Shown piece by piece: positions 1 through 64,000 of a stretch of 64,000 nt of DNA (positions within the stretch are counted from its first letter, which is position 1; every line of letters begins with the position of its first letter). Where the stretch lies: positions 6,137 to 70,136 of the IMG/VR virus record IMGVR_UViG_3300036851_000385. One strand, written 5' to 3'. The position numbers and the translations under genes are program-made. The notes under the pieces are model-generated. The model searched no databases. It had not been told where the DNA came from and was given only the letters and a program-made list of their open reading frames with translations. Source of the stretch: a virus.

Positions 1-231
1 TTCCAGGGGGGCCTTAAGCGCCCGGCTGACGCCCAGCGCTGTGTGGTGCTCCTGGAACGCGCGCAAGAGCGCCTCGTCGGAAGGGCGAGGGCGCGAGGGC
101 TCCGCGAGCAGCTTGCGCGCCGCCTCGTGGCTCCTGCCGGTCGCTCTCCCGATCTGGCGGTAGGTGTAGCCCATCGATCGGAGGCTGCGGAACTGCTCGA
201 CCTCCAGGGTCGTGATCGGCCGGTTGGTCAT
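1..231 (-). CDS. HTH DNA-binding protein, partial (runs off left edge)
   Basis: My translation from ATG at 231: MTNRPITTLEVEQFRSLRSMGYTYRQIGRATGRSHEAARKLL, an HTH pattern; start overlaps the upstream stop. Confidence 0.55.
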   Translation of the reverse strand, partial: MTNRPITTLEVEQFRSLRSMGYTYRQIGRATGRSHEAARKLLAEPSRPRPSDEALLRAFQEHHTALGVSRALKAPLE

Positions 232-542
232 GGCGACACCTGCTCATCCATCCGCCAGCCCGGCGTGAGGGCGACGTGCGCGGTCCCGTTGGTGAGGTAG
301 ATGAGCTTCGAGAGAACGCGTTTCGTGCGAAGGGATCGGAGGATCCGATCGACGACAGCGGGGCCGACCCTCGCCCGCACGGCCAGTTCCCCCAGGCTGA
401 CCGGCCCCTCTGCCACGCCCTTGCACCAGGTATCGCAGCAGAGGAACACCGCGATCTGGTGCTCGCGTAGGGAGAGGTGCCGCGCCCAGGCTTCGAGACA
501 GTGAGAGGGAGAGATGCCGACGCGCTCGCCGTTTTGTGTCAT
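228..542 (-). CDS. Winged-helix DNA-binding protein
   Basis: MTQNGERV...VSLGELAVRARVGPAVVDRILRSLRTKRVL; start coupled to upstream stop (ATGA). Confidence 0.55.
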   Translation of the reverse strand: MTQNGERVGISPSHCLEAWARHLSLREHQIAVFLCCDTWCKGVAEGPVSLGELAVRARVGPAVVDRILRSLRTKRVLSKLIYLTNGTAHVALTPGWRMDEQVSP

Positions 543-808
543 GGCGCTTGCCTTGCAAGGGCGTCCCGGCCGGTGTCGGTGACGAGGAGCGCCGAGTTCA
601 GGAACCCCAGCAGGAAGAGCCTGCCGATCGCGGCTTTGATCTCCGCTACGGGCAGCGCCGTGTGCCGCGCGATCTCTCGGGCTGTGCGGAACGCCCCGGC
701 ATCGACGAGAAGCAGGGAGAGGATCGTATGCTCTGCTGAACTGATAGCAGGCTCGGAACGGACAACCGCAGGGCGCAGACCGCCTTGGTCCGCGATACGG
801 AGTGACAC
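539..808 (-). CDS. Winged-helix DNA-binding protein
   Basis: TAREIARHTALPVAEIKAAIGRLFLLGFL...VTDTGRDAL wHTH pattern; start uncertain. Confidence 0.55.
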   Translation of the reverse strand: MSLRIADQGGLRPAVVRSEPAISSAEHTILSLLLVDAGAFRTAREIARHTALPVAEIKAAIGRLFLLGFLNSALLVTDTGRDALARQAP

Positions 809-996
809 GGTGGATGCCTCCGAATACGTGATCGGGCCACGTCGCCGGCACGGCGCGGAGGGTTTTTTCTGGTTTCAGGCCTGCAAATATTGCAGCCCTG
901 GACTTTTTGCGGTAAGATAGGGGTGACGAATTTTGATTCTTTGATTGGTTGTGCGACGGGTCTAGCGCCATACCGGGGGCACCAGCCCTTATACCC

Positions 997-1425
997 CTAG
1001 CCTACCAGGTGCAGCCGGAGCCTCCCCGAGGCCCGGCTCTTTCTTTGTGGACCGGCGCGAGCGGGCGCGATGCAGCCACGATCGCCCTCGGTCGAGTTCT
1101 CCTCGTCAGTGCAAATCGGTTTCAGCTTGTTCGCCTGTCCTCTCCCTTGTCCCTTCCCCCGGTCCCGCTGGAGGAGCTTCTCGTTCTCCAGTTTGTCGAG
1201 CTTATAGCGGACGGTGCGATCCGACACATGCGCCCTTGATGCCATCTCCGGCACCGGCGTCTGCGGCACCGGCTCCGGCGAGAGCATCGCCGCCGCGTCG
1301 GCCAGGATCAGGTCCGCGATCACGAGAGCGGCAGGTCCCCCGGCGGCAAGGACTTGCCGGCGCCAGCCTTCCACGTCCTCCAGGTCCTCAAGGCGCACAG
1401 CGCGTGCCCGGGTCTTCTTAGCCAT
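997..1425 (-). CDS. Winged-helix protein, replication-initiator-like N-terminus
   Basis: VPEMASRAHVSDRTVRYKLDKLENEKLLQRDRGKG; GAGG upstream of ATG. Confidence 0.6.
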   Translation of the reverse strand: MAKKTRARAVRLEDLEDVEGWRRQVLAAGGPAALVIADLILADAAAMLSPEPVPQTPVPEMASRAHVSDRTVRYKLDKLENEKLLQRDRGKGQGRGQANKLKPICTDEENSTEGDRGCIAPARAGPQRKSRASGRLRLHLVG

Positions 1426-1443
1426 CGCCGCGCCCTCTGGAAC

Positions 1444-1932
1444 TCACGGCATCTCGTCGGCGCGCGGATAGCGCAGGAGCCGCCAGCCGCGCCGGGTCTC
1501 GTCGATCCACCCCTTCTCTTGCATTGCCTGAAGCTCTGCCCGTGCAGAGTCGGCATCCACGGCGGCCATTCTGACAAGTTCCTTGAGCGACGTGAAGACC
1601 TTCATCCGATCGGGCACGCGGCCTTCCTTCCTGGCGCGGACGCTCTCGACGCGCACTCGGAGTGCGAGGATGCTCCAGAGCGCGTATCGTACCGGGCCGA
1701 ACCGCTCGATGCTCTCGATGATGCAGTTCGGGATCCAGGTTGCCTCGTCTGGGCCTGCTGGTATATCTGTCGGCCAGAGGATCGGCTCCTCGCCTTCCCC
1801 CGTCTCGCCGCCCTTCCTGCCACACACTTGCTCGGGGTGTTGTGTTGTCACTGCCCCGTTGCCCCTCCCTCCGTCGACCACCGGTCCCTCCACCGCGGTC
1901 GTGAGGTGCAGCCCACTGATCCGCTGTCTCAC
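1444..1932 (-). CDS. Winged-helix protein
   Basis: TSLKELVRMAAVDADSARAELQAMQEKGWIDETRRGWRL; start uncertain. Confidence 0.55.
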   Translation of the reverse strand: MRQRISGLHLTTAVEGPVVDGGRGNGAVTTQHPEQVCGRKGGETGEGEEPILWPTDIPAGPDEATWIPNCIIESIERFGPVRYALWSILALRVRVESVRARKEGRVPDRMKVFTSLKELVRMAAVDADSARAELQAMQEKGWIDETRRGWRLLRYPRADEMP

Positions 1933-2079
1933 TCCCCATCGGGTGTCTCCGAGCCGTCCCCCTCGGCTCCGTGAATGCTCACTACGGCAATGTATTCATC
2001 TGCCGCCTCGTCACTGAGGCGGGAACGCCTGCGCCGATGCAGGCCGGCAGTGGTGCGAGCAATGGAGGTTTTGCACGCC

Positions 2080-2109
2080 TTGACAGGAACACGGCGACGG
2101 GTGTAAAAT
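2080..2109 (+). promoter_or_regulatory. Sigma70-type promoter
   Basis: TTGACA (2080-2085), 18 bp spacer, TAAAAT (2104-2109). Confidence 0.55.
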
Positions 2110-2267
2110 AGGCACGTATCTCTGTGCGCGGTTTCTTTTCTCACGGCGGCCGGTTCCCTCAAAGTGCCGGCCGCCGCTATGTACCGCCTATTGCTCCCTC
2201 GCCGCTTCCTATCCGATGAGTGCTGTTTCGGTGTCCTCCGCCGGTTCCCCTATTCGGATCCCTTGTC

Positions 2268-2741
2268 TCATCGACGCCGTTCTCGCAGCAGCCTCCGCAG
2301 ACTGCCGGCTAGAGACATACCCCATTCGTCTGCTAACTCCTCAAGAGACTGCCGTTCGTCAGGGCTCAGCAAGACCAACAATGAGCAGGTTCTTCGGCAA
2401 ATCGTGGTCCTGGGGCGTGCTGAAATCAGTCCCCGTGGCCTCCCCTTGGTATTTAGAGGAGGGGTGAAATGAGCAATCAGAGCGGCCTCGATCTCGTCCA
2501 GAAGGGTTACATCCTCGACGAGGAGCCAAGCGATACGTACGTTAGGAAGGTGTTCCACCTGTTCGGTTCGATGGTGGTTCTTCCACCGCGCCCATAAGGA
2601 GATCGCTTTGCCGATGTAGAGAACGACATCCCCTTCGCCCAGCACGAAGTAAACGGCGGCCTCTTTCGGGAGTGTCTTCCGTTCCGCTAGCGCCTTATGC
2701 GGTAGGTTGGCGACGGCGAGTTCGTCGGGTCTTGGGATCAT
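2268..2741 (-). CDS. GIY-YIG nuclease with C-terminal ribbon-helix-helix-like domain
   Basis: AVYFVLGEGDVVLYIGKAISLWARWKNH...EIEAALIAHFTPPLN; C-terminus LVLLSPDERQSLEELADEWGMSLAGSLRRLL. Confidence 0.8.
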   Translation of the reverse strand: MIPRPDELAVANLPHKALAERKTLPKEAAVYFVLGEGDVVLYIGKAISLWARWKNHHRTEQVEHLPNVRIAWLLVEDVTLLDEIEAALIAHFTPPLNTKGRPRGLISARPRTTICRRTCSLLVLLSPDERQSLEELADEWGMSLAGSLRRLLRERRR

Positions 2742-2895
2742 CTTCCCGGCGCCTTTCTTGGATAAGCCGGCGGACGGTGCCCGCCAGCGACAATTTCCAG
2801 CCGCTCGCCAGCGCCTCAAGTTCTTCCCGTTCTTCCGGGTCGAGACGAACGAGGACCGGAACCCTCTGTGATACCGAACCGTTATCATCGCGCAT
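2695..2895 (-). CDS. Ribbon-helix-helix (CopG-like) protein
   Basis: VPVLVRLDPEEREELEALASGWKLSLAGTVRRLIQE. Confidence 0.7.
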   Translation of the reverse strand: MRDDNGSVSQRVPVLVRLDPEEREELEALASGWKLSLAGTVRRLIQERRREDDPKTRRTRRRQPTA

Positions 2896-2960
2896 GGCCT
2901 GAGTGTATCACCTTCCGAGCCTGCTGTGTCCTCTTTTTCTACAACCGTTATACTTACCGT

Positions 2961-3755
2961 ATGACCGTCAAGACGGCCGACAAGTCGCTCCTTCACCTAT
3001 ACCCACCGTTTCGCGCGAAGCTCGCCCAGGTTCTCAAGGAGACCGAAGCCGCGCTCGGAGAGCCGTGGGTGGCTACAGAGACCTATCGATCGCCGGAACG
3101 TCAGCTCTACCTTTTCGCCCAGGGAAGGACGCGGCCCGGCCCCGTCATCACCTGGTTGAAAAGCCCGCAGTGGCATGGGGCCGGCCTTGCTGCTGACTGT
3201 ATGTCGAAGTCCCGCGTCGGAGTCCCAAGCGGCTACCAGGCGCCTCGACTATGGTGGGAGACCTATCGCCGGATCTACATGGCGCACGGCCTTGAGAACC
3301 CGGCATGGAGCAAGGGGGACCTCGGCCACGTCCAGCTCTCCGACCCCGCCGTCCGCGCCCGCGCCCTCGTGTGGGTGCGCGCCGGCTTCAAGGAACCAGC
3401 CGTGAGCCGTGAGCCGTCAGCCGTAGACCCGGCTACCGGCTTACCGCTACCGGCTATCTCCGTCATGGTCGACGGCCAGCCGGTGCCCGACGCCGACGCC
3501 TACCTCGACAGCGGTAAGGCGTGGGTGAAGCTCCGACCTGTGACCGACAGCCTGGATCTGGTGATCGCGGAGGTCACGGGGAAGGGAGCGACTCGCCTGG
3601 CAGTGCTGGTGGACGACAGCGATGAGTGGCGTGTGCCGGTGGCGCTGAAGGAGGGCAGGGCCTACGTGAAAGCCACCGACTTGCCGGCGGGGGTCTATTG
3701 GGTCGGCGGTGAAAAGTTGCTCTCGATCACGCCGAGGCGGAGGAATGGGCCATGA
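2961..3755 (+). CDS. Endolysin, peptidase M15 family, with C-terminal copper-amine-oxidase-N-like domain
   Basis: ETYRSPERQLYLFAQGRT, H-x6-D (HGAGLAAD) and DLGHVQL Zn ligands; C-terminal GKAWVKLRPV and GRAYVKA; TATACT 6 nt before ATG (leaderless). Confidence 0.85.
   Translation: MTVKTADKSLLHLYPPFRAKLAQVLKETEAALGEPWVATETYRSPERQLYLFAQGRTRPGPVITWLKSPQWHGAGLAADCMSKSRVGVPSGYQAPRLWWETYRRIYMAHGLENPAWSKGDLGHVQLSDPAVRARALVWVRAGFKEPAVSREPSAVDPATGLPLPAISVMVDGQPVPDADAYLDSGKAWVKLRPVTDSLDLVIAEVTGKGATRLAVLVDDSDEWRVPVALKEGRAYVKATDLPAGVYWVGGEKLLSITPRRRNGP
3398..3457. repeat. Heptamer-arm imperfect palindrome inside endolysin linker
   Basis: (AGCCGTN)x4 followed by about four CGGCTAC-like units. Confidence 0.7.
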
Positions 3756-4003
3756 CGAGCGCGGAGCGGTTCGTTCTCATCGTGCAGACGGCGGCGGTTG
3801 TGGAGGACATCCAGGGAGGCCGGACGCTCGCGGGGGCTGTGGTGTCGCAGGCGGCTCTCCTTGCGGAGCGGTTCTTCCCCCACGGTACGATCTCGCCGGA
3901 GCGCGCGGCCAGCGACCTGATCGAGTGGAATTACGGACGGACGGGGCCTCCTGACTGGTGGACGCGGGAGGTCGCTGAATGGCTGACGCGCGAGAGCCGG
4001 TGA
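3752..4003 (+). CDS. Hypothetical protein
   Basis: 83 aa ORF coupled to endolysin stop, GGAGG upstream. Confidence 0.6.
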   Translation: MTSAERFVLIVQTAAVVEDIQGGRTLAGAVVSQAALLAERFFPHGTISPERAASDLIEWNYGRTGPPDWWTREVAEWLTRESR

Positions 4004-4227
4004 TGAGGGACCTCGAATCTCTGGCCCGCGCCGAGCAAGCCGCGAGCATCCCACGCGAGAGGGCGATGGAGCCGCGGCACGATCTGGAGTGGGGGGAAGA
4101 GGCGCACCCGTGCGGGTTGTGCGGAAAGCTGACGCCCTACGTCGATTGGACCTTCGTCTGCTTCCTGTGCCCACATCCCTGCTATCACGGAATGTGGCGC
4201 ATTTACGTGGAGGCGTGCCGGCGATGA
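4003..4227 (+). CDS. Small Cys-rich protein
   Basis: CGLCG and CFLCPHPC motifs; coupled start. Confidence 0.5.
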   Translation: MRDLESLARAEQAASIPRERAMEPRHDLEWGEEAHPCGLCGKLTPYVDWTFVCFLCPHPCYHGMWRIYVEACRR

Positions 4228-4490
4228 TCGACACCTACACCAAAGCCGTAGCGGAGCAGCAAGCCGCGGCCGTCCCAGCTCCGGACGGATCGCCTCTCTA
4301 TTCAGCAGCGCAGCAAGAGCAGTATCGCCGCGCCGCGCTGCATCTGCGGCACGCGGCGGTCTCTTTGGAGGCGGTGGCGACGGCAACCGACGTGCGGCTG
4401 GCGAGGGCGAGTCTGGCCGGGGCGTATCGCTTTCTCAAGGAGGCCAGGAGGCTGGTGGCGGAGGCGGTGGGCGGGGAGGGCGGCGGATGA
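4224..4490 (+). CDS. Hypothetical helical protein
   Basis: MIDTYTKAVAE...; ATGA overlap, GGAGG upstream. Confidence 0.55.
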   Translation: MIDTYTKAVAEQQAAAVPAPDGSPLYSAAQQEQYRRAALHLRHAAVSLEAVATATDVRLARASLAGAYRFLKEARRLVAEAVGGEGGG

Positions 4491-4690
4491 GCGCGGAACT
4501 GGGCTACCGAATTGCCGGAGCCGTGGCGGGAACCGTCTGCGGCGTGCTATTGGGTCTGCTGCTCCTGTGTGGCGGCTTGATCCTCTACCTCGAAATCAAG
4601 TACCGGCGCGGGCTACCCTGGCTTCCTCTTGATCCACCGCCATCCCACGAACGCCAGCCCCACCCCGACCACCGCGAGCTTCAACGGTAG
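4487..4690 (+). CDS. Small membrane protein (holin candidate)
   Basis: Hydrophobic AGAVAGTVCGVLLGLLLLCGGLILYL; same operon as endolysin. Confidence 0.5.
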   Translation: MSAELGYRIAGAVAGTVCGVLLGLLLLCGGLILYLEIKYRRGLPWLPLDPPPSHERQPHPDHRELQR

Positions 4691-4828
4691 CGGGATGGCA
4701 GCGCCTGCGATCAGGTTGCCAAGGGTCGAGGTCGCGACACTCGTAGCCGCCTCGCCGGGAGTGGGCAGAGCCCGGCGGATGTCCTCCGCCAGGCCCTGCA
4801 CCTGCGCCTGCCGCTCCTCCTCGGTCAT
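4613..4828 (-). CDS. Small membrane protein
   Basis: C-terminal TM LAVVGVGLAFVGWRW; coupled to upstream ORF. Confidence 0.55.
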   Translation of the reverse strand: MTEEERQAQVQGLAEDIRRALPTPGEAATSVATSTLGNLIAGAAIPLPLKLAVVGVGLAFVGWRWIKRKPG

Positions 4829-5058
4829 GGCTTCCGCCGGCTCCGCAACAAGGCGGCGGTCACGCCCGACAGCACGAGGCCGCTCACGACGGCACCGATG
4901 ACCAGTCGGCGGGAGCGGCGCTGGAGCCAGGAGGACCGGCCGAAGCCGCTCTCCTGGGCCGTGTCCTCGTGACTCACCAGGGTCCCGACGTGTTCGCTCA
5001 ACTGATCGCTTTCGGTTCCTCGGCGTGGAGGATCTCCAGGATCAGGGTGGCCCGGCAC
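4825..5058 (-). CDS. Small membrane protein
   Basis: TM LVIGAVVSGLVLSGVTAALL; start uncertain. Confidence 0.45.
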   Translation of the reverse strand: MPGHPDPGDPPRRGTESDQLSEHVGTLVSHEDTAQESGFGRSSWLQRRSRRLVIGAVVSGLVLSGVTAALLRSRRKP

Positions 5059-5219
5059 GTCCGGCCCCCGAGCTTGAAGCCGACCGCCCCCTCTGTCTTG
5101 ATCCCCTTCTCGATGAAGTCGTCGAAGGTGCCCGCGAGCGTGTTGGTGATCGCCGCCGTTGCCGCCACCGCTTCCTTGGCGGTGCCCGTTACGACTCCGG
5201 TGACTTCTTTGACTGGCAT
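4998..5219 (-). CDS. Hypothetical protein
   Basis: MPVKEVTG... with AAGGA RBS. Confidence 0.55.
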   Translation of the reverse strand: MPVKEVTGVVTGTAKEAVAATAAITNTLAGTFDDFIEKGIKTEGAVGFKLGGRTCRATLILEILHAEEPKAIS

Positions 5220-5232
5220 GGTTGGTTTCCTT

Positions 5233-5370
5233 TCAGGTGTCGCGGTCCTTGATCTGCTGATCGAGGTCCGCAAGCTCTCTGTTGATCTGTCTGATCCGCG
5301 TCCAACAGTACCCGACGACCAGGCCCGCGAGGAAGCCCATGCCGAAGGTAAAGAGAAAGTCGTAGGTCAC
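5233..5370 (-). CDS. Small membrane protein (45 aa)
   Basis: My translation MTYDFLFTFGMGFLAGLVVGYCWTRIRQINRELADLDQQIKDRDT; GTG overlaps upstream stop. Confidence 0.55.
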   Translation of the reverse strand: MTYDFLFTFGMGFLAGLVVGYCWTRIRQINRELADLDQQIKDRDT

Positions 5371-6299
5371 AGGCGCACCACTGACATCCTAGCGAACCCT
5401 CGGTTGCCCGTGCGCCGCCGCGCAACATATCCGGCAGAAGAGGAGGTACCGACGGTCCAGCCGCCGCCTACCGAGATTTCGCAGTGCCCGATGCGATTTC
5501 TGGACTTCCAGAAAAACAAGTAATCTCCCCTGCGCCAGTAAGGATACCACGGAGCATATCGTGTGCTTGCTTTAGAGGCCACAAGGCGACCGCCGCGCCT
5601 TCGTAGCTGCGAATATTGCGCGTGGGCGCCGAAGCTGAGGCCCGGCCTCCCGCACTTCCTTGCACAGTAAGCAGTAAAGGCCGCGCACGCTATTCTAGGA
5701 TTGCGATAGAACGCACGGTTCCTTGTTCGTGCGTTCCCCTGGATCACCGCGTGCTTTCCGGCGCAGACGCCGAGCTTCGTCTGGAGCGCCTTCGGAGCAA
5801 CGAGCTTCAACTCCCTGATCGGGATCGTTACCTCTTTGCGGGGGAGCCGGAGCGTGATCGTGTCCTTCCCGTCGATCGAGGTGACGATCGGCGCCGCGGG
5901 TTCGGTGAAGTCGGTACCGCCGACCGTGAAGCTCGGCACGACCGCTCTCTCCTTGTCTACCTGCTTCGCCGAAACTGCCTGCGTGCCCATCGGCACCTCC
6001 GGCGGCGGCGGCATCTCCTTGCGCGGCGGAACAGGAGGACCGGAAGGGCGCCGAGCACCAGGCGCCGAGCGCCGAGCAGGGATCGGGCTCGGCGCTCGGC
6101 GCCTGGTGCTCGGCGCTATCCCCGGTTTCGCGCGCTCCTCCTCTCCTGCTGGCCACAGCGCCACCACGAGCCCGTAGACGCTGGCGATGGCGACCGCGAG
6201 CAGGAAGAGACCGATCCCCCACCCCAGCCGCCGGCAGCCGCGCTCCTGTCTGCGCTCTTCCGGTGTCGGACCGGCAGGCGGAGAGGAGTAGTCGTTCAT
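5367..6299 (-). CDS. Membrane-anchored NlpC/P60 (CHAP-like) cysteine peptidase
   Basis: N-terminal TM, Pro-rich linker, catalytic CAAFTAY and GDYLFF...IGHCEISVGGG. Confidence 0.75.
   Translation of the reverse strand: MNDYSSPPAGPTPEERRQERGCRRLGWGIGLFLLAVAIASVYGLVVALWPAGEEERAKPGIAPSTRRRAPSPIPARRSAPGARRPSGPPVPPRKEMPPPPEVPMGTQAVSAKQVDKERAVVPSFTVGGTDFTEPAAPIVTSIDGKDTITLRLPRKEVTIPIRELKLVAPKALQTKLGVCAGKHAVIQGNARTRNRAFYRNPRIACAAFTAYCARKCGRPGLSFGAHAQYSQLRRRGGRLVASKASTRYAPWYPYWRRGDYLFFWKSRNRIGHCEISVGGGWTVGTSSSAGYVARRRTGNRGFARMSVVRL
6048..6116. repeat. Perfect 30-bp inverted repeat with heptamer arms, in frame in NlpC/P60 linker
   Basis: GCGCCGAGCACCAGGCGCCGAGCGCCGAGC, 9 nt loop, exact reverse complement; 69 nt total. 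Confidence 0.9.
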
Positions 6300-6544
6300 G
6301 AGGCGGCATCCTTCTCCATGCCCCACACGAGGCAGTAGAGCCACCACGCGCCAAGCGCCACGAGGGAGCCGAAGGAGCAGACCATCCACCAGGGGTTAAC
6401 ACTGTGGATCGCCGTCTCTTGACCGTATCTGTTCACCGTGGCGATCATATTGGCGCGATAGGTCATGAACACCGCGAGCGAAGTCAGCAGGAGGAACAGG
6501 CCTCCGCCGATCACTGTGAGGAGTGCCGCCCGCCGGACGCTCAC
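6296..6544 (-). CDS. Two-TM membrane protein
   Basis: Two hydrophobic segments; coupled to both neighbours. Confidence 0.6.
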   Translation of the reverse strand: MSVRRAALLTVIGGGLFLLLTSLAVFMTYRANMIATVNRYGQETAIHSVNPWWMVCSFGSLVALGAWWLYCLVWGMEKDAAS

Positions 6545-6837
6545 CGGGGCTTCCCCAGCGGCTCCGGCGACGGGATCGGCACCGGCCCTCCCGGCATCTT
6601 CTGCTCGATTTTGTCAAGCCGCGCTTCGATCGCCGTAAGGCGCGCGAGGATCTGCTCCGCCGTTTTCCTCGGAATGGCGTCCAAGAGATCCCGCAGCTTG
6701 ATCTGCACCGTCTGCTCCGGCGGCTTCGGTATCGGTGCGGCCGTCGCCGTGTCGATCCGCCACAGGTAGAGGATACACGCGACGACCGCGAGCCAGAACA
6801 CGAACAAGACGCGGTTGGAGATGCCCTCGGTTCTCAT
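6541..6837 (-). CDS. Secreted or membrane-anchored small coiled-coil protein
   Basis: N-terminal hydrophobic helix; LARLTAIEARLDKIEQK. Confidence 0.6.
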   Translation of the reverse strand: MRTEGISNRVLFVFWLAVVACILYLWRIDTATAAPIPKPPEQTVQIKLRDLLDAIPRKTAEQILARLTAIEARLDKIEQKMPGGPVPIPSPEPLGKPR

Positions 6838-8594
6838 TGTCCTCGCCTCGTGCCGAAAACTTGTACCCAGTACGCTCCGTCCTTCGCGATGCCGATCTCC
6901 TTGAAAGCCGGGTTCAGGATGTTCGCGCGGTGGCCGGGGCTTGCCATCCAGGCTCTCATAACTGATTGAGCAGTAGGGTAGCCAGCGGCCACGTTCTCCC
7001 CCCAGTTGATCGCCTGGTAGCCGGTGCGCGCGATCCGCTGCCCCGGAGTGCTGCCGTCGGATCCGGTGTGGGTCATCTGGTTTCGCGCTCGCATGTCGGC
7101 CGCGTGCGTCGTCGCCGCGAGCAGCAGGTACGGGTGCAGGATAAGCACCCCCGCGCCGGCCGCGCGCCGCTCGTTGTTGACGATCGAGAGCACTTCCGCC
7201 ACGACCGCATCCGCCCCCGGATCCGGGGGCGGCACAGGGATCGGCGGCTCCGGCACCGGCACCGGCGGCCCTGGGCCGGGAGGTTGAGGGCTTCCCCCCG
7301 GCCCTGCCGCCCGCTCGCAGGCCGCGGCCGCGTTCACGCAGCCGGCGCCGTACTGCACGTCGACGCCTTTAGGTCCCAGATCGGTCGCCGTGCCCATCAG
7401 TAGCAACTTCAACTCAGGTCGCGTGATCGAGGGCCGGAGACTTTTGACCAGGGCCGCAACACCCGTGACCATCGGCGCGGCCATCGAGGTCCCGCTGAAC
7501 CAGAAGTACCCGGTCCCTTTCTTGTTGAACGTCTGCTGGAGGATTTGAACCCCCGGCGCCACGATCCCCAGTCCCGGCCCGTACTGTGAAAACGCGGCGC
7601 GGCTGCCGTTCTCCTCGATCGCCCCCACCGAGAGCGTCTCCGAATACGCGGCCGGATAGGTGATGGAGGCGTTCCCGCCGTTCCCGGAGGAGCACACCAG
7701 GAGCACGTTTTTGGAGGTGGCGTAGGCGACCGCGTCTTTCAAGGTCTGGCTGGGGCTGCCTCCCACCGAAAGATTGATGATCGAGCATCCCTGATCGACC
7801 GCATAGCGGATGGCCGCGCCGATGGTAAAATTCGTGCCCCGGCCGTTAAGATCCAGGGCCTTGACCGAGAGGATTTTCGCGGCAGGGGCGGTGCCTGCCG
7901 TTCCCATCCGGTTGTCGGTCGCCTGGGCGATCGTGCCCGCGACGTGAGAGCCGTGCCCGTTGTCGTCGGTGCCCCCGACTCTTCCGGTGATCGCGTTGTA
8001 AGGAGGCAGGAACCGGGTGCCCGCGAGATCCGAGAGCCCCTGCCGGATCCCTGAGTCCACGATGCCCACGGTGACGTTTGCGCCGCGGCTGTACCGCCGG
8101 GCGAGCGGCAGCCGGATTCCCACACCCTGGTCCATCATCCCCCACTGGTGACTCCAGTAGGTGTCGTTGGGGATAGAAGGCTGCGGGGGTATCTGCTGGC
8201 GAGCCGGCGCCTGCGCGGAGGTGCCGGAGGCCGGCTCGCCGATGCTGCGCCTCGTCCTCCGTGATACCCCGTGAGCACGGAAGGCCATCACCTGCGCCGG
8301 CCGAATGCTGTACATCCAGATTTCCGGCTCGACGTACTTGACGAGCGTTTTTAGAGGGGCGGGGAGGACGAACCGGCGGGCCCTGGGGGTAACGACCAGA
8401 TAGGGGCTGACCTTGCCCCCCTTGCGGTACTGCCCTTCCAGGTGATCCCGGATCCGCAGGAGCCGGGGCGGCGGCGGCGTCTCTTTCAGGCGGATGATAT
8501 ACCGGCCGGTGTGGTTGGAAGAGCCAGGAGCGGCGGAGCCGGGCGCGCCCAGTCCGACGAGCGCGAGGGCAAGCAGAAGAGTCGAAGTTCTCAT
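6834..8594 (-). CDS. Secreted subtilisin-like S8 protease fused to C-terminal CAP/SCP domain
   Basis: Signal peptide; triad VGIVDSG, HGSHVAG, SGTSMAAP; CAP motifs VNNERRAAG, GENVA, WMASPGHRANILN. Confidence 0.92.
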   Translation of the reverse strand: MRTSTLLLALALVGLGAPGSAAPGSSNHTGRYIIRLKETPPPPRLLRIRDHLEGQYRKGGKVSPYLVVTPRARRFVLPAPLKTLVKYVEPEIWMYSIRPAQVMAFRAHGVSRRTRRSIGEPASGTSAQAPARQQIPPQPSIPNDTYWSHQWGMMDQGVGIRLPLARRYSRGANVTVGIVDSGIRQGLSDLAGTRFLPPYNAITGRVGGTDDNGHGSHVAGTIAQATDNRMGTAGTAPAAKILSVKALDLNGRGTNFTIGAAIRYAVDQGCSIINLSVGGSPSQTLKDAVAYATSKNVLLVCSSGNGGNASITYPAAYSETLSVGAIEENGSRAAFSQYGPGLGIVAPGVQILQQTFNKKGTGYFWFSGTSMAAPMVTGVAALVKSLRPSITRPELKLLLMGTATDLGPKGVDVQYGAGCVNAAAACERAAGPGGSPQPPGPGPPVPVPEPPIPVPPPDPGADAVVAEVLSIVNNERRAAGAGVLILHPYLLLAATTHAADMRARNQMTHTGSDGSTPGQRIARTGYQAINWGENVAAGYPTAQSVMRAWMASPGHRANILNPAFKEIGIAKDGAYWVQVFGTRRGQ

Positions 8595-8981
8595 CTACTT
8601 TAGCGGCGCCTTCTGCCACCTGGGGGCGGGGATCACAACGAGCGCGGAGCGGGCCATGGGAGCCGCGCCCATCACCACCTCGGGTTCCACGTAGGCGATG
8701 AGACGGGAGCGCCTCTGTACCTCCTCCAGCGTCTCCCCGCGGCGCAGGAGGACCAGCGTGTTCGCGCCGATCGGTGCCATCTGCACGATGCGGTTCCCGA
8801 ACGTGCGCCGAAGCTCTTTGACCACGGCCGGCGTGAGCGGACCTTTCAACCCCACCACCAACCGGGCTGGAGGTTCCTTCGGCGCGGCGGTGCTCGTCGG
8901 CACGCCGCTGCCCTGTCCCACGATCACCCCTACGATAAGCCCGAAAACCAGTGAGTTAATCCGCGCGCGATGGAGTGCCAT
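8595..8981 (-). CDS. Secreted subtilisin propeptide (I9 inhibitor)-like protein
   Basis: N-terminal hydrophobic segment; RLVVGLK...IAYVEPEVVM resembles the adjacent protease prodomain RYIIRLK...VKYVEPEIWM. Confidence 0.55.
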   Translation of the reverse strand: MALHRARINSLVFGLIVGVIVGQGSGVPTSTAAPKEPPARLVVGLKGPLTPAVVKELRRTFGNRIVQMAPIGANTLVLLRRGETLEEVQRRSRLIAYVEPEVVMGAAPMARSALVVIPAPRWQKAPLK

Positions 8982-9234
8982 GACAACCTCCGGCAAAGGG
9001 CGCGCCCGCAGGATACTATACCGATCTAACTGCCTCCTGATTGGTCGACCAATGGCGCCCTTGCCTATCCTAGCACTGCCCGGATCCGGGGTCGGTTAAA
9101 CCTCTTTCGTCCGACCTATTTTCTAGTAGGAGGGTCTGGAAGCGTCTGGAGGGGCCTGGAGGTGTCTGGCGGAAGCCGCCGCCGGCGGGTCCGGCGACTG
9201 GAGGAAAGCCCCTCGACCTGCCGACTGAGATCCT

Positions 9235-10092
9235 GTGGACAGTACCAAGCACTCCCCACCACCGCCCACGGATCCGCCGGCAGAGGGCCGCTGGCTCACG
9301 CTTGCCGAGGCGTGCGCCCACTACGGGAAAGCGGAGCGCACTCTCCGGATCTGGCTCGGCTCCGGCAGGCTCCACGGCTACCAGGAGCCGCAGAAGGGGA
9401 GGGTGGAGTGGCGCATCTGGAGCATCGAAGGGGAGACGCCAGACGCTCCTGGCTCTTCGCTCTTGGCGCTTGGCCCGAACCAGGAGCCAGGAGCCAGGAG
9501 CCAGGAGCCGGAGCGCAGCGACGTTGTAACGATCGCTCGCGAGCAGTTCCACGAGTTGCTCTCCCGCCACGAGCTGGCTTGCCGGAGGATCGGGGCGTTG
9601 GAGGAGGCGCTGCGCGAACGGCTGCCGGCGCTGGAGGAGGAGCACCGAGCCCAGAGCGCCGAGCGCCGAGCGGGAGAAGCGCGTCTTGAGGAGAATTGCT
9701 CGGTGCTCGGTGCTCGGTGCTCGGTGCTCGAAGGCGAGCGGCGGTGGATCCGGGGGCGGCAGAAGGCGCTCACAGCAGGGGGAACCGTCTTGGCCGTGCT
9801 CCTGGCCCTACTGGGCGCGCTGGTGCTGCAGGACCGAACGGCAGGACGAGGACCGGGATCCCCCGCTTCTTCGCCATCTCGATCGTCGCCGCAGTACCCC
9901 GGCTTAAATGATCCCAGTACGCGACCAGGCAATGAGCCGCCTCCACCATCTCCCGGTTCCGGATCATCTCCGCGCGACCGCGAACGCCTCCGTGTTCCTG
10001 GTAGTTCGGCAGATAACGGCGGAACGGAACCTCTCGCGCCTGCGCCCACGCCTCCGCGAACTGATCTGCCCCGCGCGCCCCGCCCGAGATGA
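9235..10092 (+). CDS. MerR-like HTH, coiled coil and TM protein
   Basis: WLTLAEACAHYGKAERTLRIWLGSGRL...EWRI; coiled coil; TM VLAVLLALLGALVL. Confidence 0.65.
   Translation: MDSTKHSPPPPTDPPAEGRWLTLAEACAHYGKAERTLRIWLGSGRLHGYQEPQKGRVEWRIWSIEGETPDAPGSSLLALGPNQEPGARSQEPERSDVVTIAREQFHELLSRHELACRRIGALEEALRERLPALEEEHRAQSAERRAGEARLEENCSVLGARCSVLEGERRWIRGRQKALTAGGTVLAVLLALLGALVLQDRTAGRGPGSPASSPSRSSPQYPGLNDPSTRPGNEPPPPSPGSGSSPRDRERLRVPGSSADNGGTEPLAPAPTPPRTDLPRAPRPR
9445..9514. repeat. Heptamer-arm imperfect palindrome within ORF
   Basis: GCTCCTG-like x4, then (CAGGAGC)x4. Confidence 0.75.
9640..9729. repeat. Heptamer-arm imperfect palindrome within ORF
   Basis: GAGCRCC-like x4.5, then (GCTCGGT)x4.5; 90 nt. 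Confidence 0.8.
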
Positions 10093-10210
10093 TCGTGACC
10101 TCCGCTCCCGTGCCGAAGTCCTCGCGGATCGCCTGCCGGATCTCATCCAGGTCGGCGAAGAGTTGCTCGAAATCAGTGAACGTGCGGCTGCCGACGACGG
10201 CGACGATCAT
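9770..10210 (-). CDS. SLOG-family (DUF2493/YspA-like) protein
   Basis: MIVAVVGSRTFTD, IISGGARGADQFAEAWA, RNREMV, WDHLSRGTAATIEMA. Confidence 0.85.
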   Translation of the reverse strand: MIVAVVGSRTFTDFEQLFADLDEIRQAIREDFGTGAEVTIISGGARGADQFAEAWAQAREVPFRRYLPNYQEHGGVRGRAEMIRNREMVEAAHCLVAYWDHLSRGTAATIEMAKKRGIPVLVLPFGPAAPARPVGPGARPRRFPLL

Positions 10211-10293
10211 GGCATCTCCTTGGCGGCGGCAGGTGGTGCAGGCGGTGCTGGTGGTGCTTTCGCTCCTGCTGGCGGCGGCTTCTGGGATGGTGC

Positions 10294-10551
10294 TCACCAG
10301 TAGCTCCGCGCGAGAAGCCGTTCCCACCACTGCCGCCACGGGAAGCGCCAGAGGTTCCGCGCCTGCCCCGCCACGAGCGGCGCCGAGAGCGCCAGCCGCA
10401 CCCACAGGGCCGGCGCGTGGTTTCCCTCGTCCGTGATCCACAGCGCGAGGATCCACGGCAGCGGCCACAGCGCGAAGAGGAGACGGACATCCTCCTTGGT
10501 CTCGCGCCAGCCTTCGCGGATCTGCTCCTGCAGCCAGCGGCGGCTCATCAA
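10294..10551 (-). CDS. Membrane protein
   Basis: Hydrophobic LLFALWPLPWILALWI; coupled start. Confidence 0.5.
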   Translation of the reverse strand: MMSRRWLQEQIREGWRETKEDVRLLFALWPLPWILALWITDEGNHAPALWVRLALSAPLVAGQARNLWRFPWRQWWERLLARSYW

Positions 10552-10889
10552 CCCTCCAGCGGCAGCGCCAGACTCTCCCCCTCGCGGCTCGCGGCGAACA
10601 CCTTCTGGCGGCGGTTCCGTTCGTGGATCACGCGGTCCGTCTCAAGGTGGCAACGGCCGCATAGCGTGACCAGGTTCGCTGTCCGGCAATCCGAGGGTCT
10701 GTGATTGCGGTGGTGCACCTGGAGCGCAACCTTCTTACCCGTCACCGGATGCGGCTCTCCTTGGGCCGCGCGGCAATTCGGGTAGCGCAGGGTGCCTTCG
10801 CACCGGTAGCTAGCACGCGCAAGAGCGGCGGCTCGGATTTCCGCCCAGTTCTTTGGATAGAGCTTCTTGCGGTGTTCCGGCACGGGCAC
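10548..10889 (-). CDS. HNH endonuclease (small phage type)
   Basis: YPKNWAEIR...RCE...LQVHHRNH...NLVTLCGRCH. Confidence 0.85.
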   Translation of the reverse strand: MPVPEHRKKLYPKNWAEIRAAALARASYRCEGTLRYPNCRAAQGEPHPVTGKKVALQVHHRNHRPSDCRTANLVTLCGRCHLETDRVIHERNRRQKVFAASREGESLALPLEG

Positions 10890-10893
10890 GGCA

Positions 10894-11109
10894 CTATCCC
10901 TTCGCGAACTTCCAGGCCCGCGTCTTGATCCACTCCAGCGCCGACCGGCTCCAGCGTGCCATAATCGCCCGGTTGACCTGGCCCCAGTCGGTCGGCCAGG
11001 AGGAGCGCAGCGCCAGTCCGTAGGTCTGCGCCACGTCCTTGCGCTTCATCGCAGGGTCCGCGATCTCTCGCAAAAGCGTGTTCGTTGTGTCGGTCAGCTC
11101 AAACGACAT
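10894..11109 (-). CDS. Hypothetical phage protein
   Basis: MSFELTD...DWGQVNRAIMARWSRSALEWIK; GGAGG RBS. Confidence 0.65.
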   Translation of the reverse strand: MSFELTDTTNTLLREIADPAMKRKDVAQTYGLALRSSWPTDWGQVNRAIMARWSRSALEWIKTRAWKFAKG

Positions 11110-11413
11110 TGTGTTCCTCCAGCGCGGCCTCCCCCAGCCGCGTGATGCAGTAGTACCGCTTCCGCCTGCCGCCGCGTTCCTCCGTCGCCTCCCCCCAATG
11201 AGAGGTGACGAGGTTTCGCTCCTCCATGCTCTCCAGCGCCACATAGATCGCGCCGAGGCTCGGCTCCTTGAACCAGTGGAGGAAGAGGCGGAACCGGCTT
11301 CGCCTGGTGCTCTCCGGCATCGGCGGCGAGAGCGCCTTGAAGATCGTCACGCCGTAGGCGTTGCCGCCGAGGTCTCGCACGGCGGAGAGCACCCGGCGGT
11401 CAAAGGGCTTCAC
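11099..11413 (-). CDS. PadR-family transcriptional regulator
   Basis: AYGVTI...SLGAIYVALESMEERNLVTS...RGGRRKRYYCITRLG. Confidence 0.85.
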   Translation of the reverse strand: MKPFDRRVLSAVRDLGGNAYGVTIFKALSPPMPESTRRSRFRLFLHWFKEPSLGAIYVALESMEERNLVTSHWGEATEERGGRRKRYYCITRLGEAALEEHNVV

Positions 11414-11579
11414 GGCTCCTCCAGCGGCAGTTCCCGCAGAGCCTCCCGCTCCGCTTTATCCCGAGAATGATGGCACGGACACTTACAGGGCACCTGCCCA
11501 TCGGGGGAGTGCCGGAACCGACCCGCGCACTCACGCGAGGGGGTGGGATCGCAGCGGCAGAGGAGGGCCGCGCGGCGGC

Positions 11580-12227
11580 TCATCGTGGCTCCTGCGGCGC
11601 GTATCCCGAGCAGACCTTGCAGCACTTCGCTTGCGGCTCCAGATCGCCCCGGTTCCGCAGCCGGTAGCCATACTGCCAGCGCCCGCACGCGGACCAGCCG
11701 GCGCGGCTCCGGCGCGACCAGTAGTGCGCCGAGCGTGCCCCGGCCGGGATTGCCCACCCGGCTTCCTCTCCCGCGAAGGGGCGATCCTGTCTCGTCTTCT
11801 CCTCCTCTATCTCCATAGCAGCAGCACAGCCGCCCTCGGCAGCCGCGGCCGGGGGGCGGGGGAACACGGTGACGACGACCTCCTCGCGGCCCTTCCAGCA
11901 CCGCGCGATCTCCTGCCGTATCTCCCCGTAGGTGATCCAGTGATCCGAGTCGTCCGGCGTGATCCTGCCCACAAAGAGCCCGTCCTCCACCCACTTATAC
12001 CCGCCGATGCAGGCATGGGGATCCAGTCTTCGCGCCCGCCGGATCGTCAGGTCGACGCGCACCGGCACGTTGAGCACAGGGCAGCCGGCCTCTCGCCACG
12101 CCTTTCCTGCGGCAACCTTGGCGACCATCGCGACGTTCCGGCGCTGCTGCCACACCATCCGGTTGACCCGGTTCGGTGTGAGCCTTCCGACATCGAAAGC
12201 CACTGTAATCGTCAGCGGCTCGGTCAT
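11580..12227 (-). CDS. RusA-like Holliday junction resolvase with Cys-rich C-terminal extension
   Basis: PVRVDLTI...RLDPHAC...KWVEDGL...ITPDDSDHWI. Confidence 0.6.
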   Translation of the reverse strand: MTEPLTITVAFDVGRLTPNRVNRMVWQQRRNVAMVAKVAAGKAWREAGCPVLNVPVRVDLTIRRARRLDPHACIGGYKWVEDGLFVGRITPDDSDHWITYGEIRQEIARCWKGREEVVVTVFPRPPAAAAEGGCAAAMEIEEEKTRQDRPFAGEEAGWAIPAGARSAHYWSRRSRAGWSACGRWQYGYRLRNRGDLEPQAKCCKVCSGYAPQEPR

Positions 12228-12481
12228 GGCTCCCTCGCGCGATCCGGCTCGATGTGGCTGGAGAGGATGCACGCTGGATGGCCGTCCACCCATCCGACGA
12301 GCTGGTTGCAGACGACGGAGTAGGGCGCGCGGATCCGTCCTCGCTGTCCCTTTCCTAGCCGCTCCCCTGTCCAATAGGTGCAGGGCGTTCCCACAGGCGC
12401 GATCTCGTTCATCGTGTCCGCGAGGTGTGCCAGGAACTCCCCCATGCTCTCCGAACTCTCCAGCCACTCTCGTAGGCTCAT
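12224..12481 (-). CDS. Hypothetical protein
   Basis: MSLREWLE...PVGTPCTYW; coupled on both sides. Confidence 0.55.
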   Translation of the reverse strand: MSLREWLESSESMGEFLAHLADTMNEIAPVGTPCTYWTGERLGKGQRGRIRAPYSVVCNQLVGWVDGHPACILSSHIEPDRAREP

Positions 12482-12897
12482 CGCCGCCTCCGCCGCAGGC
12501 AAAGCCTTTTGCACAACCGTCCGATCATCCGCCGAGCTGCCGGCGGCGGATCCGCCACCGCCTCCAGTCCCGCCGCCGCCGCTTCTTCGCCGGTTGCGTA
12601 GAGGTCTATCGGGCACGGCGCGTCGACCTGTTCCCCCGTCACCCGCCCCTGGATCAGCAGGACCCGCACTGCCGGGCTGTCGCGCTCCACCGTGAGCCAG
12701 CCGCGGCAGAGTGTCTTCCGCCCGAGAGCGTGCGTCTGGTGGCAAAGGAAAGGAGAGAGGCAGGGAACCCGCCAGCCGTCGGTCGTGAACTCGCGCAGCT
12801 TCTCGTACTCCGAGGCGTGCCACACTCCTGCCGGGGTGTCGCGCCGGTATGGGCAACTGCTGCACGGAGCCGGCGCACAGTCCAGTAGATTGCTCAT
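12478..12897 (-). CDS. Cys-rich phage protein (DUF6283-like)
   Basis: PCSSCPYRRD...GVWHASEYEKL...FLCHQ...LCRGW. Confidence 0.7.
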   Translation of the reverse strand: MSNLLDCAPAPCSSCPYRRDTPAGVWHASEYEKLREFTTDGWRVPCLSPFLCHQTHALGRKTLCRGWLTVERDSPAVRVLLIQGRVTGEQVDAPCPIDLYATGEEAAAAGLEAVADPPPAARRMIGRLCKRLCLRRRRR

Positions 12898-13057
12898 CGC
12901 CGCCCCCTCCGCAGATACAGCAGCCCTCCGAGCCGCCCCAGCGCCCTGCCCACCGCCTTGTTCCACAGCCGCCGCCCCCAGGCGTTGGGATCGAGGCTGA
13001 ACGCCGCCTCGCAGTCGCGCAGGAGGACGGCGAGGCGGCGGAGGCGGCGGGAGGCGG

Positions 13058-13312
13058 TCATGGTGTCTGCTCCCGCTCCTCTCGGAGTTCCGAGATAATG
13101 CCCAACCAGGTAACGCACAGGACGGTCAGGCACACGAATACGATAGCCATGAGCCAGGGATGGCCTTTCGTCGTGACGGTGCGCCCATCGGTGGCGCCGT
13201 GGTAGATGATACTCCCCGAGTTGAGCGACATGAAAACTCCGAGGGAGGCCAACCCCACAATCAACACGGCGCCCCCGATGGTGATAATCCGGGCGCGGAG
13301 CTTGCTGCTCAC
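13058..13312 (-). CDS. Two-TM membrane protein
   Basis: Two hydrophobic helices; GTG overlaps upstream stop. Confidence 0.55.
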   Translation of the reverse strand: MSSKLRARIITIGGAVLIVGLASLGVFMSLNSGSIIYHGATDGRTVTTKGHPWLMAIVFVCLTVLCVTWLGIISELREEREQTP

Positions 13313-13995
13313 GACACCTCCGCCGCCAGCGCGTCGGCCTGTGCTGCCATCTCTGCCTCCACCTTCGCCGCCTTGATCTCTGCGGCGAGCATCTCCGCGA
13401 GCGCGAACAGCTCTTTGTTCGGCGTCTTCTCCAGGTCGCGCACGGGTACCGCGCACCCCAGCGCCTTCGCCTGCTCCATCCGCTTCCTGGTGCCTGCGAT
13501 CAGCTCCTCGCGCGTGTAGTGCCGCGTGCCGGCCTCGCCATAGGTCGCCTCGAAGCCGGTCTTCGCAGGCACGCCGGCGGCGGATCCGGCGGCGGTCTCT
13601 CGTGCGCGTGCGGCAGCGTGGGGGGTCCGGTGCCCATTGGCGGCTGTGGCTTCCTCCAGATCCGGAAGCTCCTCGAACATCGCGACCCCCACGTTTACGG
13701 CATCCCTGAGTGCCCGCCCCTTCGCGCGAGTCAGGGCCATCCGAATCAGCGCAGTGGCGATCCGCGCGCCGACGTTCCGGGGGTTGGCGTCCCCGTGCTC
13801 CTCGAAGTAAGAGCCGTCCTTCATCCGCACAACGGCACGCGCAACTGCCGTGTGTCCGTTCTCCTCGGTCGGCAGTTGCAGAACTTGCGTCTCGATCGCT
13901 AGAAGTCCGCGCTCGTGCGCTTCGGAAAGCAAGCCGGCATAGACAACGTGGTCTTTGCCAGACAGGTTCACGATGAATTGCTTGTCAATCGCCAT
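13309..13995 (-). CDS. Rad52/Sak-like single-strand annealing protein
   Basis: GKDHVVYAGLL...AVARAVV...EEHGDANPRNV...IRMALTRAKGRALRDAVN. Confidence 0.65.
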   Translation of the reverse strand: MAIDKQFIVNLSGKDHVVYAGLLSEAHERGLLAIETQVLQLPTEENGHTAVARAVVRMKDGSYFEEHGDANPRNVGARIATALIRMALTRAKGRALRDAVNVGVAMFEELPDLEEATAANGHRTPHAAARARETAAGSAAGVPAKTGFEATYGEAGTRHYTREELIAGTRKRMEQAKALGCAVPVRDLEKTPNKELFALAEMLAAEIKAAKVEAEMAAQADALAAEVS

Positions 13996-14278
13996 CGCTT
14001 TTCCGCTCCTCCTGTACGCGCCCGACCTCCGCCGCAAGCTGCTCCGTGATGAGAGCCGGCCAACCGCCTTCCTCTGCCTCCGCCGGATCCGCCGCCTGCA
14101 GCGCGCTCTGCACGACCTCTGCCTCCCGCTCCTCGCGCACAGTGCTGCGCTCCTCGGCAAGAACAACAATCAGTTTGACCCCGACCGACATGATGTCCGG
14201 CTCGCGGCTGCGTTCGGAAAGAGCATCCAGCGCGGCGAGGGCTTCCTCCAGGGTCAACTCAACGGATAGCAATCCCAT
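13985..14278 (-). CDS. Hypothetical protein
   Basis: MGLLSVELTLEE; GGAGG RBS. Confidence 0.55.
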   Translation of the reverse strand: MGLLSVELTLEEALAALDALSERSREPDIMSVGVKLIVVLAEERSTVREEREAEVVQSALQAADPAEAEEGGWPALITEQLAAEVGRVQEERKSDGD

Positions 14279-14501
14279 CTCGATCCTCCTCCACCGCCGC
14301 CAGCACACACCGCACCACCTCCGCGACCTCCTCGGCCATCGCCGCCGCGACTGTCTCCGGGAACCATCGCGGCACGAACAGCGCCCGGCGCTCCCCTCGT
14401 ACGATGAAGACGATCTGCCACCAGCCGCCGCCCCTGGGCTCGGTGACGACGCGCCAGGGGGCGGATCCGGGGGCGGTCTCAAGGGCGCTCATGGCTCTCA
14501 T
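14259..14501 (-). CDS. Hypothetical protein
   Basis: ORF in dense coupled minus-strand operon. Confidence 0.45.
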   Translation of the reverse strand: MRAMSALETAPGSAPWRVVTEPRGGGWWQIVFIVRGERRALFVPRWFPETVAAAMAEEVAEVVRCVLAAVEEDRDGIAIR

Positions 14502-14664
14502 CGTCCGCTAGAAGCCGAACACTCTCCCACAGAAATCGACCGTCCCGCCGTACCGTGGCGCTCCGGCAAACGCGGTATGCGGCCGACCACTCCACACCGG
14601 AAACGAGGATCTCGGTCTTCTCGTCTCGCGTCGCTTCTACTCGGTAGGTGCGCCTGATTGCCAT
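14479..14664 (-). CDS. Hypothetical protein
   Basis: AGGAG RBS, 61 aa. Confidence 0.5.
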   Translation of the reverse strand: MAIRRTYRVEATRDEKTEILVSGVEWSAAYRVCRSATVRRDGRFLWESVRLLADDESHERP

Positions 14665-14703
14665 CGCGCTTCTCCTGAGGAGTAGTACAGCCTCCCCGCG
14701 CCG

Positions 14704-15033
14704 TCAGTTATACAGCAGATCCCACTTCGCACATTCGGCGTCCGTCATCAGCGGCAGCCCGCTCCCCTTGGGCTTCGCGGCCGGCGGCGGCGCTTCCGTC
14801 AGCATCTTCAAGGCGAGTGCGGTCTGGTGCTTACAGATCGTGCCCGTTCGGCTGCCGCGGTGCTTCCAGTCAGGGCAGGAGCAGAAGCCGTCGCCGACCT
14901 GGTAGCAGCCTCCTGGCGTGGTTACGGTCCACCCCAGCGGGCCTAAAGTCCAGGTCATCTCACTGCTCTCGGTGATCGCTCGTGTAACCCGCGCTTCCTG
15001 CTCTTCCGTATAACCTTCGACCATCCGCTCCAT
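14704..15033 (-). CDS. SWIM zinc-finger protein
   Basis: YQV...CSCPDWKHR...CKHQTA (CxC-xn-CxH). Confidence 0.8.
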   Translation of the reverse strand: MERMVEGYTEEQEARVTRAITESSEMTWTLGPLGWTVTTPGGCYQVGDGFCSCPDWKHRGSRTGTICKHQTALALKMLTEAPPPAAKPKGSGLPLMTDAECAKWDLLYN

Positions 15034-15076
15034 TGTTCTCTCCCCGTAAACTGTATGGCTTCTTGCTTCTGTTATA

Positions 15077-15105
15077 AGTATATCCGATCCTGTGCCTGGT
15101 GTCAC
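15077..15105 (-). promoter_or_regulatory. Sigma70-type promoter for leftward early genes
   Basis: Minus strand GTGACA, 17 bp, TATACT. Confidence 0.55.
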
Positions 15106-15129
15106 ATTTTCTACGGCTAATTATGAAGA

Positions 15130-15462
15130 TTACTGGTCTTTTTCTGCCCCGGTCTCCTTGACCCACCGCCACACCGTTTGATAGGAAACGCCCAGGATCT
15201 GCGCTGCCTGCCGGAGCGACTTGCCCTCATCCTTAAGCTGCCGCGCTGCCGCGCTCCGGTGCTGTGCAAGGATCCGGCGCAGCCTCCGATAGCTCCGGAC
15301 ATCAAGCCCTTTGACCGCCGCCAGATCCGCTGGCGGTACCGCAGCCACCTCCCCCAGCGTGTTATACCCGGCGGCGGTCAGAGCGCGCAGGGCTCCGGCG
15401 GAGAGGGCCAGAGACGTGAGGGGGAGGGAATGCCACGGGAGGCGCGGCTCCGGTTCGCTCAA
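15130..15462 (-). CDS. RNA polymerase alpha-CTD-like domain fused to HTH
   Basis: LTSLALSAGALRALTAAGYNTLGEVAAVPPADLAAVKGLDVRS plus GKSLRQAAQILGVSYQTVWRW; TTG start overlaps upstream TGA. Confidence 0.7.
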   Translation of the reverse strand: MSEPEPRLPWHSLPLTSLALSAGALRALTAAGYNTLGEVAAVPPADLAAVKGLDVRSYRRLRRILAQHRSAAARQLKDEGKSLRQAAQILGVSYQTVWRWVKETGAEKDQ

Positions 15463-15674
15463 AGGTCGTAGTCCTCCAACGCATCCGCTATTGCACGGGC
15501 GCAGTCCAGGCAGACGCAGCCATAGAACGCCAGGCAGTGATCCATCCGCACGCGCAGGCACCGGACCGCCTCGGAGCCTTCGCCGAAGTCGCTCTCGCAC
15601 ACAGAGCAGATTGCCTCTATCGTCTCCCATGCAGGGTTGACGCCCTCGCCGCTCGATCGATAGCCGGGGCTCAT
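15459..15674 (-). CDS. Small Cys-rich protein
   Basis: CSVC and CLDCA; GGAGG RBS. Confidence 0.55.
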   Translation of the reverse strand: MSPGYRSSGEGVNPAWETIEAICSVCESDFGEGSEAVRCLRVRMDHCLAFYGCVCLDCARAIADALEDYDL

Positions 15675-15913
15675 GGCTCCTCCGTCTTCTCCTCGACCTC
15701 CGGCTCGTCGCCCAGCCACACGCGCAGCTCTGCCGCGCACTTCCCGCAGAGCCAGCCGGCCGAGCAGCGCGTATCGGAGAGGCTCCAGGGACGCAGCGTG
15801 ATGGCGACAGCATCCTTCGCTCGTTCTCTGCAATGATCGCAGGTGTATGCCGGCTGGCAGTCGTCGTCTCTGTCCGGCAACTCGGCGGCCGCGCGGAAAC
15901 TGGCTTGGCTCAT
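15671..15913 (-). CDS. Small Cys-rich protein
   Basis: CDHC and CGKC; AAGGAG RBS. Confidence 0.6.
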   Translation of the reverse strand: MSQASFRAAAELPDRDDDCQPAYTCDHCRERAKDAVAITLRPWSLSDTRCSAGWLCGKCAAELRVWLGDEPEVEEKTEEP

Positions 15914-15939
15914 GGTCGCTCTCCTTCTTCAGGCACGCA

Positions 15940-15967
15940 ACTTCCGATAATGCGATCTATGTCGGTT
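15940..15967 (+). other. dif-like XerC/XerD site candidate
   Basis: ACTTCCGATAA-TGCGAT-CTATGTCGGTT, 11-6-11 layout. Confidence 0.4.
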
Positions 15968-16039
15968 ATGCGAGAGTTTTCCGTGCCTAACTCTATGCTC
16001 GCCGCTCGGCGGGAGGGACATTCCGCTTGTGGCGTTTAC

Positions 16040-16366
16040 CAAAAGAACCTTCTGCCAACGACGGCATAGAAAGCCTCCCGCTTTAGCGGAGAGGATGAAT
16101 TTGTCCCTCGCGTGAGAAGGAAACAGCCTCTCGCCTGTCGAACTGTTTCTCGGCCTGGCGGAGTAACACACCCTGGGCTGCCCGCCTGATCTAAGGCGAG
16201 GCCGCACTTTGGCAAGAAGACGGTAAGGAGTTGGCCGCCCAAACTCTCGGCGGTCGTAAAACCGGTTGAGTGTCTGCATTTGGTGCAACACTAGAAGGGT
16301 GTGGGGCTGCACACCCTGGGTGCGAATCCCTAGATGCCCCTCCCTTTAGGGATGGGGAGCAGTCAC
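16040..16366 (+). mobile_element. Non-autonomous IS200/IS605-family element (327 bp)
   Basis: Target TTAC (16036-16039); AAAG plus left hairpin (16070-16094); GATG plus right hairpin (16333-16357); end TCAC. Confidence 0.8.
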
Positions 16367-16378
16367 CACCAGGAAAGC

Positions 16379-16636
16379 CTACTCCTCGTAGAACGCAGCA
16401 GCCTCCTCGGTTTCGCTCGTTGCCTCGAACTCGTCCATCTCCAGCAGCCGATAGGTGACGCCGTTTCCGTGAACGGCCGACTCGAACGCCACGCGCGGGT
16501 CCGGCAGAAAAGTCTCGTAACCGAGGTGGATCTCGGTGACGTTGCGCAGCACCAGCGCCGGAATGCGATCGAACAGGGAGAACGCCGCATTGAACCGGAT
16601 CGCCACACGCATCCCGAGCGGTGGAGTATCGCTCAT
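16379..16636 (-). CDS. Hypothetical protein
   Basis: RNVTEIH...RVAFESAVHGNG; coupled start. Confidence 0.65.
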   Translation of the reverse strand: MSDTPPLGMRVAIRFNAAFSLFDRIPALVLRNVTEIHLGYETFLPDPRVAFESAVHGNGVTYRLLEMDEFEATSETEEAAAFYEE

Positions 16637-16968
16637 GGCCCCGGCTCCGGCAGAAAGCCCCGCGCCCTCGCCGTGTCTATCAACCGCAGCGTTGCGGCGT
16701 TCCGCGCCTCCGCGTCGTCAAAGTCAACCTCTTCGAGGAAGTACGCCAGCCGCCGGATATTCTCCGGCACCGTCATCCCCTTGGCGACGAGCAGGAGCAT
16801 CGGCTTATCGAGGACCACGGCGAGACCCAGCTGCATCAGCACGATCGGATCGTGCCGGCAGCCGGGTGTGAAGAGGGAGAGACAGACGACGCTCTGGTCG
16901 ATCATCGCTGCGTTCCGGCGTGCGGCATCTTTCAAGAGGAGCATCTCTTCCGGGTCGAAGTCGCTCAC
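16633..16968 (-). CDS. Hypothetical protein, possibly Rossmann-like
   Basis: MQLGLAVVLDKPMLLL; GGAGG RBS. Confidence 0.6.
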   Translation of the reverse strand: MSDFDPEEMLLLKDAARRNAAMIDQSVVCLSLFTPGCRHDPIVLMQLGLAVVLDKPMLLLVAKGMTVPENIRRLAYFLEEVDFDDAEARNAATLRLIDTARARGFLPEPGP

Positions 16969-17014
16969 TCGCTGCCTCCTTGGATATCAATGAACTGCTT
17001 GAGCGCCTCCCTGG

Positions 17015-17224
17015 TCATTCGCTGTCTCCTTCTTCGAGCAACTGCAGCAGGTCGGCGCGCTTGATACGCCACCGTCCGAACACCTTCTGTGCCGGTATCC
17101 TGCCCTGCGCGCACAACCGGACGACGGTCTCGGTGGACATCCGTAAATAACGCGCCACCTCTCGCGGCGTGAGGAGATCGGGGACTTCCCGGCTTGAAAG
17201 CAGCTCCTCTTCCCACCAGCTCAT
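17015..17224 (-). CDS. Excisionase-like HTH_17 protein
   Basis: LLTPREVARYLRMSTETVVRLCAQGRIPAQKVFGRWRI. Confidence 0.85.
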   Translation of the reverse strand: MSWWEEELLSSREVPDLLTPREVARYLRMSTETVVRLCAQGRIPAQKVFGRWRIKRADLLQLLEEGDSE

Positions 17225-17430
17225 CCGGCACTTGCTCTCTCGATGAACTCTGTCAGATCCTCCCGTGCCACGCGCCACTCGTCCAGGATCTTGGTCGCCT
17301 TGATCTTGCCGTCCCGGCACAGCGATGTCACCGTGTATCGCTGGAACCCCAGGATCTCCGCAACTTGTCGCGTATTCAGCATCGGCGGCATCAGCGTTGT
17401 CCTCTTCAACTCTTTGTTGTCCACAGGCAC
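17221..17430 (-). CDS. Excisionase-like HTH_17 protein
   Basis: MLNTRQVAEILGFQRYTVTSLCRDGKIKATKILDEWRV. Confidence 0.85.
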   Translation of the reverse strand: MPVDNKELKRTTLMPPMLNTRQVAEILGFQRYTVTSLCRDGKIKATKILDEWRVAREDLTEFIERASAG

Positions 17431-17547
17431 TCTCTAAACCTCCCTGGCTTCGCGTAGATACGCCTAAATCTTCGTGGCTTTCTGTGGGTTTCTGTGGGCT
17501 TACCTCCTTCATTCGACACTTGCCGAATTTTCCCTATTTGTGCCAAA

Positions 17548-18024
17548 ATGAAGGACATGCAAGGCGTGCGGTTCAAGGCTGATCATGCAGGAGACGAGTG
17601 GCAGGACCAGACCGACCTCGCGAAACTGTGTGAGGGTGCAGGGCTGACCGTGCTGCAAGCGGAGGTGGTCCGCCTCACCGCGATGAAGTGCGATACGGAC
17701 CAGACGGCCGCGCATCTGGACCTGCCCAGATCCCAGGTGAGAGCGATTGCCGCAAGCAGTGAGAACCGGCTGAAGAAGTCGCAGTCGTGGTTACGTGGCG
17801 CCCTCTACCGCGAGATCCGAACGTGGCATGAGTGCCGGCGGAACAAGAACTGCAAGCCGCGACCTGACATTTTCCGAAAGGTGCCCGGCGGCTATGACCG
17901 CGCGGCGTTCTCTGCCCGGCCGCACGGGGAGGCGCCGGAAGATTTGATCGAGGAGCGGGATCGGCTCCTCCGCACTCTCCCCCGCCTGCTGGAAGGCCGG
18001 CGCGAGGAGGCGGCAGTGCCGTAG
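17548..18024 (+). CDS. Sigma region-4-like HTH protein, putative late regulator
   Basis: LTVLQAEVVRL...DQTAAHLDLPRSQVRAI...RLKK; lies just before the packaging module. Confidence 0.5.
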   Translation: MKDMQGVRFKADHAGDEWQDQTDLAKLCEGAGLTVLQAEVVRLTAMKCDTDQTAAHLDLPRSQVRAIAASSENRLKKSQSWLRGALYREIRTWHECRRNKNCKPRPDIFRKVPGGYDRAAFSARPHGEAPEDLIEERDRLLRTLPRLLEGRREEAAVP

Positions 18025-18144
18025 AGGCATGGCCGCGTTCCGGGGATGGGTGGATAGCGGGTAGTTCTTCGCCTTCTTGATGTTTGGCTGCTCGCGTGCG
18101 TGGGTAGAACAGCAGTACTCCAGAAAACCCAGTAACCAGAACCG

Positions 18145-18182
18145 ACGAGCCGCGAGAGGTTATCTCTCGCGGCTCGTTCCTT
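18145..18182 (+). terminator. Hairpin, possible intrinsic terminator
   Basis: 14-bp stem ACGAGCCGCGAGAG/CTCTCGCGGCTCGT with weak T tail. Confidence 0.45.
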
Positions 18183-18272
18183 CGTGGCAGGCAGGGCGGG
18201 GGTGGCTCTCCGATAGGTTAGCTAACTCTCCGTCCCCTCGGTAGCCCGCCCTTTGCCTGCCGCGCATCCCCT

Positions 18273-19481
18273 ATGAAGATCACCGAAGCCTCCATCGACA
18301 GCGTGTCCCCCGATCCGCGAAATGCGAACACCGGGACCGACCGCGGCAGGGAGGCGCTGCGCCATTCTCTCGCGAGCTACGGGGCTGGGCGCTCGATCCT
18401 GCTGGATCGCCACTCCCGCGTGATCGCGGGGAACAAGACGCTTTCCGCCGCCGCCGGCCTGGGGCATGAAGACCTCCTCATCGTGGACACGGACGGCTCA
18501 AAGCTCGTGGCCGTCCGGCGCACCGACCTCGACCTCGATGAACCGGAGGCGCGCGAACTCGCACTCAGTGACAACAGAATTGCCGAGTTAGACCTCTCCT
18601 GGTCGGCGGAAGCGATCGATGAGGCGCTGAAGGATGGGCTGGCCCTCTCGGCGCTGTGGACCGGCGATGAGCTGGAGGAGCTGCTGGCGAGTCTCTCGCC
18701 TGCTGGGGGGCTGATAGAGGAGGCGGACCCGGATTTCGTACCGGAGGCGGTGGAGCCGAGGTGCAAGCTGGGCGAGCTGTGGGCGATGGGGCCGCATCTG
18801 CTGTATGTCGGCGACTGTACGGATACCGATGCGATCCGGCGGCTGTGGGGCGACGAGAAGGCCGAGATCATCCTGACCGATCCGCCCTACTGCTCCGGCG
18901 GCTTTCAGGAGGCAGGGCGTACGAAGGGCAGCACCACCTCACAGAAGAAGGGTGCGGCGCTGCTCCGAGACCACCTCACGACCGAGGGTCTCGAAACTCT
19001 CATCGAACGCGCGATCGGTCGTATCCCTGCGGTCGGCTGCTGCTACGTGTTCTGTGATTGGCGGCAACTCTTTGCCATCCGCCGCGCGGTGGAACCTCTT
19101 GGCTATCAGTACCGTGCGCTCCTCGTCTGGGACAAGCAGACACCGGGGATGGGCGGGCCGTGGCGGCACCAGCACGAGTTGATCTACTTCGGCACACGGC
19201 GGAAAGAAGCCGCGACCGGGAACTCCGGTGATGTGCTGCAAGTCACGCGGACCGGCAACGATCTGCACACGACGCAGAAGCCGGTGAAGTTGATTGCGCG
19301 GATCCTTGAGAACTCCGAGGGCAACGTCGTTGCCGATCCCTTCGCCGGTAGTGGAACTACGCTGATTGCCTGCGAACAGGTCGGCCGAACGTTCCGAGGC
19401 TGTGAACTTGATCCGCACTACGCAGACACGATCGTCACTCGCTGGGAAGCCGCCACGGATCAGTCTGCCCGCCGTCTCTGA
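18273..19481 (+). CDS. ParB-like N-domain fused to N6/N4 DNA methyltransferase
   Basis: PDPRNAN...IAGNKT...LSDNRIAEL; TDPPY; HTTQKPV; DPFAGSGTT. Confidence 0.9.
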   Translation: MKITEASIDSVSPDPRNANTGTDRGREALRHSLASYGAGRSILLDRHSRVIAGNKTLSAAAGLGHEDLLIVDTDGSKLVAVRRTDLDLDEPEARELALSDNRIAELDLSWSAEAIDEALKDGLALSALWTGDELEELLASLSPAGGLIEEADPDFVPEAVEPRCKLGELWAMGPHLLYVGDCTDTDAIRRLWGDEKAEIILTDPPYCSGGFQEAGRTKGSTTSQKKGAALLRDHLTTEGLETLIERAIGRIPAVGCCYVFCDWRQLFAIRRAVEPLGYQYRALLVWDKQTPGMGGPWRHQHELIYFGTRRKEAATGNSGDVLQVTRTGNDLHTTQKPVKLIARILENSEGNVVADPFAGSGTTLIACEQVGRTFRGCELDPHYADTIVTRWEAATDQSARRL

Positions 19482-19693
19482 TCCTCTCTCTCTATCAGCA
19501 GAGCAGTCCAGCCGCCCTCGCAGCCGTGGCCGCGTAACCGAAAGACAGCCGTGGGACGCAAGAGCAAGCTGACGACGCAACAGGTTCGCGATTACATCGA
19601 GCGTATGAAGGCAGCCACGGCTGAGCAGGCAAGGCTTGATGCCATCGCGCGGCGGGAGTCGGAGCGGCGTGCGCGGGATCGCTGGATCGACTG

Positions 19694-20125
19694 ATGGGAC
19701 GCAAGAGCAAACTGACCCCCGACACCCAGAAGCGCCTCCTCGACCTCATCCGCGCCGGCGTGCCCAGGAAGCGCGCGGCCGAGGCGTGTGACATCGGCGA
19801 GTCCACGTTCTGGGAGTGGATGGCCGAAAAGCAGAGTTTCCGGAGTGGGGTAGAAAAGGCGTACGGCGAGTGCGTGGCGTCCAAGGTGCTTCGTGTCCGA
19901 AAGGCGGAAGACGGTGCGTGGCAGGCGGCGGCGTGGTGGCTGGAGCGGATGGAATGGCAGGACTTCGGTCGGCGTGATCGCGTGGAGAACACCGGCCCCG
20001 GCGGCGGTCCGATGCAGCACGAGCACGCGGTGGACCTGAAGGCCCTCCCCACCCACGACCTGAAGGAGCTGCGCCGTATGCAGCTCGCGGCAACCAAGAA
20101 CGGCGATGGCAGCGGCGGCGGTTGA
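19694..20125 (+). CDS. terS: Terminase small subunit
   Basis: MGRKSKLTP HTH, WQAAAWWLER motif, directly upstream of TerL. Confidence 0.75.
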   Translation: MGRKSKLTPDTQKRLLDLIRAGVPRKRAAEACDIGESTFWEWMAEKQSFRSGVEKAYGECVASKVLRVRKAEDGAWQAAAWWLERMEWQDFGRRDRVENTGPGGGPMQHEHAVDLKALPTHDLKELRRMQLAATKNGDGSGGG

Positions 20126-21518
20126 TCTCTTCTCCCCGGAGCGGATCGAAGAGACGAGGCAGATCCTCCTCACGCGAGACTTCCGCTTCTTCGTGGAGGA
20201 GGTGCGTCCCCGGTTCATCTGGTACCCGCACTGCGAGCGGATTGCAGGCGTCTTGCAGCGAGTAGCCGACGGCGAGCTGCGGCGCGTGATGATCTTCTGC
20301 CCGCCCCGGCACTCCAAGAGCGAGACCGTCTCCCGCCTGTTCACCGCCTACTACCTGAACCGATACCCGGAGCGGTTCGTCGGCCTCAACTCCTACGCTG
20401 CGGACCTGGCGTATACGTTCAGCCGGGCGGCACAGGAGAACTATCGCGCGGCCGGAGGACCGATCAACAAGGACTCGATGGCGCTGGGCCATTGGGAGAC
20501 CGGCAAGGGCGGCGGGATGTGGGCCGCCGGCGTCGGTGGTCCGATCATGGGCAAGGGCTTTCACCTGGGCGTGATCGATGACCCGATCAAGAACGCCGAG
20601 GAAGCATCCTCCGAGGTTGTGCAGGGCCGGCAGCAGGAGTGGTATCAGTCCACCTTCCTCACCCGCGAGGAGCCCGGCGGCGCCGTGGTTATAATCCAGA
20701 CAAGGTGGCATGAAAGAGACCTCTCCGGCTGGTTGCTCGAGGAAGAGGTCGGCGGCGAGTATCCGGAAGGATGGCATATCGTCAACCTGGCGGCCATCCG
20801 TGACGAGGATCCGGAGGTACCGCCCTCCTGCACCCTGGAGCCGGACTTCCGAAGCACTGGGGAGGCGCTGTGCCCCGAGCGATATGACGCGGACAGGCTC
20901 ACGAAGATCAAGGAGCGCGTGGGGGGATATTTCTTCGCTGCGCTGTTCCAGCAGATGCCCCGCCCCAAAGAGGGCAACCTCTTCAAAGATTACTGGTTCA
21001 AAGAGCCGCTTCCGGCGCGGCCGGCGCTAGGCGCCCGCGTGCGTGCCTGGGACCTGGCGGCGACGGAAGGCGGCGGCAAGTTCACCTGTGGTCTCCTGAT
21101 GAGCCGGACTCCCGAGGGTCAGTATGTGATTGAGGATGTCAAGCGCGGGCAATGGTCCGTCGGTAAGAGAGACCAGATCATCCTTGACACCGCGAGAGAC
21201 GACGGCGCTGCTGTGGCCGTGTGGCTTGAGGAAGAGCCGGGATCCGCCGGCAAGTCGCAGACCTTCACGCTCGTTCGCAAGCTCGAAGGGTTTCCGGTCC
21301 GTGCCGAACGGCCTACCGGCGACAAGGAAGTTCGCGCGCGGCCGCTGGCGGCGCAGATGGAAGTCGGGAACGTCTTGTGGGTGAAAGGCGATTGGAACCG
21401 GGCGCTGAAGGAGGAGTACAAGAGCTTCCCCACCGGCACGTTCAAAGATCAGGTCGACGCAGGGAGCCTCGCCTTCAACAAACTGGCCGCCACCGTCACC
21501 GGAGCGTTCCTCTTCTAA
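20106..21518 (+). CDS. terL: Terminase large subunit
   Basis: PPRHSKS Walker A, IDDPIKN, IQTRWHERDL, RAWDLA, DQVDA. Confidence 0.95.
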   Translation: MAAAAVDLFSPERIEETRQILLTRDFRFFVEEVRPRFIWYPHCERIAGVLQRVADGELRRVMIFCPPRHSKSETVSRLFTAYYLNRYPERFVGLNSYAADLAYTFSRAAQENYRAAGGPINKDSMALGHWETGKGGGMWAAGVGGPIMGKGFHLGVIDDPIKNAEEASSEVVQGRQQEWYQSTFLTREEPGGAVVIIQTRWHERDLSGWLLEEEVGGEYPEGWHIVNLAAIRDEDPEVPPSCTLEPDFRSTGEALCPERYDADRLTKIKERVGGYFFAALFQQMPRPKEGNLFKDYWFKEPLPARPALGARVRAWDLAATEGGGKFTCGLLMSRTPEGQYVIEDVKRGQWSVGKRDQIILDTARDDGAAVAVWLEEEPGSAGKSQTFTLVRKLEGFPVRAERPTGDKEVRARPLAAQMEVGNVLWVKGDWNRALKEEYKSFPTGTFKDQVDAGSLAFNKLAATVTGAFLF

Positions 21519-21679
21519 TGGCCCCCTACACGCCTCCGTTCGATGGCTGGGCGCTTTTCGGCCTCGGCGTCGGCCTCGCCGGCAGCGTGCTGGTCGTTGG
21601 CCTGGCGGCCCTCACCGTCTATGGTCTCTGGCTGGCCCTGCTGGGCTGGGCGGGAGGCGTCCGTGCGCGGCCTTTCTAG
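21518..21679 (+). CDS. Small membrane protein
   Basis: 53 aa hydrophobic; start overlaps TerL stop. Confidence 0.5.
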   Translation: MAPYTPPFDGWALFGLGVGLAGSVLVVGLAALTVYGLWLALLGWAGGVRARPF

Positions 21680-22299
21680 CCGACGTGCTTCCAGCCTTTG
21701 CCGCGGGTAATCCCGCCGACGCATGTCTGTGTGACCCCGTATTCGGCGGCGAGGGCTTTCTGTGTGATGCCGCCTTCGGAGTAGCGCCTGCGGATCTCGC
21801 GGACTTGGTCCTCGGTTAGCTTGCTCTGGTGGTTGCGCTCTCCCGGCATCCGGCACTTTTCCGGCTTGGTATAGGCTCCGCTTCGGATACCCGTGGCGAG
21901 CCTGCCTTTCCTCATGCAGTCGTGGGTATTCTCTTTGGGAGTTCCGAGGAACAGATGATCCGGCCGGACACAGGCGCGATTGTCGCAGTGATGACAGACG
22001 AACAAGCCTTCAGGGATGGGGCCGTAGTGAAGCTCCCAGGAGACGCGATGGGCAGGGACGCCATTGCCCGAGACGCTCATCTGCCCGTAGCCGCGGACGA
22101 GGGCGCCTGTCCACTCCCAACACGTTTTTGTTTTCTTGATGTAGTGCCAGAAGCGCTTGGGGATTGGTGTCGGTTTGTCCTTCCAGTAGCAAGCGTGGGA
22201 ACAGTATTTCCCTTTGCCTACGTTCGCTTCTCCCACGGTGATGAGAAAGCGTTTGCCGCATTGACGACAGGAACGGGGAATGGTAGGGTAGACGGGCAT
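21676..22299 (-). CDS. HNH homing endonuclease with N-terminal Zn ribbon and C-terminal HTH
   Basis: CWEWTG...AHRVSWEL...VCHHCDNRACVRPDHLFLGT...SKLTEDQVREIR. Confidence 0.9.
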   Translation of the reverse strand: MPVYPTIPRSCRQCGKRFLITVGEANVGKGKYCSHACYWKDKPTPIPKRFWHYIKKTKTCWEWTGALVRGYGQMSVSGNGVPAHRVSWELHYGPIPEGLFVCHHCDNRACVRPDHLFLGTPKENTHDCMRKGRLATGIRSGAYTKPEKCRMPGERNHQSKLTEDQVREIRRRYSEGGITQKALAAEYGVTQTCVGGITRGKGWKHVG

Positions 22300-22418
22300 C
22301 GAGAATCTCCTTTCTCGGTGCGAAAGCCTCGGGGTGTGGTCAGCACTCCGGGGCTCTTTGTTGCTGCTTAATTGTATCGCAACGTGCCATTCGACTACAC
22401 TCTTTCTACTCGTAGAAC

Positions 22419-23828
22419 ATGAACCTAGTTGCTTCGCTTCGTGAGAACATCGGCCGGGGAGCAAGCAAGGGTTTTCGCTTCCCGAACTCGGCCAGCGGTG
22501 GTGGCTACGGCTCCGGCTACGGTTACGGATGGGGAAGCGGCTTTGGCCTCCTGCCGGGGACGGATTACGATTACGTGAAGGCCAGCGGAATTTGCTGGCA
22601 CAACGGCATCGTCATGACCGCGCTCGGTTGGATCTGCGGCGCCTTCCCCGAGGCGAAGCTGGTCATCCACCGGCCGCGGAAGAACGACAAGCCGGAAGTC
22701 ATCACCGACCACCCGGCGCTCGATCTCATCGCCACGCCTAACGCCGACTACGATGACGTGGTGCTCTTCGGGGGCCTCTTGCTCTCGATGATCGGCGGCA
22801 ACGGCAACGGCTACCTGTTCAAGCAGCGCGCCGGCATGACGAACGTCCGGGGCCTCCAGTATATCCCGCACTACATGATCCGGCCGCAGTATCCCAGCGA
22901 TGGCACCGACTACATCCGAGGCTATCTCTACCAGACGGACGGCAAGCAGTTCCTCTACCCCGAGAGCGAGGTCGTCCACCTGAAGAACCCGCGCTGGCCG
23001 ATGGACCCGGCCAACACGCGCATGGCGATGCACCCGCTGCTCGGCGAACTGCGCTCCGTCGCCAATGACAACGAGGAGCGCAGCTTCTCCGCGGCGATGC
23101 TGCGGAACATGGGCTGGCCGGGGGCGCTGCTCTCGCCGAAGAATCCCGAGCAGTCGTTCACCGCCGAGCAGAACGAGCAACTAAAATCCGGGTGGAAGAG
23201 CCGAGTGTCGGGCGACAACCGGGGGATGCCCTTCGCCTCCACCATCCCGATCGACGTTCATGCGTTCGCCTTCAGCCCGGAGCAGCTCGCCACCGACAAG
23301 CTGGCGCGGATGAACATCGCGAGGATCTGCGCGATCATCGGAATTGATCCTCTCGCCCTGGGTCTGCCGTCTGACACGAAAACTTACTCGAATGTCGAGC
23401 AAGCCAGAAAGGCGGCGTATCAGAATATGCTGATGCCGCTTCAGGCGGCGATGGCCTCGCAGCTCACCCGCCAGCTCATCAAGACGAACGACCTGCTTTC
23501 GTGTCCGGATACCGATCGCTTTGGCTGGGACTATTCGGAGGTGGCCTGCCTTCAGGAATCGATCGACGAGCAGTATAAGCGTCTCTCGGAGGCTGTGAAG
23601 GCTGGGTGGATCTCGCCGAATGACGCTCGGATCCAGGTGGGGCTCGAGGAAATCGAAGGCGGCGACGAACTCCGCCCAGCCCCTGGAATGGGCGGCGGCA
23701 TGGGCCAGGAGGGACAACCCCCTGTCCCTCGCGCCGCCTCGCTCTCGCCCAAGCAGGCGGCCATCGCGGAAAGATGGCAGGTGCGGGCGGAGGAGCGGCG
23801 GCAGCTTGCTCTGAACGGACACTCATGA
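22419..23828 (+). CDS. Phage portal protein (HK97 family)
   Basis: DHPALDLIATPN, GNGYL, EVVHLK, TYSNVEQA, ISPNDAR. Confidence 0.9.
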   Translation: MNLVASLRENIGRGASKGFRFPNSASGGGYGSGYGYGWGSGFGLLPGTDYDYVKASGICWHNGIVMTALGWICGAFPEAKLVIHRPRKNDKPEVITDHPALDLIATPNADYDDVVLFGGLLLSMIGGNGNGYLFKQRAGMTNVRGLQYIPHYMIRPQYPSDGTDYIRGYLYQTDGKQFLYPESEVVHLKNPRWPMDPANTRMAMHPLLGELRSVANDNEERSFSAAMLRNMGWPGALLSPKNPEQSFTAEQNEQLKSGWKSRVSGDNRGMPFASTIPIDVHAFAFSPEQLATDKLARMNIARICAIIGIDPLALGLPSDTKTYSNVEQARKAAYQNMLMPLQAAMASQLTRQLIKTNDLLSCPDTDRFGWDYSEVACLQESIDEQYKRLSEAVKAGWISPNDARIQVGLEEIEGGDELRPAPGMGGGMGQEGQPPVPRAASLSPKQAAIAERWQVRAEERRQLALNGHS

Positions 23829-24088
23829 GCGATTTCACCGGTACCCAATGGTTCGTGCTCCTGATGGCCCTCATTATGCTTGTGGGCTACGGCCTGCACC
23901 TGGCATTCCGAGCCGAAAAGGAAGTCAAGAAGGAGCGGACGACGGTCGAGGAGTGGATGAATCTTCCACAAAACCGGAATTCTCCGACACCGCTGCTCTG
24001 GGGCTATCGCGCGGAGGAAGAGCGACCGGAGGACGCAGTCGCGCCCACCGAGAGCGGTGTTCCGCCGAAACTGCCGGCTGATCGCTGA
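23825..24088 (+). CDS. Small membrane protein
   Basis: N-terminal TM; ATGA overlap with portal stop. Confidence 0.55.
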   Translation: MSDFTGTQWFVLLMALIMLVGYGLHLAFRAEKEVKKERTTVEEWMNLPQNRNSPTPLLWGYRAEEERPEDAVAPTESGVPPKLPADR

Positions 24089-24470
24089 TGGAAGCCTGGG
24101 CGCTTGCGGCGGCGAATGGACACAGTTGAGCGCGACCGAGCTGCTCGTCTGGGGGGTCGTGGCGCACCTGATAGCCGATTGGTTGCTACAGAACGAATGG
24201 ATGGCGCTCAACAAGGTCTCGATTCACCACGCGGCGGCCTGGGTTCACGCGGACATTCACCTTGTGGCGTTGCTCCTTGTCTTCCCTGTCCAGGTCGCCG
24301 CCATTCTCGCCTTCGTCCATCTCCTGATCGACACGCGGATCCCGCGGGCCTGGTGGGCGAAAACGTTCCGGCAGACGACTGAGGGCGAGATGGGCGTTCA
24401 TGTTGCGATCTGGGCGGATCAGGTCATGCACGTCGTGTGCATCGCCGTGGCGGCGGCCTGGTGCGCCTGA
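24057..24470 (+). CDS. DUF3307-like membrane protein
   Basis: AHLIADWLLQNEWMA, HLLIDT, DQVMH; true start probably further downstream. Confidence 0.8.
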   Translation: MFRRNCRLIADGSLGACGGEWTQLSATELLVWGVVAHLIADWLLQNEWMALNKVSIHHAAAWVHADIHLVALLLVFPVQVAAILAFVHLLIDTRIPRAWWAKTFRQTTEGEMGVHVAIWADQVMHVVCIAVAAAWCA

Positions 24471-24562
24471 TGGACGGCTGGGCGCTCCTGTGCATCTTCC
24501 TCGGCGTGATCGCGCTGGCGTACTGGGCGCACCGCAATATGCCGCCGCCGGGAGGATGACTG

Positions 24563-24766
24563 ATGGCGAGTGAAGTTTCAGCAGCGCTCTCTGGGTACAC
24601 AAACGCATACCTCCTCCGCGACATGCGCGACGGCGAGGAGGTCGGCAGCGTGCAACTCTTCCAGCCGAAGGCCGGTGACGGGGTTTCGATTTCGCTTTCT
24701 CCACAGGAGGCGCGTGTGCTGGTCCGGCTCCTCTCCCTGGCCGGCTATGACCGTCCCGCAGACTAG
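24563..24766 (+). CDS. Hypothetical protein
   Basis: GGAGG RBS, 67 aa. Confidence 0.5.
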   Translation: MASEVSAALSGYTNAYLLRDMRDGEEVGSVQLFQPKAGDGVSISLSPQEARVLVRLLSLAGYDRPAD

Positions 24767-24780
24767 GGATTGCTTGCAGC

Positions 24781-25404
24781 GTGCCGAAAGTCCAGACGAA
24801 GGCGGAGGCCCTCACCGCGCACGAGCAATTCGCCGCCCTTCACGCGGACACCGCCGACCGCCTCGCCACCCTCGCACACGAATGGGCAGCCGGCGAGTGG
24901 TCCTCCGGCACCTGGGCGGCGGAGATGGATGCCATTCTCCTCGACGCCCACACCCAGGCAGTCGTGATCGGCCGTAGCCACGCGGGAGACGATGCGCCGG
25001 AAGAGGCGGATGACCGGGAGTTCGCGCGTCCGATCGTGGAGAGCGAGCACGCATTCCTCCAGCCGTTCGTTGACCAGATGGAGGCAGGCACGTTCACGAG
25101 TGAGGACGGCACGCGGGACGGGGAGGCGGTGGCGGCGCGGGCGGTTCTGTACAGCGGTAGGCTGACGGGAACCGCGAATCAGGCGTTCACGGCCACGCTG
25201 CCGCCGGAGGCCGAGGTCTGGTGGATCCTCGGCGCAGAGGATGACTCGAACTGCGAATCCTGTCCGGCGATTGCTGACGGTTCGCCCTACCCGGCGTCGA
25301 GCTTCGACATCTGGCCGGGCAGCAATTCAACGCCATGCTTATCCTCGTGTCGCTGTCGGTTGGAAACGGCAGACGGAGTGCGAGGCTTTCAAACACCCGA
25401 TTGA
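24781..25404 (+). CDS. Minor head morphogenesis protein (Mu gpF / SPP1 gp7-like)
   Basis: Position after portal; WW...CESC...CLSSCRCRL. Confidence 0.65.
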   Translation: MPKVQTKAEALTAHEQFAALHADTADRLATLAHEWAAGEWSSGTWAAEMDAILLDAHTQAVVIGRSHAGDDAPEEADDREFARPIVESEHAFLQPFVDQMEAGTFTSEDGTRDGEAVAARAVLYSGRLTGTANQAFTATLPPEAEVWWILGAEDDSNCESCPAIADGSPYPASSFDIWPGSNSTPCLSSCRCRLETADGVRGFQTPD

Positions 25405-25931
25405 CCCTTCAAAGGTCGGGGGCGGTGCATCTTCCGCATTGCACGGGCGCGCTCGGAGGACATATGATGCTTTCTGTGCTCCTCGGGCGGTTTCAGTTCC
25501 AGGTTTTCTAGCCGATCGTCGCTGCAATCTTCGTTTCGATGGTGGATCTCCATGCCCTCTGGGATAGGACCGTTTGCTTGTTCCCAGCGCCAGCGGTAGC
25601 GATAGGCGTATCGATAAGAGGCGGAGGCATCGTCCCAGTACTTCGCATAGCGGCGGCCGTCAGCTTTGGCGAGGGTGAACTTTTCCTCCGTCAGGTCTGC
25701 GTAGCGGCCCTTCCGCGCATCGTGGGCTGCGGTAAGTCCCTCGTGGATACGCTGCCGCTGCTCGGGATCAGCCCACTGGGCTTTTGCCTTCCTCCGCATT
25801 CCGCAGCTCATGCACTCGACCGCTCGATGATCTTTGGCTGCTCCACAGTGGCAGATACACGAACAGACTTGGCACAGATTGCTCTTGCGCCCTGCGTAAA
25901 GTCTGGTTGAACAACGTTCACATTCTCGCAT
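25389..25931 (-). CDS. HNH endonuclease with N-terminal Zn fingers
   Basis: WEQANGPIPEGMEIHHRNEDCSDDRLENL; TGATACAAT 5 nt before ATG. Confidence 0.85.
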   Translation of the reverse strand: MRECERCSTRLYAGRKSNLCQVCSCICHCGAAKDHRAVECMSCGMRRKAKAQWADPEQRQRIHEGLTAAHDARKGRYADLTEEKFTLAKADGRRYAKYWDDASASYRYAYRYRWRWEQANGPIPEGMEIHHRNEDCSDDRLENLELKPPEEHRKHHMSSERARAMRKMHRPRPLKGQSGV

Positions 25932-26025
25932 ACTTAATTGTATCATTGTCATTGTATCATCGGCAGTTATCCTCATGTAGGCGCTCCTTACAGACAAGCG
26001 AGGGGTTAACAGGGTTCACGACGCC

Positions 26026-26463
26026 ATGAGCATCCCAGAAGTTCCGGCTGACAAATGCACGGTCGCGGAGCGGCTCGGCAACTGGGTGCGGCAGATCGTC
26101 ATGGCGCCGAACTCCGAGACGGAGCTTGGCGCGGAGCTTGCGGTGAGTGCCGGCCAGTCGTATGAGCGGTTCGTCTACCATGTCCCCTGCGGCAAGCCGG
26201 TGTTCTACGAGGGGCTGGAGAGCCAGCTCGTGGAGTGCTCGGCCTGCGGTAAGCGGTGGTTGCTGCGGATCGTGCCGGAGGTGGTGGGCACCATGACCGA
26301 GTGGAAGACCGGCGATAAGGTCTGGGCGGCTGGCGAAGAAGCCCAGGTGCTGGAGCACGACGCGCGTGAGGGTACCTACCGCGTCAAGCTGCTGACCTCG
26401 AACCGCGAGGTCTGGATGGACGCGAAGCTCGTCTTTGCCAAAAAGCCCTCCTCCGCGCCGTAG
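26026..26463 (+). CDS. Hypothetical protein (Zn ribbon plus SH3-like)
   Basis: HVPCG, CSACG, WKTGDKVW...YRVKL. Confidence 0.55.
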   Translation: MSIPEVPADKCTVAERLGNWVRQIVMAPNSETELGAELAVSAGQSYERFVYHVPCGKPVFYEGLESQLVECSACGKRWLLRIVPEVVGTMTEWKTGDKVWAAGEEAQVLEHDAREGTYRVKLLTSNREVWMDAKLVFAKKPSSAP

Positions 26464-26510
26464 AGGGAACCGACCGTTCCTGCGATAAACTACTTGCCAA
26501 GGAGAATATC

Positions 26511-26732
26511 ATGCAAGAGTTGATCGCACAGTTGGTCGAGGCGCTGAAGGAGTGGCGAGAGGCGCAGAGGTCCTCCGGAGAAGCGCACAAGGTTTACGAG
26601 GTTGCCGAGAAACGGCGCGAGATCGCCTACCGCCGTGTCGGGGCGCTCCAGATCGAGTTAGGCGCCGAGATCCGTTCCCTCGCCGGATACTCGGCCGAAG
26701 ACATCGCCTCGTATAAGGAGCAGACTCTGTAG
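26511..26732 (+). CDS. Small coiled-coil protein
   Basis: AAGGAG RBS; helical. Confidence 0.6.
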   Translation: MQELIAQLVEALKEWREAQRSSGEAHKVYEVAEKRREIAYRRVGALQIELGAEIRSLAGYSAEDIASYKEQTL

Positions 26733-26888
26733 TCTTTCCGCCGGGCTCGGAGGTAGGAGGTCCCCGGCCGCCTGTCGTCCGACGCGGGTCATGCCCGCCG
26801 CCCGGCATCTAAGGCGGCCTGGGTTCCCTTCACCGCCTTAGAGCACCACATAGCGATGCGTGATTGCTTACTCCTCTCCCTCTAGTGG

Positions 26889-26922
26889 AGCCGCCTCGTC
26901 TGCGACGAGGCGGCTTTCTTTT
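26889..26922 (+). terminator. Intrinsic terminator
   Basis: 12-bp stem AGCCGCCTCGTC/GACGAGGCGGCT followed by TTCTTTT. Confidence 0.75.
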
Positions 26923-26967
26923 CGCCATTTACCCGTTAGCTAACTCCTCAACCGACCGGAGACGCCC

Positions 26968-28011
26968 ATGAGACTTCAGCATAAGTCCTTCCCCACCGTC
27001 GACTTCAAGGTACTCGACGAAGCTCAAGGCCTGGTTGAGGCTTATGTAAGCGTGTTCCATGTAACGGATGCGGCCAACGAGCGCGTCATGCCAGGATTCT
27101 TCTCCAAGAGCCTGGAGACGCGGCTGCCAAAGGTCGTGTTCGCGCACGATTGGAACCGGCCGATCGGCAAGACGATCTCCGGCACAGAGGAGCGGCACGC
27201 TGGAGATTCACGGCTGCCGGTAAATCTCCGGCAGTATGGCGGTCTCTACTGTCTGATGCAGTTGAACCTGGACGTTCAGGACGGCAAGGACACTCTCTCG
27301 CACCTCCGTTTTGGTTCCCTTGATGAATTCAGCTTCGGCTATGACGTGACGCGCGCCACGAACGCGAAGGACGGCGTCCGCGAGCTGCACGAGGGGACCA
27401 CCTACGAGGTTTCTCCGGTGCTCGTCGGCTGCAATCCGGCCACGCAACTTGTAGGCGTGAAGGACCTGCCGGCAGACCTCTTCGATGTGCCGCAGTCTCT
27501 CGCCGATCTTTGCGCCGTCTCCGATGCCCTCTACGCGAGCAAGCTCTGCTCCATCCTCTTTGAAGGACACCACAGCGACGAGGAGCGCTCACAGCAACTC
27601 GAAGCCGCCTTCTCCGAATTCCACCAGGCCGGCGTGGCCTCTCTGAAGGCCCTGATGAACGCCGCGGGAGACGAGGACGCCAGGGCCGATCTGGAAGCCG
27701 AGTACAAGCAGATTTTCTCCGTGCCGGCGCGCACTGCCGGCCGGTTCGACGCACAGCTCCTCGCTCTGCTTACAGAGGTCGAGGGCGCAAAGACACGGGC
27801 TGAAGGCTTGATCGCGATCCGCAAGGAGCAGGGACGCCTGCCCTTCTCACCGGAGCGCCGCGAGCAACTCAAAGCCCTCTCCGAGGCACTCATCCGCCTC
27901 GTCGAGATCACGGCGCCGACGCCCCCTCTCGACCTCACCCTCTTGCAGATGAAAGCGAGCGCCCGGCGCCGTCGACTATTGGCGCTGGGCGATGGAGCCA
28001 TTCCCTCATGA
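26968..28011 (+). CDS. HK97-family prohead protease with C-terminal extension
   Basis: VEAYVSVF, FAHDWNRPIG, EFSFGY, YEVSPVLVGCN. Confidence 0.9.
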   Translation: MRLQHKSFPTVDFKVLDEAQGLVEAYVSVFHVTDAANERVMPGFFSKSLETRLPKVVFAHDWNRPIGKTISGTEERHAGDSRLPVNLRQYGGLYCLMQLNLDVQDGKDTLSHLRFGSLDEFSFGYDVTRATNAKDGVRELHEGTTYEVSPVLVGCNPATQLVGVKDLPADLFDVPQSLADLCAVSDALYASKLCSILFEGHHSDEERSQQLEAAFSEFHQAGVASLKALMNAAGDEDARADLEAEYKQIFSVPARTAGRFDAQLLALLTEVEGAKTRAEGLIAIRKEQGRLPFSPERREQLKALSEALIRLVEITAPTPPLDLTLLQMKASARRRRLLALGDGAIPS

Positions 28012-29402
28012 ACCCACGATTGAAGGAGCTGCTCGAGACCCTGCGCGCGAAGCAGGCCGAGCAGGATCTTCTCCTGGCAAAACAAGAGCCGCTCTCCGAA
28101 GAGGAAGCCGCTCGTGTCAAAGCCCTGGAAGCCGAACTCTCCAGCCTGGAGGCCGACATCGCCCAGGCCAAAGAGTTCGCCGACATCGAGCAGAAGGCCG
28201 CCCAGCGGCGCGCCCTCGTGACCGTGCCCGTCACCTCCCTCCCGCACCCTTCCGGCAATCCTGACGCCCCGGCCGCGAAGGCGTGGGCGCTCCCCCGGAT
28301 GGGCAAGGCGCGCTACTTCAAGGACGATCCCCACGGTACCCCGGACTGGCGCAGCGCCGAAGAGAAAGCCTATGGCTTTGGCTGCTGGATCGCCGCCACG
28401 CTCGGGAAGAGCAGACGAGCGGCGCAGTGGTGCGACGATAACGGCATTGGCTACAAGGCGCAGCAGGAAGCCGTCAACGAGGATGGGGGGTTCATCGTGG
28501 CCCCTCAGTTTGAACAAACGCTCATCGACCTCCGGGAGACCTACGGCGTCTTTCGACAGTACGCCAACAACTGGCCGATGGGGACCGATCAGCTCTTCAT
28601 CCCCCGGCGCGAGGGGGGCGTCACCGCCTACTGGGTCGCGGAAGGCGCATCCATCACCGAGTCCGATCCGGCATGGGGGCAGGTCGGCCTCGTCGCCAAG
28701 AAGCTCGCGGCCAATTCCCGGATGAGTTCGGAGTTGTCCGAGGACGCCTTCATCAACGTCGGCGACCACACGGCCAATGAGATCGCCTATGCCTTTTCGA
28801 TCTCCGAGGACGATGCGGGCTGGAACGGCGACGGCACCGACACCCACGGCGGCATCACCGGCGTTCTGGTGAAGCTCCTGAACCTCTCGGCAACACGCGC
28901 GAACATCGCCGGTCTGGTCGTCGGATCCGGCAACCTCTGGAGCGAGCTGGATCTCGTGGACTTCCACGCAGTCATCGGCAGGCTTCCGGTTTACGCGAGG
29001 AACAACCGCGCTCGCTGGTTTTGCTCCGCGCCCTTCTATCACACCGTGATGGAGCGGCTCATGTTCGAGGCGGGTGGCGTGACCGCCGCGGAGGTCCGCG
29101 CCGGCGCACTCACCCCCAACTTCCTCGGCTTTCCCGTCGTGCTCTCGCAGAAGATGCCGATGGTGGAGGCGAACGACGCCATTCCCGTGGTGCTCGGCGT
29201 GCTCGACATGGCGGCGGCGTTTGGCGATCGGCGGATGACCACCATCCGCTTCTCCGAACACATTTACTTCAACTCCGACCAGATCGGTATCCGAGGGACC
29301 GAGCGGCTGGATATCAACGTACATGATTTAGGAAACGTGTCCGCAACGGCGTCTCTGCGCGTGCCCGGCCCCGTCGTCGGCCTGGCGACTGCGGCGAGCT
29401 GA
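28008..29402 (+). CDS. Major capsid protein (HK97 fold)
   Basis: N-terminal coiled-coil delta domain, DGGFIVAPQF, AYWVAEG, KKLAA, SSELSEDA, RGTERLD. Confidence 0.95.
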   Translation: MNPRLKELLETLRAKQAEQDLLLAKQEPLSEEEAARVKALEAELSSLEADIAQAKEFADIEQKAAQRRALVTVPVTSLPHPSGNPDAPAAKAWALPRMGKARYFKDDPHGTPDWRSAEEKAYGFGCWIAATLGKSRRAAQWCDDNGIGYKAQQEAVNEDGGFIVAPQFEQTLIDLRETYGVFRQYANNWPMGTDQLFIPRREGGVTAYWVAEGASITESDPAWGQVGLVAKKLAANSRMSSELSEDAFINVGDHTANEIAYAFSISEDDAGWNGDGTDTHGGITGVLVKLLNLSATRANIAGLVVGSGNLWSELDLVDFHAVIGRLPVYARNNRARWFCSAPFYHTVMERLMFEAGGVTAAEVRAGALTPNFLGFPVVLSQKMPMVEANDAIPVVLGVLDMAAAFGDRRMTTIRFSEHIYFNSDQIGIRGTERLDINVHDLGNVSATASLRVPGPVVGLATAAS

Positions 29403-29415
29403 TAGGAGGCCCCTC

Positions 29416-29856
29416 ATGATCATGACTCAAGGCCTGAAGTTCCAGCAGGTGCTCGCGCCGATCAGCATCAACGGGACGGCCGCGACCACGCTCTCGATCG
29501 ACACCAAGGGGTACGATCATCTCGACGTGGTGGTTCAGTTCGGCGTCGTCGGCGCGGCGGCGTTTGACGCCTTCGCGCTCCAATCCAGCAACACCGACGC
29601 CAGTTACGCCGCCGTGACCGGACTCACCGCCTCCGGCTCGACCGGGGCGAACCGACTCCCCCAGGCGACCGACGACGCGAAGATGGCGCATTTCGGCGTG
29701 AACCTGATGGGCCACAAGCGGTTCTTCTCCCTCGTGGCCGATCCCGGCGCCGTCGATTGTCTCGTCTCGGCGGTTGCGGTCCTCTCGCGCGGCGAAGAGA
29801 CCCCCAACTCGATGGCCGATCGCGGCTTCGACATCGAGTTCCTGCTGCCGGCATAG
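29416..29856 (+). CDS. Putative capsid decoration protein
   Basis: Directly after MCP; SIDTKGYD...LQSS...KRFF beta-sandwich pattern; AGGAGG RBS. Confidence 0.6.
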   Translation: MIMTQGLKFQQVLAPISINGTAATTLSIDTKGYDHLDVVVQFGVVGAAAFDAFALQSSNTDASYAAVTGLTASGSTGANRLPQATDDAKMAHFGVNLMGHKRFFSLVADPGAVDCLVSAVAVLSRGEETPNSMADRGFDIEFLLPA

Positions 29857-29873
29857 AAAGCAGACGCGGAAAG

Positions 29874-29974
29874 CAGACGCCAGACGCCAGACGCCAGACG
29901 CCAGTAGGGAGAGACTGCCGGTATACGGGCACTCCCGCCTTTACTGGCGTCTGGCGTCTTACGTCTGGCGTCTG
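29874..29974. repeat. (CAGACGC)n palindromic element, copy 1
   Basis: (CAGACGC)4 CAGT, core, ACTG (GCGTCTG)~4. Confidence 0.9.
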
Positions 29975-29989
29975 GGAGCGATAGCGACC

Positions 29990-30187
29990 ATGGCACACAC
30001 CTTCAAAGACGGCGACGCGGTGGAGGTTCCGGGCTACGGCTCCGGCACCGTCTACGATGTCGGGCAGGATGCAAACGAACACGCCGTGCGCGTGAAACTG
30101 GACGACGGCCGCGGCTCCGTGCGCGTGGACGTTCGGAACCTGAAGAAGGCGGTTCAGGATAAGGCGGTGCGCGGCCCCCGCGAGTAG
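29990..30187 (+). CDS. Small SH3/KOW-like protein
   Basis: FKDGDAVEVPGYGSGTV...VRVKLDDG; tail DKAVRGPRE. Confidence 0.6.
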   Translation: MAHTFKDGDAVEVPGYGSGTVYDVGQDANEHAVRVKLDDGRGSVRVDVRNLKKAVQDKAVRGPRE

Positions 30188-30204
30188 GACAGAAAGGCAG
30201 TTTA

Positions 30205-30295
30205 CAGACGCCAGACGCCAGACGCCAGTGGGGAAGGGAGGGACTGCCGGCAGTCCCGCCTTCACTGGCGTCTGGCGTCTGGCGTCTGGCGTCTG
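30205..30295. repeat. (CAGACGC)n palindromic element, copy 2
   Basis: (CAGACGC)3 CAGT, core, ACTG (GCGTCTG)4. Confidence 0.9.
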
Positions 30296-30323
30296 CTGTG
30301 CGCGCCTGGAGGCGTAGCCGACC

Positions 30324-30653
30324 ATGAGCTACCAGAAGACATTGATGCAAGACGCGGCCGGAGCTACTGGGAACGGCACGACGATGGGAGTCAAAGAGCG
30401 CGGCGGCGCGATCCACTTCGAGAATATCGGCTCGCCGGTGGGCACGGTCACATTCGAGGGGGCGTTGAACGCTGCGGAGGACGCCTTCATTGCCGTGCCG
30501 CTGGAGACGGCGACCGGAACGCTGGTGACCTCGACCACGACGCCGGGGTACTTCCGGCTGCCCTTGAACCACGGCCTGGCGGTCGTCCGCGCGCGTATCT
30601 CGGCGTTCACCAGCGGTGCTTTTTCGATCCACGGCGCGACCACGAGGCGATAG
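30324..30653 (+). CDS. Putative virion protein (beta-sandwich)
   Basis: GTVTFEG...VRARISAFTSG. Confidence 0.6.
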   Translation: MSYQKTLMQDAAGATGNGTTMGVKERGGAIHFENIGSPVGTVTFEGALNAAEDAFIAVPLETATGTLVTSTTTPGYFRLPLNHGLAVVRARISAFTSGAFSIHGATTRR

Positions 30654-30658
30654 CGACC

Positions 30659-31567
30659 ATGCTCAAGCTACCGAGTGAGCTTGTCATCCACAACACCTAT
30701 ATCGAGTTCGATAACCCGTCGGGGAAGACGTTTGGGGTGGCGCCGGCCGGAAAGGTGCGGATGCACGCAAACTCGGCGGGGACGGCGGTCCTTCAGTCGA
30801 TCTCCGGGTCGGCTTACGGAGCGGTAGGCGCCGCCCCCATGCTCCTTACCGCATTAGTCGCGAGTGAGGTGCCCCTCACCATCCAGGCGCACACGTCGCA
30901 GTCGGCGGATATGTTCGTCGCAAAAGCCGTCGGCAACAACAACGGGTTTCGCGTCCAGAAGGGCACGGGCGACAACTTTTACCCGGCGGCCTACGGCGAC
31001 GACAACGATAAGGTTTTTGCCGCACACAACACCTCGGCGAGTGACGCCGAGCAGTTCGTGATTCTCCAGGAGAGCGCGGATACGACGTTCCGCAACATGC
31101 GGGGCGTGACGAACTTCAATCGGTCGGGAGCGTTTGAAACGACGCTCAACGTGAAGGCCACCGCAGGCCAGTCGTCCTCCCTTCAGCTTGTCAGCGGCAC
31201 CCTCGGCACCGGCCAGGCGATCCTGCGCTTCGTGGAAGCGACGACCTCCCAGTGGCAGATTTACAAGATCGGGAGCGACGCGAATCTCTACTTCCGCGAT
31301 ACGGTCAACGGCCGCATGATCCTGACGATGGGACAGGGCGCCTCCGCTGCCGCCACGCTCTGTACCTTCGACAGCCGCGTGAAAACTCTGGGACGGCTCT
31401 ACATGAACACGCCGGCCGATGCGCCGACCGACGGCGACCTCTCCAACAATTCGGCATCCGTCTGGATCGACGAGGCAACGCCCGCCGTCAAGATGCGGAT
31501 CCGCAAGACCGACGGCACCTATCTGACGCTCACGATCACCAACGGCGCTTCTCCGACCCTGGCCTAA
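30659..31567 (+). CDS. Putative fibre/spike protein
   Basis: Ser/Thr/Gly-rich beta composition within structural operon. Confidence 0.55.
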   Translation: MLKLPSELVIHNTYIEFDNPSGKTFGVAPAGKVRMHANSAGTAVLQSISGSAYGAVGAAPMLLTALVASEVPLTIQAHTSQSADMFVAKAVGNNNGFRVQKGTGDNFYPAAYGDDNDKVFAAHNTSASDAEQFVILQESADTTFRNMRGVTNFNRSGAFETTLNVKATAGQSSSLQLVSGTLGTGQAILRFVEATTSQWQIYKIGSDANLYFRDTVNGRMILTMGQGASAAATLCTFDSRVKTLGRLYMNTPADAPTDGDLSNNSASVWIDEATPAVKMRIRKTDGTYLTLTITNGASPTLA

Positions 31568-31574
31568 CCTTTCG

Positions 31575-31808
31575 ATGAACGAACTCCTGGCGACTGCCGC
31601 CGAGCCTGTCCAGCTTGGCGAGCCGGATCTCGCCTATTACCTCGCCCTTCGCGCCCGCCTGGACGAGGCAAAGGCGCAGGTCGCTCTCTGGCAGCAGGCA
31701 CTCGAGGCGATCGTTCCCGTCCTGGCCGCGCGCCACGGCATCGAAGGGCACCTCCTGATCGATTCGGCCGGCTTCTATACGACGGCGCCCGAGGAAGACG
31801 ACGGCTGA
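31575..31808 (+). CDS. Small helical protein, possible fibre chaperone
   Basis: Coupled ORF between fibre genes. Confidence 0.5.
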   Translation: MNELLATAAEPVQLGEPDLAYYLALRARLDEAKAQVALWQQALEAIVPVLAARHGIEGHLLIDSAGFYTTAPEEDDG

Positions 31809-33319
31809 TGACGAGGGTTATTGCCCAGGATGAACTCTGGATCCGCTCCGGCAAGATCCGGTTTTCGGGTGGATCGGGTCCGCGTGGCGTGGCCCCCTCG
31901 GACGGGGCCGATCTGATCTACGATCCCACGCGGGGGGCGCTGGTCCTCTCCGTCGATGGGCGGCCCTATCGCCCGGTGGGAACCGCGCTGGTCTCCGACG
32001 TGCAGGCGGATTTTGGCGCGAAAGGTGACGGAAGAACGGTTACCGACGGCGCAATGACCTCCGGCTCGGCCGTGGTCACCTCGGCCACCGCAGCGTTCAC
32101 AGCAGCGGACGTTGGCAAGTTCATCAGCGTCCGAGGGGCGAACACGGCGGTGGGCGGGGAGACGCTCGTCGGCACGATCGCGACCTACATCTCCGCCACG
32201 CAGGTAACGGCATCGATCGCCGCCAACGCCACCGTCTCCTCAAAGCGCGTCGTCTGGGGCACGATCGATACTCTCGCCATCCAGGCGGCGCTGGACGCGG
32301 TAGCGGCCGCGCGGCGCGGCGTGGTGTACCTGCCTGTCGGTATCTACCTGATCGACGCGCAGCTTTTGCTCTCCGGCGTCTCCGACGACGATCCGATCCG
32401 GGGAGCGACCGTGTGCGGAGAGAAAGGGGCAACGCTCTGGGCGGCGGATGTCAATATCCCGTACACGGGAGGGGTGACCGGGAGCCTCCTGGCCTCGATC
32501 TACGCCGAGGACGTGACCTTTCGTGATCTGATTTTCCAGGGAACGGGCACGGGCTTTACCGGCCCCCGGCTCTGCGCGCTGCGGATGACCGGCAAGGGGC
32601 TGAACACCGTCTATCACAATCTGACCTTCAACGATTTCAAGGGGGCCATCCCGCTTGACTACTCCGGCACCCAGCGCGCGGTGATCGACACCTGCTACGT
32701 GGACGCCTGCGACTACGGCATCGTTCAGAGCAACCTCGACGGCTCGGCGTCGATCGTGAATTGCCAGGTGACGAACCCAAGCCAGGCGGATACCCTCGTG
32801 CCCGGCATCTGCGTCTCCGGGCGCGATAACCGGATCTCGAAGAACTACATCGAGACGCCGGCCGAAACGTTTTCCATCTGGATCGGCGACACCAGCCAGG
32901 ACGCCTGTGTGATCGGCAACACGATCAAGGGACCGGGGACGACCACCTCGTCGGGCATCCGCATCCACGCCGATACCGGGGGGGATTGCGTGATCATGGG
33001 CAACCAGATCGACGGCTGCGGGACCGCGATCGTCTTAAACGGCACCTCGATCACGGTGACCGGCAACCAGATCCGGGGCGGGGGCGTGGGTTATACCGGG
33101 ATCGCCACCTTCTACGACGGCAACCCCGCATCCGAGGTCTCCATCACCGGCAACGCCTTCGCCAACTGTGCCAAGGGCATCGACGGCGGCACGCTGGCTT
33201 CCGGCTACGTGACCGTCACCGGCAACATCTTCCCTGCCAGCGTGACCGACCCCATCGCGGGCGAGGGCTCATGGACCAACTCGAAAGGCGTCGGGAACGC
33301 GGGCCTGGCGGACTTCTAG
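31808..33319 (+). CDS. Pectate-lyase-like beta-helix spike (putative depolymerase)
   Basis: DFGAKGDG, DTLAIQAALDA, VVYLPVGIY, repeated IxGN rungs. Confidence 0.8.
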   Translation: MTRVIAQDELWIRSGKIRFSGGSGPRGVAPSDGADLIYDPTRGALVLSVDGRPYRPVGTALVSDVQADFGAKGDGRTVTDGAMTSGSAVVTSATAAFTAADVGKFISVRGANTAVGGETLVGTIATYISATQVTASIAANATVSSKRVVWGTIDTLAIQAALDAVAAARRGVVYLPVGIYLIDAQLLLSGVSDDDPIRGATVCGEKGATLWAADVNIPYTGGVTGSLLASIYAEDVTFRDLIFQGTGTGFTGPRLCALRMTGKGLNTVYHNLTFNDFKGAIPLDYSGTQRAVIDTCYVDACDYGIVQSNLDGSASIVNCQVTNPSQADTLVPGICVSGRDNRISKNYIETPAETFSIWIGDTSQDACVIGNTIKGPGTTTSSGIRIHADTGGDCVIMGNQIDGCGTAIVLNGTSITVTGNQIRGGGVGYTGIATFYDGNPASEVSITGNAFANCAKGIDGGTLASGYVTVTGNIFPASVTDPIAGEGSWTNSKGVGNAGLADF

Positions 33320-33351
33320 AGGCAGGCAAAAAGCGCCGGAGCGCAGCGGCC

Positions 33352-33606
33352 ATGACATTTACGATCACGGGGACGATCACCCGGTGCGCCGGGCTCAACC
33401 ACTACCAGGTGCCGGTGGAGCTGGGCAACGGGGTCACGGGCACCCTCCACATCATGAAAAGCGAGCTGGAGTATGAGCCGGCATCGGACCTGATCGAGAC
33501 GCGGGAGCGGATGGTGGCGCGGATGGTCTCCGCGGGCAAGGAATTGAACGCCGTGACCTTTGCCCAGTGGCGCACGGCCCTGGAGTTGAAGACGTTCAAG
33601 CTTTAG
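33352..33606 (+). CDS. Hypothetical protein
   Basis: MTFTITGTITRC..., 84 aa in operon. Confidence 0.6.
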   Translation: MTFTITGTITRCAGLNHYQVPVELGNGVTGTLHIMKSELEYEPASDLIETRERMVARMVSAGKELNAVTFAQWRTALELKTFKL

Positions 33607-33610
33607 GAGG

Positions 33611-33712
33611 CAGACGCCAGACGCCAGACGCCAGACGCCAGTAAAGGCGGGACTGCCGGGAGACGGGCACTCCCTCCCCAACTGGCGTCTGGCGTCTGGC
33701 GTCTGGCGTCTG
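33611..33712. repeat. (CAGACGC)n palindromic element, copy 3
   Basis: (CAGACGC)4 CAGT, core, ACTG (GCGTCTG)4. Confidence 0.9.
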
Positions 33713-33727
33713 GGCGCGTAGCGACCT

Positions 33728-34756
33728 ATGGCCTACCAGAATGAGAGCTTCTGCCAGTATCCGTGGCTGGACCTTCCCACGTCGAACCTGACCGTGCTGA
33801 CGCTGGATGCTTCGGGAGAGAAGGCGGCAGGCGTCTTCCGGGTAGCGAAGACGGGATCGATACAGAAGATCCACTTCTTGCTCTCGACGGTGACGACGGG
33901 ACAGACGCTGAAAGCCTCGCTTCAGGATGTGGATCTGGCGACGGGGGATCCGGACGGAACGATTGACCAGTCGGGGACGGTCGCGGTCGCCGATGGGGAC
34001 GATAACACATGGAAGACAGTGACGCTTGGGGCTGTCCGTGCGGTTTCGCGAGGCGATCAGTTGTCGGTCGTCTTTGAGTTCGATGCGACCATTGGGAACC
34101 TGCAGATTGTCTCGGGGAGCGCGATTCCGGTCATGAATGTCTACACGGACCTTTATACGGGGACGTGGGCCAAGCAGGCACGGTGTCCGCTTTTCATTCT
34201 GGAGTATGACGATGCGTCGATTGTGCCGATCCCAGGTGTCCTCTATGGTCTGGGCACGTCGCTCGACTTCAATTCCGGCTCGGCCGCGGACGAGGTGGCG
34301 CTGCGCTTCTCGCTGCCCTTTCCGGTGAGAGTGATGGGGCTCGGGCTGTATGGCCGGGTGTCGGGTGATGTCGATCTGGTGCTTTACTCAGGTACCACGG
34401 CGCTTGCCACGACCTCCCTGGACAAGGAGGTGCGTCAAACGTCGACGGACGGCATGAACGTTGGCCTGTTCTCTGCGGCCCAGGAATGTGCGAAGGATAC
34501 GGTCTACCGGGCGGCGGTCAAGCCCACATCGGCAACGAGCGCGAGGGTCATTTATAACGATGTGTCTATCGCTGCCCATCTGGACGCGGCGCCGGGCGGT
34601 CGGGAGCTGCACTATTCGAGCCGGGTGGACGGGGGCGCCTGGAGCGATACCACCACGCGGCGCCCCTCGATCGTGCTCCTGATCGAAGGGTTCGATGACG
34701 GCGTGAGTGCCGGGGGTCTGATCGGCGCCGGCAGCATTCGCGGGGGCTTCCAGTAG
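33728..34756 (+). CDS. Putative virion protein with two beta-sandwich domains
   Basis: 342 aa beta-rich ORF in structural operon. Confidence 0.6.
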   Translation: MAYQNESFCQYPWLDLPTSNLTVLTLDASGEKAAGVFRVAKTGSIQKIHFLLSTVTTGQTLKASLQDVDLATGDPDGTIDQSGTVAVADGDDNTWKTVTLGAVRAVSRGDQLSVVFEFDATIGNLQIVSGSAIPVMNVYTDLYTGTWAKQARCPLFILEYDDASIVPIPGVLYGLGTSLDFNSGSAADEVALRFSLPFPVRVMGLGLYGRVSGDVDLVLYSGTTALATTSLDKEVRQTSTDGMNVGLFSAAQECAKDTVYRAAVKPTSATSARVIYNDVSIAAHLDAAPGGRELHYSSRVDGGAWSDTTTRRPSIVLLIEGFDDGVSAGGLIGAGSIRGGFQ

Positions 34757-34759
34757 CTG

Positions 34760-36769
34760 ATGGATTCCATCTTCAAAGGCTCCACGGATGTCACGCTTTA
34801 CTTCGTGCTCGTCGATTCCACGACCGGTCTTCCGGAAACCGGAGTCGCGCACACGTCGGTTACCGGGAGCTACGTCCGGAACCGGGGGACGCGTACCGCG
34901 ATCAGCATGGTGAACCTCGCGGCGCCGGACTCCGCGCATTCCGACGGCGGTTGGGAGGAAGTCGACAGCACCAATCAGCCGGGGCTTTACCGGTTCGACA
35001 TCCCAGACGCGGCCTTTGCAACCGGCGCCGATAAGGTGATCGTCTCCGTGGTCGTCACCGGCGTGAAGACGGAGCACCAGCTCATCCCGCTCTCCGACTG
35101 GAACACGCAGGTAGCGGCGATCCCAAACGCCGCGGCAGCCGCCGCGGGGGGCCTCTTCACCCGCGGCACCGGGGCGGGGCAGATCAACCAGGCGGCGGAT
35201 GGGATGATCGATGTGAGCGTCGTGCGCCTGGCAAACGTCGCGCAGAGCTTGACCGATCTCAAGGATTTCGCCGACGACGGATACGACCCCATCACGAACA
35301 AGGTGCAGGGGGTGGTGCTCACGGACACCCTTACGACCTACACCGGGAACACCCCACAGACGGGAGATTCCTTCGCGCGCCTGGGCGCTCCGGCAGGCGC
35401 TTCCGTCTCAGCCGACATCGCGGCCATCGAAGGCCAGACCGACGACATCGGGGCGGCGGGCGCGGGCCTCACGGCCGTTCCCTGGAACGCGGCGTGGGAC
35501 GCGGAGGTAGAGAGCGAGGTCGCGGATGCCCTCGCTGCCTATGACGCCGCGACCGGAGGCGACGTCACCACTGCCGCTGCCTCCGTCACCGTCACCGGTA
35601 TTGCCACCAATACGATCGGCTCGGGGGCGCTGGATCAGACCGCGATCACCGAGATCCGATCGCTCTTTTCCGGGACCGCCGACTCGGGCACGACGACGAG
35701 CCTGACGGATGCGGATTTGAACCAGGTCGACGCGGACTTCTGGAAGGGGCAGATCCTTCTCATCACGTCGGGGAGTACGATCAACCAGTCGCGCACGATC
35801 ACCGGCTTCAACCCGGCGACGGACACTCTGACCGTCGACCGCGCCTTCACGCAGGCGATAACCACCAACACCTACGAGATCCTTCCCGCAGGGGCGGCGC
35901 TTGTGGCCGCGGATGCCGTGACAGAGATCCAGGCCGGGCTGGCCACCGCCGCGGCGGTGGCCACGGTGCAGGCGGATACCGACGACATCCAGACACGCCT
36001 CCCGGCCGCCCTCGTCTCCGGTCGGATCGACGCGAGCGTGGGAGCCGCCGCGGCGAACACGATCACGGCATCTGCGCTCGCCACCGATGCCGTCACTGAG
36101 ATCCAGGCAGCCGTGGCGGCGGGCTCCGTGGCCTCGGTGACCGGCTCAGTCGGCTCAGTGGTCGCAGGTGTCACGCTCGCCGCCTCGGCCGTCCAGGCGA
36201 TCTGGGACGCGCTCACTTCGGCGCTCACGACCGCCGGCTCGATCGGCAAGCTCCTCGTCGACAACATCAACGCCACGATCAGCAGCCGCCTGGCCACCGC
36301 TGGCTACACCGCGCCGCCCACGGCCGCGGCGAACGCCGATGCCGTGTGGGATGAGACCCTCGCCGACCACCTGACGGCGGGGTCGACCGGCTCGGCATTG
36401 AACGCGGCAGGCTCCGCCGGTGATCCGTGGAACACCGCCCTTCCCGGCGCCTACGGGGCAGGGACGGCCGGCAAGATCGTCGGGGACAACATCAACGCCA
36501 CGGTCAGCTCGCGCGCCACGCCCGCCCAGGTGAACGCCGAGGTGCTCGACGTGCTGACCGTCGATACCTTCGCCGAACCTCTGGCGATACCGGATGCGAC
36601 TTCGAGCCTGAAGGACAAGCTTTCGATGCTCTTCATGGCGCTTCGCAACAAGGTGCGGCAAACGGAGACCGCCCAGGAAATCTGGAACGACGCCGAGGAT
36701 ACGCCGGTAGCGACAGCCACGGTGTCCGACACGGGCGACGAAACGGTCCGGAGCAAGTTCGAGAGCTAA
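34760..36769 (+). CDS. Ala/Thr-rich repeat fibre protein
   Basis: PGLYRFDIPDAAF N-domain; repeats DAVTEIQA and GKxxxDNINATxSSR. Confidence 0.7.
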   Translation: MDSIFKGSTDVTLYFVLVDSTTGLPETGVAHTSVTGSYVRNRGTRTAISMVNLAAPDSAHSDGGWEEVDSTNQPGLYRFDIPDAAFATGADKVIVSVVVTGVKTEHQLIPLSDWNTQVAAIPNAAAAAAGGLFTRGTGAGQINQAADGMIDVSVVRLANVAQSLTDLKDFADDGYDPITNKVQGVVLTDTLTTYTGNTPQTGDSFARLGAPAGASVSADIAAIEGQTDDIGAAGAGLTAVPWNAAWDAEVESEVADALAAYDAATGGDVTTAAASVTVTGIATNTIGSGALDQTAITEIRSLFSGTADSGTTTSLTDADLNQVDADFWKGQILLITSGSTINQSRTITGFNPATDTLTVDRAFTQAITTNTYEILPAGAALVAADAVTEIQAGLATAAAVATVQADTDDIQTRLPAALVSGRIDASVGAAAANTITASALATDAVTEIQAAVAAGSVASVTGSVGSVVAGVTLAASAVQAIWDALTSALTTAGSIGKLLVDNINATISSRLATAGYTAPPTAAANADAVWDETLADHLTAGSTGSALNAAGSAGDPWNTALPGAYGAGTAGKIVGDNINATVSSRATPAQVNAEVLDVLTVDTFAEPLAIPDATSSLKDKLSMLFMALRNKVRQTETAQEIWNDAEDTPVATATVSDTGDETVRSKFES

Positions 36770-36775
36770 TGAAGA

Positions 36776-36869
36776 CAGACGCCAGACGCCAGACGCCAGA
36801 CGCCAGTGAAGGAGGGACTGCCGGGAGACGGGCACTCCCTCCCCACTGGCGTCTGGCGTCTGGCGTCTG
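36776..36869. repeat. (CAGACGC)n palindromic element, copy 4
   Basis: (CAGACGC)4 CAGT, core, ACTG (GCGTCTG)3. Confidence 0.9.
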
Positions 36870-36881
36870 GGAACTGCCCTG

Positions 36882-37145
36882 ATGGCACTCGACACACAGA
36901 ACCGGCGTATGGCCGCACTCGGCGCGAGCCTTCTCTTTCGCGTCGTGCCCCCCGTACCGGACAATACGATCGGACCCCTCGACCGGCTGCAGCTTCTCGC
37001 GCTCTTCCGATTCGGCCTTGAGGCGGGTGGCGGCGGCGGGGAGGGCGAAGGCGTCGTGAACCCGATCGGCATCTTGCTCACGACGATGAATCCGATCGGC
37101 GTGCTCTTTGAAGACACCCTCCAGCCCATCGGAATAATTGAATGA
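36882..37145 (+). CDS. Putative virion protein
   Basis: MALDTQNRRMAA...PDNTIGPLDR. Confidence 0.6.
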   Translation: MALDTQNRRMAALGASLLFRVVPPVPDNTIGPLDRLQLLALFRFGLEAGGGGGEGEGVVNPIGILLTTMNPIGVLFEDTLQPIGIIE

Positions 37146-37513
37146 TCCCTCGCTATTCCCTGGAACTCACGCACAAGGCGCAGAACCAGTTCCGGTTCAA
37201 TGTCACGCGCGCAGGGATCGCCGAGGACCTCTCGACGTGGAGCAACCTGTGGTTTGCGGCAAAAAGGCGGGCAACCGATCCGGATGACCGGGTGATCTTC
37301 GAGAAGGTGCTCTTTGCCGGCGTAGAGATCATCGACGCGCCTACCGGATTGGTCGAGGTGACGCTTGAGCCGACTGACGGCGACGACCTCACGGAAGGCT
37401 CCCGCTACAACCTCCACGGCGATGTGGGCGGCACGGACGGCGACCTCAAGGTGTGGCAGTTGTTCACGCTGGCAATCACGCTCTATCCGCGCATCCGCCG
37501 GAGTAGCTTCTAG
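37142..37513 (+). CDS. BppU-N-like Ig-fold virion protein
   Basis: DLSTWSNLWFAAKR...IIDAPTGLVEVTLEPTD. Confidence 0.55.
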   Translation: MIPRYSLELTHKAQNQFRFNVTRAGIAEDLSTWSNLWFAAKRRATDPDDRVIFEKVLFAGVEIIDAPTGLVEVTLEPTDGDDLTEGSRYNLHGDVGGTDGDLKVWQLFTLAITLYPRIRRSSF

Positions 37514-38214
37514 TGTCGAAGCCCGAGTACCCCAGCGGCGCGGATGTCGAGCAGGTCATCGAGGGCCTGCGACTGTTCGACGTGGCCGACCTCGCCGAAG
37601 TGTTCGAGTTCATCGACACGGACGCCCTGGCGCTCGCCGCCGTCCACCAGTGGGAGACCGAGACCGGCTGGATCCCGTTCCTCGCCGACGTGGACGACGA
37701 CAACCCGGATCAGACGCGCTACTTCGATCCGCCCGGCCCAAATTCCCGCGGCGAAAGCATAGGCGGCGGCAACCACCTGATCCTCGACTGCGGCATCGTG
37801 GAACTCGTCACCGTACATACCGGTTGGTCTCCCACGTTTGCCGGCACGGCGGCCCTCGCCGGCACCGACTTTCGCCTCTGGCCATACAACGCGGACCCCC
37901 TCGATCGTCCGTGGACGGAGCTTCGGTTCAAAGTGCCCCAGTGGGGGCAGCCGCAGTCCATCAAGATCGTGGGGAGGTTCGGGTATGCGGCGACCGTGCG
38001 GGAGGACGTGTGGTTGGCGATCCTCCATCAGGGGGTGACGCTCGCGCTGCCGGAGGTGGCGACGAGGGTTACGGGGGGCATGGTCGAATGGAAAGAAGCC
38101 GATGCCTCCGAGCGGTACGGCGAGGCGTTCCTCTTCGGCGATAAGGGCGTGGGGAGTGCCTGGGGCCTTGAATGGTCTCGGACTGTGAATCGCTACCGCC
38201 GCGTGGTGATCTGA
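37513..38214 (+). CDS. Head-tail adaptor
   Basis: TRYFD...QSIKIVGRFGYAATVREDVWLAIL...YRRV. Confidence 0.65.
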   Translation: MSKPEYPSGADVEQVIEGLRLFDVADLAEVFEFIDTDALALAAVHQWETETGWIPFLADVDDDNPDQTRYFDPPGPNSRGESIGGGNHLILDCGIVELVTVHTGWSPTFAGTAALAGTDFRLWPYNADPLDRPWTELRFKVPQWGQPQSIKIVGRFGYAATVREDVWLAILHQGVTLALPEVATRVTGGMVEWKEADASERYGEAFLFGDKGVGSAWGLEWSRTVNRYRRVVI

Positions 38215-38636
38215 TGGCGTTGACCCCAAGACAGCGGATCCTCTACACGCACCGCGCGAACCTCTGGGCCAACACGCGCGCGAAGGACGCGCAGGGGCGG
38301 ATCACCGGCCATAGCTGGGCGCTCGTCGCCTCCAACATCCCTTGCTATTTCGTCTTTCGGCAGAGCACCGAAGCCCCCTCCGTGGCCGGAGGACTGGAGG
38401 CAGACAATTTTTTCAGCCGGGATGAAATCCACGTCGACGGAACGCTCGCGATCGACTCCGATATGGTGCTGAAGAACGTTACCCTTGACGCAGACGGCAG
38501 TCAAAGCGCGGCGTACGGGCGTTTCTGGGTTGTCGCCGGCCAGCCGCAGGCGGTGAGTAACCAGGGGCGGCGCAAGGCCCGCATGAAGGTCGTTCAGGCT
38601 GTCCAGATCGAGACGCCTCCGGTAGGGGTGAGCTGA
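38214..38636 (+). CDS. Head closure (stopper) protein
   Basis: Synteny after adaptor; beta-rich 140 aa. Confidence 0.55.
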   Translation: MALTPRQRILYTHRANLWANTRAKDAQGRITGHSWALVASNIPCYFVFRQSTEAPSVAGGLEADNFFSRDEIHVDGTLAIDSDMVLKNVTLDADGSQSAAYGRFWVVAGQPQAVSNQGRRKARMKVVQAVQIETPPVGVS

Positions 38637-39088
38637 TGGCGTTTGACCTCAATCTCATGATCTCTGAGATCAAGGAGGTCATGGCCGATACCTGGACGGA
38701 CACGGCACCGCCGGCCGGCGGGATCTGGGAAATCGATCAGCTTGCCTCCGTCTCGTTTGAAGAGGTTGGCGGGTTCCCGTACGGCGTGGTCGAGATCCCG
38801 CCGTCGGAAGATGCGGATTGGGGCCTGAGTAACGACGCGCAAGAAGTGGACGCTTCTTTTCACTACGTGGCGCGCGAAGACGCGGACCTCTCCACGCTCC
38901 GCGATCGGCTGGAAGAGCTGAAGTCGGCGCTCTTCGTCGCGACCTTTACCGGAATGAACGTGCTCCGGCGCTCCGGGACCGATTGGAGTGCGCGCCATCC
39001 GGCGAACCAGATCTTCATGGCGAAGAAGGTGCCGTACCGCGCCGGATCGCTGGTGATGCGGCTGAACTTCGGGGAGTCGGCGCTGTAG
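38636..39088 (+). CDS. Tail terminator-like protein
   Basis: FPYGVVEI motif, synteny. Confidence 0.5.
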   Translation: MAFDLNLMISEIKEVMADTWTDTAPPAGGIWEIDQLASVSFEEVGGFPYGVVEIPPSEDADWGLSNDAQEVDASFHYVAREDADLSTLRDRLEELKSALFVATFTGMNVLRRSGTDWSARHPANQIFMAKKVPYRAGSLVMRLNFGESAL

Positions 39089-39616
39089 ATGGGGCCGATC
39101 CTTGGCAGGGCGTTGGTCACTGCGGCAACGCAGGCGCTGCGAACCGCAGGGCGACGACGGATTACCGTGGCGTTCCGGCGGCGGCTCTATCTCAAGCTGG
39201 CCCAGGGTGTCGCGAAGAAAGCGCAGCAGCTTGATCGCGGCGTCAGGGAAGCGGAAGCCAAGAGCGCGGATGAGGCCCTTCGGATCGCTCGGGAACTCTC
39301 GTCCGGGCGCTTCTCCTTGGCACAACTGGCCCGGATGGGCCATCCCTACAGAATCGGCGGCGTGCCTCCGCAAGACGCCGCGATCGTGAACAAGCAAACA
39401 GGCGCTTTCTATCGCGGCTGGAGAGTCATCGGTCCTCGACAGCGCGGTGGCGATCTGGCGACAAAGTTGGTCAATGATTCCCCCCAGGCCGAGCGATTAA
39501 GCCGGGGCACCTCCCGAATGATTGCAAGACCTATCCTCACGCGCATCCGCGAGCGCGTCGAGGGCAAACGGCGCGCTCTCTACAAGGCTTCGATCCGCAA
39601 GGCACTTCGCTCCTAA
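39089..39616 (+). CDS. HK97 gp10-like tail completion protein
   Basis: VNKQTGAFYRGW...GTSRMIARPIL; basic. Confidence 0.65.
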   Translation: MGPILGRALVTAATQALRTAGRRRITVAFRRRLYLKLAQGVAKKAQQLDRGVREAEAKSADEALRIARELSSGRFSLAQLARMGHPYRIGGVPPQDAAIVNKQTGAFYRGWRVIGPRQRGGDLATKLVNDSPQAERLSRGTSRMIARPILTRIRERVEGKRRALYKASIRKALRS

Positions 39617-39622
39617 ACCACC

Positions 39623-40141
39623 ATGGCGATCCCTAACTGGCTGCTGGGCCGTCACGTTACGGCCGTACAGGCGCACGTCCAGACCTTAAACGAGTCGACG
39701 GGAGCGCTTGCCGACGTGACAACGCCAACCGCGAACGACCTGGCGAACGTCGTGCTGACGACCGGCTCCCATTCCTCCGGCACCATCGCCTTCACGACCG
39801 GGCTCTTGAACGACATTCGCCTTGTGTCGGACAAGGAGTCGGACAACATTGCCTCCGTCAACATGACGACTGCGCACCACGTAGGAATCAAAGTCGGGTA
39901 TACGATCACCTGCTCCGAAGTGCTCCGCTCCACCGCCGCCGCCTGCCTTCTTGCCAACATCTGGCACAACGGAACCAGCCGATACATTCGCTTTGACTAC
40001 GCCCGCGGCGGCAACAAATGGCGGGACTGGTACCTGATGGTTTCCTACTCCGAGACGACTGTTCGCGGAAAGAACGTCGGGACCATGACCCTTCAAAGCG
40101 TCGACAACGGCGGCGGCACCTACACCGCCGCTGACCGGTAA
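39623..40141 (+). CDS. Putative tail tube protein 1
   Basis: Synteny before chaperone; paralogous to next gene. Confidence 0.55.
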   Translation: MAIPNWLLGRHVTAVQAHVQTLNESTGALADVTTPTANDLANVVLTTGSHSSGTIAFTTGLLNDIRLVSDKESDNIASVNMTTAHHVGIKVGYTITCSEVLRSTAAACLLANIWHNGTSRYIRFDYARGGNKWRDWYLMVSYSETTVRGKNVGTMTLQSVDNGGGTYTAADR

Positions 40142-40148
40142 CGCGGCA

Positions 40149-40607
40149 ATGGCAACCATTCCCCTCTGGCTGATCGGGCGCAACGTGACCTCTGTCGTCA
40201 TCACTCCCCTGGTGGCCGATTCTGCCGGGCTCCTCTCGGCGGCGGCCCTCGGCGCCCAGACGGTGACGGCGATCGTGGATGAGATCCAGTACTCCGGTGC
40301 GACGACCACCCAGGAGATTTCAGCCCTCACTTCGCGCAGGCGCAATGAAGTACCCCTCGAACGCGACGACCAGCTCGTTTTTACGGAAATCTGTCGGAGC
40401 GCTGCCGGATCGGTCATCGCCGCCGCGATCTGGACGGCGGCCGATCTGCCTGATTGGGCGTTGTTCCAGGCGACCCGTGGCGGCAACTCCGTGGCTTTTT
40501 ACGGACTTGCCACCCGGTACGAAGAAGACGTTCAGAAGGGGAAGAGTGTGGCGCGGATCACCCTCCGGATCGTAAACGCCGCCGTCACCAATCCCGCCTA
40601 CACCTGA
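40149..40607 (+). CDS. Putative tail tube protein 2 (paralog)
   Basis: MATIPLWLIGRNVTSV versus MAIPNWLLGRHVTAV; RGGN conserved. Confidence 0.55.
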   Translation: MATIPLWLIGRNVTSVVITPLVADSAGLLSAAALGAQTVTAIVDEIQYSGATTTQEISALTSRRRNEVPLERDDQLVFTEICRSAAGSVIAAAIWTAADLPDWALFQATRGGNSVAFYGLATRYEEDVQKGKSVARITLRIVNAAVTNPAYT

Positions 40608-40608
40608 T

Positions 40609-41106
40609 ATGCAGAAGATCAACCCTTATGATCTCCCCCGGCCATCGCGGCCTGTGGAAGAGCGAGTCTTCGATGCCGATGGCGTCTCCGTGGTGATCGC
40701 CTTCCGCCGGCCCGACGCCGCCGATATGAACATGGCGGCCGAGGTCGCCAAGCGGCTCACGAAGGACTACATCACCGGCTATCCGGAGGAAGGTACGCCG
40801 CCGGCCGAGTTCTTCGATGGGATCAAGGTCTCCGAAGCGCTCTTCATGCTGGCCGCCACCGGCCAGGAGATGCAGCCGCCGGAAAAGAAGGTCTACACTG
40901 CCGAGGAGTTCGTGATGCTCATGGACCGCCTGGAGACAGACGGCGTTCGCATCGCGCGCTGGATCAACGAGAAGCAGCAGGATTGGCGGCGCCACCAGGG
41001 AAACGGGTCCGGAGCGCCTACGGAGACCTCCTCCGAAGCGCGCTCCGCCTCCACCCCGAGCATCCCGAGATCACCTTCCGCCGCGACCACCTCCTCCGAA
41101 GCCTGA
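40609..41106 (+). CDS. Tail assembly chaperone (G)
   Basis: Precedes tape measure; slippery G GGA AAC at 40998-41004. Confidence 0.7.
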   Translation: MQKINPYDLPRPSRPVEERVFDADGVSVVIAFRRPDAADMNMAAEVAKRLTKDYITGYPEEGTPPAEFFDGIKVSEALFMLAATGQEMQPPEKKVYTAEEFVMLMDRLETDGVRIARWINEKQQDWRRHQGNGSGAPTETSSEARSASTPSIPRSPSAATTSSEA

Positions 41107-41276
41107 ACCTTCGCATGGGTGCCTGGCTCACCGCAGAGGGCGTTGAGGACCCCGGTGCCGATATCGACCCCCTCACCCCCGACTATCTCTCCGAACTCCT
41201 GGCCTTCAACGAGGTCGACGCCGAAGAGATCGACAACCGCCCGCCTCCGTCCATGACCGTCCCATCCGAGGAGTAG
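40998..41276 (+). CDS. Tail assembly chaperone -1 frameshift extension (GT)
   Basis: -1 frame GKRVRSAYGDLL... is open to 41276, adjacent to tape measure ATG. Confidence 0.7.
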   Translation, partial: GKRVRSAYGDLLRSALRLHPEHPEITFRRDHLLRSLNLRMGAWLTAEGVEDPGADIDPLTPDYLSELLAFNEVDAEEIDNRPPPSMTVPSEE

Positions 41277-42116
41277 ATGGCCGAGCGCTTTGAGATCGAC
41301 CTGGGCGTGGCCGACGTTCTGCGCGACTTCGCCCAGCTGCGCGATGTCCTGGGATCCTCATCGTCGACCGCCGGGGAGTTGTCGCTCTTGGGCGGGGGCT
41401 TAGGGATAGGAGACATCCGCGGCGCGGCAGAGGCCCTCCATCGCGCCACTCTCTCCGGCCAGGGGATGGCGACCGCCGCGCGTTTTGGTCTCCAGATCCG
41501 GCCCAACGAAATCGGCTTCGCCACGGATCGCGGCGCGATGCTCATGCAAGCGCTGGAAGGACTGCGCGCCACAGCGCGCGGACCGGGCGGAATGAGTGCG
41601 GCCATCGCCGACGCGCGCAACCTGAACCTTGAGGATTGGCTGGGCGTGGTCTACCTGATGGACGAGCAATTCCAGCGGATCAAGGAGGAGGCGCTTGCCA
41701 CGGCAGACATTTACTCCCCCGACCGGATCGCCGCGGCAACAATGCTCAACTTCGAGACCGCGAGACTGAACATGGCCTGGAAGGATCTCACGGTGACGAT
41801 CGGCAGCCTCGTCGTGCCGGTTCTCGCCGACTTCGTGGGCTGGCTCGCCGACATCGCCCGCTGGGGCTCCTCCGTGGGGAACGAGGCCACCGGCGCGTCC
41901 ACGAGTGGAGGTTCTCTTTCGCAGTCGATGAACAACCTCGGTCGCGCCATCGATCGGAACACCTCCGTGCTTCGGCAGACTGCCGGAATGTGGGGGGGCG
42001 GTCCGCGCGCGGCCGGCGCGATCCCCGGCGCGTTTGGTCCTGGCCGGGGCTTTATGATCGACGACAACATCCGCGCCCTCGCCAAAGGGCTGGGCGCCTA
42101 CTCCGTGAACTTCTGA
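41277..42116 (+). CDS. Short tape measure protein
   Basis: Follows G/GT chaperone; Ala/Gly-rich helical, LNMAWKDLTVTIGSLVVPVL. Confidence 0.6.
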   Translation: MAERFEIDLGVADVLRDFAQLRDVLGSSSSTAGELSLLGGGLGIGDIRGAAEALHRATLSGQGMATAARFGLQIRPNEIGFATDRGAMLMQALEGLRATARGPGGMSAAIADARNLNLEDWLGVVYLMDEQFQRIKEEALATADIYSPDRIAAATMLNFETARLNMAWKDLTVTIGSLVVPVLADFVGWLADIARWGSSVGNEATGASTSGGSLSQSMNNLGRAIDRNTSVLRQTAGMWGGGPRAAGAIPGAFGPGRGFMIDDNIRALAKGLGAYSVNF

Positions 42117-44797
42117 TGTCCTCCGCAGCACACACGATTGGCGCGCTCACACGCCACAGAACCACCTCAGTCCGTTGGGACGTGGCCGAAACGGTGCTGG
42201 TCGAAACGGCCAACATCTGGCGCCGGGAAGGGAAGGAGATATTCCCCGAGGATCTGGAAAACCTGGAGAAGCTAGGAAGCGGTGTCTGGGTTATCAGACC
42301 AGAAAACGACCTGGCTTTCCTCCACGAGCGAGAGAGCGCGCACCAGTACATCATGAGGTTGGAGCAGTTCAATGCGAGCCCTCTCCTCGTGGAGTATCCG
42401 GCGCAGCGTGTTGCGAGCGAGCTCCTCGATGTGGACGCCTCCGCCGATGTCGCCGCTTCCGGAGACTGGTACATCACGAAGCGGATTCCGGCCGGAGAGA
42501 GCTGGGAGCAGCCCCTCTCTCCGGTCGAAGCCGGCCCCGTCGTGAACTCCCCGCACTACCCTCTCGACACGATGATGATGGGACCGCGAACGGGCTCCCT
42601 GGAACCCAATTCCGGATTCATTATCAAGGTTTTGATCCCTGGCGGCTTCCTACAAACAGGCGATTACTTGTTCTCTTTTCGATTTGGCGGCGAATTGATT
42701 GGTTCCGCCTCCCCTCCGCTGAACACCGGCTTCGGGCGCTTTGAGATGATCCTCTCCGGCTCGGGGACGATCTTCCTGTATGAGAAGATCTCAGGAAGCT
42801 GGGAGAAGGTCGCTGAGTGGCAATCCTCCGCCTACAAAGACCTCTCCGGCTCCGCTCTGATTTTCCGCGTGTTGCCGCACTTCCCACGCTACATCGAATT
42901 TCGCACCTTCGCTTCCGTGGGTGTCCAGTCCAGTCTGCAGGAACTCCACGCGCCCGGCATCATCGGCGCCATCGCCACCACCGGCCGTCACATCACGATC
43001 CATGAGCACACTCACATCGTCGAGAACCGCGGCTCGCAGGCGACCTTCGGCGGCAGCGTGTTCCTGCGCCCTATCACCGGCGAAGGACCGATCGTCATCC
43101 GCGTCAGGAGGGATTTACGCCTAGCCTGGCAGGTTGCTAGATTGGCATTTAGGCAGCAGGGGGTTTTGACCGACAGGGCGTTCCGGGTACCGTACGGCGT
43201 GGCCGACGCGAAGATCCTGCGGATCCACGCCAAGGGCTACAATCAGCAAGTCTCCATCGATCCGTCGACGGCGCTGACCACTATGACGGCGATCGTGGAG
43301 GAAGCGGACGGAACAGCGCTCACACCCGCGAGCGAATCGGTAACGCTGAACGGCCAGAGTTTTGCCTTCACGGGATTCTTTCCGCCGGGAGGGAGCAACA
43401 AATGCCGCGCCGTGATAACGCTCACCTCGCTGCAGGTGGCAGGAGCGCGCTGGCACTCTCCGGCGCTGGAAGCGTATCACGTCGTCCGGAACCCGCACAC
43501 GGTCACGCTCACGACGACGGAGAACACCAACGGCGAGGTGCAATCGGTCTCGATCCAGGGCGCCGGCTATCATCCAGAGCATGAGGCGGCCACCCTGGTT
43601 GTCGATGACCCCCGGAACCTGCTCACGACGGTCCGGAACCGCAAGACCCCAGTCATCATCGAAACGACTTATAACTCCGGAGGGGTAGACAAAAGCATCA
43701 TCTTCCGCGGCTATACGGGGCGCGTCACAGCCTCGCAGCGCGGCAAGATCGGTACGACCTATCCCTCCCCCGACTGGCGACAGTTGAACTGTGAGCTGGT
43801 CGGTATGTGGGATCGGCTCTCCGCAAACCGCTTCTGGCATCAGCAGATCAACCTGGCCGACGCGACGACCTCGCTTCGTGGCGGTGTGGGGAACTCCCGC
43901 GTGCCCTGGTACGTCACGGATTTTATCCGCGAGGCCATCTGGATGAGCGGGTTTCCTGACGCCCAGATCAACGTGCCCCACGTCGACCTGCGCTTCTTCC
44001 TGCCGAAGAACTCGGACACCACCGACGGCTTCGTGATCCCACCAGGAACCAATCTTGCGGAGCTACTCGTCTCCGTCGCGAGAGACTACCTCAACCATTA
44101 TTTAGTGTTCTGTCCGAATGCAGGGGCTGACGGGCAGTGGAGATTACTCTCGCCGCCTACCGGCGCGGAGACCCCGCTGTGGACGTTCACGCTGGAGGCC
44201 GCAGCCGCAGGGAAGCTCGCGCACCTGGCCGCCTCCTACGGATCGAATATCTCCCCCATCCTATCAATCGAGGGCTCGGATTATCGCAGTTTTACCGTTC
44301 CGCCGGAGGGAAACGCGCTCACTGTGACGGGTCGGACCCAACCCGCGAGCCAGGGTGCGCTTGAAGCGCTCCAGCAGCAAGACATGAATTTCCGCTCGTT
44401 CCGCGCGCCCGGCTTCACCTCACAAGCCGATCCGACCTCGATTGATTGGCTAGGTTACATAAAGCCGATTGAATACTCCGATCCGACGTTGGAGACGCAA
44501 GGTGCGGTCAATTTCGTTACCCGCAGAATCGCAAATTTAGCACTGTACGGACGGCGGATGCACAGCTTCACCGCACAGGCCGTACTTGTGAACGCCGCGG
44601 CGGTGGAGCCCACCGTCTACACAACGCGGACCCACCGGCCGCTGCGTGCCGGCGACGTGTGCGGCTTGAAGGACCGGGCCGGCACAACCACAAAATGCGT
44701 GATTCACTCCGCAAACATCTACTATGAAAAATCGCACGCGATGAGCGCCTTCTATGAAATGGAAGAGCTTCGCGTCGGAGCGACGATCCCCAGATGA
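42116..44797 (+). CDS. Large tail tip / baseplate hub protein
   Basis: 893 aa after tape measure; IIFRGYTG...CELVGMWDRL hub-like segment. Confidence 0.65.
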   Translation: MSSAAHTIGALTRHRTTSVRWDVAETVLVETANIWRREGKEIFPEDLENLEKLGSGVWVIRPENDLAFLHERESAHQYIMRLEQFNASPLLVEYPAQRVASELLDVDASADVAASGDWYITKRIPAGESWEQPLSPVEAGPVVNSPHYPLDTMMMGPRTGSLEPNSGFIIKVLIPGGFLQTGDYLFSFRFGGELIGSASPPLNTGFGRFEMILSGSGTIFLYEKISGSWEKVAEWQSSAYKDLSGSALIFRVLPHFPRYIEFRTFASVGVQSSLQELHAPGIIGAIATTGRHITIHEHTHIVENRGSQATFGGSVFLRPITGEGPIVIRVRRDLRLAWQVARLAFRQQGVLTDRAFRVPYGVADAKILRIHAKGYNQQVSIDPSTALTTMTAIVEEADGTALTPASESVTLNGQSFAFTGFFPPGGSNKCRAVITLTSLQVAGARWHSPALEAYHVVRNPHTVTLTTTENTNGEVQSVSIQGAGYHPEHEAATLVVDDPRNLLTTVRNRKTPVIIETTYNSGGVDKSIIFRGYTGRVTASQRGKIGTTYPSPDWRQLNCELVGMWDRLSANRFWHQQINLADATTSLRGGVGNSRVPWYVTDFIREAIWMSGFPDAQINVPHVDLRFFLPKNSDTTDGFVIPPGTNLAELLVSVARDYLNHYLVFCPNAGADGQWRLLSPPTGAETPLWTFTLEAAAAGKLAHLAASYGSNISPILSIEGSDYRSFTVPPEGNALTVTGRTQPASQGALEALQQQDMNFRSFRAPGFTSQADPTSIDWLGYIKPIEYSDPTLETQGAVNFVTRRIANLALYGRRMHSFTAQAVLVNAAAVEPTVYTTRTHRPLRAGDVCGLKDRAGTTTKCVIHSANIYYEKSHAMSAFYEMEELRVGATIPR

Positions 44798-45033
44798 GAA
44801 GCCATCAACTCTTAAGGCGAGTCGTTCAGGAGGAGACGCGCGCGGCGCTCGGGATCAATCCGGCCGGCGAGCGGCGGTTCCTGTCGCAGTCCCACGCCGC
44901 GCCGCTGGATGCCCAGGTTGCGCGCCTGCCAGTGAACATCACGGAGCTGGATCCCCTGCGTGATTACGCAACGGGGATCTGGTTCGCCATGTTCGATTTC
45001 AGCCAATTCGACGGTTCGGATATTTTTGCCTAA
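44794..45033 (+). CDS. Small tail-associated protein
   Basis: ATGA overlap; C-terminal FDFSQFDGSDIFA. Confidence 0.6.
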   Translation: MRSHQLLRRVVQEETRAALGINPAGERRFLSQSHAAPLDAQVARLPVNITELDPLRDYATGIWFAMFDFSQFDGSDIFA

Positions 45034-45320
45034 CTGGGAGAGCGGAGCAGGAAGGCGACGACCACGAACAGCACGAAGGCGACGACGAGGCCGGCCAGCC
45101 AACCGGTGAGCGCCCACATCAGACGCAAGCCGCCTACGCCAGGCAAGGGCTCTCCGGCGCGGTCTTCCATCCGCCGGGCGTCTTCGAGGTAAAGATAGTT
45201 CGCGACGAGCCCAGGGAACCACAGGAAGCAGTACAGCACCATCACCACGACGCAGGCGAATGTGTAGGAGTGCTGTCGAGCGAGGGCGCGGTCGAGATCA
45301 TAGGGCGGCAGGTTGCTCAT
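45030..45320 (-). CDS. Two-TM membrane protein (moron-like)
   Basis: Own extended -10 TGCTATAAT 7 nt before ATG; LYCFLWFPGLVANYLYL. Confidence 0.7.
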   Translation of the reverse strand: MSNLPPYDLDRALARQHSYTFACVVVMVLYCFLWFPGLVANYLYLEDARRMEDRAGEPLPGVGGLRLMWALTGWLAGLVVAFVLFVVVAFLLRSPS

Positions 45321-45327
45321 ACCACCT

Positions 45328-45336
45328 ATTATAGCA
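45328..45336 (-). promoter_or_regulatory. Extended -10 promoter for a leaderless mRNA
   Basis: TGCTATAAT on minus strand in an AT-rich gap. Confidence 0.6.
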
Positions 45337-45561
45337 CTTCGGCTCGCTTGTTGTTCAGGCAACAAACTATCGAAAATTATGTGAAAACATTCTGAAAATA
45401 GGCGCGTTTTAGGGGAGAATGGAGGAGGAGCGACCACGCGAGGGGGCGAACTGTCCACCAGACCCCAGACAGAGGCACGGCTCTCTGCCGGGTACGGCAA
45501 ACGGCCGACGTGGAGATGGCGTCTCCCCGCCGGCCAGTGTGTAGTCGAATGGAGCGACCAC

Positions 45562-45960
45562 ATGGCACATGTTCCCTCTCCCGAGGCAGCGATTCCTCCG
45601 CCCGCCTCCTCCTTCCGCTTCGCCCTGTACCACGACGGGGCCTTCCTGTGCGAGCCTACGGCCGGGGGCCGGGGGCTCTACATCGTTCACGAGACCGGCT
45701 GCTCCTGCAGCGCCTGGCACTCCGGCGAGCGCCCCTGCTGTCACCAGATCCAGCTTGGGATCCAGCTCATCACCGAAGGCATGAAGCTGGTCAACCGGGG
45801 TCTCTCGCTGACCGGCGACGACGAGGACATCCCGATCGTACTGGCCGGCAGTAGCGAACCGGCATCGCGCTGTCCCAGGTGCGCCAGCAGGCTCTACGAG
45901 TATCCCGATGCCGTCCGGTGTCAAGGGGAGGCGTGCGGCTACTGGAGGATCCTGCGATGA
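45562..45960 (+). CDS. SWIM zinc finger plus Zn ribbon protein
   Basis: YIV...CSC...CCH; CPRC and CGYW; GGAG RBS. Confidence 0.7.
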   Translation: MAHVPSPEAAIPPPASSFRFALYHDGAFLCEPTAGGRGLYIVHETGCSCSAWHSGERPCCHQIQLGIQLITEGMKLVNRGLSLTGDDEDIPIVLAGSSEPASRCPRCASRLYEYPDAVRCQGEACGYWRILR

Positions 45961-46304
45961 GCCGCAGCCTCATGGACGAGCTGGGGAAGATCATCCTGCT
46001 GGGCTACCTCCCCGCCAAGATCGGCACCCTGATCCCGAAGGTGGAGGCGCTCTCCCGGCGCCTGCCCACGATCACGACGCAAGAGCTAGCCGGCGAGCTG
46101 GAGCAGATCACGCGGACGCTGGAAGCCTTCCGCGCCCTGGAGTATGACCTCGCCGACCTGAACCTCTCGGTCGAACCGGAGGAGGACGCGGATGCGGCGC
46201 GGCCGGTACGGCGTCCTCTGGAAGCCCGAAGCGGCATGGGGAAGCGCCGCCCCCTGGACCTCGATCTCCCGGCCCCGCGCGTTGCGCGGGGCCGGGGCTG
46301 CTAG
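45957..46304 (+). CDS. Hypothetical helical protein
   Basis: ATGA overlap. Confidence 0.55.
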   Translation: MSRSLMDELGKIILLGYLPAKIGTLIPKVEALSRRLPTITTQELAGELEQITRTLEAFRALEYDLADLNLSVEPEEDADAARPVRRPLEARSGMGKRRPLDLDLPAPRVARGRGC

Positions 46305-46315
46305 AGGGCGGCGGC

Positions 46316-47863
46316 GTGACCGCCTTGCTTGCACATCTGCAACCCCCCTTGCCGAAGGCGACGGAAGGGGTCGTGTACCTCTACACGCTCCAACATCCCA
46401 TAACCCTGGAAACACGATATATCGGCCGGGCGCGGGATCCGCGCCAAAGGCTAAACGGGCATTTTAACCAGACCGCGGCCCCGTGGCCGTGCGCGCGATG
46501 GGTCGGAAAACTCCGCAGTCAGGGCCTCAAGCCCATAATGGTGGTCATAGAGGTTTCAAGCGAGGAGCATTGGGAAGAGGCAGAGCGGAGTTTGATCGCC
46601 GGTTATCGCGCTGCTGGAATCCGGCTTCTGAACGTGGCCGAGGGAGGATACAGCGTTCAGCATAGGAGAGAGCCCCGCACAGGAATGTTTCCTTCTGGGA
46701 ACTGTAAGCGATGGGAGGGCCTGTTCGATCCTTCCGGTCAACCCATGCCCCCGATAATAGACGGGCTCCCCGCGTGGTGTAAAGAACGAGGGCTTCACAT
46801 CCCAGCCCTTGCGAAGGTTCTGAAAGGCCAGGTTCGCTCCTACAAGGGGTACACCTGTCCAGCCGCCCGCGAACAGGTGCGCGTGGATGCAGTGAAGCCC
46901 GATCACACTCCGGAGGCCATCGAGAGGATGCGCGCCGCGGCCGCGCGTCGGCTGGAGAGAGAGGCGGCCGGAGGGAGGATCTGGGACGCGATTGTTGATC
47001 CGGCCGGAAAAGCGTGGTTGGGTGTCCAAAGCCTCAGAGCGTTTGCAAGAGAGCAAGGAGTGGACTACGAATTACTCCTTAGCGTCTGCCACGGGCAAAG
47101 GCGCTCTCATAGAGGGTACACATGCCCCTCCGCCTGGGAGCGAACGCATCCGGATTGGAAGCCAGGGTACCGGAGTCCAGAGGCCGTCGAAAACATACGA
47201 GCCGGCGCGAAAAAGAGAGCCCGGGATCCTGGCTTTCGCGAAAAGATGCGTGAAGCCGCCCAGGCTCGTGAAGCCGCTCGTCGGGAAGCCAGGCGGCTTG
47301 CAAAGAACGAAAAGATAGCGGCCGCAGCAAGGGCTCGCTACGAACGTGGGGAAGGGATTCCTTCTCCCGAGACTCGTGCGAGAATGACTGCGGCTGTTAT
47401 TGCTGCAAACTCGAAGGTCTTTGAAGGGTTCTGCGATCCCTTCGGCAACGCAGTCGGCGAAGTCTTCAACTTAGACGCGTTCTGCCGGGAGCGGAATCTT
47501 TCTCGCTCGGCTATGTGCTATGTCTATTACGGCAAGCAGCACGCACACAAGGGGTGGACCAACACGCGCCCGGAAGCACAGGAAGCCCTCCGGTTGAAGC
47601 CGCCGAAGAAACCGCGAAACCAGAGTGAGGGGAGCCGCCGAAAGCTGAGCGAGAAGATGATGGGGAGGCCGGGCACGAGGAATGGAGCGAAACACAGCGC
47701 CGAAACTATCGCGAGGATGAAAGCAGCCCAGAGCACCCCGGAAGCGATAGCGAGAAAGCAGCAGATGCGCGGCTACAAGCACTCTGAAGAAGCGATTCAG
47801 AAGATGCGGGCCGCCCGCGAAGCCGCTAAACGCGCCGCCCGCCAGCCGGAGTTAGACCTATGA
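46316..47863 (+). CDS. GIY-YIG homing endonuclease with NUMOD1- and NUMOD3-like repeats
   Basis: VYLYTL...RYIGRARDPRQRLNGH; three DPxG...KGYT-type repeats; KHSAET and KHSEEA. Confidence 0.85.
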   Translation: MTALLAHLQPPLPKATEGVVYLYTLQHPITLETRYIGRARDPRQRLNGHFNQTAAPWPCARWVGKLRSQGLKPIMVVIEVSSEEHWEEAERSLIAGYRAAGIRLLNVAEGGYSVQHRREPRTGMFPSGNCKRWEGLFDPSGQPMPPIIDGLPAWCKERGLHIPALAKVLKGQVRSYKGYTCPAAREQVRVDAVKPDHTPEAIERMRAAAARRLEREAAGGRIWDAIVDPAGKAWLGVQSLRAFAREQGVDYELLLSVCHGQRRSHRGYTCPSAWERTHPDWKPGYRSPEAVENIRAGAKKRARDPGFREKMREAAQAREAARREARRLAKNEKIAAAARARYERGEGIPSPETRARMTAAVIAANSKVFEGFCDPFGNAVGEVFNLDAFCRERNLSRSAMCYVYYGKQHAHKGWTNTRPEAQEALRLKPPKKPRNQSEGSRRKLSEKMMGRPGTRNGAKHSAETIARMKAAQSTPEAIARKQQMRGYKHSEEAIQKMRAAREAAKRAARQPELDL

Positions 47864-48105
47864 CCCCGCGCCCCACCCCACCCCTCGCAGCCATCCAGCG
47901 GCAGCAGGAGCGGCTCCTGCAGCGCCTCTTCGGCGCCGACTGGGAGCGCGCCGCCGACCGCATCGCGGCCATCGAAGCCGCCAAGGCGCGCCGGGGAGGT
48001 GTCCGCTAACCGACCGTTCAACGTTTGCATCGGCGCGGTTTCTGGCTCCGCGCCGATGCCCAAGCAACCAAAGCCGCCCCGGCCGCGCGGCCGGGGCGGT
48101 CCTCA

Positions 48106-48606
48106 GTCAACTACCGCCGGCTAAAGCCGACGGCTTGGCCCTGCCGCGCAGCGTCCCCCGATCCCTCGGAGGGCTGGAGTAGCGCAGATGTCTACCCTGG
48201 AGCGGGACATTCAACGGGAGCCATCGCTCTCACGCCTAGTGGGATTTCCACCCACGCGCCGGTTGACGTTACGTGCCTGGTTGAGCGGCCGACGCATCAC
48301 CCTCGGGAGCGGCCTCACCATCCCTTGCGGCAGTCGAGGAGGTCAACGCCTCCCGCCCGTGCCGCAGCCGCAGGGCCTCGCGACCCTCCTGCCCTCGGGG
48401 CAAGGTATCCGGACCCGCTATCGCGGTCGGCAGCCATCTACACAGAGATCAACCGGAAACTCCGGCGACCGTTGGCGTGAAACGTGGCTGCGCGGTAATT
48501 GGATAACAGTTCGGCACACGCTTGCCGAACTCCTTCTCAAGGAAGGAAAAAGGAGTGGCGCTCTACTGTCAGCTAAAGCAGACAGTCGCCGCGTCACGAA
48601 CTTCTT
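48106..48606 (-). mobile_element. Non-autonomous IS200/IS605-family element (501 bp)
   Basis: Minus strand: target GCAT; GCGA plus hairpin CTGTCTGCTTTAGCTGACAG; CAAG plus hairpin CCGTCGGCTTTAGCCGGCGG; end TGAC. Confidence 0.8.
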
Positions 48607-48611
48607 ATGCG

Positions 48612-48842
48612 ATGATGGAAGCGTTGGAGTTCTTTTCCCGAGGCCGGAAGATCACGCTCTCGGCGGAAGGGCGCGAGACGGTGCGCGCGTGGCTTCCCGC
48701 CGCGGCGCCGCCGCTACTGCCGGAGGACGAGGCAGAGATCCTGGTTGCCTGGCACCTGCGGATAAACGGTAGCCGCGCGCACCTCTGGTTTCTGGAACAG
48801 CGCGACGGGGTGCTGGAGAAGGCGCGAGCAAGGCGACGATGA
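48612..48842 (+). CDS. Hypothetical protein
   Basis: MMEALEFF..., starts just beyond the IS target site. Confidence 0.5.
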   Translation: MMEALEFFSRGRKITLSAEGRETVRAWLPAAAPPLLPEDEAEILVAWHLRINGSRAHLWFLEQRDGVLEKARARRR

Positions 48843-49072
48843 CCGGAGCCGAGCGACTGCAAGCCCTCCTCGATCGCCTGCTGGAAATGACCGATGGTGA
48901 GATCATTCAGCGCCTCGGAGACATCACGCAGCGCGGGAAGGTGGATGCGCTCCTCTGGGCGCTGCTCCTTGCCGCGCAGGAGTGCCGCGCGCAGCTTCAT
49001 GACGAGTGGGAGCCGGGGATCGAGGCGATGCTGGTTCAAGCGGCGACCGGCTGGGAGCGCGTGCTCTGGTGA
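48839..49072 (+). CDS. Hypothetical protein
   Basis: Coupled helical ORF. Confidence 0.55.
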   Translation: MTGAERLQALLDRLLEMTDGEIIQRLGDITQRGKVDALLWALLLAAQECRAQLHDEWEPGIEAMLVQAATGWERVLW

Positions 49073-49473
49073 CCGCTCGGCTCTACATCTTCACGCTGAC
49101 GTTGGTGTTCGCAAGCGGTGCCGCGACCGGCTGGGGGCTCTCCCACCTCTACGGAGAGATCGAGTTCCCGGCGAGACCTGAGCCGCTCACCGCACCCACG
49201 CGCTTGCAGGCGGATGGGATGGCCGAGGCGGACCCTCCGCCCCTGGTCAAGCTCGGCAGCCAGGGCAGCGCCGTCGTCGTCCTCTACGCCGACCTCCAGG
49301 CGTTCGACGCGGTAGACGAGAGGGGCACGCTCACGGTTCCGGCAGGCACGTATGCCAGGATCGAGGAATACTATCCCTGGAACGACTCCGCGTTCGTCCG
49401 GATCGCCACGGGTCCGGTCAAAGGGCGCGCGGGCGTGACCCTGCGGACCAACCTGCGGAAGCTCTCCCGCTAA
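49069..49473 (+). CDS. Exported or membrane-anchored protein
   Basis: N-terminal hydrophobic helix; SH3-like C-terminus. Confidence 0.55.
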   Translation: MTARLYIFTLTLVFASGAATGWGLSHLYGEIEFPARPEPLTAPTRLQADGMAEADPPPLVKLGSQGSAVVVLYADLQAFDAVDERGTLTVPAGTYARIEEYYPWNDSAFVRIATGPVKGRAGVTLRTNLRKLSR

Positions 49474-49521
49474 CGCCGCCGCGGCTGCTTTTCACGCGGC
49501 TGTCCTGCTTGCTTTCCTGAT

Positions 49522-50080
49522 ATGCAGAACAAACCTGCCGATCCCTTTCCTCTCCCACCGCAGAAGTGCGGCCTGTGCGGCACTCTCTTGATCCCAGTGC
49601 GGACGCCGGAGGGGAATTTCCGCCTGTGGTGTTGTAATCCCAAATGTCCCAAGAGCCGCGAGGAGTTCGACGACGACGACGAGCTGGAGGAGACCTCATG
49701 ATCCCCACTCCCACCCCACCCGGCCGGTGCTTTACCTGCGGCGCGGCGCTGACACCGACGACCTTCTCACCGTGTGTCTGGACCTGTCCTCGGCCGGAGT
49801 GTGCTGCTTACTACAGGCTGATCGAGGCGAAGCGGCAGCCGGGGGCGAAGCCATGAGCGAGCGCGACTATCCCCCGCTAGAGGTGCTCTGTTCCTGCGGC
49901 AAGACGACCGTGATGCGCTGGGACGGCCGGAAGTGGGAGGCCGATGATCCGGCCTGGGTCTACGGAGCCAGGCCGGAGGGCAGTGGCGCGGTAGAAACCC
50001 TCTGGTCCTGCGGAGAGCCCGGTCACTGGCAGAGGAACGTGCGAGGGATGCGGGAGCCGGCGGAGGCGAGGAAGCCGTGA
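49522..50080 (+). CDS. Three coupled Zn-ribbon microproteins (49522-49701, 49698-49856, 49853-50080)
   Basis: CGLCG/CCNPKC; CFTCG/CPRPEC; CSCG; ATGA overlaps. Confidence 0.5.
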
Positions 50081-50370
50081 TCGAGGAGAGGACGCGCGCG
50101 ATCATTGCAGTTCTGCGCCGGGACTTCGCGCTTTCGCTGCGTGTCTCTTCGGCAATCGATCCGAATTCCCACCGGGACATCCTCCGCGCCTTTGACTGCG
50201 CCGTCTTGATGGCACTGGATCCCGAGGAGTGGGAGCGGCTGCACCGGGAGGCTGTCGTCACGTTTGCCGGTCCTCCGAAGATGACGGCAACAGCGGATCC
50301 GCTGTCGGGCGAGTGTACCGGCATCACGATCGACTTTAGCGAGGGGGAGCCGGAGGCGGCGAAGCCATGA
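50077..50370 (+). CDS. Hypothetical protein
   Basis: Coupled ORF. Confidence 0.5.
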   Translation: MIEERTRAIIAVLRRDFALSLRVSSAIDPNSHRDILRAFDCAVLMALDPEEWERLHREAVVTFAGPPKMTATADPLSGECTGITIDFSEGEPEAAKP

Positions 50371-50615
50371 GATTGCCAGGGCTGCCGTTCCGCTTCCTCG
50401 GACTGGAGATCGAGGAGCACCAACGCGCGTGGACGTGCTGCATCTACTGTGCCATCAAGACGCGGCGGCAATACACGGCGGAGCGGCACTCATTCACCGG
50501 GGTAGGGTCGACGCCACTGCACGCCTTCGTCAACAGCATTCTGCTGGCAGGGCAGCAGGCGAGGATGACGCGGCAGTGCTCTGATGGCCCTCATTCGCTG
50601 GGCGGGTATTACTAG
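50367..50615 (+). CDS. Hypothetical protein
   Basis: Coupled ORF. Confidence 0.5.
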   Translation: MRLPGLPFRFLGLEIEEHQRAWTCCIYCAIKTRRQYTAERHSFTGVGSTPLHAFVNSILLAGQQARMTRQCSDGPHSLGGYY

Positions 50616-50618
50616 GAC

Positions 50619-52895
50619 GTGGCACAGCTTGCGCCGGGGCACATAGACACCGGAACCTCTGCCACCCATACGCTCTCCTTCGACATCTCCGTTCGCGCCC
50701 AGGTGCCGAGCGGAGATATCTTGGCCGATTTTCCTAATACCCTCACCGTCGTCCGGCTCTACACCGAAGCCGTCACCGCCCTGCACGGCCGGAGCGATCT
50801 GGGGGCGGGGATCGACACCGCCGACACGATCCGGCTGGCGCTGGAATATGGACCGGGGCCGACCATCGTCATCCTGGAGACGCTCGGCTCCATTCCGAAT
50901 AGCGGGGAGCCGCCGCTGTTTGCCGACGTGACCGTGAGCCGGACGGATGCGGGCCTGCGGCTGGGGGTCACGATCGACGGGAACGACCATCTGCGGTATG
51001 AGTGGTGGCAGGACAGTTCCACAACGGCCACGATCACGGTGGGAGGCAACACGGTCGAGGCGTGGACGAAGAGCGAGCCCCCGGTCTCGCTTGGCGGCGG
51101 TGGCCGGCTGATGTGGTACACCCTGATCGACGCGGCGGCCACTGCGACCTACTACCGCGCGAGGTTCAAAGACTTCACCTTCGGCGCGGGCAGCCTGCCG
51201 TTTGGGCCCTACGAGTTCTTCGAGGAGGGGACCATCCGGAACTTCGGTGCGCCGTGGGCGTACACCGTGGATGCGCGGGTGATCGACGCGGACGGCACGA
51301 CGGTTGCCGGCGTCGACCTCCTGCACCAGGGGAGCCCCCAGACCTCCGGGACATGGACACTCTCGGCGCAGCAGGACAACGAGCACACCGGACCGCTCCC
51401 GCCGGATGGCATTGCGCTAGTGACGCACCGGGTCGAGCCGGCGAGCCTGGAGGACCCCTGGCTCTCGGCGCAGACCGTGCGGCCGTATCCCACCGACCTG
51501 GAGTGCCGGTTCGCTGGGAACGCGCCGAAGTCGCCAGGGGACGCCTCCCCTACCGATTACTCCGTGGGCACGCTCACGATCGCGCCGTCCGTCTCCATCC
51601 TCCAGTCGAGTGAGGCGTGGGTGATCGACAGCGGGTCCGGCTCGGTCGGCGGGACATCCACAGTCCCGGTGTTCACGATCACCTCGGGACCTGCCACCGT
51701 TCGCCGGCCGCTTAAGGAGTCATGGACCGATTGGAATGACAGCGGCTCGCCGGACTTTGAGCCCACGGACAATTGGACGACGACCGATTCCGACTTCTAC
51801 GCATCCGGTGCCGGCGACGACCGATGGGGCGTGGGTCTCTACGCGCTGATGGATCTGGATCTGACGGTCCCGGCCGGGCCGAATACGCAAGTAGCGGTCG
51901 CCATCACCTACGCAGTCGCCCAGGCCGAGGACACGATCGAGGTCACGTACTCCACGGACGTGGCCGGGAACCCGATCACGTTCCCGGCCGGCGGCAGGAG
52001 CACCCAGCGCATCGACCTGATGTTCCCGGTGGAGATCGACAGCCGGCCCCTCTACGGCGAGCGGATCGCCGAAGTTCGGATCATCGGTCTGCTGGCCGGC
52101 GTCACGACGGTTCACGAGCTCGCGGTCGTGGCCGACGAGCAGGCGTATATCACCCTCTCCGGGCGCCGGGACGTGCTGGCCGATGACACGATCGCTTACA
52201 GCGGCATCGTCATCGCGCAGGACGGGCAGGCGCCGTCGCTCCTGTGGGGAACCGACACGCCGCTGATCCCTGCCGCCGACCGGGACCTCGACGGCCGCAC
52301 CGACCAGCACGGCGACCATCAGAACGGAGTGTTCACGCTCGACGGCGTGACAACCGCGTTCCTGGGGGAAGCGCCGGGCATGGCGCAGGCAACTCTTTCA
52401 GACACGTTTACCGAGCTCTCGCGGATGGAGGGGCTGACCTCCGTCTACTCCAGCGCGGCACTTGATGCGGCCCTCTCCGACGCCTTCGGTGAGATCGGCA
52501 TCGACGGGGCGGGGGCGGCCTCGCCGGTCGTGCGCGCCTCCACCTGGTTCAAGCCGATCCGGCCGGCGGATCGGATGACGGCAGGGGCGGCCTATACGGT
52601 GCTCGCCCGCGTCGTCGTGACCGATGTCCTCGTGCCGGCAGGGCGAACGTCCGGGCAGGTGGTCGTGTTTCAACGGAACTACCTGGGGATGCTGCTGGAG
52701 GGGTTGGCGACCGACGCGGCGTATAACAGGCACGGTGCTGCTGTGACGGTGACGGCGCGGGGGTATACAGGCGGGGCGCCGGCGCCGGGGGATACGGTGC
52801 TGGGGAGCGACACGACGGACGCCTCGGGCTTCGCTCTGGTGCCGATCCGCACCGGCACTCTCTCCGGCAGCCAGTTCTCGGCGTACTTATCCTGA
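50619..52895 (+). CDS. Large acidic beta-rich putative tail protein
   Basis: 758 aa, Thr/Gly/Asp-rich; C-terminal TTDASGFA Ig-like motif. Confidence 0.6.
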   Translation: MAQLAPGHIDTGTSATHTLSFDISVRAQVPSGDILADFPNTLTVVRLYTEAVTALHGRSDLGAGIDTADTIRLALEYGPGPTIVILETLGSIPNSGEPPLFADVTVSRTDAGLRLGVTIDGNDHLRYEWWQDSSTTATITVGGNTVEAWTKSEPPVSLGGGGRLMWYTLIDAAATATYYRARFKDFTFGAGSLPFGPYEFFEEGTIRNFGAPWAYTVDARVIDADGTTVAGVDLLHQGSPQTSGTWTLSAQQDNEHTGPLPPDGIALVTHRVEPASLEDPWLSAQTVRPYPTDLECRFAGNAPKSPGDASPTDYSVGTLTIAPSVSILQSSEAWVIDSGSGSVGGTSTVPVFTITSGPATVRRPLKESWTDWNDSGSPDFEPTDNWTTTDSDFYASGAGDDRWGVGLYALMDLDLTVPAGPNTQVAVAITYAVAQAEDTIEVTYSTDVAGNPITFPAGGRSTQRIDLMFPVEIDSRPLYGERIAEVRIIGLLAGVTTVHELAVVADEQAYITLSGRRDVLADDTIAYSGIVIAQDGQAPSLLWGTDTPLIPAADRDLDGRTDQHGDHQNGVFTLDGVTTAFLGEAPGMAQATLSDTFTELSRMEGLTSVYSSAALDAALSDAFGEIGIDGAGAASPVVRASTWFKPIRPADRMTAGAAYTVLARVVVTDVLVPAGRTSGQVVVFQRNYLGMLLEGLATDAAYNRHGAAVTVTARGYTGGAPAPGDTVLGSDTTDASGFALVPIRTGTLSGSQFSAYLS

Positions 52896-52906
52896 TCGTA
52901 GAGACT

Positions 52907-53110
52907 ATGACAAGCGAAGAGTTCTTCGAGAACGAAACCAGTTATCGGTTCTACGACAGCACCGCGCGACAGTGTACCGTGCGAGGCTGCACGAAGCAAT
53001 GCGTGAAAGAGTGCCATGCGTGCTGGCGGAACGGACAAGATGAGGTGATCTGGCTGTGCGAGGAGCACTTCGCGGAGTTCCGGAGCCGGTTCAAGGTTCC
53101 GGTCTCGTAG
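52907..53110 (+). CDS. Cys-rich small protein
   Basis: CTVRGC, CHAC, LCEEH. Confidence 0.55.
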   Translation: MTSEEFFENETSYRFYDSTARQCTVRGCTKQCVKECHACWRNGQDEVIWLCEEHFAEFRSRFKVPVS

Positions 53111-53278
53111 GCGCCCTCTGCAGCGCCTGCCACCTGCCGCTGGCCGCCAACGCGCGCGAGAACCTCGCCGCGGAGACCCTGGGACAGCGAATGCGTGCCG
53201 GCAAGACGGAGCACGACGTATCCTGCTGGACGTGCGAGGCGTGCGGCCTGCCGGCGTGGGGGTGGGACTGGGACGACG

Positions 53279-53536
53279 ATGGCGAGTGATAGTCCGCTAG
53301 TCTGCAGCCTCTGCGGCGCGCCCAAGGGGCACGACCACTCGGCCGGGGATTGCTTGTGGAACCTGCGGGAGCAGCTTCGCGAGGCGCATCGGGAGCGGGA
53401 CGAGGCACGGCAGAAGGCGCGAGAGTATTACGATGCGCTGGCGTCCGGTACGATGGGCGAGTATCTGTTCCAGAAGCACTACTGGAACGAGACGACCGAA
53501 TGCCCGTGGCTCATCCAAAAGCCGCCTGAAAAGTAG
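53279..53536 (+). CDS. Zn-binding coiled-coil phage protein
   Basis: CSLCG; ERDEARQKAREYY...CPWL. Confidence 0.55.
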   Translation: MASDSPLVCSLCGAPKGHDHSAGDCLWNLREQLREAHRERDEARQKAREYYDALASGTMGEYLFQKHYWNETTECPWLIQKPPEK

Positions 53537-53539
53537 CCC

Positions 53540-54526
53540 GTGGCACTCCTCTCCTCCTTCGCCTACACCCGCACCCGCGTTCGCCAGGGCAAGACGGGTC
53601 AACGGGTACGCCTCGCGGCGGTGGTGGACGCGGCCTCGGTCGGAGCGGTCTTCAACCTCACCCACAGGGTCGGGAACTACGGGAGAACTTCACAACGAGC
53701 CGGCACGCCCTACTTCGCATGGAGCAACTATCCAAACGGCCCGCCCTTCGAGCACGACACGGCCGTCAGTTCGCCGGCTTGCACGGACGCGCGCTTCGCC
53801 TGGGATAGTCGCAGATCGATCCTCCTGACGTGCCTGGATGACACAACGGTGCTTGTCCGGCGGAGCGACGACGACGCCCTATCGTTCAACACAGAGACCT
53901 CTCTGTTCACCGGAGCCTCGTGGCCGGATATCACCGCCTCGCGCGAAGGGCTCATTCTCTACGCAGCGCGTGTGTCGGGGGCCTTGTCGATCCGGCGGCA
54001 GTATCCGGGAGACGCCGCGCCCGCTGCGGCCTTCGACGCCGAGGACGACACCGCCACACCGCTCGCCCTAACCGACGATAGCTTCCGCCTGGTCTACGAT
54101 TCGCGCGGCTGGCTTCTGCTTCACGCGCGCCTTGGCGCCGGAGCCTCCACGTCGCTGCTCCAATCCTACGATGACGGCGAGACGTTCGAGAGCGTGTCGG
54201 GGGCAGTCACAGGGATCAGCGGGGGCTCCCACCCCGGCGCGTGCGTGGGAGCCGATGGGACCGCATACGCCTACGCGAGGCTCTCCGGCGGGGAGATCAG
54301 CCTGACGCGCCGCGCGCCGGGAGACACGGCGTGGACCACCCCGGCAGTTGTCGTCGATGAGGCGTCGGCGGATCTTCTGATCGAGGACTTCAGTTTTTCG
54401 ATGGCCGAGGGGTTCGAGGGGAGTCGTCGTCTTGTGCTCGTTGCGATCTTCGACGGCGAGAGCCTTCCCCAGGAGAGGTACAGCGCGGACGACGGGGAGA
54501 GCTTCGCGGCGTTCCCTGGAACGTAG
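53540..54526 (+). CDS. Asp-box (BNR) beta-propeller protein, putative virion component
   Basis: RSDDDALSF, QSYDDGETF, YSADDGESF. Confidence 0.7.
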   Translation: MALLSSFAYTRTRVRQGKTGQRVRLAAVVDAASVGAVFNLTHRVGNYGRTSQRAGTPYFAWSNYPNGPPFEHDTAVSSPACTDARFAWDSRRSILLTCLDDTTVLVRRSDDDALSFNTETSLFTGASWPDITASREGLILYAARVSGALSIRRQYPGDAAPAAAFDAEDDTATPLALTDDSFRLVYDSRGWLLLHARLGAGASTSLLQSYDDGETFESVSGAVTGISGGSHPGACVGADGTAYAYARLSGGEISLTRRAPGDTAWTTPAVVVDEASADLLIEDFSFSMAEGFEGSRRLVLVAIFDGESLPQERYSADDGESFAAFPGT

Positions 54527-55499
54527 GGGAGGCCGCCGGCTGGGACCGGGCGGCCTCATCGTTGACCGTTCTTCTCTCTGAAGGGAGAACCTTCGTGGGG
54601 GACTGTTCACTCTGCGAAGACGTTCTTCCTCCCGTACAGCAGAATGGGCAGCCCTCTTTCGGTGTCTGCCCCCACCAAAAGGTTGCCGCCCATCCCTATC
54701 CCGCAGTCTGCCCAGCCGCGGGAGTTCTGGCGCCCGGTTCGCCGCAGTCCGCACGGCTTCCTGCTGGCGAAAGAGAAAAGGGCGGTGCCGGAGATTGCTG
54801 CAGCGAACCTCCGGCACCTCTGCCCGGCTGACGGCTGTTCACCGAACCCCGAGCATTGCGTCGATTCAGTCGAGGCCGGACAGGACTGCTCGCAAGCCGA
54901 CCTCCTGCCCGCGCGCTATCCCAATAGCCGGCCAGGTATCGCTAACGCGGACATGCTTTCAAATTTGGTGCAGGGGGCAGCGGCTGCGTCTGCCGGCGCC
55001 CCTGCCTCGCTTTCCGCCGGCGCCGTCTGCCGGGCGTCGTCTGCCCCGTAGGTGGGGGAAGCCCTGGGGGTTCTTTAGCCGCCGGACGCCTCCGGAAGCC
55101 GTCTCCCCCTCTCCGTGTATGACGGACTTTCTATGAAATTGGTGCGGGCGGGACGGAGTAGCTGGCAGTCCCGTTTCGCTCACTTTGGCTCCGTGAGCCC
55201 CGCAAGGGCGCCTGCTACCCCGGCCGCGGGGCCGGATCGTAGGCGCAAGGGTAGTGTATCCCCTGGCCGCGCGGCTGTCAATCCTGCGAAACCCCTAGCA
55301 TGGCGCCTGCTGCCCAGAACCCGCACGACCATGCCTGCACGACCGCGCCTGCTGCCATGAGGCACATGCCCCACTCGCCCAGGGTGTCCGGCCAGATCGC
55401 AAGCCATACCGCCGCAAGCATGACGAGCGGCAGCGCCACAGTCCACACGGGGATGCGGCGCAGATACGGCAGATGCTTCGCTAACATTGGAGGTTCCTC

Positions 55500-55649
55500 A
55501 TGAACATCTCATGGCCCCCGCCCGGAGTCGGCTGGCTGATTGCCGTGGTGGTCCTCATCTTGCTAATCCTGTTACTGATCTTGGGCAACCTGTCCGTGCA
55601 AATCCTCGCGTGGTGTGTTGTGGCGCTGGCGATTGCTCGCTTGATCTAG
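55500..55649 (+). CDS. Small two-TM hydrophobic protein (49 aa)
   Basis: GGAGG RBS; MNISWPPPGVGWLIAVVVLILLILLLILGNLSVQILAWCVVALAIARLI. Confidence 0.6.
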   Translation: MNISWPPPGVGWLIAVVVLILLILLLILGNLSVQILAWCVVALAIARLI

Positions 55650-55688
55650 CGGCCGGCAGGGTGGCCACAGGCGCAGGCGGGGAGGGTA

Positions 55689-56735
55689 TCAGTCATCGGG
55701 ACGTGCCTGAAATCGAAAGCGTAAAAAGACTTCGCCCCTGCCATCAGCCCAAGCCGAAACTGTCTGGTCTATCCCGGAGATGATAAATCCGGCTTGTTCG
55801 ACCGCCTTCAGCATTTCCCCCACGTGTGTGGAGAAAAGCGTTGCGGCGAGGCCCTTGACCACAGCCTTCTCTCGTGCAATAGCTTTCGGGGACCTCCCCT
55901 CCGAGTGGATACCGACAGTGGTTTCGTCGCCGGAACTCGGTTCGCATGCGCTCCGCTGGCCGGGTGGTGTGGGCGGACTCATGGCACGGTCCATGCCCCA
56001 CCCATCTTTCAATCTCCGACTCAGTAGCGCGTGTGAAATCCCTGCCTCCTCTGCCCAGAGCGCGAGCGTCTGCGTCCGGCCCTCATGAGTGATAAGCCGA
56101 CTGCCCCGGCGGTTGTTAGCCTGCTCCTTTTGGGTAGCCCAACGACAATTTTCGGGGCTGTAGCCCTGTTCCGGATCGATTCGGTCCAGGCTATGCTTCT
56201 GCGACGGGCGCGGACCCATATCACCGATGAATGTCTGGAATGACTTCCAGCGCTCGCATACTCGGATCCCGCGACCGCCATAGTTCATCCAGGAAACATT
56301 ATTGGGGTTGTTACATCGCGAGTGCATCCCTCGCCAGACTTTGTACTCGGGGTGAGGATCCTTCCGCATTGCGCCCCCGTGAATCGTAGGCCGGGGACGG
56401 CGGTGGCTACACTCCAGACAGCACGTGGAATGTCCGTTTTTGAGATTCTGAAGCAAGACGGACTTCTCGGCTCCACATGAGCAGCGACAGAGGATGAAAT
56501 GCTGCCTGGGGTTTTTGTCCGATTGCGTATGGGAGTATCGAAGAACCACCCACTCGCCATAGGTATCACCAGACTTGGGACAATTCTCGGATTCGAACCA
56601 CTTCCGTTTGAGGTTTTCTCTATGGCACTTCTGGCTACAGAAGTGGCTCGCGCGAGGGCGTAACGGAATGAATCCGACGCCACAGAACTGACAAATACAA
56701 GGAGCATTCGCTGGGTCAGGGAGAATATGTGCCAT
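55689..56735 (-). CDS. HNH-type homing endonuclease
   Basis: CRCSCG, EYKVWRGMHSRC, YGGRGIRVCERW, SLDRID...YSPENCRWAT..EQANN. Confidence 0.9.
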   Translation of the reverse strand: MAHILPDPANAPCICQFCGVGFIPLRPRASHFCSQKCHRENLKRKWFESENCPKSGDTYGEWVVLRYSHTQSDKNPRQHFILCRCSCGAEKSVLLQNLKNGHSTCCLECSHRRPRPTIHGGAMRKDPHPEYKVWRGMHSRCNNPNNVSWMNYGGRGIRVCERWKSFQTFIGDMGPRPSQKHSLDRIDPEQGYSPENCRWATQKEQANNRRGSRLITHEGRTQTLALWAEEAGISHALLSRRLKDGWGMDRAMSPPTPPGQRSACEPSSGDETTVGIHSEGRSPKAIAREKAVVKGLAATLFSTHVGEMLKAVEQAGFIISGIDQTVSAWADGRGEVFLRFRFQARPDD

Positions 56736-56860
56736 GTTCGCGTCTCCTTGTAGGCGCGGGCCGGATGCCGGGAGGCTGCAACCTCGCCGGCATCATTGCT
56801 GTACAGCACTTATAAGTTCCCCAACTCACCCTCGAATGCCTTCCCTTCGAGAGGTAAATC

Positions 56861-58498
56861 GTGCCTGTTACGCTCAACGCCACGGCTGTTCCTGTTCCGA
56901 AAACTTGGAGCGGCATCCATGACCCTGTGGCTTCGGGACCGATTACCACTACTGCGGTGGTGCAGGGGGGTACCATATCGGCATCGGGCACGAACGAGCG
57001 CTCCGGACGTGCTGACCTCATCGCTCGGTATGGCGGCGGGGCCTATGGCATCGTCACCGGGCTTGCGCTCTCAACCGCCAGCGGATTGACGCTCGACATT
57101 GCGGCGGGGCACGCGATGTGCGACGGTCCCGTACCAAGAACCGCGACGAGCATCGTCCTGACGGACAACCAATCAAGGGTCTATATCTATTTGTCACAAT
57201 CGGGCTCCGTCACGGCCGTGAATTCCAGCCTGACGCCGCCGGCAGGTGCTCAGGTGTTCCTCGGTTCCTGCGTAACCAATAGTCCCGCTGGCTCGGTCAC
57301 TGGCATCGATCAGTCCGGCGTGATGTATCTCTCGCCCTTCCCCTGGCGGGCCACGGCCGACGCAGGTCCCTCCGCTCCCGGCGACAGCGCCTCTCTCCCG
57401 ACCACGATCATGTTCCTCCACAAAGGAGCGAACGACACCTGGCTGTGGGACGGCCCGGCCGGGGTCTACAAACACTTCTCCGGGGGCTCCTCCGGCACGG
57501 CCGCCATCGCCGACGGCGGCACCGGTGCCACGACGGCCGCCGATGCGCGCGTCAACCTGGGCGTGCCCCTGGTTGATGTCATTACAATCAACCCGGCTAA
57601 TGGAACCAACACCGTCTCCGCCACCGACTCCCAGGCATCCACGATCCTCCTGACCGGCGGCACGGCCTCGGCCGAGTTCACGTTGGAGTTGACGACGAAC
57701 GGCTCTCCCCTGGTTCGCGACGGCCACGAGTGGACGATCATCAATAAGACCTCGTACGGCGTCAAGATCATCCGGAACGGCTCCGGCCTGGGCTCCTGCT
57801 GGCTCGGCCAGGGGAGCGCGAACGATCAGCGCGGGCACTTCGTTTTCGAGCGGGACGGCTCGGGATCGGGAGAGATCCGGCGGATCGCCAAGGACGCCCC
57901 CTCCTACATCAGCCGCGTGATTACCGGCACGCTGACCGCGACCAGAGGGCAGATAGAAGCAGGGTTCCTCGTCACGGGAGCGCAGACTTCTGCTCAGCAA
58001 CTCTCAATTCCGGCAACTTCCGGCTTTGAAGGCCAGATTACGACCCATCAGGCAGACGCTTCTAACTATCCTCTGACGGTTCAGACAGCAGGCGAGACCG
58101 AGCCGGATGCCATCACCCTTCTCCTTCCCGGCGAGGTTCAGCAAGTCGTACAGGATTCGGCGGGTAAGAACTGGCGGGTCGGCAGGCCCTACCATCGGGA
58201 GGTGATTATTGATTTCGGAAGCGATGCCAACCTCACGCTTTCAGCCTCGCAGGCGCGTGCCGGAACGATCCGGATGCAGGACACGACCGTGGTGCTAACG
58301 GCGGGTCGAAACGTGATCTGGGACACGCAGCAAATCGCGGCGCATCACCAATGGTGCGTGGTCAATGAGACCGCGCAGGCATTGACCTTCAAGCCCACGG
58401 CCGCCGCAGGCGTGACGGTAGCCGCCGGCATGAGCGCGATGATCCGGATCGACCTGGCCGGCGTCATCCGACGGATGACCCCAGACGTGGCTCCCTAA
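56861..58498 (+). CDS. Tail fibre protein
   Basis: GLTLDIAAGHAM; IADGGTGATTAADARVNLG fibre motif. Confidence 0.75.
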   Translation: MPVTLNATAVPVPKTWSGIHDPVASGPITTTAVVQGGTISASGTNERSGRADLIARYGGGAYGIVTGLALSTASGLTLDIAAGHAMCDGPVPRTATSIVLTDNQSRVYIYLSQSGSVTAVNSSLTPPAGAQVFLGSCVTNSPAGSVTGIDQSGVMYLSPFPWRATADAGPSAPGDSASLPTTIMFLHKGANDTWLWDGPAGVYKHFSGGSSGTAAIADGGTGATTAADARVNLGVPLVDVITINPANGTNTVSATDSQASTILLTGGTASAEFTLELTTNGSPLVRDGHEWTIINKTSYGVKIIRNGSGLGSCWLGQGSANDQRGHFVFERDGSGSGEIRRIAKDAPSYISRVITGTLTATRGQIEAGFLVTGAQTSAQQLSIPATSGFEGQITTHQADASNYPLTVQTAGETEPDAITLLLPGEVQQVVQDSAGKNWRVGRPYHREVIIDFGSDANLTLSASQARAGTIRMQDTTVVLTAGRNVIWDTQQIAAHHQWCVVNETAQALTFKPTAAAGVTVAAGMSAMIRIDLAGVIRRMTPDVAP

Positions 58499-58872
58499 AT
58501 CCCCCGCTCCTTCCGCATCCGCGTAAGCATCCGCTCCAGCATGTCGCCACCTTGTGCGTGATCGTCGCGGAGGACCCGCAGCGCCGCGCCCCACACGATC
58601 AGGCGGCAGAACTCCGTGAGCTGCTCGTCTGACAGTTGCCCTGTCTGGTTCGAGGCCCAGGCCGAAAGCACTGAGTACCGCTCGCAGTCGGTGAGTCCCG
58701 GCTCCGCGTCTCCGACCAGCTTCGTGACAACGGCCCGTGCCTTCTGCGGGACACGATAGTCGGGATGCGCTTCCGGGACTTTGAAGACCACGGGCGTGAC
58801 GAAGCGCGCGGACAGGTAGCCGCAGGTGGCGGCGACCACGAGAGTCATCAGGAACTGCCGCGTCCAGTGCAT
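58495..58872 (-). CDS. Membrane-anchored hypothetical protein
   Basis: N-terminal hydrophobic helix; GGAG RBS. Confidence 0.55.
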   Translation of the reverse strand: MHWTRQFLMTLVVAATCGYLSARFVTPVVFKVPEAHPDYRVPQKARAVVTKLVGDAEPGLTDCERYSVLSAWASNQTGQLSDEQLTEFCRLIVWGAALRVLRDDHAQGGDMLERMLTRMRKERGI

Positions 58873-58875
58873 CGC

Positions 58876-59103
58876 CTACTCCTCCAACCCCCTCGCCTTG
58901 CGCTGTCGCCGCACCGCCGCTTCCACCTCTTCCAGCGCCGCCAGACCGGGGTGGATGTCTGCGTGGATCTTCTCTCCCAGGACCACCCTGCCATCCGCCG
59001 TGATCCGCGCACCGATCGTGCGATAGGGCGCGAAGTCCGCCTCCAGCCGATCCAACCGCTGCTCGATCGCCGCCAAGCGGGCAAGAAGCGCCTCGTCGGT
59101 CAT
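58876..59103 (-). CDS. Hypothetical coiled-coil protein
   Basis: MTDEALLARLAAIEQRLDRLE. Confidence 0.55.
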   Translation of the reverse strand: MTDEALLARLAAIEQRLDRLEADFAPYRTIGARITADGRVVLGEKIHADIHPGLAALEEVEAAVRRQRKARGLEE

Positions 59104-59107
59104 CCCC

Positions 59108-59305
59108 CTACTCCTCCGAAAGCCGAACGTCTTCCAGGTGTTCGCTGCCCCAGGTGCGACAGGCACATTTTGAGCACCAGCCGACGGCCCCCGTTGGATC
59201 ATCCGCGAGCGCCACGGTCTCGCGCAGGGGCGTGCCGCACCACTCGCAGCGGTAGGTGCGGATCTGGCGGCGCGGCGTTCGCAGGTATTCCATGTCTGGG
59301 CTCAT
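59108..59305 (-). CDS. Zn-ribbon protein
   Basis: CEWCG, CSKC. Confidence 0.55.
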   Translation of the reverse strand: MSPDMEYLRTPRRQIRTYRCEWCGTPLRETVALADDPTGAVGWCSKCACRTWGSEHLEDVRLSEE

Positions 59306-59308
59306 CGC

Positions 59309-59527
59309 CTACTCCCCTTGCCCCTTCCGCACCATGTATGCTTCCAAGAGCGCCAAGTGATCGCGACACAGACACCGCGCACTCTCCGGGGCCTCATCCC
59401 ACTTCGCGAGGATCTCCACGCTGCCGCGGTTGTTGCAGCCCTCAACATCGCACTGCCGGCGCAGCACTCCGAAGATCCGAAACGTAGCCCCCGCCGACAC
59501 TGTAGTCTCGATATCCCCCTCGGTCAT
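59309..59527 (-). CDS. Zn-binding small protein
   Basis: CDVEGC, LCRDH. Confidence 0.55.
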   Translation of the reverse strand: MTEGDIETTVSAGATFRIFGVLRRQCDVEGCNNRGSVEILAKWDEAPESARCLCRDHLALLEAYMVRKGQGE

Positions 59528-59530
59528 CGC

Positions 59531-60052
59531 CTACCCCTCCTGCTCCTCGGCCACGGCTCGCTCATCCGGCTGGCCTGCTTGCTCTCCAAATAGAACATCT
59601 ACAGGCTCCCCTGCGATCTCCGCCGCCTGCCGCGCACAGTCCTGAAGGATGCCCCCCAGATTGTTCACCCAGCGTCGGGACAGTGGGTCAAGGGACAAGG
59701 CGACAATCAACGATCCGGGACGCCCCGGCTCGGCCAGGATCCTCTTTGCGCGCTTCAGGGCCTTCTGAAGGTCGAACAGATCGCTCTCGCAGTCACCCAT
59801 CGCCTCCTCCCCCTCCCCTTCCCTATCCCCGGCCGCCCTTGCCTTCAGTTGCCGCCCGATCGCGTCTTTTGCCTCCTGCAGCTCCGCCGGCCACTCGACC
59901 CCCGCCGCAGGATGCCCGCGTATCCATTCCTCATCCCGGCAATCCTGGCAGACCGGGAACCCCTTCCATTTCGCGCACTGGCCGCAGAGTCCCAGCCTGC
60001 TCGCCCATGCCTGATGCACTTCCTGCGCCGGGCTCTTGCGCGGCGGTCTCAC
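59531..60052 (-). CDS. Hypothetical protein (possibly two fused ORFs)
   Basis: CGQC/CQDC, then AAGVEWPAELQEA motif shared with neighbour. Confidence 0.5.
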   Translation of the reverse strand: MRPPRKSPAQEVHQAWASRLGLCGQCAKWKGFPVCQDCRDEEWIRGHPAAGVEWPAELQEAKDAIGRQLKARAAGDREGEGEEAMGDCESDLFDLQKALKRAKRILAEPGRPGSLIVALSLDPLSRRWVNNLGGILQDCARQAAEIAGEPVDVLFGEQAGQPDERAVAEEQEG

Positions 60053-60294
60053 TCCAGCTCCCCCACCGGATCTCCCGCCTCCCGCGCAGCCAACTGCCGC
60101 CGGATCGCCGCGTGCGCCTCCTGCAGCTCCTCCGGCCACTCCACCCCCGCCGCCCGATGCTTCTCCCGATCCTGGAACAGCTCGTTACTCGCCGCCTCCA
60201 GGTGGTGCCGGTGCCGGGCGCGTGCGGCGACGACAGCCGCCTCATCCGGCAACTGGAACGGATCACACCGCACTGGCTTGGGCTTCTCGGTCAT
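60049..60294 (-). CDS. Hypothetical protein
   Basis: AAGGAG RBS; AAGVEWPEELQEA motif. Confidence 0.55.
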   Translation of the reverse strand: MTEKPKPVRCDPFQLPDEAAVVAARARHRHHLEAASNELFQDREKHRAAGVEWPEELQEAHAAIRRQLAAREAGDPVGELE

Positions 60295-60434
60295 CGGTTC
60301 ACGTACTCCTTCGCCGGATCGCCTTCCGGCCGTCTACGCCCAGTGTTCGGATGGCGGAACCACCCTTCCGGCTCCGGCTGGTCCGAAGGCTCCCAGGTTT
60401 TGAGGACGCGCACGGCGTCTTCTGCGCGCTCGTA

Positions 60435-60608
60435 TCACCAGCCATCGGAGTACCAGTCAGCGCCCACCGGGCCGATGATGAGCCGCGCGGTTCCGGTGAG
60501 CAGCGGCAGCACCACCAGCTCCCGGCCGTCCGATAGGAGCCGTTTCGCATAGTACCAACCCAGGCGCTCCTCGTACAACTCCGGCCGCATCGGTCCCTGT
60601 GTCTCCAT
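60435..60608 (-). CDS. Hypothetical protein
   Basis: GGAGG RBS; KRLLSDGRELVVLPLL. Confidence 0.5.
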   Translation of the reverse strand: METQGPMRPELYEERLGWYYAKRLLSDGRELVVLPLLTGTARLIIGPVGADWYSDGW

Positions 60609-60624
60609 CGTCCTCCTCCTCTTG

Positions 60625-60695
60625 GGTAGCCGGCAGCCGGTAGCCGTCAGCCGTGAGATCAGAACCAACGGCTACCGGCTGCCGGCTACCGGCTG
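60625..60695. repeat. Heptamer-arm imperfect palindrome
   Basis: CGKYAGC-like x4-5, then (CGGCTRC)x4. Confidence 0.8.
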
Positions 60696-60826
60696 GGTCT
60701 TCCTCGTCCCACATCTGCCGCCGCCGCAGCGCCTCCAGGATCCGCGACACTTGCTCCTCCGTCAGGAGCGGGCGGGGACGCTCGCGTTCGCGCTGCAACT
60801 CCTTGGGGAGGTAGTCGTAGGCCACC

Positions 60827-63028
60827 TCAGATCCCCAGAGACAGCGTGCGCGGTCCCGTGATCTTCGCCTCCTCCGGTGCTACGCCCAGTCCCTCGTAGC
60901 GGGCGAGGCGCTCGGCGATGAGCGGGAGGTATGAGGGTTGCATTTCTATGCCGAGGAAGCGACGGCCGAGGGAGAGCGCGACTGCGCCGGTGGTGCCGCT
61001 GCCGGCGAATGGGTCAAGAATTATGCAGGGGACCGGAGGCGCTGCCGGATCACAGGCGCAGGCGGGTTCCCAGCCGGTCGTTGACGAGCTTCCGCCTCCA
61101 AAACCTCCGCCGCGAACCATTCTCGATCGCGTGCCTCCATTCACTGCTGCGCTGTCTCGGCCAGACCAGCCGCAGCCGCCTCCGACCCCTGGCTGTGTTA
61201 CAACGCGATCCACCAGCCGCCTGTGCGGCGCCTCACACTCTGGACAGCAGCCCCTCTCGCTCGATCCTGCGCGGATCAGCGGCTCGATCAGCTTGGTCGG
61301 ATAGGTGTTCCCTGTGATGAACGGCTTACCGTTCCGCCGGGCGAGCCAGAACCCCGAGGGAACCGAGGGGCACCAAACGATGCCCTCGTAGTGACTGCGC
61401 CCCAGAGGTGTCTGCACGCCGTTGGTGCTGCGGAGGGTGAGCCATTCGCCTCGCGTCAGATAGAGGACGAACATCCCATCGGGCCTCTGACTGAGGTTCG
61501 CACGATAGCCCAGACGAAGAGCAAGGATCTGCATCAACTCGATCGACTGCCGATCCTTTTGGATGATGCACGCGCGACCATCGGGCCGGGCATGTCCATC
61601 GGCAGCGATGAGGGCCTCAAGAAGGCGGTGAGCCTCGTTTTCAGGGAGCATGGTGAGGCGCGGGGTTAGTTGCTTCTCCGGCGCCTGTGCCAGCAGCGAT
61701 GCGCTAGCGCGCACCCCGATATACCACTCCACGTCCGTTTGAACGCACCCCTGCCTAAAACGTTCACGGCGCCGCTCGGTAAATGCGATGTCGCAGCGGA
61801 GCAGCAGGCCGCGGATCGTTTGGACGTGGTGAGGGTTGACAGAGAGGCACTGATAGAGGGCAATCCCTCCCTGCTTCTTGATGTGCCCCTCGGCGATGAA
61901 CCAGCCCACCAGACTCGCCCAGTCTTCGCCAATGGATGCGGAGGCATCGCCGTCGTAGCGGGCGGTGGTGGGTACCTCATGGCGAGGCAGAAGCTCGTCG
62001 GCACGCACAACCGCGAGCGATCCAGACCGACGCCTTATCAGGCAGCGATGATTGACCGTCAGGCGCTGGCTGCTATCCCTCTTCTCGATGACCACCAACT
62101 CCCCGGCAAACGGGTAGCGGTGAAAGGTCGCAGGCACCCAATGCCATGCGTGTGCGATCGGATCATACTGCGCGATCAGGTCTCCGTCCGCTACGGCATC
62201 GTGGTGTTTCCATCCTGACGGCGTAAGGCACTCCGTCTCTTCGTCTACGCAGGCAAAGTGGGCTCCGGGGTAGCTTTCGGTGGCGAGGAGAAGGACGGAG
62301 CGCAAGTTGCGGCCTGCGGAGGGATCGGCTCCGGTGTGCGTGCGGGTTGTCTTTTGGCCGGACATCCCAGCGTCGTACGTCTCGTGAGGGAAGCCCCCGC
62401 GCCATTCTCGGCGCCCATACTTTGCCTCCTCGCGCGCCGCATCTCCATCCCAGAAGTAGCGTTCCGAGCGCGTCAGCATGAACACATACTCATGCGCCCG
62501 CGTCGGCCGGTCCTCGACGCTCTCGGGCATCGGGTTCAACTTCGCCCACACGAGATCGCAGCGGACCCACCAGCCGTCATCCTGCAGGGCGATGGCGCAG
62601 CGGTGGGGCATGAGGCAGAGGTCTTTCGGCTTCATCCCTGCAGGGCGCGGTTTCTGTTGGCGTTCGATGTGAACCCACTTCTCGTTTCGCCCGCAGGAGG
62701 GGTCACTGGTCCTTCCTTTGTCCTTCCGTCCGATCTCCCCGCTCGCATACGAGTCGCCCAGGTTCACGAAGCAGACGCCATCGCGCCGGAGCACCCTGCG
62801 GACCTCGCGGAACACCTCGACGAGGTGTGCGACGAACTGCTCCGGCCGCTCCTCCAGTCCCAGGCAGCAGAAGGAGCCATCGCCCCATTCGGTCGGCGGG
62901 AGCGAGTAATCTCTCAAAGACCAATAGGGCGGGGAAGTACAGACGCAGTGAACACTCTCCGCCTCGAGTCCCTTGAGCACCGAAAGCGCATTGCCGAGGC
63001 GCAGATCGTAGAGCGGCGGCTCGGTCAC
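60827..63028 (-). CDS. Amino (probably N4-cytosine) DNA methyltransferase containing an intein
   Basis: TSPPY, NLGDSY, KPKDL, DRPTRAHEY, HFA|C...N|TYP, DPFAGSGTT. Confidence 0.92.
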   Translation of the reverse strand: MTEPPLYDLRLGNALSVLKGLEAESVHCVCTSPPYWSLRDYSLPPTEWGDGSFCCLGLEERPEQFVAHLVEVFREVRRVLRRDGVCFVNLGDSYASGEIGRKDKGRTSDPSCGRNEKWVHIERQQKPRPAGMKPKDLCLMPHRCAIALQDDGWWVRCDLVWAKLNPMPESVEDRPTRAHEYVFMLTRSERYFWDGDAAREEAKYGRREWRGGFPHETYDAGMSGQKTTRTHTGADPSAGRNLRSVLLLATESYPGAHFACVDEETECLTPSGWKHHDAVADGDLIAQYDPIAHAWHWVPATFHRYPFAGELVVIEKRDSSQRLTVNHRCLIRRRSGSLAVVRADELLPRHEVPTTARYDGDASASIGEDWASLVGWFIAEGHIKKQGGIALYQCLSVNPHHVQTIRGLLLRCDIAFTERRRERFRQGCVQTDVEWYIGVRASASLLAQAPEKQLTPRLTMLPENEAHRLLEALIAADGHARPDGRACIIQKDRQSIELMQILALRLGYRANLSQRPDGMFVLYLTRGEWLTLRSTNGVQTPLGRSHYEGIVWCPSVPSGFWLARRNGKPFITGNTYPTKLIEPLIRAGSSERGCCPECEAPHRRLVDRVVTQPGVGGGCGWSGRDSAAVNGGTRSRMVRGGGFGGGSSSTTGWEPACACDPAAPPVPCIILDPFAGSGTTGAVALSLGRRFLGIEMQPSYLPLIAERLARYEGLGVAPEEAKITGPRTLSLGI
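61307..62251 (-). mobile_element. Intein with LAGLIDADG homing endonuclease (315 aa)
   Basis: CVDEETECLT start, TVNH block B, LVGWFIAEG and LEALIAADG, ARRNGKPFITGN end, +1 Thr. Confidence 0.9.
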
Positions 63029-63420
63029 CCTGCGGCCTCCTGCGATGGCGGGCGTCTACGGCGCGAAACGGGCGCAACGTCCGGATGCACGCCCTTTGCG
63101 CCGGGAGCGCGTAGAATGTCCTCTAACTCTCCGTCAGACGAGGAGATAGAGCGGCGGCTTCCCATGGAGAGGCTGTTGCTTCTCCAGCGCGAGACCTTCT
63201 CCGTTTCCCATGCCCCGGTGAGCGTCTGTTTCTCCCGGTGGAAGATGACGGCGATCGGATCGCCGCCGGCCTCCGCCTCCGTCGTCGCACACACCTTGCA
63301 CCTGTAGCGCACGGTATCCCCCACCGGCCAGAGCGCCGGAGCGTCTACGATAAAGAGGAGCCGCTCGGCGTTGCAGGCCGAGCACGTCTTCTGGGTTGTG
63401 TCAAAATCTAGTACGGTCAT
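63025..63420 (-). CDS. Zn-ribbon hypothetical protein
   Basis: CSAC, CKVC; GGAGG RBS. Confidence 0.55.
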   Translation of the reverse strand: MTVLDFDTTQKTCSACNAERLLFIVDAPALWPVGDTVRYRCKVCATTEAEAGGDPIAVIFHREKQTLTGAWETEKVSRWRSNSLSMGSRRSISSSDGELEDILRAPGAKGVHPDVAPVSRRRRPPSQEAAG

Positions 63421-63881
63421 CGCTTTCCCTCCACCATCGCCCCCGCCGCCGGCGGCGTGTCCGCCAACCGCCCCGAAATCTCCCCGTGATCCGCCCGGCC
63501 CGTGCGGAGGTAGAGTCTGCCGACCAGCTCCTCCCCGTCCGGTGAGCGGCGATAGAGCCACCGATAGCCCTTTCGCCCCAGGTCTCGGCAGTGATCCCCG
63601 TTGCTCCACACGGTACCGAACATCAACCCGTGATGGAGGAACATCACGGCGAGAAACACGGCGCGGTCCATGCGTGCGATCAAGAAGGCGACGGCGCAAA
63701 TGAGCAGAATACCGCTGGCCTTGAAGAGGATCAGCCGCGTCGTCTGGTGTGCCCACGGAGCCACGAACGCATTGCCCTCAAGGCCGCCGAGCTTGAGAAC
63801 CCGGCGCGTGGTCATGAGATCCAGGGCTTGAAGAAGTACAATCAGCCCGAGGTGTGTCCAGAGAACCCACCGCTCCGTCAC
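63417..63881 (-). CDS. DUF5658-like membrane protein
   Basis: LQALDLMTT...GGLEGNAFV...ILFK. Confidence 0.7.
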   Translation of the reverse strand: MTERWVLWTHLGLIVLLQALDLMTTRRVLKLGGLEGNAFVAPWAHQTTRLILFKASGILLICAVAFLIARMDRAVFLAVMFLHHGLMFGTVWSNGDHCRDLGRKGYRWLYRRSPDGEELVGRLYLRTGRADHGEISGRLADTPPAAGAMVEGKR

Positions 63882-63986
63882 CCCGCCCCTCCCTTCCCCG
63901 TCATCAGTAGCGCCATGACCTTCCGTTCCTCCGCCGGCAGCAGCGGCCTCTCCTCGACCGGGACCGCCCGGCGGCAGTGGCAAGGA

Positions 63987-64000
63987 CAGACGCCAGACGC
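63987..64000. repeat. (CAGACGC)n element, probable copy 5, truncated by window edge
   Basis: CAGACGCCAGACGC at the window end. Confidence 0.5.

Follow-up and report, generated by a model that had tools for sequence, protein, structure and literature searches.

Introduction

REP elements are known to stabilise mRNA from intercistronic positions, and in the early mRNA of phage T7 intercistronic hairpins serve as RNase III processing sites that are conserved, bulged and phage-specific. The processing of T7 early mRNA by RNase III was reportedly described by Dunn and Studier in 1973. In the portion of their article drawn on here, Rehm et al. (2015, PMC4692102) report that heptamer SSRs of Xanthomonas (unit GGGAATC; GGGGAYT in Nostoc) favour four units and are placed between aligned ORFs, and that Xanthomonas holds 70-75 convergent SSR pairs capable of forming stem-loops. 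Other repeats of the heptamer class are the cyanobacterial STRR and the TAACTGA repeats (MacGregor 2015, PMC4679880). In the excerpt of Warrier et al. (2016, PMC4990558) that we used, the terminal stem of an IVS bearing a PF05635-type ORF is 28 bp long, and RNase III cuts it mid-stem.

The first-pass annotation of the present window (the whole 64,000-nt stretch of viral DNA that was analysed) had described hairpin elements with CAGACGC arms in the fibre/spike region, and read them either as joints for exchanging gene cassettes or as long dsRNA processing stems. We find that the elements of this soil phage fall into a bacterial repeat class that is known but still lacks an explanation, rather than forming a device dedicated to gene swapping, because their stems share a 7-base repeat that is scattered in the genomes of the likely Acidimicrobiia hosts.

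Results

The window corresponds to G000:C1:6137-70136 of a 70,136-bp virus record, in which a 127-bp terminal repeat closes the circle. Four elements of 91-102 nt lie exactly where they had been annotated. E1 (29874-29974) consists of (CAGACGC)4, a core GAGACTGCCGG...GGCACTCCC and (GCGTCTG)4; its right arm has two substitutions that are uncompensated. It separates a 146-aa gene (stop 29856) from a 65-aa gene (ATG 29990). E2 (30205-30295) has (CAGACGC)3, a perfectly palindromic core, GGGACTGCCGGCAGTCCC, and (GCGTCTG)4; it stands between the 65-aa gene (stop 30187) and a 109-aa gene (ATG 30324). E3 (33611-33712), with four units in each arm, begins 4 nt past a stop at 33606 and ends 15 nt ahead of the ATG of a 342-aa gene (33728). 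E4 (36776-36869) repeats the E3 core exactly between (CAGACGC)4 and (GCGTCTG)3, and is flanked by a 669-aa gene (stop 36769) and an 87-aa gene (ATG 36882). The annotated layout of three or four units, core, and three or four inverted units was therefore correct; only the core lettering given for E1 was wrong, as it reads GAGACTGCCGG instead of GGGACTGCCGG. The suspected fifth copy is also real. Its first 14 nt are window positions 63987-64000 and the remainder, reached over the terminal repeat, is at 128-211 of the virus record, so that the whole of E5 spans 114-211 of that record. Both neighbours of E5 are on the minus strand: a sigma-70-like gene (ending at record position 226) and the next gene (ATG near window position 63916).

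Allowing at most one mismatch, CAGACGCCAGACGC matched the window 23 times against 0.06 expected, a number reached by none of 100 shuffles. Across E1-E5 the arms are 21-28 nt plus CAGT and the core is 35-45 nt, and the mean column identity of the five aligned copies is 88%. The hairpin stems have 24-31 perfect pairs (predicted -77 to -96 kcal/mol). As RNA, E1, E2, E3 and E4 have predicted folds of -81.5, -84.5, -96.1 and -89.5 kcal/mol (z -9.9 to -12.8), with 0 of 200 shuffles as stable, and the fold predicted for E5 is -94 kcal/mol (z -13.1). Predicted folds are equal on both strands. The arms do not vary among copies, with a double change in 1 of 42 pairs. Because of this invariance and the equal folding of the two strands, an RNA role and a DNA role of the elements are not separable.

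As had been claimed, the elements hug gene ends: E1-E4 begin 4-18 nt past a stop and end 12-28 nt before an ATG. Every gap of more than 15 nt between plus-strand ORFs from 26968 to 41106, four in all, is occupied by one of them. All five copies sit between co-directional genes: E1-E4 belong to the late structural operon and E5 to a minus-strand operon, where it follows a sigma-factor gene. The 5' half-core GGGACTGCCGG points along local transcription in all 4 informative copies, E5 included. Full hairpins are formed at 5 of the 6 CAGACGC loci in the phage. The absence of T tails held as well, since no copy has at least 5 T in 8 nt of the sense strand directly 3' of it. A direct repeat common to the left and right flanks, as expected of a target-site duplication, was found at 0 of 5 copies.

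The bias towards 7-nt periodicity extends beyond these copies. Of the tandem repeats of at least three units in the phage, 13 are of period 7, whereas each other period from 4 to 12 accounts for 0-1. Hairpins of the same class but of other units were found at 6047-6117 (GCGCCGA/GCACCAG; 31-bp perfect stem, -88 kcal/mol, z -11.1), in an open minus-strand frame (5367-6395); at 9437-9513 on the plus strand, with a (CCAGGAG)4 right arm, within the plus-strand ORF 9235-10092; and at 60625-60690 (GGTAGCC/GGCAGCC; 23-bp perfect stem). In another, on the plus strand at 9640-9730, (GAGCGCC)2.7 pairs with (TGCTCGG)5 through five G.U pairs present on the sense strand only, and its plus-strand fold is 11 kcal/mol the more stable. 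A weaker hairpin at 3398-3460, in which (AGCCGTG)3-4 faces ACCGGCT-type units, lies within an endolysin-like ORF (2868-3755). A half-element, (GCGTCTG)4 without a partner arm, is present inside a minus-strand ORF at 1441-1468 of the virus record.

The sole relative compared, L080, covers the E1 and E2 sites in 2.5 kb. The first-pass annotation had named conserved gene order with and without the elements as evidence against its reading, and this is what L080 presents: its MCP shows 86% identity, its gene order is unchanged, and in place of E1 it has 8 nt. E1, being absent there, is dispensable. At the E2 site L080 has a hairpin built of a different heptamer, adjoined by an additional 57-aa ORF. 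The annotation had also proposed to test whether breakpoints fall in the elements. In this one relative the breaks in homology coincide exactly with the E1 and E2 sites, nucleotide similarity stopping at the stop codon before E1 (29856) and restarting at 30398. Protein identity between phage and L080 is 87% for the 146-aa product, 49% for the 65-aa product (76 aa in L080) and 67% for the 109-aa product.

The description of the surroundings as a fibre/spike region stands for a 503-aa protein, which gave pectin-lyase and tail-spike family matches; for the 342-aa protein there is a lectin-like lead only. A PHROG search with the 10 proteins after E4 yielded an informative match for none, which leaves the annotated head-tail adaptor putative. 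No recombinase was seen among the 40 proteins scanned, in agreement with the earlier reading. A search for the Y1/RAYT transposase domain (PF01797), whose control matched 6 of 14 reference genomes, detected it in none of 5 genomes (the phage, G001, G002, G004 and G006). PF05635 had no match in the phage. A promoter scan of 26500-38500, for sigma-70-type consensus only, found two promoter-like sites, the same number as in shuffles, and neither adjoins an element.

Copies were also counted in a candidate host, another check that had been proposed: the heptamer dimer has 139 dispersed matches in the Acidimicrobiia MAG G001, spread over all the contigs listed, against 0 in the control. Arrays of (CAGACGC)3 are present in 5 of 41 relatives of G001. 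The GC content of the phage is 64.6% and that of a host contig 63.8%. On the shared repeat and GC content, a narrow Acidimicrobiia clade is the probable host; MCP relatives were found in none of the 41 genomes. Host contig C1 shows the same periodicity, with 21 tandem repeats of at least three units at period 7 and 0-5 at other periods. Host arrays have four units in 14 of 18 cases and are intergenic in 13 of 18 by crude gene calls; they occur singly or as hairpins, mainly between co-directional genes. Some arrays and hairpins are located inside ORFs. The CAGACGC...GCGTCTG polarity is common to 5/5 host pairs and 5/5 phage pairs, and on a 320-kb host contig pairing is seen at only about 3 of 16 CAGACGC loci. 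The phage core gave a single match in the host clade, at three mismatches, which is the control level.

In the host nuo operon, arrays lie in the D-H and I-J gaps, and the K-L gap has a CAGACGC hairpin. Among G001, G003, G004, G005 and G006, arrays of differing units have been gained, lost or changed in orthologous nuo gaps, a free turnover that fits neutral or selfish turnover equally with function. At 4 of 6 loci in the host clade, inverted heptamer arrays flank a PF05635 (23S-rRNA-IVS protein) gene on both sides; one of these loci has arms of AGACGCT/AGACGCC units. In the 23S rRNA gene of G001 neither period-7 arrays nor inverted repeats of at least 16 nt were found, so the link to the IVS is by architecture only. 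An RNase III gene (PF14622) is present in all 4 host-clade genomes.

Discussion

Our results show the elements to be ordinary STRR/REP-like repeats of the host lineage rather than a cassette system specific to the phage, because arrays of the same unit are dispersed in the host and because gene order is kept without E1 in L080. We lean towards reading E1-E5 as inverted heptamer-array hairpins of that lineage, with segmentation of the mRNA as a consequence of their carriage. Heptamer-array hairpins that lack an ORF would be tolerated only in the intercistronic gaps of co-directional operons. Transcribed as part of a polycistronic mRNA, each would form a hairpin of about 40 bp with a perfect 28-bp lower stem, which would act as a substrate for host RNase III, as a barrier to exonucleolytic decay of the mRNA, or as both. 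The late transcript would thereby be divided into protease-MCP-146-aa, 65-aa, 109-aa to 33606, 342-aa-669-aa and downstream segments with separate stabilities. Of the two proposals made initially, the long dsRNA processing stem is thus the mechanism that we infer and prefer. Consistent with an RNA-level reading are the long perfect stems, the likeness to the IVS, the RNase III gene of the host clade, the orientation of the core along transcription and the sense-strand G.U pairs of the hairpin at 9640-9730. Set against an RNA effect are the loss of E1 in L080, the uncompensated E1 arm changes and the equal folding of both strands. Any such effect would, in our view, follow from carrying the repeat and may be exploited by the phage, rather than reflect a purpose-built system.

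It is unlikely, though of all the alternatives the one to be taken most seriously, that the elements have this same identity and no function at all, surviving as selfish or mutational by-products wherever they do no harm, with a negligible RNA effect. They could have arisen by 7-nt slippage followed by inverted duplication, or from a mobile IVP-related element, and heptamer SSRs are regarded as slippage-prone in the portion of PMC4679880 used here (citing Mrazek 2007). The missing E1 of L080, the uncompensated changes in the E1 arm, the coming and going of differing arrays at orthologous nuo gaps and the occurrence of arrays and hairpins within ORFs all suit this explanation. It accounts less well for the excess of full hairpins in the phage (5 of 6 CAGACGC loci, against about 3 of 16 on the host contig) and for a core orientation that tracks transcription in every informative copy. 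By established enzymology, moreover, RNase III is unlikely to ignore 40 bp of perfect dsRNA in an mRNA and would be expected to act on it. We consider it improbable that the copies serve as portable homology, in the manner of PeSLs, through which homologous recombination deletes, duplicates or swaps the intervening blocks (the 65-aa gene, 30324-33606 and 33728-36769). The high column identity, identical arms of 24-31 nt, the uneven protein identities and the extra ORF beside the L080 hairpin are in keeping with it, there is precedent in the PeSLs of T4-type phages (PMC2839356, in the part consulted), and the homology breakpoints at E1 and E2 lend weak support. The E1-E2 block also has a contig depth of 29.9 against 37.6 and 39.1 for its neighbours, contig depth being not a measure. 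However, the assembled contigs of one DNA run included no element-to-element contig, promoter consensus was not found adjoining the stems, and neither a recombinase (0 of 40 scanned proteins) nor PF01797 (0 of 5 genomes) was detected. Mosaic breakpoints at gene boundaries are common in phages with or without repeats, and the comparison is with one short relative of 2.5 kb at two sites.

Very stable GC-rich hairpins directly after stop codons also recall intrinsic terminators or attenuators, here without U-tracts, that lower transcription past the capsid genes, and E1 does follow the MCP and 146-aa genes, whose products are needed in the highest amounts. We think this very unlikely. Every copy lacks a T-tail, virion-essential genes lie downstream of all four late copies, and in the in vitro work described in the excerpt of PMC3993855 used here, mycobacterial RNAP did not terminate at hairpins without U-tracts. 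A like hairpin lies between host nuoK and nuoL; since it is inside an essential operon, it cannot be a strong terminator. Least probable of all is a role at the DNA level, whether as a cruciform, as a two-tetrad G-quadruplex of (GGCGTCT)4 or as the site of a heptamer-recognising factor. Four units do provide four GG tracts, the preference for four units has been tied to G4 formation for GGGNATC repeats (PMC4692102, in the portion used here), and the CAGACGC unit is common to phage and host clade. The tracts are of GG only, though, and the C-rich arm of the hairpin competes for pairing. A sequence-specific binder is disfavoured because both this phage and L080 also have hairpins built of unrelated units.

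Compared with known systems, the elements resemble REP/REPIN-RAYT elements and MITEs in being intergenic imperfect palindromes of about 100 nt with many copies and long hairpins. Unlike REP/REPIN, they have arms made of tandem heptamers instead of a fixed REP sequence, and a Y1/RAYT gene was found in 0/5 genomes (the phage and four of the host clade); unlike MITEs, they have flanks without a target-site duplication. Like the RNase III sites of T7 they are intercistronic hairpins in a phage polycistronic transcript with a predicted cut by a host enzyme, but their stems are perfect microsatellites that turn over between close relatives. With the PeSL cassettes, as presented in the part of Arbiol et al. 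(2010, PMC2839356) drawn on here, they share being repeated intergenic phage stem-loops beside which relatives differ; they differ in lacking an attached sigma-70-type promoter and a T-tail, in that the assembled contigs gave no sign of mini-circles or junctions, and in having host-type microsatellites for arms.

The 23S rRNA IVS, to the extent covered by our excerpt on it, has terminal inverted repeats and a stem of about 28 bp, close to the 24-31 perfect pairs of the stems here, and in the host clade heptamer arms, one set of them AGACGCY, bracket PF05635 genes at four of six loci. The phage copies, in contrast, have no ORF and lie between protein genes rather than in rRNA, and RNase III cutting, known for the IVS, is only predicted for them. 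The likeness is closest to the paired heptameric SSRs: head-to-tail 7-nt units, about four in number, that are lineage-specific, dispersed, mostly between co-directional ORFs and frequently in convergent stem-loop pairs. E1-E5 differ in residing in a phage genome (the word "phage" is absent from PMC4692102), and they are not of the G4-forming subclass with at least three G per unit, because GGCGTCT has a GG tract only. Their 35-45-nt core is peculiar to this phage, in whose genome the five copies seem to have spread recently. Since all five share that core, they form one genuine repeat family rather than a set of independent array pairs.

Results

Our analysis has shown that the four hairpin elements described in the first-pass annotation, each a (CAGACGC)3-4 array, a core and a (GCGTCTG)3-4 array, are all in place, and that the fifth copy thought to begin at 63987 is real. 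E1 (29874-29974) lies between a 146-aa gene (29416-29856) and a 65-aa gene, E2 (30205-30295) between the 65-aa gene and a 109-aa gene, E3 (33611-33712) between a small ORF ending at 33606 and a 342-aa gene, and E4 (36776-36869) 3′ of a 669-aa gene. The window covers bases 6137-70136 of an IMG/VR virus record (70,136 bp) that is closed into a circle by a 127-bp terminal repeat; therefore, a complete E5 begins with the 14 nt at 63987-64000 and occupies positions 114-211 of the whole record (G000) between two genes on the - strand. Matches to the double heptamer CAGACGCCAGACGC with at most one mismatch numbered 23 in the window against 0.06 expected, and none of 100 shuffles reached 23. Each of E1-E4 is predicted to fold into a single long hairpin (-81.5, -84.5, -96.1 and -89.5 kcal/mol, respectively; z -9.9 to -12.8), with as-good folds in none of 200 shuffles, and E5 is predicted to fold at -94 kcal/mol (z -13.1). 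Mean column identity across the five aligned copies was 88%, and the cores of E3 and E4 are identical. The right arm of E1 carries two uncompensated substitutions. A half-element, (GCGTCTG)x4 lacking its partner arm, is found at G000 1441-1468 within a - strand ORF.

The proximity of the elements to an upstream stop and a downstream start also held, since E1-E4 begin 4-18 nt past a stop codon, with 12-28 nt between their ends and the next ATG. Only four gaps longer than 15 nt separate + strand ORFs between 26968 and 41106, and each is filled by one of E1-E4. The arms of E1-E5 are equally stable on either strand, with no G.U strand asymmetry, and the five copies offered no usable covariation. 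The 5′ half-core GGGACTGCCGG faces the direction of transcription in all four copies that are informative, among them E5, which is on the opposite strand. The spacers from E1, E2 and E3 to the next start codon (29975-29989, 30296-30323 and 33713-33727) have a common motif, GG(A/C)GCG(A)TAGC(C)GACC, which is missing at the matching sites of L080, a metagenome contig of a close phage relative; therefore, the repeated unit may include its own ribosome-binding stretch.

PHROGs and Pfam identified the terminase large subunit (20106-21518), portal (22419-23828), prohead protease (26968-28011), major capsid protein (MCP, 28008-29402) and a phrog_5707 protein (29416-29856). Past the phrog_5707 gene come E1, the 65-aa gene, E2, genes of 109, 302, 77 and 503 aa and the small ORF, followed by E3, the 342-aa gene, the 669-aa gene and E4. 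The 503-aa protein has matches to families of pectin lyases and tail spikes, as well as to NosD. As leads only, the 342-aa protein is similar to viral clusters labelled DUF4082 or lectin-like and the 669-aa protein to viral hypothetical proteins; a search of viral contigs gave no relative of the 342-aa protein. None of the ten proteins past E4 had an informative PHROG match, hence the head-tail adaptor placed there by the first-pass annotation gained no support. E5 is flanked by a sigma-70-like gene (regions 2 and 4) ending at G000 226 and by a gene whose ATG is near window position 63916. A convergent junction at E5 was considered and was wrong, as both neighbors are on the - strand, and the true +/- convergence near 58495 holds no element.

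Several other features of the phage were recorded. The 302-aa (30659-31567) and 503-aa (31808-33319) proteins have a weak N-terminal motif in common (E 0.029, ~53 residues). These two proteins and a 357+-aa protein of L080 show a fibre-like pattern, in which the N-terminus is conserved and the C-terminal parts are swapped. Direct repeats occur within the 669-aa gene (36233-36283 and 36458-36508; 51 nt, 80% identity) and near 60 kb (59807-59915 and 60052-60160; 109 nt, 76% identity, 245 nt apart). DNA methyltransferase-like genes lie at 18273-19481 and 60827-63028, the first with a ParB-like N-terminal part.

Among IMG/VR viral contigs, the sole MCP relative was L077, a distant virus (41% MCP identity) that has only the portal, MCP and 146-aa protein in common with the window; it is without such hairpins, and a 454-aa gene directly follows its 144-aa gene. 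An MCP search of metagenome contigs found three short contigs, of which L080 (2.5 kb) alone extends past the MCP. Its gene order is that of the window, with protein identities of 86% for the MCP C-terminus, 87% for the 146-aa protein, 49% for the 65/76-aa protein, 67% for the 109-aa protein and 40%, over the N-terminal ~90 residues only, for the 302-aa protein versus the 357+-aa protein (L080 1491-2561). Nucleotide homology stops at the stop codon before E1 and restarts at 30398; this comparison across E1-E2 was made by direct reading and BLAST, the MAFFT alignment being uninformative owing to large indels. A relative that keeps the gene order without an element, which the first-pass annotation had counted against a role, was found at E1, where only 8 nt separate stop from ATG in L080. 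At the E2 site, past the small gene, L080 has a hairpin of CGTGGGG, CGTTGGG and CGTGAGG heptamers (-70 kcal/mol, z -6.0) and then an extra 57-aa ORF. The L080 heptamer had single matches in 5 of 301 Acidimicrobiia genomes, so it gives no host signal for L080. Two small tandem ORFs of L080 (678-908 and 991-1162), with the heptamer hairpin between them, are alike in being short with RV-rich beta-like motifs; their window counterpart is the single 65-aa gene flanked by E1 and E2.

When 185,579 species genomes were scanned for the strict hairpin pattern, a single contig matched; it has two hairpins in 8 kb and belongs to an uncultured Acidimicrobiia MAG (G001). This candidate host (2.8 Mb) has 139 double-heptamer matches, present on all listed contigs, against none for the reversed control. 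Such dispersed copies in a host were what the first-pass annotation had expected of an ordinary repeat. The GC content is 64.6% for the phage and 63.8% for the host contig, and (CAGACGC)3 occurs in 5 of 41 G001 relatives (72, 22, 3, 39 and 50 matches per genome). On the 320-kb G001 contig C1, arrays are mostly single; of the 18 there, 14 consist of four units and 13 fall between genes according to crude, GC3-based gene calls. The polarity CAGACGC...GCGTCTG holds in every pair, both in the host sequence examined (5/5) and in the phage (5/5). The core-plus-array pattern gave one match at three mismatches in five host-clade genomes, which is the reversed-control level, and no MCP relatives were found in the 41 G001 relatives.

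In the nuo operon of G001 (nuoD, H, I, J, K and L by Pfam), a compact hairpin of CAGACGC units occupies the K-L gap, and the D-H gap and the I-J gap each contain (GCGTCTG)4-5. Among its relatives, G004 retains the array in D-H. The H-I gap, 6 nt in G001, contains (AGACGCC)5 in G006, which also has arrays built from other units in I-J, J-K and K-L. The K-L gap of G003 is 19 nt, and G005 has no arrays. Since the host nuo gaps turn over likewise, the different unit at the E2 site of L080 is normal for the heptamer-array class and is poor evidence of selection conserving a hairpin. The reversed pattern (CGCAGAC)3 has five matches in G010, a G001 relative without (CAGACGC)3, and arrays in G006 and G003 include AAGTCGG, GGAAGAC, ACGCACC and CTGCCTA. 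It seems that every lineage has a heptamer set of its own.

Exact tandem repeats of at least three units, among periods 5-11, were of period 7 only (phage, 12 arrays; host contig, 21). A tolerant scan of periods 4-12 gave 13 period-7 arrays versus 0-1 for other periods in the phage and 21 versus 0-5 on the host contig. At least five more phage hairpins have arms that are arrays of other heptamers, some within open reading frames. These lie at 6047-6117 (GCGCCGA units; 31 perfect pairs, -88 kcal/mol, z -11.1), 9437-9513 (CCAGGAG), 9640-9730 (GAGCGCC/TGCTCGG; five G.U pairs, with the sense strand 11 kcal/mol more stable), 60625-60690 (GGTAGCC) and 3398-3460 (AGCCGTG). Thus, E1-E4 stand out most among the members of a broader class present in the phage genome. 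Arrays within apparent coding sequence occur in a + ORF at 9235-10092, which has a weak HTH_17 match under the Pfam cut-off, and in a - ORF at G000 1131-1547, outside the window; they would encode low-complexity linkers such as ...QDARRQTPDGS..., and in-ORF host arrays resemble them.

PF05635, the small gene of 23S rRNA intervening sequences (IVSs), is present in all four host-clade genomes searched and absent from the phage. At four of its six loci, inverted heptamer arrays flank the gene on either side at distances of up to ~110 nt, and at one of these four the arms consist of AGACGCT/AGACGCC units. A broken G001 copy is flanked on one side by an (AGACGCC) array, and the remaining locus has no adjacent array. 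The inner flanks of the host PF05635 elements showed no resemblance to the phage core. The G001 23S rRNA gene (L121 1501-5264, from contig C16) is 3764 nt long against a 2925-position model, giving an insertion of ~840 nt. It was rejected as the home of a heptamer-armed IVS, its insertion being without a period-7 array or long inverted repeat; an ORF lies at L121 3783-4115 in the insertion. The PF05635/IVS link is therefore one of architecture, not location. RNase III is encoded by a single gene in each of the four genomes, that of G001 lying at 161488-161865 on contig C11, and by none in the phage.

Discussion

The elements consist of inverted four-unit arrays of a host-clade heptamer that flank a core specific to the phage, and they occur only where adjacent genes are co-directional, in the gaps between these genes. 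Based on these observations, we propose that they would be transcribed inside polycistronic mRNAs to form ~40-bp hairpins. The 28-bp perfect lower stem would serve as a substrate for host RNase III and as an exonuclease block, so that the late transcript may be cut into segments able to differ in stability. The identity of the elements is stated with considerable confidence, the RNase III or decay-barrier role is put forward tentatively, and the combined statement appears somewhat probable. An RNA-level effect is favored because the terminal repeats of a published IVS form a 28-bp stem cut mid-stem by RNase III (PMC4990558), because a hairpin inside the essential nuo operon excludes strong termination, and because the GGGACTGCCGG half-core faces transcription. 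We make no firm claim of such an effect, since neither strand gives the more stable arms and nothing covaries, and since E1 is dispensable, judging from L080, and carries uncompensated substitutions.

These observations also bear on other explanations. Terminators would suit stable hairpins just past stop codons; as the first-pass annotation had noted, a T-tail adjoins no element, and strong termination is at odds with the nuo hairpin. A sigma-70-type promoter consensus was likewise absent beside the elements, and Rfam at gathering thresholds gave no matches in the whole window. The strand symmetry of the arms does not by itself distinguish a structure acting in the DNA from one acting in the transcript, the latter being favored by the orientation of the half-core. 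That the elements have no function is less probable than the proposal above; it would agree with the turnover seen in L080 and in the host nuo gaps, and the half-core orientation speaks against it.

PeSL-like recombination joints, a less likely reading, would accord with the near-identity of the copies and with the break in homology with L080 at the E1 and E2 sites. No recombinase had been seen previously, and a scan of 40 of the roughly 95 predicted proteins found none. Y1/RAYT transposases were absent from the phage and four host-clade genomes, and the element flanks showed no target-site duplication. No RNA run was listed as carrying the phage DNA, and the one DNA run that carries it is probably the source sample; the assembled contigs of that run end at every element, and no contig links two of them, a check that rare junctions could escape. 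In viral contigs, the exact hairpin pattern had no matches, (CAGACGC)3 occurred at six loci, all single arrays in unrelated viruses, and the core 16-mer at 14 loci, all chance coding matches and none with heptamer arms. A broader scenario would make heptamer-array hairpins a transferable class, linked to the PF05635 four-helix-bundle gene and crossing between Acidimicrobiia chromosomes and phage, that was co-opted twice, as RNase III-dependent punctuation setting capsid-to-fibre stoichiometry and as portable homology exchanging receptor-binding modules; we regard this as improbable.

In several bacterial phyla, heptamer microsatellites are common, as are their inverted pairs, and a function has been shown for none. 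A 70-kb phage, with one operon that carries five near-identical copies, offers a small and clean system in which RNase III cutting of the stems, effects on neighbor-gene expression and the mode of spread could be approached. The lineage-restricted heptamer in common also allows host prediction for an uncultured soil phage, to a narrow Acidimicrobiia clade, and extends the repeat class beyond chromosomes. Keyword searches of open-access text listed no paper on inverted heptamer-array hairpins in a phage genome.

The kind of element is already in print, and the repeat class is ordinary, yet it is useful as a small test system and host marker. Among long SSRs, heptamers form the most abundant class in many genomes (introduction of PMC4679880, citing Mrazek 2007). 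Heptamer SSRs of Xanthomonas show a preference for four units, occur between aligned ORFs and include 70-75 convergent pairs capable of forming stem-loops (PMC4692102). Compared with these accounts, the phage location is new, as are a unit common to a narrow host clade, a family of five copies with a conserved core, and the bracketing of host-clade PF05635 genes by the same arms.
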